DNA of 40,000 nucleotides from Aphanothece hegewaldii CCALA 016 (GTDB lineage: Bacteria > Cyanobacteriota > Cyanobacteriia > Cyanobacteriales > Microcystaceae), in NCBI RefSeq assembly GCF_003007785.1, contig NZ_PXOH01000014.1, forward strand, positions 79,961 to 119,960, read 5' to 3'. The notes below the pieces were generated by a model. It saw nothing but the letters and a program-made list of their open reading frames with translations, searched no databases and was not told where the DNA came from. The position numbers and the translations under genes were made by a program. Below, piece after piece: positions 1 through 40,000 of the stretch. The first letter of the stretch is position 1. Each line of letters starts with the position of its first letter.

Positions 1-1
1 A

Positions 2-940
2 AAAGGGATTGAGATTGTCGCCGATGTTATATTCAAGAATGATTTATCGCAAGAACTAACAGAAGGACAAGAAAAACTCGCCGAGGTTTTAATTCTTTCT
101 AACTCACGTCTAATTGGTTCAACTCTAAAAGAATTACGATTCAGACAACGTTATAATGCTACGGTTTTAGCCATTCGTCGTGGTGAAGAATTAGTGCGAG
201 AAAGACTAGGAAAAGTTTCTCTAAGATTTGGTGATTTATTATTAGTTCAAGGTCCAAAAGATAGTTTTATCGGTTTACAAACAACCCGTGAATTATTAGT
301 ACTTGAGCAAAGAGATGTCGAAACATTAAAATCGAGTAAAGCTTGGATATCTGTAGCTATTATTTCAGGGGTTGTTCTTTTAGCAGCTTTTGAGATTTTA
401 CCCATTTTAGTTAGTTCTCTCATTGGTGTAATTTTGATGGTTTTAACGGGTTGTCTCAAACCTGGTGAACTTTATGGGAGTATACGCTGGGATGTAATTT
501 TCCTCCTTGCGGGATTAATTCCATTAGGTACAGCAATGGATAACTCTGGTGCTACTGAATGGTTAGCAAAAGGTTTAGTTTCATTAGGAGGAAGTTTATC
601 GGGTTTTTGGATCTTATTTTTCTTCTATGTCATTACCTCTTTATTAACTGAGATTCTCTCAAATAATGCAGCCGTCGTTTTAATGATTCCCATCGCTGTT
701 AAAGTAGCAGAAACTCTTAATCTCAATCCTTATGCTTTTATGATTGCGATTACTTTTGCTGCATCAAATAGCTTTATGACTCCCATTGGCTATCAAACGA
801 ATACGATGGTTTATGGTGCGGGAGGTTATAAATTTATGGATTTTGTTAAAATCGGTGCACCCATGAATATATTATTAGCCATTGTCGCCCCAATTCTAAT
901 TACTTGGTGGTTTGGTTTAGCACCAATACCAAAACCGTAA
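2..940 (+). CDS. SLC13/DASS-superfamily permease with a cytoplasmic TrkA-C (RCK_C) domain; 5' end lies outside the window
   Basis: The frame of the listed ORF 194..940 stays open back to position 2. Residues translated from 2..330 (LAEVLILSNSRLIGSTLKELRFRQRYNATVLAIRRGEELV...LRFGDLLLVQGPKDSF) fit the TrkA-C/RCK_C pattern. They are followed by hydrophobic transporter helices of the CitT/ArsB type. Confidence 0.8.
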   Translation, partial: KGIEIVADVIFKNDLSQELTEGQEKLAEVLILSNSRLIGSTLKELRFRQRYNATVLAIRRGEELVRERLGKVSLRFGDLLLVQGPKDSFIGLQTTRELLVLEQRDVETLKSSKAWISVAIISGVVLLAAFEILPILVSSLIGVILMVLTGCLKPGELYGSIRWDVIFLLAGLIPLGTAMDNSGATEWLAKGLVSLGGSLSGFWILFFFYVITSLLTEILSNNAAVVLMIPIAVKVAETLNLNPYAFMIAITFAASNSFMTPIGYQTNTMVYGAGGYKFMDFVKIGAPMNILLAIVAPILITWWFGLAPIPKP

Positions 941-1047
941 TCTACAACACAATTATCAAAGGGAAACTGAGCAATTTTTCGGCTCTGTATTATCCCTTTG
1001 GTATTATTTTAAAGTTTTTATGTTATCTTAAGGATGAAACTAGAGTA

Positions 1048-1192
1048 AGTCAGCCTAATTCTATTAATAGATAGAAGCGGAGGAACCACATCAGGGGCGT
1101 ATTTCTATATTGATTTAAGACAATCATTATAGAGAAGGATATCTCCTAATCCTAGCCCGTCAGCTAACTTCGTCGGCATCAGGGGAAGACTG
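1048..1192 (+). promoter_or_regulatory. c-di-AMP riboswitch (ydaO-yuaA class)
   Basis: Both pseudo-symmetric halves of the ydaO motif are visible: aGCCtAAUtC...GCGGAGGAACC...GGGG, then a hairpin (tatattgatt/aatcattata), then CCUAAUCC...CCCGuCAGCUAACUUCGucGGCAuc.AGGGGAAG. This closely parallels the remembered consensus ACGGAGGAACC...GGGG and CCCGACAGCUAACUCCGGAGGCAAUAAAGGAAG. It sits in the 486-nt gap upstream of a transporter gene. The outer boundaries are approximate. Confidence 0.7.
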
Positions 1193-1426
1193 AACAATCA
1201 CTTCATTTCTAATCTAATGTTTTGATGATTTCAGTCAATTATTATATTACTTGTACGGCTCAGTTATCGGCTTATTTTTTTAACTGATAAATTTGCTCGG
1301 TTCTGTTTCGATATTAATTAGGTGTGACATTTTAGTTTTGCGCTCCGATTCTACACAATTAAGTTAGTCTAATTTTCTGACGACTTATTGTAAAAATATT
1401 GTCTAAATTTTGCACGCTTTAATTAA

Positions 1427-2770
1427 ATGTCTACAGAAAACATACAAGCTATTATTGCTGCTGCTACTTTTATTGGTGCGATCGTTCTAATTATGTTAGA
1501 ACAATTACACATTACTGTCATTGCTTTACTGGGTGCTTTAATCCTTGTTTTTACTCACGTAATGACACTCAATGAAGCAGTAGGATACATCAGTCGAAGT
1601 CATGCGACACTTGCTTTATTTTTTGGGGTAATGGTATTGGTTCGCTCTTTTGAACCGACTAAAATTTTTGATTATTTAGCCACCCAAATTGTAACAATAG
1701 CCAAAGGTCAAGGAAAATTATTATTACTGGGAATTGTAGCGATTACTACGCCAATTTGTGCAGTATTACCAAATGCAACAACAGTCATGTTACTTGCGCC
1801 CTTAATTCCTCCTATTGCTCAAGATATTGGCATTGATTTTATTCCGTTGCTGATTTTAATGGTTTTTATCGCTAATAGTTCTGGTTTATTAACCTTAGTC
1901 GGTGATCCTGCTACTTTTATTGTCGGTGATGCGATTAATATAACTTTTGTCGAATATCTACAAAAATTAAGTTTAGGAGGTGCGATCGCTGTTTTAACGG
2001 TTACACTAATGTTACCTTGGTTATTCCCGAAAATTTGGCGGACTAAATTTGAGCATTTAGAAGATTTACCCCATCCTGAAATTAATCATCCTAAAGTCTT
2101 AGCATTAGGTGGAATTTTAATCGCATTTGTCCTCATCTTTTTTGTCATTGGAGAATCATTTCCTGTTCCCATTTCTCCTGCTGCGGTGGCTTTATTTGGG
2201 GCTACATTCGCCTTACTTTTAGCCCATCAAAGTAAAATTGATACCGTACAAAATATCCTCAAAGATGTTGACTGGAGTACACTGATCTTTTTTATGTGTA
2301 TTTTTGTACTAATCGGTGGATTAGAAAAAACAGGTGTAATTAATGGTTTATCTGGAATACTCGCCAGTATTCTCGGAAAAAATATTGCATTAGGTTCACT
2401 TGTTTTACTGGTTGTTGTTGGTTTACTGTCTAGTGTCGTGCCAAATATACCTCTAGTTGTAGCAATGGTTCCACTTTTAAAACAATATTTAGTTAATGTC
2501 GGATTTGTCGGTACAGAAGTCTTAGATCCTAGCTATTCGGGACAATTTCCGCCAGAAGTATTACCACTTTTCTACGCTATGATGTATGGTGCGACACTTG
2601 GGGGAAATGGTACATTAGTCGGCGCGTCCTCAAATATTGTTGCAGCAGGGATCGCGGAACAACACGGGGGAAAAATGACCTTTAGAACCTTTTTAAAATA
2701 TGGAATCCCTGTTATGATCATGCAATTACTAACAGCCAGCATCTATGTAATTATTGTTTTTTTATTATAA
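1427..2770 (+). CDS. ArsB/NhaD-superfamily (SLC13-like) ion/anion permease
   Basis: A 447-aa polytopic membrane protein with the two-repeat hairpin architecture of CitMHS/ArsB/NhaD permeases (DPATFIVG, DWSTLIFFMCIFVLIGGLEKTG, GGNGTLVGASSNIV). It has no RCK_C domain. Confidence 0.8.
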   Translation: MSTENIQAIIAAATFIGAIVLIMLEQLHITVIALLGALILVFTHVMTLNEAVGYISRSHATLALFFGVMVLVRSFEPTKIFDYLATQIVTIAKGQGKLLLLGIVAITTPICAVLPNATTVMLLAPLIPPIAQDIGIDFIPLLILMVFIANSSGLLTLVGDPATFIVGDAINITFVEYLQKLSLGGAIAVLTVTLMLPWLFPKIWRTKFEHLEDLPHPEINHPKVLALGGILIAFVLIFFVIGESFPVPISPAAVALFGATFALLLAHQSKIDTVQNILKDVDWSTLIFFMCIFVLIGGLEKTGVINGLSGILASILGKNIALGSLVLLVVVGLLSSVVPNIPLVVAMVPLLKQYLVNVGFVGTEVLDPSYSGQFPPEVLPLFYAMMYGATLGGNGTLVGASSNIVAAGIAEQHGGKMTFRTFLKYGIPVMIMQLLTASIYVIIVFLL

Positions 2771-2785
2771 ATATTACTTAATCTT

Positions 2786-3394
2786 ATGGAGTTAAAATTC
2801 TCTCACGAATTAGAAACACTGTTAAAGAAATTAGCCGATCAACCTTTAACGATTAGAGAACTTTTAGACGGAACATCAGAAAAAGGGTTAATGTTACTTT
2901 CGGGTTTATTCGCCTTTCCTTTCCTCTTACCGATGCCCCCAGGAGTATCTAGTATTTTAGGTGGAAGTTGCTTTCTGCTTTCATTACAGTTAGCTTTGGG
3001 TAAAAAAGATCTTTGGCTACCGAAAAAACTCGCTAATTTTCGCTTTCCCGATAAAATCATTTATCCCCTACTCAGATTTATCAAAAAGCTAAGTCTAGGG
3101 TTTGAAAAAATTACCGCACCACGCCTCAAAGTGATCGCTAAAAATCCCTATATTTGGCGTATTAACGGAATTTGGATCGCATGGCTGGCTATTTTATTAA
3201 TGTTACCTATTCCCCTAACCAACCCTTTACCCACAATTGGCATTGTGTTACTGGTGATCGCCACCATCGAATCAGATGGCTTATTGATGTGTGTCGCTTA
3301 TCTTTGGAGTATAATAGTTAGTCTTCTCTTTATTCTCATGCCCACCCTTTTAGTTAGATGGGCAGAACAATTAATACAACAATTTTTTGGCTAA
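2786..3394 (+). CDS. ExoD family exopolysaccharide-synthesis membrane protein
   Basis: The 202-aa protein has the ExoD layout: LTIRELLDGTSEKGLMLLSGLFAFPFLLPMPPGVSSILG, then LWLPKKL, then PRL...IWRINGIWIAWLAILLMLPIPLTNPLPTIGIVLLVIATIESDG. Confidence 0.8.
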   Translation: MELKFSHELETLLKKLADQPLTIRELLDGTSEKGLMLLSGLFAFPFLLPMPPGVSSILGGSCFLLSLQLALGKKDLWLPKKLANFRFPDKIIYPLLRFIKKLSLGFEKITAPRLKVIAKNPYIWRINGIWIAWLAILLMLPIPLTNPLPTIGIVLLVIATIESDGLLMCVAYLWSIIVSLLFILMPTLLVRWAEQLIQQFFG

Positions 3395-3397
3395 AAC

Positions 3398-4171
3398 ATG
3401 GATGTTATCCCCGCGATCGACTTACTAGATGGACGTTGTGTGCGCTTGTACCAAGGAGATTATGAAAAATCGCAAGTTTTTAATGAAAATCCTCTAGAAG
3501 TCGCCCGTCAATGGGTAGAACAAGGTGCTACTCGTCTGCATTTAGTTGATTTAGATGGCGCAAAACAGGGCAAACCCATTAATTTACCCACCATTGCCAA
3601 GATTGTTCAAGAAATACCGATCCCAGTACAAGTCGGCGGAGGATTACGAGATTTTCAAAGCGTCGCTAATTTACTAAAGTTAGGCGTAGAACGAGCTATT
3701 TTAGGAACCATTGCCGTCGAAAAAGTTAGCATAGTTGAGCAACTTTGTCAAGCATTTCCTCATCAAATTGTTGTCGGCATTGATGCCCGTAATGGAAAAG
3801 TAGCAACCAAAGGATGGCTCGAAACCTCAGAAGTTAACGCCACCGACTTAGCCCAACAAATGGAATCTTTAGGCGTTGCGGCAATCATTTTTACTGATAT
3901 TCATCGAGATGGCACCCTAAGCGGGCCAAATCTAGAATCTCTGCGCGAGTTAGCCCATGCCGTCAATATTCCGATTATTGCTTCTGGTGGTGTTAGTTCA
4001 CTCACCGATTTACTCAGTTTACTGTCTCTTGAACCATTGGGCGTAACGGGGGCTATTGTCGGCAAGGCTTTGTATACGGGTGATCTCAGTTTATCAGAAG
4101 CGATTCAAGCAGTAGGTCAAGGTCGTTGGCAGGATGTACCGCCTAACTTGGGTTTTTCGTCTTTCGCATGA
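3398..4171 (+). CDS. hisA: 1-(5-phosphoribosyl)-5-[(5-phosphoribosylamino)methylideneamino]imidazole-4-carboxamide isomerase
   Basis: The N-terminus [22 protein letters not shown], then [17 protein letters not shown] and ASGGVSS, give the canonical HisA TIM-barrel signature. Length 257 aa. Confidence 0.95.
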
Positions 4172-4173
4172 GA

Positions 4174-6036
4174 TTAACCAACGCTTTGAAAGAAGTTTTC
4201 GGTGACATATTCACCAATATTTAAACCAGTGGGTAAGGAATCAATAACCGTCGCTTCTCTCGTGTGAACCCCGCCATAAATCCGACTAAGCGCGTTTTCA
4301 TAAGCCGCCTCATAAAAACTATCAAAGCTACGCTGCACACTTGGTAATTCTTGGGAAACAGCCGTAAAGTTGTAGTCTTCGCCAAAGAAATGATTCATCA
4401 CGCCAGCCCATGCTCCACCAAAAATCGAATGACCCGAAATATAATCAGGAAAAGGAGGTGTATTAAGCAAGGGTTGCCAATTGGGATCGCCTACAGTAGA
4501 AGCCATACCATCATTAGCAGCAATTCCTCCAGCAATCACATCTTCGGGTCGAGGCTGCATATATTTGTACTTAGCTTCCCAGGCAACGATCGCCGCGTCT
4601 GCTATCGCCACATTCAACGCAGCAAATAAACGAGCATTATCTAAGATAGAATTTCCTTCTCTAATAGCAATTTCTTCAGTAATTTGATTTAATTGCCCAT
4701 AGGGACGAAACGTATCTGCGCGATCGTAAGCCCAAAACACAGCAATTTCCGTTTGATCAGCCGTACGAGTGAGTGTGGTTAGATCCGTGTTATTTCTGCC
4801 GCCAAAATGACGAACTTCTTCAATTTCTTGGGCATATAGTATCGGATCGACAGTGGGAGCGCAATCCATCCCATTAGGCGAAAAATCCGCCATACTAGGA
4901 ATGGCAAACGTTTTTACTTTTCCCCAATTTGCCCCAACAGCTAAAAAATCTGGTGCTTTAGGATGCCAAATATAGTCACCAGTGGGCGGAATATAGGGAT
5001 CGTCATTATCTGAGCCATCACTAGATCGTAAAAAGAGAAGTCTATTAGCGATCGCTCGTCCGAATTCTTCACCTATCAATTCATTCGCGGGTAAGTCATT
5101 GATTTCTTTATTGAGAGAATGAGACAGTTGTTGATCTAAAAAAGAAGCTTGTTTAGGTATTAAAGTGGTTAATACTTGATGGGCAGCACCAGCAACAGAA
5201 GCGGATAGAGAAGCATTAGCAGGAGCAACCAGATCAAGGGCATAAGCATTACGGTTTGATTGAAAGGCGTTTACTGTGTCATATATTGCCGTAGACAGGA
5301 TAGCGAGTAAGCGAGAGCCTACAGTGGGTGGAATTCCTCGCCCCGCCTCACCTTCAGCTTGAATGGCATTTAAAGCGGCGGCATTCCAATCAATAACGAC
5401 ATCTGTTCCTGGTGCCGAAAGCAGTTTACTGGCGCGATTATTCTCTTCGTTGCGTTCTAAGATCTGATTTTTCGTGTCAACTTTTGCGATTAGATAATAT
5501 GAACCAGGGGCGATCGCAGAAGTATTATTTTGATATTTGAATGATATATTTTTGGACTCGTCAGCACTTAAGTTAATTTTGCTAATTTTACTGGTCAGCA
5601 ATACATCATTTTGATCTATATTTTCATCAGTGGAAAGCCAAAGCTTAATTTTTACGTCTCCAATAGCGATCGCATTTCCTTTATTGATCACTTTCACTTC
5701 AACTTTACCGAAATCGCCAAAATCGATCGTATCTGGTAATTCAATCGAGCTTATTTTCACTATTAGGTCGGGTTGTCCTTGAGTGGTGAGGCTTGCTAAA
5801 CTCAGAGAATCAACTGAATAATTAGCCTCTTCAAGCTTCACGGAGGAATCTGGCGATGATAAAGGCTGTTGTTCAACTAATAGGATTTTAGACGTTTCTT
5901 GGCTCTTAGCTTGTTGTTCTGTAACATTAGATGACACTGTAGCAACAGAAAGATTCTCGTCAAGAAACAGACTGGTTAAGTTTTCGCCAAAAAGAGAATT
6001 TAAAGCATTCATAAAAATGATAATCCTTATCTTCAT
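4174..6036 (-). CDS. PAP2-superfamily / vanadium-dependent haloperoxidase-like protein with an N-terminal CARDB-like beta-sandwich domain
   Basis: The C-terminal half carries the three acid-phosphatase/V-haloperoxidase motifs: KYKYMQPRP, PDYISGHS and SRIYGGVHTREAT. The N-terminal 90-200 aa (DLIVKISSIELP...VKVINKGN...PGSYYLIAKVDTKNQILERNEENN) resemble a CARDB domain. An alternative start is the Met at 6012. Confidence 0.7.
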   Translation of the reverse strand: MKIRIIIFMNALNSLFGENLTSLFLDENLSVATVSSNVTEQQAKSQETSKILLVEQQPLSSPDSSVKLEEANYSVDSLSLASLTTQGQPDLIVKISSIELPDTIDFGDFGKVEVKVINKGNAIAIGDVKIKLWLSTDENIDQNDVLLTSKISKINLSADESKNISFKYQNNTSAIAPGSYYLIAKVDTKNQILERNEENNRASKLLSAPGTDVVIDWNAAALNAIQAEGEAGRGIPPTVGSRLLAILSTAIYDTVNAFQSNRNAYALDLVAPANASLSASVAGAAHQVLTTLIPKQASFLDQQLSHSLNKEINDLPANELIGEEFGRAIANRLLFLRSSDGSDNDDPYIPPTGDYIWHPKAPDFLAVGANWGKVKTFAIPSMADFSPNGMDCAPTVDPILYAQEIEEVRHFGGRNNTDLTTLTRTADQTEIAVFWAYDRADTFRPYGQLNQITEEIAIREGNSILDNARLFAALNVAIADAAIVAWEAKYKYMQPRPEDVIAGGIAANDGMASTVGDPNWQPLLNTPPFPDYISGHSIFGGAWAGVMNHFFGEDYNFTAVSQELPSVQRSFDSFYEAAYENALSRIYGGVHTREATVIDSLPTGLNIGEYVTENFFQSVG

Positions 6037-6340
6037 TTACAAAGATGATTGTTTAGACTAAATTGGCTTCGGTATTTAGATAATAATCACAAAAATAATC
6101 CGAGAAGAGCGAATAATGCAAGTAAATAAAGATTAAATATTGTTGTGATGATGTATATTCTTACCCGTGGTTTGTAGAATGCTAAAGTCGGAATGTTTTT
6201 TTAATCATTTCAGGTTTTTCTACTAAATCAGTCACCAATACCCTATGCAAAAAATCTGTAGGGATTTGAAAATCCAACCCTTGCTTAGTTTAAAATGCTT
6301 TAAAAGACAAGATTGTATTAACAAAAATTTATATTTTTTT

Positions 6341-6378
6341 AAATAAAAAAAATCCCGCAATGGTTAGAATGCGGGAGA
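6341..6378 (-). terminator. Rho-independent terminator of the 6385..7197 gene
   Basis: On the minus strand there is a 7-bp stem tcccgca/tgcggga (6353-6359 and 6370-6376) with a 10-nt loop. A T8 run (6343-6352 on the + strand as A-run) follows, 8 nt after the stop codon. Confidence 0.7.
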
Positions 6379-6384
6379 TTATTT

Positions 6385-7197
6385 TTAGCGTTTTGCTTCT
6401 TTAAGATTTCCTGACATCAGACCTTGCGCCCGTAAACCTAGCCAACCAATGACACTGTAGCCTATAGCTAACATTAAACTACTTAAACAAATTCGTAACC
6501 ATTGTTTGAGGGATTCAATATTAGCCTGATTTTCTGCATTGCGTCTACGCTCTTCTAATTGAGTTCCCAGTTGATTTTTAATCTCTTCGCGTCTTTTTTT
6601 AAATTCTGCTGGTTTTTGCGCCAAATCTCTTAGGTTTTGTAGCTGATCTCTTTGTTGGCGAAGCTGTACTAACTGTTGTTCTGTTAGAGGACGACCTTGA
6701 AACTGTCCACTTTCAATTACTTGTGTCCGTTGTGCAATTTCTTGATTTAATAATTGTGGATTTTGGGACAAAGAGTTTAAATTTGCTAAAAATTGTTTAA
6801 TTTGCTCTCCGCCTTGATCAGCCCCTTTTTGAATTTGCTCTAAAGCATTAGTTTTGACTTGATTAATATTGTTAAAATGAATCGGAATCAACAATAGAAA
6901 AATTAATCCTAACAAACTCGCTAGAATAAAAGAAAAAATTCTTAAAAAGGTTGTGGGTTTAGCGTTAGCTGCTGAAATATTAAGGGTACTATCAATCCAA
7001 CTAGCGATTATAATCAACGCCATTCCTACCATCGGAACAATCCCTCGATCAACAATAGCAGTTACGAAACCGATCTGCCATTGTGGATTCTGCCACTGGA
7101 GAGGGATAGCAAAGGTCAAGGTATCCAGTAAAAAGGAGAGAATAAAAATTAACCCAGCTAATTTGAGACAAAGAGTCGTGTATTTTGAAATGTTCAT
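6385..7197 (-). CDS. Membrane protein with N-terminal TM helices, a Gln/Arg-rich coiled coil and a C-terminal TM helix (possibly HpsJ-like; function unknown)
   Basis: A 270-aa ORF with a clear hydrophobic N-terminal third, the coiled-coil stretch QQLVQLRQQRDQLQNLRDLAQKPAEFKKRREEIKNQLGTQLEERRRNAENQ, and a terminal TM helix. It has its own terminator. The family name is a weak recollection only. Confidence 0.65.
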   Translation of the reverse strand: MNISKYTTLCLKLAGLIFILSFLLDTLTFAIPLQWQNPQWQIGFVTAIVDRGIVPMVGMALIIIASWIDSTLNISAANAKPTTFLRIFSFILASLLGLIFLLLIPIHFNNINQVKTNALEQIQKGADQGGEQIKQFLANLNSLSQNPQLLNQEIAQRTQVIESGQFQGRPLTEQQLVQLRQQRDQLQNLRDLAQKPAEFKKRREEIKNQLGTQLEERRRNAENQANIESLKQWLRICLSSLMLAIGYSVIGWLGLRAQGLMSGNLKEAKR

Positions 7198-7596
7198 CGC
7201 TTTTTATCAGTTGAGTTCATGAAGTTTAGTTAGACCTTTGTGAATCTATTAGAGTTAATCTAGTAATCTCTTTCTATTCAAGAGTTACAAAAGAAGAAAC
7301 GGTTAAGCTTGATAGCCAAACCTTAGAAAAACCTAAAAATCAAGTCAAATCACCTTCAATTGGTTTATTCTACTTTGATAGTAGGCTAAAAAGAAAGCAA
7401 TATGGATTATAGATTACACTAGGCGAAGAAGGAAGCTAATTGGTGAAATGCCATCTATGAAATCACATTAGATTTCCCCAATATATATAGTATAGGCAAA
7501 ATGGAATTCACCCAAAATTTGTTTTTTTAAGCTTGTTTAACTAATCATAAATACTAGCCCATGAATGACACATTTTACTAAATTGATGAAAAATCT

Positions 7597-8319
7597 ATGA
7601 AAAAACAAGTAATCACCTTAAACGATAAAGAATCTCTCGTTCAACAAGGATTAACGCTAGTTCTTGAGAAAATAAATCAAGCTATTCAACAAAGAGGAGA
7701 ATGTACTCTCGTTTTATCGGGTGGAAGTACGCCAAAACCACTTTATGAAGCACTTGCCGAACAATCTCTCCCCTGGGATAAAATTTATATTTTTTGGGGA
7801 GATGAGCGTTATGTGAGTCCCGATGATCCTGATAGTAATCAAGGAATGACCCGAAAAGCAATGCTCGATCGCATAGAAATTCCCGCAAGTAATATTTATG
7901 GGATGCCGACGGATAGTAATGATCCCGCTCTTGATGCTCAAAAATACGAAACCGCGCTCCAAGAGTATTTTAAGGTGTCTTGGGGTGAATTTCCCGCTTT
8001 TGATGTTGTTTTGTTAGGAATGGGAGATGATGGTCATACGGCTTCACTGTTTCCTCATACCGAGGCTTTACACGTGAGCGATCGTTTGATTACGGTGGGA
8101 AGTAAAGACGGACAACCGCGTTTAACCTTTACCGCTTCTTTAATTAATCATGCCCGTTGTGTGATTTTTTTGGTAGCAGGAGCGAGTAAACAAACTGCTC
8201 TAGCTGAGGTTTTTGCGCCCGATGGTGATGCGATGACTTATCCGTCACGACTCATTCAACCAGAAGGTGAACTTTGGTGGCTTTTGGATCGAAGAGCCGC
8301 AGAAAACTTAGATCTTTAA
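7597..8319 (+). CDS. pgl: 6-phosphogluconolactonase
   Basis: The motifs LVLSGGSTPKPLYEAL, IFWGDERYV and LLGMGDDGHTASLFP are the standard Pgl/NagB-family signature. Length 240 aa. Confidence 0.9.
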   Translation: MKKQVITLNDKESLVQQGLTLVLEKINQAIQQRGECTLVLSGGSTPKPLYEALAEQSLPWDKIYIFWGDERYVSPDDPDSNQGMTRKAMLDRIEIPASNIYGMPTDSNDPALDAQKYETALQEYFKVSWGEFPAFDVVLLGMGDDGHTASLFPHTEALHVSDRLITVGSKDGQPRLTFTASLINHARCVIFLVAGASKQTALAEVFAPDGDAMTYPSRLIQPEGELWWLLDRRAAENLDL

Positions 8320-8812
8320 ATTTTCCTTTCTCTTTTTTCGGCTTTGGATGACTATCCTAGAAATAGGAGTTTGATTAAATCAAAAAAATATTAATTAAAC
8401 TTCATTAAATGTAACTAGCCTAAATAACTTCAATCAGTTATAATTAGGTAAGTTGCCGAAAACCAAGGCTTAATAATTTTCGGTTTGTAAACCGCAGTCG
8501 AGTTAAAACTAACCAGCCTGAAGAAAAGGTCAAACGGAAGCCCACGCTTTGTTAAATAGGTTGAAAATAATGGATAACCAAAGACTAAAAGATTCAAACA
8601 AAATTTTAATTTATACATTTTTAATTTATACATAGGGAGGGCTACTCCCAAATTAACGCTTGTGGACAAGAAGAGGCCGACCTCCTTGGTTGAAGCAAGA
8701 AGCAGACTCTTCAGAAGTAATTCTGATTAAATGGGAAGACTTAAATAAGTTTGACCAAGTTTTGTATAGCAGGACTTGTCTTTCAATAAAAGTAGGACGA
8801 CAAAAAATCATT

Positions 8813-10024
8813 ATGCGATCAAGCTGGCGAATTGGTACTTTATTTGGTATTCCTCTTTATATTGATGCGTCTTGGTTGTTGATTTTAGTCTTTGTGACGC
8901 TGATTAATGCGGGAAACGTTACAGCAACAGGATTAACTCACGATAATTGGTTTTTAGGTGGATTTTTCGGGTTTTTATTGGCTTTGCTGTTGTTTGTTTC
9001 TGTTCTACTTCATGAATTAGGACATAGTTTAGTCGCTCGCGCACAAGGAATTAACGTTAAATCAATTACTTTGTTTCTGTTTGGCGGTCTTGCATCGATT
9101 GAAAAGGAGTCTCAACAACCTTTAGGGGCTTTGTCGGTTGCTATTGCCGGTCCTTTGGTTAGTTTGTCTCTTTTTGTCTTGTTTTCGGCACTTTCTCAGT
9201 TTTGGTCAAGTTCTACGATTATTGGTTTTCTCACCGAAGATTTAGCCAATTTGAATTTAGTTTTGGCTATTTTTAATCTTATTCCAGGTTTACCCCTTGA
9301 TGGTGGACAAATTTTAAAAGCTTTGGTTTGGAAAGCAACAGGCGATCGCTTAATGGGGATGCGTTGGGCTTCAGCGAGTGGTCAGATTTTAGGCTGGTTA
9401 GGAATGATTCTCGGTGGGTTGGTAGTAATTATAGTCGGTGATGTGGGCGGTTTATGGGTGTCTTTTATCGGCTGGTTTATTCTTCGCAATGCGACGGCTT
9501 ATGAACGTTTGACGGTTCTACAAGAAAGTTTACTCGATTTAACGGCATCTGATGCGATGAGTCACGATTTTAGAGTGGTTAATGCTCATCTGAGTATACA
9601 AGAATTTATTGAGACTTATCTTTTGTCTGGGTTAGCGACTCCAATGGTTTATTATGCGGCTTCTGATGGACGCTATCGCGGCATGATCGAGCAAAACGAA
9701 GTACAAGAGATTGAGCGTAGCCAATGGTCTAGTAAAACTTTATCAGAGATTGTTCATCCTTTGACTGTGATTCCATCAGTAACAGAAAAAACCCCTCTTG
9801 TTTCTGTGATTAAAGCCTTAGAAGCGAGTAAAGAACGTTATTTAACGGTTTTGTCTCCTGCTGGTGCGGTTTCTGGGGTGATTGATCGCGGTGATCTGGT
9901 GAAAGCGATCGCCCAAAAACAGAATATACCGATTACTGAAGCCCAAATCAAGCAAATTAAAAACGAGGGAACTTATCCAACTTATTTACAATTAAGTGCG
10001 ATCGCGCAAAGTCTGGAAAATTAG
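8813..10024 (+). CDS. Site-2 protease family (peptidase M50) with C-terminal tandem CBS domains
   Basis: HELGHSLVA (HExxH) lies in a TM helix, followed by NLIPGLPLDGG, and the C-terminal 130 aa look like a CBS pair. I chose the ATG at 8813 (MRSSWRIGTLFGIPLYID, a typical M50 N-terminus) rather than the TTG at 8660 in the track. Confidence 0.85.
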   Translation: MRSSWRIGTLFGIPLYIDASWLLILVFVTLINAGNVTATGLTHDNWFLGGFFGFLLALLLFVSVLLHELGHSLVARAQGINVKSITLFLFGGLASIEKESQQPLGALSVAIAGPLVSLSLFVLFSALSQFWSSSTIIGFLTEDLANLNLVLAIFNLIPGLPLDGGQILKALVWKATGDRLMGMRWASASGQILGWLGMILGGLVVIIVGDVGGLWVSFIGWFILRNATAYERLTVLQESLLDLTASDAMSHDFRVVNAHLSIQEFIETYLLSGLATPMVYYAASDGRYRGMIEQNEVQEIERSQWSSKTLSEIVHPLTVIPSVTEKTPLVSVIKALEASKERYLTVLSPAGAVSGVIDRGDLVKAIAQKQNIPITEAQIKQIKNEGTYPTYLQLSAIAQSLEN

Positions 10025-10097
10025 CTATCAGCTATTAGAACAATAACAAGTGATAGTAATTCTTCCTGCTTTCATACCTCATACTGATGACTGTAAA

Positions 10098-10123
10098 GGG
10101 TTTGGAGACCAAACCCCTACAAT
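10098..10123. repeat. Dispersed palindromic repeat, copy 1 (GGGTTTGGAGACCAAACCCCTACAAT)
   Basis: An exact 26-mer, identical to the copy at 22470..22495. The stem is gggtttgg/ccaaaccc. It lies 74 nt downstream of the M50 protease stop. Confidence 0.9.
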
Positions 10124-10608
10124 TTCTACGGATTTTATTTCATTAAAACCAAATGAGTCGCCGATGGAATGCTCTTAAATAGATTTGCAAACTGTTGTAA
10201 ATATTTGATACATTCTCTTTGCTAAATTTAACAATTATTTCAAAAATCGATGTTATGTAATGGTTAATTTATTGTGATTTTATGACAAAATCAGACAAAG
10301 AGATTTAAGAGAATTGATATAATGCAAGAGCAGAAAAAAGAGTTTAGACAATCAACATTAAGCTCGAAAAATCTGTCTAATGAGTGATCAATTAGTGTTG
10401 TTAATTGAACAATACTGGGTTGAATCGGAAAAATTAAGTATACATACTTAGCTAAACAAGGGGAATCATTAAAACAAAAATATGTTTTTGAAGGATTCTT
10501 CATTTTCTCCTGTTAATTAGTTATAGGGAGAAAAAATTTAAACGCTTATTGCAACCGCGATCGCTTACCCATCTAAATTAGCCCTACTACGTCTATGGAG
10601 AGTAGATA

Positions 10609-11745
10609 ATGAAAATTGCTGTAGCCAAAGAAAGTGACTTAGGAGAATTAAGAGTTGCACTCGTTCCCGATATCGTAGCCCGTCTCGTCAAACAAGGGTT
10701 AGACGTGATGGTACAAAATGACGCAGGTACTGGCTCATTTTTTGCGGATGAAGCTTACGCAGAAGCGGGTGCTACACTCGTTAATGATTCGGTCGCCCTC
10801 TGGCAAGAAGCCGATATCGTTCTGAAAGTGGCTCCCCCCAATGAAGACGAAATTAGAAGCCTCAAAGCTGGAACCGTTTTGATTAGTTTTCTAAACCCCT
10901 TAAGAAACCCAGAACGGATCAAACAATTAGCCGAGCAAAAAGTAACTGCTTTTAGCATGGAACTGATCCCGCGAACGAGCCGCGCTCAGAGTATGGATGC
11001 TCTATCTTCTCAAGCGAATATCGCAGGATATAAAGCCGCCGTCTTAGCTGCCGCTTATTTACCTAAATTATTCCCCATGATGACCACTGCGGCGGGAACC
11101 ATTCCCCCCGCTAAAGTTTTAGTCTTGGGAGCAGGAGTAGCCGGGTTACAAGCGATCGCCACCGCCCGCCGTTTAGGTGCTGTCGTCGAAGCATTTGATA
11201 TTCGTCCCCAAGTTAAAGAAGAAGTTCAAAGCGTTGGGGCGAAATTTATCGAAGTGACGATCGAAGAAGATACCGTCGCACACAATGGTTACGCGAAAGA
11301 AGTCAACACCAACACCCAAGATCGTATCAGAGAAGTTTTAACCGAACACATCAAAAAAGCAGATGTAGTCATTACAACCGCCCAAGTTCCGGGGAAAAAA
11401 GCCCCCGTCCTCGTCACCGAAGATATGGTAAACCAGATGAAACCAGGTGCAGTCGTAGTAGACTTAGCCGCCGAACAAGGTGGAAACTGTGCCTTTACCG
11501 AACCTGGTAGAAATATCAATCATAACGGTGTCACCATCTTAGGAACCCTGAATTTACCTGCTTCTGTTCCCACGAATGCCAGTCAGGTTTATGCCAAAAA
11601 CCTACAAACCTTAATTCAATACTTGATCAAGAACGATATGTTAAACCTTGATTTTGAGGATGACATTGTCAATGATTCTTGTGTAGCACATAATGGCGAA
11701 ATTCGCAACCAAAAAGTGAAAGATGCTTTGGCGGTTGCTGTCTAG
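10609..11745 (+). CDS. pntA: NAD(P) transhydrogenase subunit alpha, part 1 (dI domain)
   Basis: The 378-aa protein has the alanine-dehydrogenase/PNT fold: MKIAVAKE...RVALVP, the Rossmann motif VLVLGAGVAGLQAIATARRLGA, and TTAQVPGKKAP. Confidence 0.93.
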   Translation: MKIAVAKESDLGELRVALVPDIVARLVKQGLDVMVQNDAGTGSFFADEAYAEAGATLVNDSVALWQEADIVLKVAPPNEDEIRSLKAGTVLISFLNPLRNPERIKQLAEQKVTAFSMELIPRTSRAQSMDALSSQANIAGYKAAVLAAAYLPKLFPMMTTAAGTIPPAKVLVLGAGVAGLQAIATARRLGAVVEAFDIRPQVKEEVQSVGAKFIEVTIEEDTVAHNGYAKEVNTNTQDRIREVLTEHIKKADVVITTAQVPGKKAPVLVTEDMVNQMKPGAVVVDLAAEQGGNCAFTEPGRNINHNGVTILGTLNLPASVPTNASQVYAKNLQTLIQYLIKNDMLNLDFEDDIVNDSCVAHNGEIRNQKVKDALAVAV

Positions 11746-11782
11746 ATTTGATTTTGTCCTTTTTCTCAATAATGAATGATCT

Positions 11783-12073
11783 ATGAGTCCAGAACTTTTA
11801 ACGGGTTTAGTTGTCTTTGTCTTAGCCTCCTTTGTTGGCTTTGAAGTGATCAATAAAGTCCCCCCTACTTTACATACTCCCTTGATGTCGGGATCGAATG
11901 CCATTTCGGGTATTGCGGTTGTTGGGGCGTTATTAATTGCCGGTACGCAAGATTGGAATGTTACGACATCCCTCGGCTTTTTTGCGGTTATTCTGGCCAC
12001 CATAAACGTTGTGGGCGGTTTTCTCGTAACGGATCGGATGTTGCAAATGTTTAAGAAGAAGGAAGCTAAGTAG
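11783..12073 (+). CDS. NAD(P) transhydrogenase subunit alpha, part 2 (membrane dII fragment)
   Basis: A 96-aa protein with three TM helices (HTPLMSGSNAISGI). It sits between pntA and pntB, as in split-alpha transhydrogenase operons. Confidence 0.9.
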   Translation: MSPELLTGLVVFVLASFVGFEVINKVPPTLHTPLMSGSNAISGIAVVGALLIAGTQDWNVTTSLGFFAVILATINVVGGFLVTDRMLQMFKKKEAK

Positions 12074-13477
12074 ATGAATAATACTTTATTAACCGGAATT
12101 GAATTATCTTATCTCGTTGCAGCAGCCCTGTTTATTGTTGGCTTAAAAAAACTGGGATCACCTGCAACCGCCCGTCAAGGAAATGTGATCGCAGCAGTTG
12201 GTATGTTAATTGCGATCGTCGCCACCTTGATCGATCAATCGATTGTGAGTTATGAGTTAATTATTGTGGGGATCGTCATCGGTTCACTCATTGGCGCAGT
12301 AACTGCCCAAAAAGTAGCTATGACTGAAATGCCTCAAATGGTGGGGATCTTCAACGGTGTTGGAGGTGCGGCGAGTGCCTTGGTTGCAGTTGGCGAATAT
12401 TGGAGACTGTTGGATAAAGGCACAAATATTGGATTTGATGCGGTATTAATCGCAATTTTGGGAATTTTGATCGGTGGCGTTACTTTTACGGGTAGTATAC
12501 TCGCTTTTGCCAAGTTACAAGGTTTAGTTAGTGGTAGCCCTGTTACTTTTCCCTTTCAACAACCTTTTAACGCTTCTCTTTTATTAGCCTTTCTCGCGGG
12601 TAGTGTCTATCTGTTTATTCATCCAACTTCCCCAGAGATTTTGCTGGCTTTAGTGGCTATTTCGCTGGTGTTTGGGGTGATGTTTGTACTGCCCATCGGT
12701 GGCGGTGATATGCCTGTGGTGATTTCGCTTTTGAACTCTTTTTCGGGAGTTGCAGCGAGTGTCGTCGGGTTTATCTTGTACAACAATATGCTAATTATTG
12801 CGGGTGCTTTAGTCGGTGCTTCTGGGTTGATTTTAACTCAGATTATGTGTAAGGCGATGAACCGTTCTTTAACCAGTGTTCTCTTTACTGCTTTTGGTGG
12901 CGAAACATCGGGTACTGGCAATGGAGCAACCGCAACGGATAAAACTGTTCATGCGATCGATGCTGAAGAAAGCGCGATGATGTTAGGCTATGCTCGTAAT
13001 GTTGTGATTGTACCTGGTTATGGAATGGCAGTCGCTCAAGCCCAACATACCATTAGAGAGTTAGCGGAACAACTCGAAAAAATGGGAGTAGAAGTACGCT
13101 ACGCCATCCATCCCGTCGCTGGAAGAATGCCCGGACATATGAATGTACTCTTAGCTGAAGCGAATGTGCCTTACAATCAACTTTATGATATGGATGATAT
13201 TAATCCAGAGTTTGAAAGAACGGATGTCGCTTTAGTCATTGGTGCGAATGATGTGGTTAACCCAGCCGCCCGTCATGATAATACTAGCCCAATTTATGGT
13301 ATGCCGATTTTAGAAGTTGATAAGGCACATCATACAATTGTAATCAAACGTAGTATGAAGAGTGGTTTTGCTGGGATCGAAAACGAACTATTCTACGATG
13401 ATAAAACCTTTATGCTATTCGGTAGCGCACAAGATGTCGTAGCGAATTTGGTTTCACAGGTGAAACAACTGCAATAG
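12074..13477 (+). CDS. pntB: NAD(P) transhydrogenase subunit beta
   Basis: A 467-aa protein with an N-terminal TM domain and a C-terminal dIII NADP(H) domain (VIVPGYGMAVAQAQH, HPVAGRMPGHMNVLLAEA, VIGANDVVNPAA). Its start codon abuts the previous stop. Confidence 0.95.
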   Translation: MNNTLLTGIELSYLVAAALFIVGLKKLGSPATARQGNVIAAVGMLIAIVATLIDQSIVSYELIIVGIVIGSLIGAVTAQKVAMTEMPQMVGIFNGVGGAASALVAVGEYWRLLDKGTNIGFDAVLIAILGILIGGVTFTGSILAFAKLQGLVSGSPVTFPFQQPFNASLLLAFLAGSVYLFIHPTSPEILLALVAISLVFGVMFVLPIGGGDMPVVISLLNSFSGVAASVVGFILYNNMLIIAGALVGASGLILTQIMCKAMNRSLTSVLFTAFGGETSGTGNGATATDKTVHAIDAEESAMMLGYARNVVIVPGYGMAVAQAQHTIRELAEQLEKMGVEVRYAIHPVAGRMPGHMNVLLAEANVPYNQLYDMDDINPEFERTDVALVIGANDVVNPAARHDNTSPIYGMPILEVDKAHHTIVIKRSMKSGFAGIENELFYDDKTFMLFGSAQDVVANLVSQVKQLQ

Positions 13478-13497
13478 GTTCAAAATTAAATTTTATG

Positions 13498-13531
13498 ATT
13501 GTAGGGGTTTGGTTTTCAAACCCTTTTTTTT
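13498..13531 (+). terminator. Probable pntB terminator formed by an inverted, 2-mismatch copy of the 26-nt palindromic repeat plus a T8 run
   Basis: The sequence attgtaggggtttggttttcaaaccc is followed by tttttttt. The stem is gggtttg (13505-13511) paired with caaaccc (13517-13523), followed by T8 at 13524-13531. It lies 21 nt after the pntB stop. Its right arm also holds the stop codon of the convergent gene 13516..14079. Confidence 0.65.
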
Positions 13532-14079
13532 ATCCAATTTTCGATCCCTTTTTTAGTTGGTACACCAGTATTAGTAAATGTCCAAATATCTCGTTTATGT
13601 TGGGAACCATAACTAATATGAATTGGTCGATTTTTTCCATAAAAATAGAGGGAATCAAACGGTAATTTTTGATTTAAAATCCATTCGACTAACTCATCAC
13701 TTGGATAATTAATAATTAAAAAATCGCAAGATGCACCCAATCTATTACAGTAATATTGTCCATTTTTTTTGGTTTCATGAGCCATATGCTGATCCCGACT
13801 CGGATCAATACGACCATTTTTGATTCCAGTAATCGGATCTTTTTGATTGAGGTATTTTTTTAAATCGTAAGAACAAAAACCATAAGTTAATTTAAATTGC
13901 TCTTTTCCAAAATAATCAATAATTGGATCAATAATAAATTGATTTAAGTTTTGGAGAGCTTGCATCGTATCCGAATTTTTTGGATAAGGATTAATTTGAT
14001 CAATATGTTTTTGGTAAGTCTTCGTACAAGTACAAAAATCCTCTAATGTTAAATACTTACCAAGAGAGAAATCTAACAT
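13516..14079 (-). CDS. Hypothetical protein, possibly a LAS/peptidase-M15-like zinc hydrolase fold
   Basis: A 187-aa ORF. It begins with LTLEDFCTC, as in M15A/YcbK-like proteins, and has candidate metal ligands in SRDQHMAHE and LGASCDFLI (an H...D pattern). The assignment is weak. Confidence 0.55.
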   Translation of the reverse strand: MLDFSLGKYLTLEDFCTCTKTYQKHIDQINPYPKNSDTMQALQNLNQFIIDPIIDYFGKEQFKLTYGFCSYDLKKYLNQKDPITGIKNGRIDPSRDQHMAHETKKNGQYYCNRLGASCDFLIINYPSDELVEWILNQKLPFDSLYFYGKNRPIHISYGSQHKRDIWTFTNTGVPTKKGIENWIKKRV

Positions 14080-14089
14080 TTAACCAAAT

Positions 14090-14857
14090 TTATAATGTTT
14101 GTTGTAAGACGGCTTTGAGCTTGGAATAAAGAGCAGAATAATCTAAATCGGGTTTAAATTCATCAATAGTTTGTCCCGACATGATTCGTCTTTCGGTTTT
14201 TGCGGGAGTTTCTTCGGGTGATATTGTGGGTTCTGATGAAGGTTCTTTCGTTATTAATTGAGCAAATAATTCTTTGACATCAGTTAGTTGAGTTGCCGAA
14301 GAATCAAACCGAGAATTGTCGATAAAAGTAGGTTCATCGTCAGCCAAGAAATTCTCTAAATCAAAGTTATTTTCTGGTTCGATTAATTCATTTTCTTGTA
14401 CTTCACTTTGGGGTAATTCTTTTGAAGTTTCTTCTACTGCTAAGTCCGATGTTGTAGCAATTTCTTGGCTAGAAGAGAATAAAAAAGTAGTAGATTGTTC
14501 CTTTTGGTAAAAACTCGGTAAAGCTGTTTGAGCTTGACGACGTTGGGCTATATCAGTGGAATTTGTCACCACAGAGCCTATCATATTATTACAAATCATC
14601 CGTTCAAATTCATGGTTAAAGTGGAATGTCGGATGCCCTCGTCTTAACCACAAACTCAAAATGTGTTCAACAGAAATAACTTTATATCGCCCTTGATATA
14701 AAGCTTCTACCACAGCTAAACGTATCCATCTTACTGGGTATAATGGTTGCCACTGCTCTAGTAATTCTTGTGTATTGTTTCCTTTCATCTCAAATTGATA
14801 GCGGCTTAGTAAAATAGCTACTTGATTGAGATTGATATCTTTTGTCATCTCTGCCAT
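14090..14857 (-). CDS. Hypothetical protein with a conserved N-terminal helical domain (faint DnaD/DnaB_2-like pattern) and an acidic, disordered C-terminal half
   Basis: A 255-aa ORF. The N-terminus VRWIRLAVVEALYQGRYKVISVEHILSLWLRRGHP recalls the W...A..EA....K..SV.YI..IL..W pattern of DnaD-type domains. The rest is rich in E, S and T. It lies 10 nt upstream of the previous gene on the same strand. Confidence 0.6.
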   Translation of the reverse strand: MAEMTKDINLNQVAILLSRYQFEMKGNNTQELLEQWQPLYPVRWIRLAVVEALYQGRYKVISVEHILSLWLRRGHPTFHFNHEFERMICNNMIGSVVTNSTDIAQRRQAQTALPSFYQKEQSTTFLFSSSQEIATTSDLAVEETSKELPQSEVQENELIEPENNFDLENFLADDEPTFIDNSRFDSSATQLTDVKELFAQLITKEPSSEPTISPEETPAKTERRIMSGQTIDEFKPDLDYSALYSKLKAVLQQTL

Positions 14858-15129
14858 AGTGAGTACCTAAATAAAAAGAATCTGTCTAAAGGAAGATGTT
14901 GATCCTATCTTTAAATTTGTTTAATAATTTGTAGCAATCAATACGTTTCTTTTTTATTTATCACGCTAGTCTTTTTATTTTCAAATCTTGTTACCTAGAT
15001 AACAAAATCAAAATATCGTTAACTGATCTTACCTTGCAAAAGTATTTAGTATTGTTTACGTTTTCTCAATTTTTAGGGTACACCCATAGCGAGAAATAAA
15101 CAAGAGTTTGATTAAAAAAATCTAGAGGA

Positions 15130-15150
15130 GGGTTTGGAGACCAAACCCCC
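15130..15150. repeat. Dispersed palindromic repeat, copy 3 (GGGTTTGGAGACCAAACCCCC; lacks the TACAAT tail)
   Basis: The hairpin core is identical to copies 1 and 4. On the minus strand it is followed by tctagattttttt, so it could close the ndk transcript. Confidence 0.85.
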
Positions 15151-15154
15151 AAAA

Positions 15155-15372
15155 AATTTATAAGCCGCGCCCGTACACCCGTGACTGAATGTCATGGGAT
15201 GAGAGGCGGCGAAACTATGGTATAATTATTAAGTACCGCACTCCCGTGCGGAAACTTACGCCCACGGAAAACACTCGTTAAGTGGTGGCTACTCAAAAAG
15301 TAGATCATCGAGTGTGAATCAGTTCGGTTGCGAATTGAGTCTGGGAAGCCTTTGACTTTAGTCATAGGTGCT
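15155..15372. repeat. Structured non-coding element, copy A (homologous to 18470..18796 in inverted orientation)
   Basis: There is no ORF of the listed size. Strong local hairpins are present (cccgtgac/gtcatggg; ccgcac-tccc-gtgcgg; tgac-ttt-agtca). The reverse complement aligns with copy B over blocks such as ctac.tttt.ag.agcca(cca)cttaacgagt and ccgt.ggcgtaa.tt.cg...ttaat.att. It abuts the ndk stop codon. Confidence 0.6.
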
Positions 15373-15822
15373 TCACTCGTATAACCAAGGTGTTAGATTT
15401 GGTTCCCAGCTAACGAGTTCATCTTCAGTAAACCAAAGACTGATTTCTCTTTGTGCGGTTTCGGTGGCATCAGAACCATGAATTAAATTACGACCAATGC
15501 TAACACCATAATCACCGCGAATGGTACCAGGTTCGGAGGTAAGTGGGTTGGTTGCACCGATAATCTTTCTAGCGGAGGCGACAACTCCATCACCTTCCCA
15601 AACCATCGCTACAACTGGGGAAGAAGTAATAAAATCAACTAAGCTACCAAAAAAAGGTCTTTCTTTATGAATATCATAATGTTGCTCGGCTAGGGTGCGA
15701 GATACTTTAATCAGTTTAAGACCAACTAGAGTAAAGCCTTTTGCTTCAAAACGACGAATAACTTCACCTACGAGGTTGCGTTGTACTCCATCGGGTTTAA
15801 TCATTAAAAAAGTTCGTTCCAC
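15373..15822 (-). CDS. ndk: Nucleoside-diphosphate kinase
   Basis: [15 protein letters not shown], then GATNP and the active-site NLIHGSD. The 149-aa length is canonical for Ndk. Confidence 0.97.
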
Positions 15823-15894
15823 AGTATGTCTCCTTGTTTGGTGGCAAATTTTCCCAAAACCCAGATTAACCCAGATTGTCTCTATTTTGCTAAA

Positions 15895-16551
15895 TCATTG
15901 TTGAGGAGTGGTATAAATAGTTGGTTCAGAAATACTCGCTTTTTGCATACTGAAAAAATATCCTATTGATAAACCCGTTAGTAGCCCAATGACGAATGAT
16001 AATACCAATGGAAAAAGAGATAAAGACGATTTTTGGGGAGGTTGAATCAGTGTTTGGGGGACTTCCTCTGTTATTGATAGATTTTCTTCAATTGTTTCTG
16101 TTACTGAGGAAATGTTTTCTACTTCTGTTTGTTCTTCTATAAGATTTTCTTCTTCAGAGGAGATATCAGCAACTATTTCAGATTCGTTTTCTTCATAAAT
16201 AGAACGTTTTCCTTTAACGACTGCATCGGCTAGGTTTTGAGCAGTAGACCAATCTTGTTCGAGTATAATTGAAGTTTCCCAAGCTGGCTCACTGGTGATA
16301 TCTGTCAGTGCATAGATTTTGACTTTTTCTAATAATTCTATTCCTAAACTACTGATTTCATCTCGTAAAAACGGAATAAGTTTGTACTGGTTAGGAACTT
16401 TCGGCGATACTAATTTGAGTTCTAAACAGTTTTCATTGAGATTGGTTTCTACAAGACTAACTCGTCTAACCTGAAGACATCGATTTAAAAGAATGCTAAT
16501 TGCTTCGGTGTCTCCTCTCTTTGCTGATTGTAGTAGTTGAGCGTGACTCAT
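15895..16551 (-). CDS. Hypothetical protein with a C-terminal membrane anchor
   Basis: A 218-aa ORF. The N-terminal LLQSAKRGDTEAISILLNRCLQ-type domain recurs in cyanobacterial proteins of unknown function. It also has an acidic linker and a single TM helix (LSLFPLVLSFVIGLLTGLSIGYFF). Confidence 0.6.
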   Translation of the reverse strand: MSHAQLLQSAKRGDTEAISILLNRCLQVRRVSLVETNLNENCLELKLVSPKVPNQYKLIPFLRDEISSLGIELLEKVKIYALTDITSEPAWETSIILEQDWSTAQNLADAVVKGKRSIYEENESEIVADISSEEENLIEEQTEVENISSVTETIEENLSITEEVPQTLIQPPQKSSLSLFPLVLSFVIGLLTGLSIGYFFSMQKASISEPTIYTTPQQ

Positions 16552-16665
16552 AAAAAGCGAGCGAAATACGGAATAGAATACTGTTTTTAATCAGTATTCC
16601 CACTTGCGGCACAAAATTTATACGAGCTAATGTTAAGCTTTGTTACAGGAAAAGGATGATTAAAG

Positions 16666-18225
16666 ATGAGTGAATTAACGACTGATATTGTTGTCATTGG
16701 AAGTGGCATCGGGGGTTTAAGTTGTGCTGCGTTACTTGCCCGCTATGGCTTTGAGGTGATGGTTTGTGAGAGTCATAGTATTGCTGGTGGTGCTGCACAT
16801 GGGTTCAAATATCAAGGATTTTTGTTTGATTCTGGCCCATCTTTGTATTCTGGTTTATCCTATAGTCCATCCGCTAACCCACTGCGACAGGTTCTCGATG
16901 CGATCGATGAAGATTTAGAATGGGTAAACTATGATACTTGGGGTTGTTGTTTACCCGAAGGCGATTTTAAGACAACGGTTGGAGCCGAGCAATTTTGTGA
17001 AGTTTTATTACGGCTACGGGGACAAGAAGCAGTCCAACAATGGCGAAAGTTACAACAAGTCATGAAACCCTATGCTGAAGCGGCTGTTGCGATTCCTCCT
17101 GCTGCAATTAGATTAGATTTAGGGGCGATTCTTACTACTGGGCGTTTTTTGCCAACACTTGCCTTACAAGCAGGAAATACGCTTAAATTAACGGGTGCTT
17201 TTGGAAGAATTCGAGATGAAGTGATTAGTGACCCATTTATCCGTAATTGGCTAGATTTATTGTGTTTTTTGCTATCGGGTTTACTGGCGGATGGAACTAG
17301 CGCGGCAGAAATGGCGTTTATGTTTGCTGATTGGTATCGTCCTGGGGTGGTTTTAGATTATCCTGTAGGGGGTAGTAGTGCGATTGTTAATGCGTTAGTA
17401 AGAGGAATTGAAAAGAAAAGGGGAAAAGTTTGTCTCAATGCACACGTAGCAGAAATTTTTATTCAATCTGGACACGCTACAGGAATCAAGTTACGCAATG
17501 GCGAAATCATCAAGGCTAAACGGGCGGTTATTTCTAATGCGTCGATTTGGGATACTCTAAAATTATTACCCAAGGATTCAGTATCAGATAGTTTTCGTCA
17601 AGAGCGTGAAGCAACACCTAAGTGTGATAGTTTTATGCACCTTCATTTAGGAATTGATGCAAGTCATTTACCTTCAGATTTAGCGTGTCATTATATTATT
17701 GTGAATGACTGGGAAAAGGGAATTACTGCACCACAAAATCTAATTTTAATTTCTATTCCTTCGATTTTAGATCCGTCTCTGGCACCACAGGGTAAACATA
17801 CCATTCATGTTTATACTCCCGGTAATGAACCCTATCAACTTTGGCAGGAAATGGATAGAAAAAGTATTGCATATCAACAACAAAAAGAAAATCGCTCTGA
17901 GGTAATGTGGCAAGCTTTAGAGAGAATCATTCCTGATATTCGTTCTCGTTGTGAAGTTACTTTAGTCGGAACACCATTAACTCACGAACGCTTTTTACGC
18001 CGTCATCACGGTTCCTATGGCCCTGCAATTGCCGCAGGTAAAGGCTTTTTCCCCAGTCCAAAGACTTCTATTTCGGGTTTATGGTGTTGTGGTGATTCGA
18101 CCTTTCCGGGTATTGGTTTACCTGCTGTTGCCGCAAGTGGCATGATTACCGCTAATACACTTGCATCAGTCTCGAAACATTTAGAGATGTTGAAAGAGAT
18201 AGAAATTAACAAATTATTTCGGTGA
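16666..18225 (+). CDS. FAD-dependent oxidoreductase of the phytoene desaturase / carotenoid isomerase (CrtISO-like) family
   Basis: The N-terminal dinucleotide-binding motif is DIVVIGSGIGGLSCAALLARYGFEVMVCESHSIAGG. The length (519 aa) and the C-terminal GDSTFPGIGLPAVAASG are typical of CrtI/CrtH-family amine-oxidase-fold enzymes. The substrate is not assignable. Confidence 0.75.
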   Translation: MSELTTDIVVIGSGIGGLSCAALLARYGFEVMVCESHSIAGGAAHGFKYQGFLFDSGPSLYSGLSYSPSANPLRQVLDAIDEDLEWVNYDTWGCCLPEGDFKTTVGAEQFCEVLLRLRGQEAVQQWRKLQQVMKPYAEAAVAIPPAAIRLDLGAILTTGRFLPTLALQAGNTLKLTGAFGRIRDEVISDPFIRNWLDLLCFLLSGLLADGTSAAEMAFMFADWYRPGVVLDYPVGGSSAIVNALVRGIEKKRGKVCLNAHVAEIFIQSGHATGIKLRNGEIIKAKRAVISNASIWDTLKLLPKDSVSDSFRQEREATPKCDSFMHLHLGIDASHLPSDLACHYIIVNDWEKGITAPQNLILISIPSILDPSLAPQGKHTIHVYTPGNEPYQLWQEMDRKSIAYQQQKENRSEVMWQALERIIPDIRSRCEVTLVGTPLTHERFLRRHHGSYGPAIAAGKGFFPSPKTSISGLWCCGDSTFPGIGLPAVAASGMITANTLASVSKHLEMLKEIEINKLFR

Positions 18226-18460
18226 TATGTTAGTTTTACAGACCACCGTGAAATGAATTTCTCATCGCCTAAGTCCATTGATGAAAGTTAAAAAAATAAT
18301 TCGCTGATCAAGTTAGTTCCATAGACCACCGTGAAATGAATTTCACGGCTTATAGCTAAAGACGGTTCAAACCGTCTCTCTATAAGCTCCTTAGTCCATT
18401 TTAATGGACTTGTGCTATGAGACAGAGAATTCATTCTCTGGCGGTCTAGATAATTTGATA
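18226..18460. repeat. Cluster of nested small hairpin repeats (SDR/MITE-like), cluster 1
   Basis: A 22-nt direct repeat agaccaccgtgaaatgaatttc occurs at 18240-18261 and 18323-18344. The unit 18323-18447 has imperfect terminal inverted repeats (agaccaccgtgaaatgaatttcacgg / cagagaattcattctctggcggtct). Inside it are the hairpins cttatag...ctataag, gacggttcaaaccgtc and agtccattttaatggact. Confidence 0.8.
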
Positions 18461-18469
18461 ATTTGTTGA

Positions 18470-18796
18470 CACTCCCCGCCCTAAAGGGCTAGGATTCTTA
18501 GGCTGCCCACTGCCTTAAACTTAGTTAACTAAGTTTTCGGTCTTACACGAGCAAATCTGATCAGCCTCGACTACACCTTTTACAGCAAGCCACTTAACGA
18601 GTCACTCCCGTAAGCGTAAATTCGGGTAAGCCCTACCCTATTTAATTATTTTTTGTCCTTGCCGTGTGGATTCATTTTAATACCATTGACGGTTCAGCAA
18701 CAAGAGTCTACGGAGTGTTTCTTGTTTCTTCACGCCTAGCAGGTCAACGACCAAATTAATTGTAGCACAAAGTCGTCATAAATGACGGGGTTTTTT
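18470..18796. repeat. Structured non-coding element, copy B (homologous to 15155..15372, inverted)
   Basis: No ORF of the listed size lies between 18279 and 19000. It begins with the hairpin gccc-taaa-gggc, in the same position as the gac-taaa-gtc hairpin on the reverse complement of copy A. It shares the cttaacgagt / ccgt..gcgtaa.tt / ttaattatt blocks with that reverse complement. It ends with a weak hairpin cgtca-taaa-tgacg followed by gggtttttt. Confidence 0.6.
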
Positions 18797-18999
18797 ACCC
18801 AATTTTTTGATAATTTTCACATTATTCTCTGGCAATCCTGAAAATTTAGAAAAATCTAAAAAAAGTTCACTCTTGAATGCACTATTTTTTGGACTTTTGA
18901 GAAAACCACAACAAATGTATTAATGTATATCTATTGACAGAGGGAAGCCAATAGAAAGGGAATTTAAGATATGAAGCGATAAATGTACTAAAAAAGACT

Positions 19000-20238
19000 A
19001 TGGGTGTCATTCAGTCCAGTTTTACGGCAACAGATAACGCTTTTCATGTAGAAGGCTACGAAAAAATCGAATTTAGCTTACTTTATGTCGATGGAGCATT
19101 TAATAAAGAAAATCCTGAAATTGCAGATAGCTATCGCAAATTAGGACGCTGTTTAATGATCGTGGATCAAACAGTCTACGAGATCTATGGCGAACAAATG
19201 CAAGACTATTTTGATTACCATGAGATTGAATTAACTGCTTTTCCAATTACGATCAGAGAAACAGATAAGACTCTAGATACTCTTAAATTAATCATTGATC
19301 AATTTGCCGATTTTGGTTTACTGCGAAAAGAACCTGTACTCGTTGTCGGTGGTGGTCTAATTACGGATGTAGCTGGTTTTGCTTGCTCAACCTATCGTCG
19401 TGCAACCAATTATATTCGAGTTCCCACAACTTTGATCGGGATGATCGATGCAAGTGTAGCGATCAAGGTTGCCGTTAATCATGGTAAGCTGAAAAACCGT
19501 CTAGGGGCTTATCACGCTTCACAAAAAGTTATTTTAGATTTCTCGTTTTTACGATCGCTGCCGATTGCTCAAATTCGCAATGGTATGGCAGAATTAATCA
19601 AAATTGCGGTTGTTTCTAATTCAAGCATTTTTCAAGCATTAGAGAAGTACGGCGAAGAGTTACTAAATACCCATTTCGGCTATCTTAACGGGACTCCAGA
19701 ACTCCGAGAAATTGGTCATCAACTTACCTACGATGCCATTAAGACGATGTTGGAACTAGAAGTACCCAACTTACATGAACTTGACCTAGATCGGGTGATC
19801 GCCTATGGACATACTTGGAGTCCCACACTAGAACTAACGCCCCAAACTCCCATGTATCACGGTCATGCGGTCAATATTGATATGGCTCTTTCCGCGACTA
19901 TTGCCCAACAAAGAGGTTATATTACTGTTGAAGAACGCGATCGTATTTTAGGTGTGATGAGTCGTATTGGTCTAGCCCTTGATAGCGACTATCTCACCAG
20001 CGAACTACTCTGGAAAGCCACCCAATCGATCAGCCGTACTCGTGATGGTTTACTTCGCGCTGCTGCCCCAAAACCCATCGGTAAGTGTTTCTTTATGAAT
20101 GATCTCACCCGTGAAGAATTAGATAATTCATTACTCTTACATCGGGCTATTTGTCAGAACTATCCACGTCAAGGTGATGGCGAAGAAATGTACATCAGTA
20201 TCAAAGAAGTTCAATCTAATTTGATGGAGACATACTGA
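19000..20238 (+). CDS. mysA: Desmethyl-4-deoxygadusol synthase (sugar-phosphate cyclase, DHQS-like), first step of MAA biosynthesis
   Basis: The 412-aa protein has the N-terminus [20 protein letters not shown], the nucleotide loop [14 protein letters not shown] and the metal-site region GHTWSP...HGHAVNIDM. These match the DDGS/EEVS-type cyclases that head mys clusters. Context: an OMT and an ATP-grasp gene follow immediately. Confidence 0.9.
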
Positions 20239-21032
20239 TGGCGCGTCCAGTTACACCCTTGGGAATTTTAGCCAAAACCTTAGAGTCGATTGTTCAAAAA
20301 ATTGATACAACGGATACAGTTTTAAAAGATGAGTTATGCTATGCGTATCAAATTGCGTCTGGACTCGATCCTTATCTAGAAGACTGTACCACACCCGACT
20401 CGGAGCCATTACGCCAACTGGTGACTAAGACTCAGCAAGAAGAATGGGGCCAAAATTGGCAAAAACAGGTTACTGAAGTTCCTCTAGAACAGGAAATGCT
20501 ATCAGGACACGTGGAAGGGCAAACACTAAAAATGTTTGTCAGGATGACCCAGGCGACCCGAATTTTAGAAATTGGGATGTTTACTGGCTATTCTGCGTTA
20601 GCGATGGCAGAAGCGTTACCTGAGCATGGACAAGTCGTAGCCTGTGAAGTTGATCCCTATGTGGCTCAATTCGCTCAACACTGTTTTGATAATTCGCCTC
20701 ATGGTCACAAAATCAAGGTTAAAGTTGCACCAGCCCTCTTGACAATGCGACAGTTATCTGATATGGGCGAGTCCTTTGATTTCGTGTTTATCGATGCAGA
20801 TAAAGGGGGTTATATCGATTACTTCAACTTTCTGTTAGAGACGAATTTATTAGCACCAAACGGAATTATCTGTGTTGATAATACCTTGCTGCAAGGCGAA
20901 CCTTATCTAAGTGAGAAATCTGCTAATGGTTCTGCGATCGCACAGTTCAATCGTCACGTCGCTAATGATCCCCGTGTTGAACAGGTATTATTACCCTTGC
21001 GCGATGGCTTAACGATTATAAGACGAGTCTGA
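20238..21032 (+). CDS. mysB: SAM-dependent O-methyltransferase forming 4-deoxygadusol
   Basis: A caffeoyl-CoA-OMT-like class I methyltransferase (ILEIGMFTGYSALAMAEALP, FDFVFIDADKGGY). Its ATG overlaps the mysA TGA (TGATG at 20236-20240), which implies translational coupling. Confidence 0.9.
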   Translation: MARPVTPLGILAKTLESIVQKIDTTDTVLKDELCYAYQIASGLDPYLEDCTTPDSEPLRQLVTKTQQEEWGQNWQKQVTEVPLEQEMLSGHVEGQTLKMFVRMTQATRILEIGMFTGYSALAMAEALPEHGQVVACEVDPYVAQFAQHCFDNSPHGHKIKVKVAPALLTMRQLSDMGESFDFVFIDADKGGYIDYFNFLLETNLLAPNGIICVDNTLLQGEPYLSEKSANGSAIAQFNRHVANDPRVEQVLLPLRDGLTIIRRV

Positions 21033-21040
21033 GGTGAATC

Positions 21041-22435
21041 ATGGATAATCTTTTTAATTCATCGGCTGATTCAAGTTCATTAAGTAAGGGATGGTTGCGA
21101 TCGATACAAGGGTCATCACTGAAAACGCTAGGGACACTGTTATTGTTATTATTGATGTTGCCCTTCAATTTAGCACTGACTCTCACTGCTTTAGTTTGGA
21201 GTTGGGTTTGGCCATTTAGAAAGCGAGTGATAGCATCTAACCCTAAAACTGTAATGATTAGTGGTGGAAAGATGACGAAAGCCTTGCAGTTAGCGCGATC
21301 GTTTTATATGGCAGGGCATCGAGTCATATTAGTCGAAACCCATAAATATTGGCTAGTCGGTCATCGCTACTCATGGGCAGTCGATCGCTTTTATACCATT
21401 CCCGACCCCAAACAAGATACAGAAGGCTATCTACAAGGATTACTCGATATCGCTCAAAAAGAACAGGTCGATCTCTATGTACCCGTCTGTAGCCCTGTAG
21501 CCAGTTATTATGATGCTTTGGCTAAAGAATTGCTGGCTCAACAGTGTGATGTTTTCCATGAAGATGCTAAAACGGTACAACAACTAGATGATAAGTATCA
21601 GTTTGCTCAAGCTGCCACCAACTTAGGTTTAACCGTTCCCAAATCTTTTAAAATCACGCATCCTCAGCAAGTTCTCGATTTTGATTTCTCTAAGGAAACT
21701 CATCCTTATATCATCAAAAGCATTCCCTATGATTCAGTAAATCGTCTAAACCTGACTAAGCTTCCCTGTGCATCCCGTCAAGATACTGAAATGTTTGTCA
21801 ATTCCTTACCCATTTCAGAAACTAAACCTTGGGTGATGCAGGAGTTTATCACAGGTCAAGAGTACTGTGTTCATAGTACAGTAAAGAATGGTGAATTACG
21901 GGTGTATTGCTGCTGTGAATCTTCCGCTTTTCAGGTGAATTACGAGGCTGTAGATATACCAGAAATCAAGCAATGGGTGACTCAATTTGTACAGGGAATG
22001 AAACTAACGGGACAAATGTCCTTTGATTTCATCCGTACCCCAACAGGTGAAGTATATGCGATCGAGTGTAACCCCCGTACCCACTCTGCGATCACATTGT
22101 TCTACAATCATCCCGACTTAGCAAAAGCCTACCTCGATCCAGAACCTTTCTCAGAACCCCTAGAACCGTTAGCCTCAGCCCGTCCTACCTATTGGACATA
22201 TCATGAATTTTGGCGACTGGTGACGCATTTAAGTTCACTTCAAGAGGTTGCGTATCGTCTTGGTATTTTGTTCAAGGGCAAAGATGCTATTTTTAGTTGG
22301 AATGATCCACTACCTTTTCTGATGGTTCATGGGTGGCAAATTCCGTTACTGTTGCTTAAGAGCTTACGACAGGGTAAAGACTGGATTCGGATCGACTTTA
22401 ATATTGGTAAGCTAGTTCAGATGGGGGGAGATTAA
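21041..22435 (+). CDS. mysC: ATP-grasp ligase (mycosporine-glycine synthase)
   Basis: The 464-aa protein has a hydrophobic N-terminus, then VMISGGKMTKALQLARSFYMAGHRVILVETHKYWLVGHRYS and IECNPRTHSA. This pattern is characteristic of Ava_3856/NpR5598-type MysC. Confidence 0.88.
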   Translation: MDNLFNSSADSSSLSKGWLRSIQGSSLKTLGTLLLLLLMLPFNLALTLTALVWSWVWPFRKRVIASNPKTVMISGGKMTKALQLARSFYMAGHRVILVETHKYWLVGHRYSWAVDRFYTIPDPKQDTEGYLQGLLDIAQKEQVDLYVPVCSPVASYYDALAKELLAQQCDVFHEDAKTVQQLDDKYQFAQAATNLGLTVPKSFKITHPQQVLDFDFSKETHPYIIKSIPYDSVNRLNLTKLPCASRQDTEMFVNSLPISETKPWVMQEFITGQEYCVHSTVKNGELRVYCCCESSAFQVNYEAVDIPEIKQWVTQFVQGMKLTGQMSFDFIRTPTGEVYAIECNPRTHSAITLFYNHPDLAKAYLDPEPFSEPLEPLASARPTYWTYHEFWRLVTHLSSLQEVAYRLGILFKGKDAIFSWNDPLPFLMVHGWQIPLLLLKSLRQGKDWIRIDFNIGKLVQMGGD

Positions 22436-22469
22436 GGTTTAATTTATGGAAATAACTCCAAATCTTTTT

Positions 22470-22495
22470 GGGTTTGGAGACCAAACCCCTACAAT
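22470..22495. repeat. Dispersed palindromic repeat, copy 4 (GGGTTTGGAGACCAAACCCCTACAAT)
   Basis: An exact copy of 10098..10123. It lies in the 101-nt mysC-MATE spacer, 35 nt after the mysC stop and 42 nt before the MATE ATG. Confidence 0.9.
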
Positions 22496-22536
22496 CATTG
22501 TTCTTCTTTGGCTCATTCTTTCTCATTTCCGCTTAC

Positions 22537-23895
22537 ATGACCTCTACTTTACTGCGATCCAACCTTAAATCTGAAATCCGCGAATTTTTAAAACTCGCCA
22601 TCCCTCTTGCCAGCGCTCAAGTTGCCCAATCAGCGATCGGATTTGCTGATACAGTGATGATGGGTCGCATGGGAGCCGATGTTTTAGGAGCAGGTGGACT
22701 AGCAGCAATGATCTTCCTCTCGATTATGACAACTGCGAGTGGCATTGTCATGGGTGTGAGTCCCCTAATTGCCGAAGCTTTTGGTTCTGAACAAAAAAAT
22801 CGCATTGAACAAATTGCTCGTCAGGGAATTTGGTTAACATTATTAATTTCACTCCCTTTGATCATCATTACGGGACATCTTGACATTTGGTTAAAACACA
22901 CGGGACAGTCAGATAAAACCCTACAATATGTCAACACTTACTTAGATATTATGCGGTGGGGCTTATTACCTGGTATGGGTTTTGCTGCACTGCGTGCCAC
23001 TGTTTCGGCTCTTTCTCAAGCACGTCCAATTATGATCATCGTCGTAGGTGGAACGGTTTTTAATATTGTCTGGAATTATATCTTAGGGTTTGGTAAATTT
23101 GGCTTTCCACAATTAGGATTAGCTGGATTAGCAATAGCGAGTGTTTCGGCATTATGGGGAATGTTTATCGCCTTAGCACTATATGTCTTAATTAATCAAA
23201 ACCTGAAAAACTATCGTATTTTCCAAAGACTTCATCAAGTTAAACCTCAAATTCTCTGGGAATTAGTTTGGGTTGGTGTCCCTATTGGCATCTTTACGGG
23301 CTTAGAAACGGGCTTTTTTATGGTGATCATGTTTTGGATGGGAACATTAGGAACTGAGGTTTTAGCAGCCCATCAAGTCGTGTTGCAGACTATTGTTATG
23401 GTGTTTATGGTACCGTTAGGAATTTCTTACGCGACTACGGTGCGAGTTGGTTTATGGTTGGGACGAAACGATCGCATCAAAATTAAACAAGCGGCATGGG
23501 TTAGTATGAGTATTAGTACACTTTTTACCCTCGGTGTATCGATCGCTTTTTTGCTATTTCCTAAACAGATTATTGGGATTTATTTAGATGTGCAGAATCC
23601 CGACAATGCTGCGATCATCGCCATTGCCTTACCACTGCTCCTGACTGCTGCGATCGCTCAAGTCCTAGACGGTCTTCAAAAGGCGGTTTATGGCGCATTA
23701 CAAGGTCTTCAAGATACACAAATTCCCATGTTCATGAATATACTAGGCTATTGGGGTATTGGTCTATCGGTGGGTTATGGACTAGGTTTTGGTTTAAACT
23801 TAGGTGGTGTTGGTTTGTGGATTGGGCAATTAGTTGCTACTGTCGTGGTTGCGGTTCTCTTTATCTGGCGATTTAATCATCTAAGTCAAGAGTGA
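22537..23895 (+). CDS. MATE family efflux transporter
   Basis: A 12-TM protein with the NorM/DinF-like N-terminus EFLKLAIPLASAQVAQSAIGFADTVMMGRMG and an internal repeat. I chose the ATG at 22537 because the track start at 22468 would translate through the palindromic repeat. Confidence 0.85.
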   Translation: MTSTLLRSNLKSEIREFLKLAIPLASAQVAQSAIGFADTVMMGRMGADVLGAGGLAAMIFLSIMTTASGIVMGVSPLIAEAFGSEQKNRIEQIARQGIWLTLLISLPLIIITGHLDIWLKHTGQSDKTLQYVNTYLDIMRWGLLPGMGFAALRATVSALSQARPIMIIVVGGTVFNIVWNYILGFGKFGFPQLGLAGLAIASVSALWGMFIALALYVLINQNLKNYRIFQRLHQVKPQILWELVWVGVPIGIFTGLETGFFMVIMFWMGTLGTEVLAAHQVVLQTIVMVFMVPLGISYATTVRVGLWLGRNDRIKIKQAAWVSMSISTLFTLGVSIAFLLFPKQIIGIYLDVQNPDNAAIIAIALPLLLTAAIAQVLDGLQKAVYGALQGLQDTQIPMFMNILGYWGIGLSVGYGLGFGLNLGGVGLWIGQLVATVVVAVLFIWRFNHLSQE

Positions 23896-25148
23896 AGTAA
23901 TTCTTCAAACAAAGATAAATAACGACCTGCTTGTGTTAATAAATTAAATTCCCGTTCGGCTTTTTCTCGTGCTTGTAAACTCAGTTTTTGAGAGCGTTCT
24001 GGGTTTTCGATCACCCACGCAATACCATTCGCTAAATCTTCACTACTCAAACACTCTGCACGATATCCATTCTGTTGATGATCGACCAAATCCTTTAAGC
24101 CCGTTGTATCAAAACAAACTACAGGCGTACCACAGGCTAAAGATTCAGATGCAGTTTGTCCGAAAACTTCTTCAGTCGATGGCACAATCATGACATCAGC
24201 CGATGAATAAAGTAGAGCTAGTTTACGCTCATCATCGATTTTACCTAAATAATGAATCGGGAAACCTAATTCTATAGTTTTTTCAGGTTGAGAAGCCCCA
24301 AATACTATTAACTCTATTTTATTTTGTAATGAAGAATGACTCAGTTTTTGTAATGCTGCTTGTAATAAAGCAAATCCTTTTCGATGATTATTAATGGCGT
24401 TAATTGCCCCAAATAAAACTAAATGCTTATCTTGTGGCAGGTTTAGTAAGTTTCTTGCAGTTTTTTGCTCCGTTGGATGATATAACTCAATATCTAAACC
24501 ATGATGAATGACTCTAATATCTTTATCGCAAAATAGTGAACTCGATCTAGCACATTGGGCCAGCCAATGACTCGGTGTAACAATGGTAAACTTTAGATCT
24601 CTCCATGCTTTAGCTTTGCGCTGCCATGTCAAACGAGATAAATCCCAACTGCGATCGCTTTTTAAGATTGGACACTTACCACAAGATTTTGTATAGCCAT
24701 CACATCCTTGAGAATAGCAACATCCGCCCGTAAATGCCCACAAATCAGCAAATGTCCAAACGATCGGTTTTTTGATTTTTGCCAGTGCTTCAATTGGTAA
24801 AAAACCATCACATATCCAGCGCAAATTAACAATATCGGGAGCAAGTTTATTAATTTGTGGATTAATAATATCTGGAAGCCATTGAATCGGAAAAAGTACC
24901 GCACCCTTTTGTCGATTTTGATAAAATTTTAGAGGTAAAGCATCCAAGTTTCGACGCGCTTTCCAGATTTTTTGAGCAAATTGATTCGGTGCGCTCACTA
25001 AAGTCGGATCATCCATCCGTTTATCTTGAACGAGCATTCTAGAATCAATTCCTAACTTAAGAAAGCCTTGATGGAGTCGATAAGCTGAACGAGAAGCACC
25101 CGCACCACCTACAGGATCATAGCTACTAACAATTAATGGTTTAATCAT
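23886..25148 (-). CDS. Glycosyltransferase family 4 (GT-B fold)
   Basis: A 420-aa protein. The N-terminal GGAGASRSAYRLHQG and the C-terminal EX7E region PSTEEVFGQTASESLACGTPVV are typical of GT4 retaining transferases. Its 3' end overlaps the MATE 3' end by 10 nt. Confidence 0.85.
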   Translation of the reverse strand: MIKPLIVSSYDPVGGAGASRSAYRLHQGFLKLGIDSRMLVQDKRMDDPTLVSAPNQFAQKIWKARRNLDALPLKFYQNRQKGAVLFPIQWLPDIINPQINKLAPDIVNLRWICDGFLPIEALAKIKKPIVWTFADLWAFTGGCCYSQGCDGYTKSCGKCPILKSDRSWDLSRLTWQRKAKAWRDLKFTIVTPSHWLAQCARSSSLFCDKDIRVIHHGLDIELYHPTEQKTARNLLNLPQDKHLVLFGAINAINNHRKGFALLQAALQKLSHSSLQNKIELIVFGASQPEKTIELGFPIHYLGKIDDERKLALLYSSADVMIVPSTEEVFGQTASESLACGTPVVCFDTTGLKDLVDHQQNGYRAECLSSEDLANGIAWVIENPERSQKLSLQAREKAEREFNLLTQAGRYLSLFEELLHS

Positions 25149-25155
25149 TATTAAT

Positions 25156-26016
25156 TTAAAGGCGATGAGGGAATTTCAAAAAATTAGGGTTTTGTTCCCC
25201 TCTACTCGTAGGAGAGGGGCTAGGGGTGAGGTCAATTTTAGGAAAAATTTCACAATCAATTGATTCACCAGATCGAAGCGTATCAAGTGAATTAAATTCT
25301 GAAATTCCAATTTCTTCAATCGGTTGAAACGGCCAAGTTTGCGGACTTGGATCATAAACAACATCATCACCAGTCCAATTTGTGACAATAGCACGCCTTG
25401 ACTTATAAGTTGTATTTCCTATTGAATGATGAATCGTCTGGAAATGATGAACTAAAGCATCACCTGGCTCCATATCCCAATATAAAATATCAGAATATGA
25501 CGGCTCAGAAAACCAAGAAACATTAGAATTTTCTCGTAAATCTTTATTCCATAAATGAGAGCCTTTAATATATTCTAATCGCCCATTTTCTTGATTGACT
25601 GGATCTAAAGCCAACCAAATTTTACAACATTTCCACCCCTTAACTGGCCAATAAGGTAGATCATTGTGCCATCCCACATGACTATCGGCTTTTGCTTTTT
25701 TCACAAAAAAACCGTCACACAAAAAGTTAATTGTTTCTGATTCCATAATTTGAGCAGCAACCCTCGCTAAAGGAGATTTAAACACTAAATCACGGAAATC
25801 ATTATCTTTTAGCCAAAGTCCATAATCATGAACAACATCACCTGTTTTTAGTTTTCTTCCTCTGACTCCATTACTATTTAATAAATTGCGATCAACGGCT
25901 TTTCGCATCCGTTCTACCCAATAATCATCAACAACATTTTTAAGACAGATCACACCGTCTCGCTTAAAGTTTTCTACTTCTTGACGGCTAATTTTACTGC
26001 TATTTGCTATCAACAT
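25156..26016 (-). CDS. Phytanoyl-CoA dioxygenase (PhyH) family Fe(II)/2-oxoglutarate oxygenase, a candidate MysH-like MAA tailoring enzyme
   Basis: A 286-aa protein with the HxD facial-triad start in VGWHNDLPYWP, a distal His in HHFQTIHHS and a Arg in SRRAI. The MysH assignment comes from family membership plus cluster context only. Confidence 0.75.
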   Translation of the reverse strand: MLIANSSKISRQEVENFKRDGVICLKNVVDDYWVERMRKAVDRNLLNSNGVRGRKLKTGDVVHDYGLWLKDNDFRDLVFKSPLARVAAQIMESETINFLCDGFFVKKAKADSHVGWHNDLPYWPVKGWKCCKIWLALDPVNQENGRLEYIKGSHLWNKDLRENSNVSWFSEPSYSDILYWDMEPGDALVHHFQTIHHSIGNTTYKSRRAIVTNWTGDDVVYDPSPQTWPFQPIEEIGISEFNSLDTLRSGESIDCEIFPKIDLTPSPSPTSRGEQNPNFLKFPHRL

Positions 26017-26371
26017 TCTATGTTTTATCCTTTTTAAGCTTGATTAATGCTTTGAGCTAATGAAGTGACGATATGACAAATTGTCTCTTTGTTGAGCCTA
26101 CTTGATTAATATGGATTTCGCATCTAACTAAAGATTAATTCAAAATATCTGACTTATGACAGTTGTATTTCTTGTTAAATAACCAATATTTTTATAAGTT
26201 TAAATAACAAAAAAGCTCAAAAAATAATTTGCTATTTCTCAATTTTTGATAGATGATATATTGAGAGAAAGTTGGCTTACTAAATAAGAAGTTTTAGTAA
26301 AAATCTAACCGCTTCTAAGAAATTTGATAGATGACAGTAAAGTTAATTATTTGAGTTAAGGAGATTTATCT

Positions 26372-27400
26372 ATGTCAGTGCTTCGTATCCTTCATGTAGT
26401 TGGGTCTGCACAAAATGAATTTTACTGCGATCTATCCCGTCTTTATGCTCAAGACTGTCTCAGCGCAACAGCAGATCGATCGCGTTATGATTTCCATATT
26501 GCATACATCACACCCGATGGTCTATGGCGTTTTCCATCATCCCTTAATAGAGAAGATATCAATACAGCGAAACCGATGTCTTTAGCTGATGCGATACAGT
26601 TCATCACTTCAAAAAATATTGATCTAGTATTGCCACAAATGTTCTGCACTGCGGGAATGACTTATTACCGCGCATTGTTCGACTTGCTAGGTATTCCTTA
26701 CATTGGTAATACTCCAGATGTAATGGCGATCGCACTCCACAAAGCTAGAGCAAAAGCGATCGTTAGTGCAGCAGGTGTTAAAATTCCTCATAGTGAATTA
26801 CTTCGTCGCGGAGATGTCCCAACTATTAAACCTCCAGTTGTCGTCAAACCTGAATCTTCAGCTAATTCTTTAGGGGTTACTTTAGTGACAAATAGTGCTG
26901 ACTATGAAACTGCACTAAAAAAAGCCTTTGAACATTCAAAGGAGGTCATTGTAGAAGAATTTATCGAACTAGGTCGAGAAGTCAGAGGCGGTATAATTGT
27001 CAAAGATGGCGAATTAGTCGGTTTACCCCTTGAAGAATATTTAGTTATTCCCGATGAAAACCCCATTCGCACCTATGCTGATAAACTTAAAGCTACGGAC
27101 GAAGGTGAATTAAGTTTTGCGGCTAAAGATAATAAGAAATCTTGGATCGTAGATCCTAAAGACCCTGCAACGGAACGAGTTCAAGAAATAGCTAAAAAAT
27201 GTCATCAAGCTTTAGGCTGTCGTCATTATAGTCTTTTTGATTTCCGCATCGATCCACATGGACAACCTTGGTTTATCGAAGCAGGGTTATATTGTTCTTT
27301 TGCCTCTAAAAGTGTCATTTCTACGATGGCAAAAGCTTCGGGAATACCTCTTAATGAGTTATTTAGTAAAATGATCGATGAAACGTTAATCTCAGTTTGA
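26372..27400 (+). CDS. mysD: D-Ala-D-Ala-ligase-like ATP-grasp enzyme that attaches the second amino acid to mycosporine-glycine
   Basis: A 342-aa protein with the Ddl-type layout (ILHVVGSA...LVLPQMFCTAGMTYYRALFDLLGIPYIGN, VVVKPESSANSLGVTLV, EEFIELGREVRGG). It sits in a mys cluster, as does NpF5597 in Nostoc punctiforme. Confidence 0.8.
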   Translation: MSVLRILHVVGSAQNEFYCDLSRLYAQDCLSATADRSRYDFHIAYITPDGLWRFPSSLNREDINTAKPMSLADAIQFITSKNIDLVLPQMFCTAGMTYYRALFDLLGIPYIGNTPDVMAIALHKARAKAIVSAAGVKIPHSELLRRGDVPTIKPPVVVKPESSANSLGVTLVTNSADYETALKKAFEHSKEVIVEEFIELGREVRGGIIVKDGELVGLPLEEYLVIPDENPIRTYADKLKATDEGELSFAAKDNKKSWIVDPKDPATERVQEIAKKCHQALGCRHYSLFDFRIDPHGQPWFIEAGLYCSFASKSVISTMAKASGIPLNELFSKMIDETLISV

Positions 27401-27433
27401 GAAACGATTAATTTGATAGATTACTAGAAGAAA

Positions 27434-27805
27434 TTAGAGTAATCTTTTTCCTAATTCTAAAAATTCTGCTGCATGAGCAATCTGTTCTCGCGCTTGAGAT
27501 TCAGTAATATTCGAGTCGATACTATAATCACCTTTATTTCGTTTATCTTGAGCATCAATGAGATATCGATGATACTCTACAGGAACTGCCCCTTTACCAG
27601 CAAATTCTCGACCAAATGCCGAAATAACGGCAGAATGCTTAGAAAACGTTAAATTTTGATTTAATAATAAAGCTTCTGCCACATAAAACATCGTGTAATA
27701 AGCTCTTGAAGCAGCAAAATCATATAAACCATTATCTGCTAATAAATTCGCGGCGGTTAAACTTTCTTCAGCTTTATTGAGTAGTGCAGCTTGTTCGGGA
27801 GTCAC
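27434..27805 (-). CDS. HEPN domain protein (toxin-like partner of the MNT/HEPN pair)
   Basis: A 123-aa all-helical protein with the HEPN-type motif AQDKRNKGDY. Its ATG overlaps the upstream MNT stop by 4 nt. Confidence 0.8.
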   Translation of the reverse strand: MTPEQAALLNKAEESLTAANLLADNGLYDFAASRAYYTMFYVAEALLLNQNLTFSKHSAVISAFGREFAGKGAVPVEYHRYLIDAQDKRNKGDYSIDSNITESQAREQIAHAAEFLELGKRLL

Positions 27806-28122
27806 AGTAATATTCCTTCACGACGTACATTCATATAAAAAGGGCTATTTTCTAGTTGATATCGTGACTTAGAGGCAAAATTTCTAGAAATAAGAGTATC
27901 ATATTTTAAACACAGTTCACTAATATACTGACTGGTGCGATTAATTTCAGTCCAAGCATCAACAGCATCGTTGAGAACGACTAAAATATCGATATCAGAA
28001 TCGGGATCAGCGTCACCTCTTGCTTGTGAGCCATATAAAATAAGATAAGCTAATCGATCGCCGTATAATTTTTGGAAGTATTGACGGAGTTGGTCTAAAA
28101 TCTCGGTTAAATTGGGATTCAT
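27802..28122 (-). CDS. Nucleotidyltransferase (MNT) domain protein
   Basis: LILYGSQARGDADPDSDIDILVV is the GSxxRG...DxD minimal-nucleotidyltransferase signature. I chose the Met at 28122 (MNPNLTEILDQL), giving 106 aa. The track start at 28185 adds 21 poorly supported residues. Confidence 0.8.
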   Translation of the reverse strand: MNPNLTEILDQLRQYFQKLYGDRLAYLILYGSQARGDADPDSDIDILVVLNDAVDAWTEINRTSQYISELCLKYDTLISRNFASKSRYQLENSPFYMNVRREGILL

Positions 28123-28237
28123 CTTAATTTCTATTTTTCTAAATAATGTTTGTTTGAATAAATCTCTACTGAGAAGGATTAACAAAAAACATATAAAATG
28201 CTAATGTTTCACTAAAAATTAACAAATATTCTATTCA

Positions 28238-29107
28238 ATGATTCCTGAAGTTATTCTAACAGTGAGAGCGCGATTAGGTGAAAGACCGTGTTGGGATGCT
28301 CAAGCTCAATGTCTCTACTGGGTTGATATCTATAATCATCGTGTGCATCAGTTCGATCCGAAAACAGAACAAGATCGCTTTTTCGATGTGGGTGAGGTGG
28401 TGACTTGTTTTGCACCTGCCTCTAATAACCGTTTAATCATTGCGCTGCGTCAGCATCTTGCTTTTTTAGATACTCAAACGGGTACAGTGACACGCTTGGT
28501 AGAGTTAGATAAACCGTCCGACATTCGATTTAATGATGGGAAATGCGATCGCTTGGGACGTTTTTGGGTGGGGACGCTGTGTATTTCTGGCCCAAACGCA
28601 TCTCTTTACCGTTATGATCCTGATGGTACTCTAAATGAGATGGAAACGGGTTTAAATATTTCTAATGGACTGGGTTGGAGTCTAGATCAACAAACATTTT
28701 ATCTAACAGATAGTAAGCCAAAAATTATCTATGCTTATGATTTTGATCTAAATCGGGGTAATATCGAAAACCGACGAGTATTCATCGATCTATCTGAAGA
28801 ATCTTTTGGGCCTGATGGCTTAACTGTTGATAGCGAGGGCTGTATCTGGTCTGCCATGTGGGATGGATGGTGTATCATCCGTTTTGATCCAAATGGTAAA
28901 GAAATGTTACGGGTGTCTTTACCTGTGCCACGTCCGAGTAGTTGTACCTTTGGTGGGCCAGCTTTAACAACACTTTATATTACAACTGCTTCTATTGGTT
29001 TAAGTGAAAAAGAAATTCAAGATAGTATTTTTTCAGGAGATCTATTTGCTGTAGAAACTCCCGTAAAAGGTACGCATACTAACTATTTTGGAGTTGGTAA
29101 AGGTTAG
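28238..29107 (+). CDS. SMP-30/gluconolactonase/LRE family lactonase (six-bladed beta-propeller)
   Basis: LGERPCWDAQAQCLYWVDI, RFNDGKCDRLGRFWVGT, NGLGWS and GPDGLTVDSEGCIWSAMW are the hallmark blades and metal ligands of regucalcin-type lactonases. Confidence 0.88.
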   Translation: MIPEVILTVRARLGERPCWDAQAQCLYWVDIYNHRVHQFDPKTEQDRFFDVGEVVTCFAPASNNRLIIALRQHLAFLDTQTGTVTRLVELDKPSDIRFNDGKCDRLGRFWVGTLCISGPNASLYRYDPDGTLNEMETGLNISNGLGWSLDQQTFYLTDSKPKIIYAYDFDLNRGNIENRRVFIDLSEESFGPDGLTVDSEGCIWSAMWDGWCIIRFDPNGKEMLRVSLPVPRPSSCTFGGPALTTLYITTASIGLSEKEIQDSIFSGDLFAVETPVKGTHTNYFGVGKG

Positions 29108-30626
29108 CCATAATCAGATCTGCGGCTTTTTCCGCAATAGCAAATATACTAGATTGAGCGTGTCCAGTAACGACGGAGGGCATAATACTACTATCGACCA
29201 CACGCACATTATCTAAACCCCTAACGATTAGTTCTGGGTTAACAACAGCCATGTCATCGATCCCCATTTTACAAGAACCGCAGATATGCCATTGAGACTG
29301 TGCTTGTTCTCTGACAAATTCGTCTAAATCTTCATCTGTTGGATATTTATCACCTGGGGTTAGTTCCCGTTCTATAAGCGATGCTAGAGGTTCTGTTTTG
29401 ATTAATTGTCGTATTTTTTGGATAGCTGCTACTAAACGATCGCGATCGGCTTGTTCACCTAATAGATTAGGATGAATTAAGGGATCGGCTAATGGATCAT
29501 TACTAGCTAGTTTAATCCAACCTCTAGAAACTGGCACTTGAATAGAGATATGAATTGTTAGTAATTTAACTTCTTGTTCTGATTCATCTTGTTGGCTTGT
29601 GATCATCATTAAATATTCTAAATCGCTAACGGGCATTGATAGATCAGACTTGGCGAAAAGTGCGACACGGCATAAATTACAAAGAGGTTCTTCAACGTCT
29701 GATTTTAGGATGAAATGGCTAGAAACGGTCACATGATCATGAAAATTTTGTCCAACGCCGGGTAATAAAAGTTTTAATGGTATTTGGTGTTTTTTTAATT
29801 CATCTTCTGCCCCAATTCCAGATAATAAAAGCAGTTTTGGTGATTCGATGCTACCTGCTGCTAAAATGACTTCTCGCTTAACTTCGGCTTGTATAGGCTG
29901 ATTTTGGTGCATATATTCAATACCAAAAGCGCGATCGTTTTCGATCAGGATACGGGTTGCGGTGGCATGGGTAATGACTGTAAGATTAGAACGGTTCATC
30001 ACAGGTTCTAGATACGCTTGAGCCGCCCCATATCTTTTATTTTCTTTAATATTAGCCGCAAACCATCCCAGACCCTCAGATCCTTCTATAAAATCAGAAG
30101 CACTGAAATTATCATAGATGGGATAGCCTAAATGCTCACAGGTTTCAAGTATATTTTTGTAAATATGATGCTTTTCAGTATTGACTTTTTGCGTTGTTAG
30201 ATGTAGTGTGCCGTGATGTCCTAAAATGGGTTCGCCGCTTTCATCAAAGTTTTCTAGTTTCTGTAAATAGGGTACTATATTTTCGTAATCCCATCCGATC
30301 GCACCTTGGTTCGCCCATTCCTCAAAATTGTGGCGTAATGGACGAGTATACAACATCCCATTAAGGCTACTCGTACCCCCTAATAGTTTACCTCTGGGTT
30401 GTTTGATTTTGCGGTTATTTAATCCTAGTTGTTCTATGGTTTGATAATTCCAGTCTATCTCCGTTCCAATTAGATTACACCATTGCTGTACGTCTTCTGA
30501 ATCGGGTGTGACATCTCCACCGACTTCTAATAGTAATACACTTAGATCAGATTTTTCTGACAGTCGATTGGCTAGAACACAGCCTGCTGTTCCCCCACCC
30601 ACGATGATAAAATCAAATGTATTCAT
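29079..30626 (-). CDS. GMC family FAD-dependent oxidoreductase (choline/sugar dehydrogenase-like)
   Basis: FDFIIVGGGTAGCVLANRLSE at the N-terminus, GKLLGGTSSLNGMLYTR, and the C-terminal HICGSCKMG...VVDSSIMPSVVTGHAQS are GMC signatures 1 and 2. Its 3' end overlaps the lactonase 3' end by 29 nt. Confidence 0.9.
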   Translation of the reverse strand: MNTFDFIIVGGGTAGCVLANRLSEKSDLSVLLLEVGGDVTPDSEDVQQWCNLIGTEIDWNYQTIEQLGLNNRKIKQPRGKLLGGTSSLNGMLYTRPLRHNFEEWANQGAIGWDYENIVPYLQKLENFDESGEPILGHHGTLHLTTQKVNTEKHHIYKNILETCEHLGYPIYDNFSASDFIEGSEGLGWFAANIKENKRYGAAQAYLEPVMNRSNLTVITHATATRILIENDRAFGIEYMHQNQPIQAEVKREVILAAGSIESPKLLLLSGIGAEDELKKHQIPLKLLLPGVGQNFHDHVTVSSHFILKSDVEEPLCNLCRVALFAKSDLSMPVSDLEYLMMITSQQDESEQEVKLLTIHISIQVPVSRGWIKLASNDPLADPLIHPNLLGEQADRDRLVAAIQKIRQLIKTEPLASLIERELTPGDKYPTDEDLDEFVREQAQSQWHICGSCKMGIDDMAVVNPELIVRGLDNVRVVDSSIMPSVVTGHAQSSIFAIAEKAADLIMANLYQLQNS

Positions 30627-30793
30627 AGATTTAGCCTTACCTTTGTGTCACTACAAAAATAGCAAGTTGAATCAGTGGGAGATACTGTCTAGAGTTAGGT
30701 TAGATTCTATGTCTTAGGTTTTGGGTTGGAGGATATTTTTTAAATGATGCAAAATAATTTTGCAATAATCAAGTAATGGTTATAACATCAATA

Positions 30794-30955
30794 CGCCAGA
30801 GAATAAATTCTCTGTCTTAAAACAAAAGTCGGTTGAAACCGACTAAATTCAGATATTTTAGTCCATTTCAATGAGGGGCTGTCTGCGCGACCTGCGCGCG
30901 CAGCTTGTAAGCCCCGTAGGACTTTCGCTATCAGCCGTGAAATTCCCGATCGCGG
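30794..30955. repeat. Cluster of nested small hairpin repeats (SDR/MITE-like), cluster 2
   Basis: It uses the same module set as 18323-18447, inverted and reshuffled: ccagagaataaattctctg, agtcggttgaaaccgact, agtccatt...ggact and agccgtgaaatt. The agtcc/ggact hairpin is split by a GC-rich nested palindrome, ggggct-[ctgcgcg..cgcgcag]-agcccc, at 30875-30915. Confidence 0.8.
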
Positions 30956-30995
30956 TAAGCTAAATATTAGACGTGATTATTATAAAAGCAATATT

Positions 30996-32813
30996 CTATT
31001 GTACTAATCTTTTGACTTTGCCCATTGCGATATAAGAACCGCCTTGTCCTGCTTCTTTGACTGCATCGACGACAAATAAAATTCCTTCTTGTCGAACACC
31101 ACGAGGAAAACGGACGTTAAAATTAGGATCATAGCCATCCGAAACAACTCTAGCTCTTAATTTCTTGCCATCTTGCACACATTGTATTAAAATACCATTT
31201 CCGACACTATCGGTTGTATCTAAGTCTGCTAAGGTTAAAGTTGTTTTAACGGCTTGATATTGGGTGTTTCTTCCAGTAGATTGTGTTCTAACGGGCGCTT
31301 TTCCTAAACGTTTAATATTTCCTGATGCGCGATAAAATGAACCATTGGCAGAGGGTATAATTTCATCAACAACATAAGTAACGCCTTCTTCTCGAATACT
31401 GCGCGGAAACTGTACATTTAGATCACTATCATATCCATCAGATATTACTCGTATGCGTAATTTACCGCCAATTCTTTCGCATTTTACGAGTACGCCACTA
31501 TCGGGAGTTTCTACATATTCTAAGTTATCTGCTGATCCTGATGTAATACCTCTTGAGTGTAAATCCTCCCTCGTCCGTCTTCGACTTTGATATGATTGAT
31601 CTCGCATCTCTTTACGAATATCAGCGAAATATTGTCGATTTTCGATTTGTTGGGCATAATATTCGAGTTGGCTGATTTCTTCTGCAATACTAAAAAATTC
31701 TTCTAATGCTTTTTGTTTTAATGCTTCTGTCATCTGACGCAGGGTAGTCGCTGCTTTTTGATAGTCTCCTTTGTCAGCTAATGCGATCGCTTCATCTTTG
31801 ACTTGTGCTATTCTAAGTTGACTGGTTTGTTCTATGACTTTACTATCGGGTTGTATTTTGTTTGCTTCGTCTTTTTCCCCAATTTGAATAGTAATAGGCA
31901 ATTCTTGGCTGATATGCTCGATACTATCATTAACAACGGTATTATACTCATAGTTGAGGTTGAGTAAGGGTAATGTTCCTGTTTTCGACACCGCAGGAAG
32001 TGTAACCGTTAACGCAAGGGGTTTACTCTCGACTCCGTAAACATCCTCTAAGAAAATCTTTAATTTTTTGCCATTTTGTGTCAAACCATAGTTATTTAAA
32101 CTTTCTACTTTTATTCCAGATGCGGGTTCAATATTAACGGTTAGGTTTTGTGCGACAACAGAGACTAAGCTTTCCATTTCTATTGTAAAAACATCTGCTG
32201 CATCATCTGGAGACTGGATAAAGTAAAAATTCCCTTTACCTGCATTCGACATTCCTATCAACAAATCTTCATTAAAATAAGTACCAAACCCTAATGTAGT
32301 GGTTGTTATACCTTGTCTGGCTTGATCACTTGCTGTTTTTGTGAGAGTATTTGGATCTGTAAGCCCGACATTGGCTAATCCATCAGTTAATAATAATACT
32401 CGGTTGAGTTTATTTGGTGATAAGTTTGCTTTGACATGGTTGCATCCCATTAACCATCCTCCGCTTAGGTTCGTACATCCGCCCGCACGAATTTGACCAA
32501 TAAGAGATTTAATAGAAAAAGGATTGGTCACGTTTTGAGGCGATAAAATGGTTTGAACGTGATCATCATAGATTACTACTGAAAGAATATCATCGGGTGT
32601 GAGAAAATCGACTAATTTCTGTGCTGCTTTGATGGCATATTTTAGAGGTGTACCCGCCATCGAACCTGAGCGATCGAGAACTATACTTAAATTAAGAGGA
32701 CGACGAGTTTTATTTTTTTCGGCTTCCGGGGCTTGAAAGTTTACGATTAAGTCTACTGTAGTAGGACTATTTACCGCAATTAACGATTGACTTAGAGTAT
32801 AGGTTGCTTTCAT
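30996..32813 (-). CDS. von Willebrand factor A (VWA) domain protein with a central helical region and a duplicated uncharacterised C-terminal domain
   Basis: An intact MIDAS motif (LDRSGSMAG...TNLSGG...LLTDGLAN). Around aa 330-430 the sequence is helical or TPR-like. Two roughly 66-aa repeats follow (GVLVKCERIGGKLRIRVISDGYDSDLNVQFPRSIREEGVTYVVDE... and GILIQCVQDGKKLRARVVSDGYDPNFNVRFPRGVRQEGILFVVDA...). Confidence 0.8.
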   Translation of the reverse strand: MKATYTLSQSLIAVNSPTTVDLIVNFQAPEAEKNKTRRPLNLSIVLDRSGSMAGTPLKYAIKAAQKLVDFLTPDDILSVVIYDDHVQTILSPQNVTNPFSIKSLIGQIRAGGCTNLSGGWLMGCNHVKANLSPNKLNRVLLLTDGLANVGLTDPNTLTKTASDQARQGITTTTLGFGTYFNEDLLIGMSNAGKGNFYFIQSPDDAADVFTIEMESLVSVVAQNLTVNIEPASGIKVESLNNYGLTQNGKKLKIFLEDVYGVESKPLALTVTLPAVSKTGTLPLLNLNYEYNTVVNDSIEHISQELPITIQIGEKDEANKIQPDSKVIEQTSQLRIAQVKDEAIALADKGDYQKAATTLRQMTEALKQKALEEFFSIAEEISQLEYYAQQIENRQYFADIRKEMRDQSYQSRRRTREDLHSRGITSGSADNLEYVETPDSGVLVKCERIGGKLRIRVISDGYDSDLNVQFPRSIREEGVTYVVDEIIPSANGSFYRASGNIKRLGKAPVRTQSTGRNTQYQAVKTTLTLADLDTTDSVGNGILIQCVQDGKKLRARVVSDGYDPNFNVRFPRGVRQEGILFVVDAVKEAGQGGSYIAMGKVKRLVQ

Positions 32814-32983
32814 AGGGCATAGTTCTCATCGCGTTTTGCTGTTAGTATGCCCAAAGTCGAGAGAAGATCGAACAGATTGTAACAAAAGTTAGTATATTTG
32901 TATTTATTGAATATTTGTGTGTACTTTTGCCGTAATCAAAGTAAAATTGAAATAATACATTTATTTAATGGAGATGCGCTTTT

Positions 32984-33277
32984 ATGTCTCTTAAAAGTAA
33001 AGAAAAACGGATTGATCTTAGAGTCACCAGTGAGCAAAAAGAACTTCTTGAAAGGGCAGCCGAGCTTAAAGGCATGAGTTTAAGTGCTTATTTAGTGTCG
33101 CATGGATTGACCGTCGCACAGGCTGAACTCGAATCTTATCATAAATTAGTACTCAGCGATCGCGATCGAGATTTATTTTTAGAATTAATGGCATCTCCCC
33201 CTAAACCAAACTCTACTTTAAAAAAAGCGATGAGGAAGTTTCAAGAAGAATACGAAACAAATGAGATGGCGTATTAG
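32984..33277 (+). CDS. DUF1778 (TacA-like, ribbon-helix-helix) antitoxin
   Basis: In this 97-aa protein, KRIDLRVTSEQKELLERAAELKGMSLSAYL is the characteristic DUF1778 N-terminus. Its 3' end overlaps the following GNAT reading frame by 17 nt. Confidence 0.85.
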   Translation: MSLKSKEKRIDLRVTSEQKELLERAAELKGMSLSAYLVSHGLTVAQAELESYHKLVLSDRDRDLFLELMASPPKPNSTLKKAMRKFQEEYETNEMAY

Positions 33278-33764
33278 TAAATTAGATAGCTGTTTCGAGC
33301 GTGACGATTTTAATTGTGGTGAGTCAAAACTCAATGAGTATCTAAAAAAGTATGCCACTCAAAACATGAAAAAAGGCTACGCGATAACTTTTGTAGCTAC
33401 TTAGAGCGAAAGTCAAAAGGTAGTAGGTTATTACTCAGTTAGTGCTTCTAGTATAGAGTTTGCTAATCTGCCAGAAGATATTAAAAAAGGTCTGCCGAAA
33501 TATCCTGCACCAGTGATGCTCATTGGAAAGTTGGCGGTTGATTGCTCAATGCAAGGACAGGGACTAGGAGAAACATTATTAATGCACGCTTTAAGTCGAG
33601 CTATCCAGATTTCTCAAGAAATAGCGATTTATGCGGTTCGGGTGGATACCAGCGATGAGCAAGCCAAAAAATTTTATCTCAAATACAGTTTTGTTTCTTT
33701 ACAAGATGTTCCTCTGTCATTACTGTTACCTCTAAAAACTATTCAACAGAGTAGGATAGTTTAA
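33261..33764 (+). pseudogene. GNAT-family (TacT/AtaT-like) acetyltransferase toxin, interrupted by an in-frame TAG
   Basis: The frame starting at ATG 33261 reads MRWRISKLDSCFERDDFNCGESKLNEYLKKYATQNMKKGYAITFVAT, then TAG at 33402-33404. It continues in the same frame through SESQKVVGYYSVSASSIEF...MLIGKLAVDCSMQGQGLGETLLMHAL...KFYLKYSF (acetyl-CoA motif A). The track lists only the distal 83 aa (33513..33764). Confidence 0.8.
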
Positions 33765-33765
33765 T

Positions 33766-40000: not shown

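Follow-up and report, generated by a model that had tools for sequence, protein, structure and literature searches.

A predicted route to a glycosylated palythine-type MAA in Aphanothece hegewaldii CCALA 016, with an in-cluster MATE gene restricted to one lineage

A seven-gene locus of Aphanothece hegewaldii CCALA 016 probably encodes a route to a glycosylated palythine-type MAA, the product being predicted from the genes, and carries a MATE transporter gene as a lineage-restricted insertion. The window analyzed here is a stretch of 40,000 nucleotides of this genome (contig NZ_PXOH01000014.1, positions 79,961 to 119,960). ORF checks and profile searches placed each of the seven ORFs in a defined family (Table 1), in the order mysA-mysB-mysC-MATE on the plus strand, mysH followed by mysG on the minus strand, and mysD again on the plus strand. 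All seven genes had been proposed, with the same coordinates and families, in an initial annotation, and all are confirmed. That annotation also described the GT4 and PhyH genes as a convergent pair on the minus strand; the strand assignment stands, but the two genes are co-directional and together converge on the MATE gene.

Table 1. Features of the mys locus and their coordinates in the window
Feature	Coordinates	Strand	Assignment	Basis
mysA upstream region, 774 nt	18226..18999		Presumed mysABC promoter	Repeats; promoter role inferred
mysA	19000..20238	+	Desmethyl-4-deoxygadusol synthase (DDGS)-type sugar-phosphate cyclase	DHQ-synthase fold; PF01761, PF24621
mysB	20238..21032	+	O-methyltransferase	Methyltransf_3, PF01596, E 1.8e-51
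mysC	21041..22435	+	ATP-grasp ligase, predicted glycine addition to 4-deoxygadusol	NF005315, 493.8 bits (cut-off 406 bits)
mysC-MATE spacer, 101 nt	22436..22536	+		Without terminator-like hairpin
MATE gene	22537..23895	+	NorM-type MATE efflux transporter, 452 aa	PF01554; TIGR00797, 238.5 bits (cut-off 147.4 bits)
mysG	23886..25148	-	GT4 hexosyltransferase, predicted C7-OH glycosylation of palythine	MysG1 orthology
mysH	25156..26016	-	Predicted Fe(II)/2-oxoglutarate dioxygenase, disubstituted MAAs to palythines	PhyH; PDB MysH matches
mysH/mysD divergent intergenic region, 355 nt	26017..26371		Presumed divergent promoters (inferred)	
mysD	26372..27400	+	D-Ala-D-Ala-ligase-like (Ddl-like) mycosporine-glycine:amino-acid ligase	PF07478

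Core genes and organization of the locus

As judged from sequence matches, the core mysABCD set is complete, with a cyclase predicted to be of the DDGS rather than the EEVS type, an O-methyltransferase, a MysC ATP-grasp ligase and a Ddl-like MysD. MysA matched PDB entry 5TPR, an Anabaena variabilis structure labeled 3-dehydroquinate synthase that we take to be a DDGS, with an E value of 3.7e-188, as against 1e-72 for 4P53, which is labeled "Cyclase" and is presumably ValA, an EEVS. The mysA stop and mysB start codons share one nucleotide (TGATG). Relative to the proteins of Nostoc sp. UHCC 0302, MysA is 70% identical, MysB 60%, MysC 63% and MysD 77%, the last in comparison with the Thr-preferring MysD1.

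The same block of seven genes, at 90-97% amino-acid identity, is found in Chroococcus sp. FPU101 and in one metagenome contig from ENA, and because it recurs there the arrangement is not a chance juxtaposition. Against two relatives, all seven genes have dN/dS values of 0.06-0.2. They seem to be transcribed as three units, namely mysABC with the MATE gene, mysH-mysG, and mysD. Upstream of mysA we found a pair of 33-nt direct repeats (18229-18261 and 18312-18344) as well as inverted repeats, and the orthologous spacer in locus L001 is only 141 nt long. A promoter scan of this upstream region performed no better than chance, so that any promoter role assigned to it is presumptive, and a motif comparison of the mysH-mysD intergenic region with the mysA upstream region gave no significant common motif.

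Collinear and tightly coupled mysA-mysB-mysC genes are common to the window and to the mysABCD cluster of Nostoc punctiforme and the mysABCE cluster of A. variabilis, and the window shares the Ddl-like ligase MysD with canonical clusters. It differs from the canonical four-gene clusters in having three extra genes between mysC and mysD and in a product that is predicted to be tailored by palythine formation and glycosylation. The mysABCJ1D1G1H cluster of UHCC 0302 (CP151099, L090; PMC11378024) has six enzyme families in common with the window, MysA, B, C, D, G and H, at 60-77% identity, and there, too, mysH-mysG is a close-coupled operon convergent on the remainder of the cluster. The product class of that cluster has been demonstrated to be hexosyl-palythine. 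The window further differs in that MysJ, a GT14-like "Branch" transferase, is absent and a MATE gene sits in roughly its position, in the placing of mysH-mysG, which lies past mysD in UHCC 0302 but between mysC and mysD here, and in its host, a unicellular chroococcalean cyanobacterium and not a Nostoc.

The tailoring enzymes MysH and MysG

The resemblance of the PhyH-family oxygenase to MysH, already suggested in the initial annotation, is borne out by structure matches and by its conserved ligand positions. The full-length product matched the MysH structures 9pze and 9c9n with an E value of 1e-113 and 60% identity over 265 columns, while the next-best PDB match, SnoK, reached only 3e-9. Identities among its homologues drop sharply from at least 48%, all of them cyanobacterial, to at most 40%. 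An alignment of 10 MysH-clade proteins shows no variation at H117, D119, H196/H197 and R207/R208, and by analogy with the PhyH family in general we take these residues to be the 2-His-1-carboxylate iron ligands and the 2OG-binding Arg. MysH of Nostoc linckia NIES-25 and the PDB MysH entries (9pze, 9c9n, 9ci4 and 9pyo) are alike in these His/Asp/His and Arg positions, and differ from the window protein in its approximately 20 extra C-terminal residues, a non-conserved tail peculiar to this strain. Identity to UHCC 0302 MysH is 61%. On these grounds the protein is assigned as a clear MysH orthologue, and it likely turns shinorine and porphyra-334 into palythine-Ser and palythine-Thr, respectively. 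MysH was described from N. linckia NIES-25, according to the citation of Chen et al. (2021) in PMC10666671, and its reference function is taken from PMC10666671.

The GT4 protein aligned without gaps to MysG1 (P0427) of UHCC 0302, which is encoded in the main cluster of CP151099, with 285 of 417 residues identical (68%). A catalytic EX7E motif is present as EEVFGQTASE (residues 326-335), whose E335 is shared by all of 84 homologues; at position 327 each of these has either E or D. In a simple neighbor-joining tree the window protein falls into one clade with MysG1 and all other mys-linked GT4s (bootstrap only 66/100), and within it into a subclade with bootstrap 100/100. Among the 84 homologues in the tree, mys genes occur within 10 kb only for GT4s that are at least 67% identical, and these form, with MysG1 and the window protein, a single clade; none of the homologues of 66% identity or less, which come from more than 60 genomes, has mys genes that near. 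Membership of this clade does not guarantee mys linkage, since a GT4 of Scytonema sp. NUACC26 (75% identical) belongs to it and yet has no adjoining mys genes. The order mysH then mysG is also found in L090 (UHCC 0302) and in L008-L020.

That the GT4 instead acts on exopolysaccharide or envelope glycans and lies near mys genes by chance is very improbable, although the family is large, paralogues of 51-60% identity occur in most cyanobacteria, a sister-clade GT4 of Nostoc sp. NIES-4103 is located among polysaccharide genes, and all NCBIfam matches of the window protein (to BshA, EpsE and WcaC-type models) are below threshold. Against such a role stand its position inside the mys-linked clade with MysG1, its close translational coupling to mysH, which it immediately follows after a gap of 7 nt and to which it is likewise coupled in UHCC 0302, and the loss of hexosylation in E. 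coli when mysG1 was omitted (PMC11378024). Arsin et al. (2024, RSC Chem Biol; PMC11378024), who describe the UHCC 0302 cluster, reported from heterologous expression in E. coli with and without mysG1 that MysG1 adds alpha-D-glucose to C7 of palythine-Thr. The statement in the initial annotation that no transferase had yet been assigned to MAA glycosylation is thus out of date, while its nomination of the GT4 as a candidate MAA glycosyltransferase agrees with the grouping with MysG1 and every other mys-linked GT4. By its orthology to MysG1, the window MysG is predicted to place a hexose on the C7-OH of a palythine, which we consider likely; at this locus the donor sugar may be one other than the glucose of the E. 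coli experiments.

The identities of the two tailoring enzymes to those of UHCC 0302, 61% and 68%, lie inside the range of the core enzymes (60-77%), which indicates co-inheritance.

The MATE gene

The MATE gene most likely starts at ATG 22537, from which the product is equal in length to, and 100% identical with, the NCBI A. hegewaldii CCALA 016 protein of 452 aa; the mechanically assigned TTG at 22468 is an improbable start. The protein matched NorM-VC with an E value of 7e-56 and conserves the equivalents of E255 and D371, which, after He et al. 2010, we take to be the NorM coupling residues. At the 3' end the gene overlaps that of mysG by 10 nt, a convergent arrangement that could cause transcriptional interference.

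The initial annotation proposed a dedicated exporter to the sheath. Such a pump would carry hexosyl-palythine across the cytoplasmic membrane to the mucilage or sheath and be co-expressed with mysABC. The gene does lie within the cluster and on the mysABC strand, 101 nt past mysC with no terminator-like hairpin found in that spacer, and is probably co-transcribed with mysABC. The coupling residues are intact. Three genomes have retained the gene with dN/dS values of 0.10-0.13, which denote purifying selection, and it was present in their common ancestor, since its dS matches that of its neighbors. MATE exporters are encoded within the sxt, cyr and gnt clusters of cyanobacteria, glycosylated flavonoids are carried by plant MATEs, and the glycosylated MAAs of Nostoc commune are extracellular, all of which we count toward an exporter role. 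Also in favor, transporters of unstated family are annotated in the mys clusters of Brasilonema spp. (mysABC-methyltransferase-transporter-dioxygenase-mysE; PMC9918943) and Hyella patelloides LEGE 07179 (PMC8472315). Compared by description only, these resemble the window in having a transporter gene between mys genes, but they use MysE or are without MysG.

Synteny beyond the closest relatives does not bear out the proposal of a dedicated exporter. Only the mys clusters of the window, L001/L097 and L006 contain a MATE gene, which limits the in-cluster gene to this species and two close relatives; the sister cluster L004 lacks one, as do 14 Nostoc-type mysG/mysH loci, L090 included. At about 12 loci that carry 66-80% identical homologues there were no mys genes, and two of these loci represent a conserved LysR-SDR-MATE module. 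The known in-cluster exporters SxtF/SxtM, CyrK and GntT are alike in that a 12-helix MATE gene lies inside a biosynthetic cluster for small polar metabolites; unlike them, the window gene is not conserved across producers of its compound class, and it has no specific sequence relationship to them. Curated models of toxin-exporting MATEs were not matched, GntT (NF041358) scoring 24 bits against a cut-off of 525. The 120 best homologues are at least 63% identical, and many have no organism label; no second protein labeled A. hegewaldii is among them, and the gene appears to be the ordinary copy of this genome and not a specialized duplicate. A pump specialized for a glycosylated MAA is therefore, in our assessment, unlikely.

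The more probable reading is a NorM-type gene for general multidrug or toxin efflux, relocated or acquired into the 33-nt space between the convergent mysC and mysG and without a part in MAA biology. In L004 the ends of mysC and mysG are only 33 nt apart at this very position, the linkage to mys genes is confined to one lineage, many cyanobacteria carry members of the family, 64-80% identical and in unrelated surroundings, and the top-scoring models and structures are those of NorM proteins. On the other hand, a lone insertion in operon orientation, without a recognizable terminator or promoter of its own, resembles recruitment, and the gene has been kept over a divergence of about 0.3-0.4 in dS. 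Whichever its role, the MATE gene is the only new element of the cluster, a lineage-specific insertion or retention in the interval from mysC to the mysG 3' end.

Predicted product and place among mys clusters

The proposal in the initial annotation of a locus for a glycosylated palythine-type MAA is supported by the orthologies of MysH and MysG. In the proposed route MysA and MysB would produce 4-deoxygadusol, to which MysC would add glycine to give mycosporine-glycine. Addition of Thr or Ser by MysD would yield porphyra-334 or shinorine, oxidative removal of the glycyl substituent by MysH would give palythine-Thr or palythine-Ser, and MysG would attach one hexose to the C7 hydroxyl of either. 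The MATE protein is by its features a canonical cation-coupled antiporter of the NorM type, and its gene was inserted or retained at this place in a narrow lineage only.

A tblastn search with MysJ1 (PF02485 "Branch", GT14-like) found homologues in six Nostoc loci and none in the 40-kb window. Since a second transferase of the MysJ type is absent from the window, a mono-hexosyl palythine is expected, and the end product is likely mono-hexosyl palythine-Thr or -Ser. Either amino acid may be used by the window MysD, since MysD1 and MysD2 of UHCC 0302 are 84% identical and yet differ in their preference for Thr or Ser. If Thr is used, the predicted product would be the 450 Da compound obtained from the UHCC 0302 cluster.

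The locus departs only modestly from a cluster type already known, both tailoring enzymes having already been identified in Nostoc between 2021 and 2024, and the presence of a MATE gene, in one lineage, is its sole unusual part. Were this gene an exporter, its product would carry hexosyl-palythine out into the mucilage that surrounds a unicellular, colony-forming cyanobacterium and would be a convergent counterpart of the plant MATEs that move glycosylated UV-screening flavonoids.

Gene content and organization of the cluster

All seven open reading frames claimed by the initial annotation are present where it placed them, and searches against Pfam and NCBIfam confirmed their families. Compared with the PDB, the mysA-encoded cyclase matched entry 5TPR with an E value of 3.7e-188 and entry 4P53 with one of 1e-72. 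These entries carry the PDB labels '3-dehydroquinate synthase' and 'Cyclase', and we take them to be the Anabaena variabilis DDGS and the EEVS ValA, respectively; since 5TPR is far ahead of 4P53, the earlier designation of the cyclase as 'DDGS-type' is, given those identities, right. No solved relatives of MysC or MysD were found in the PDB at the thresholds applied.

Features of the window and their coordinates
Feature	Position	Strand	Remarks
CitMHS-family ORF	194-940		matches C-terminal part of domain profile only
c-di-AMP riboswitch RF00379	1042-1193	+	73.5 bits (gathering score 38)
CitMHS/ArsB-family transporter gene	1427-2770
620-aa ORF with CARDB domain	4174-6036	-
Repeat region upstream of mysA	18229-18433		33-nt direct repeat (18229-18261, 18312-18344; 91% identical) and 31-nt inverted arms
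DHQ-synthase-fold cyclase (mysA)	19000-20238	+	Pfam/NCBIfam
Methyltransf_3 O-methyltransferase (mysB)	20238-21032	+	start overlaps preceding stop by one base
MysC-type ATP-grasp (mysC)	21041-22435	+	NF005315, 493.8 bits (cut-off 406)
MATE transporter	from 22537	+	ATG 22537 is the most likely start; 452 aa
GT4 glycosyltransferase (mysG)	23886-25148	-
PhyH dioxygenase (mysH)	25156-26016	-
D-Ala-D-Ala-ligase-like protein (mysD)	26372-27400	+
HEPN gene	27434-27805	-
Nucleotidyltransferase (MNT) gene	27802-28185	-	4-nt overlap with HEPN gene

The GT4 and PhyH genes had been described as a convergent pair on the minus strand. The strand is correct, but the two genes are co-directional, mysH preceding mysG with a gap of 7 nt. 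Gene spacing by itself suggests three transcription units in the cluster. Counts from a promoter and terminator scan of positions 18200-28300 were at or below shuffled expectation, and as to operon boundaries the scan supports nothing beyond the missing hairpin after mysC. Neither the Rfam nor the tRNA scan gave a match within the cluster. A regulatory motif common to the region upstream of mysA and the divergent region of mysH and mysD was sought and rejected, the only common words being AT-rich and about 2 SD above shuffles. Across the 40 kb of the window, a 21-mer from the direct repeat upstream of mysA occurs at the two repeat copies only. The spacer between crtISO and mysA measures 774 nt in the window versus 141 nt in ENA contig ERZ1066124 NODE_40, and its greater length suggests that a small element was inserted.

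The tailoring genes mysG and mysH

Expansion of mys clusters by a GT4 and a PhyH gene has already been published (Chen 2021, as relayed in the review PMC10666671; Arsin et al. 2024, PMC11378024). Arsin et al. transferred the mysABCJ1D1G1H cluster from Nostoc sp. UHCC 0302 to E. coli and found that glycosylation was lost upon omission of the GT4 gene mysG1; MysJ is a GT14-like 'Branch' protein and not a transporter (PMC11378024). The statement of the initial annotation that the MAA glycosyltransferase was unassigned is thus outdated. The window GT4 is identical to MysG1 at 285 of 417 positions (68%) in a gap-free alignment and possesses the EX7E motif; an exact look-up of its sequence gave no record. 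For the other window proteins, identity to the UHCC 0302 counterparts is 60-77%, and the values for MysG (68%) and MysH (61%) lie inside this range, so the tailoring genes have kept pace with the core in their divergence.

To survey the GT4 family we scanned one genome per species and searched 80 GT4 loci, each with 10-kb flanks, with the window proteins. With one exception, GT4s at least 67% identical to the window GT4 adjoin mys genes, whereas mys genes are lacking within 10 kb of those 51-66% identical (>60 genomes); one of the latter, a paralogue in Nostoc sp. NIES-4103, is surrounded by polysaccharide genes. Chroococcus sp. FPU101 carries the same seven genes with the same flanks as the window, and a JGI genome (L004; GT4 86% identical) has mysABC, mysH-mysG and mysD ordered as in the window. 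Nostoc MAGs and strains resemble UHCC 0302 in having mysABCD followed by convergent mysG-mysH, some with MysJ between mysH and mysG. Both the GT4 and the PhyH gene are therefore syntenic with mys genes in relatives, and the proposed association stands for the two of them. A neighbor-joining tree built from 84 sequences places the window protein, MysG1 and every mys-linked GT4 in a single 19-member clade (bootstrap 66/100), and the window subclade is supported at 100/100. A generic EPS transferase was considered and, on phylogeny and synteny, rejected as very unlikely.

The exception is a GT4 of Scytonema sp. NUACC26 (L092, identical to L007; positions 10001-11278), which is 75% identical to the window protein and lies inside the MysG clade, yet neither mys genes nor mysH nor a further glycosyltransferase gene occur within 10 kb of it. 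The gene could be an orphan or belong to a discontiguous arrangement such as the Helsinki group describes. In a published survey, proteins of 40% identity or above were counted as 'MysG homologues'; the appearance of mys linkage only from about 67% suggests a functional MysG clade much narrower than that definition.

Residues 143-159 of the GT4 contain a C-x5-C-x6-C-x2-C motif (C143, C149, C156 and C159) that is invariant in 84/84 GT4 homologues and may bind a structural metal in the N-terminal domain. The family varies at positions 144 (C or H) and 326 (E or Q), the C and E of the window protein being minority states found in roughly 28-30 of the 84 sequences.

The PhyH protein aligns end to end with the PDB entries named 'Fe/2-OG dependent dioxygenase MysH' (E = 1e-113, 60% identity); the next-best solved protein, SnoK, reaches only 3e-9. 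Among 5.8 billion proteins searched, homologue identities run from 48 to 91% and then drop to 40% or less, and all named matches in the upper group are cyanobacterial. Residues H117, D119, H196/H197 and R207/R208 are invariant across the MysH clade. The initial PhyH/MysH-like call is borne out by the PDB alignment and these invariant residues, and on sequence grounds the protein is a MysH orthologue. The 3' end of mysH (25156-25225, minus strand) encodes a C-terminal extension of some 20 non-conserved residues, PSPSPTSRGEQNPNFLKFPHRL, which is missing from all nine other aligned MysH-clade proteins; its coding end and the start of mysG are 7 nt apart.

The embedded MATE gene

Glycosylated MAAs accumulate in the sheath or mucilage, and the MATE had been put forward as their dedicated exporter. 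The 452-aa protein has 100% identity with the MATE annotated in Aphanothece hegewaldii CCALA 016, which makes this the source organism, and is a canonical NorM-type transporter (TIGR00797, 238.5 bits against a cut-off of 147.4; NorM-VC, E = 7e-56). It conserves the acidic residues aligned to E255 and D371 of NorM-VC, presumably the coupling residues. A Wzx- or MurJ-like flippase was considered and rejected, the best matches being NorM models and structures.

That the MATE has genuinely been recruited as an MAA exporter we consider rather unlikely. The gene is intact, lies 101 nt after mysC without a terminator-like hairpin between them, and is under purifying selection (dN/dS of 0.10-0.13 versus two relatives); its dS is in line with that of neighboring genes, so the common ancestor of the window and these two relatives already had it. 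The expected synteny, however, largely failed to appear, the MATE lying inside the mys cluster in three close genomes only (the window, Chroococcus sp. FPU101 and the ENA contig). In L004, the next relative, mysC and mysG converge on a gap of only 33 nt where the window has the MATE, and none of the Nostoc-type mys clusters of the GT4 survey contains a MATE. We lean modestly toward a general efflux gene relocated by chance. The family is widespread in cyanobacteria (64-80% identity), and about 12 homologue loci examined outside the window clade had no mys genes. Among the best 120 MATE matches, many of which lack an organism name, only one protein is labeled A. hegewaldii; the window MATE looks like the genome's ordinary copy and not a specialized duplicate.

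Among named homologues, the nearest to the window MATE lie in a conserved LysR-SDR-MATE module of Gloeocapsa sp. BRSZ and Leptolyngbya ohadii (loci L087, 6177-9371, and L089, 6231-9374), whose SDR and LysR proteins are 88% and 78% identical between the two. The UHCC 0302 cluster also has a LysR-SDR pair nearby, but a link to this module was rejected, there being no similarity at 1e-15. The coding 3' ends of the convergent MATE and mysG overlap by 10 nt (23886-23895) with no terminator-like structure predicted, and the two genes may interfere in transcription or through antisense effects. Transporter genes in the mys clusters of Brasilonema (PMC9918943) and Hyella (PMC8472315) are mentioned in passing with the family unnamed, and in our literature search no paper connected MAAs with a MATE or another named exporter.

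Flanking loci and predicted product

The HEPN/MNT pair directly 3' of mysD looks like a toxin-antitoxin module. At this site Chroococcus sp. FPU101 and the ENA contig have instead genes for a TetR-domain protein and a fatty-acid desaturase, neither of which occurs anywhere in the window. In L004 (5896-7668) an FGE-sulfatase-domain gene and a PF03547 (Mem_trans/auxin-efflux-carrier family) transporter gene adjoin mysD convergently; this transporter family is different from MATE. Elsewhere in the window the RF00379 riboswitch lies upstream of the CitMHS/ArsB-family gene and is preceded by the CitMHS-family ORF. The 620-aa CARDB ORF, which also has weak PAP2 and vanadium-chloroperoxidase N-terminal matches, may encode an acid-phosphatase or haloperoxidase-like surface protein.

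By orthology, MysA and MysB would produce 4-deoxygadusol, MysC would convert it to mycosporine-glycine, MysD would add Thr or Ser, MysH would yield palythine and MysG would place a hexose on the C7-OH. Since MysJ is absent from the window, a mono-hexosyl palythine is expected. It would absorb at 320 nm and have a mass of 450 Da with Thr, as the hexosyl-palythine-Thr of PMC11378024, or of 436 Da by calculation with Ser. The window MysD may use either amino acid, because MysD1 and MysD2 of UHCC 0302 are 84% identical and yet differ in this preference.

The locus belongs to a known cluster type, of which it is a variant from a new host order, distinctive in its rearranged gene order, its lack of MysJ and its embedded MATE of uncertain relevance. 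If the MATE were an MAA exporter, it would provide a handle on sunscreen secretion and could raise titres in heterologous MAA production. With this locus the MysG/MysH type of glycosyl-palythine cluster reaches beyond Nostoc to a chroococcalean, whose MysJ-free cluster should make a single mono-hexosylated product, and the definition of MysG tightens from the published 40% threshold to GT4s that share about 67% identity or more with that of the window.
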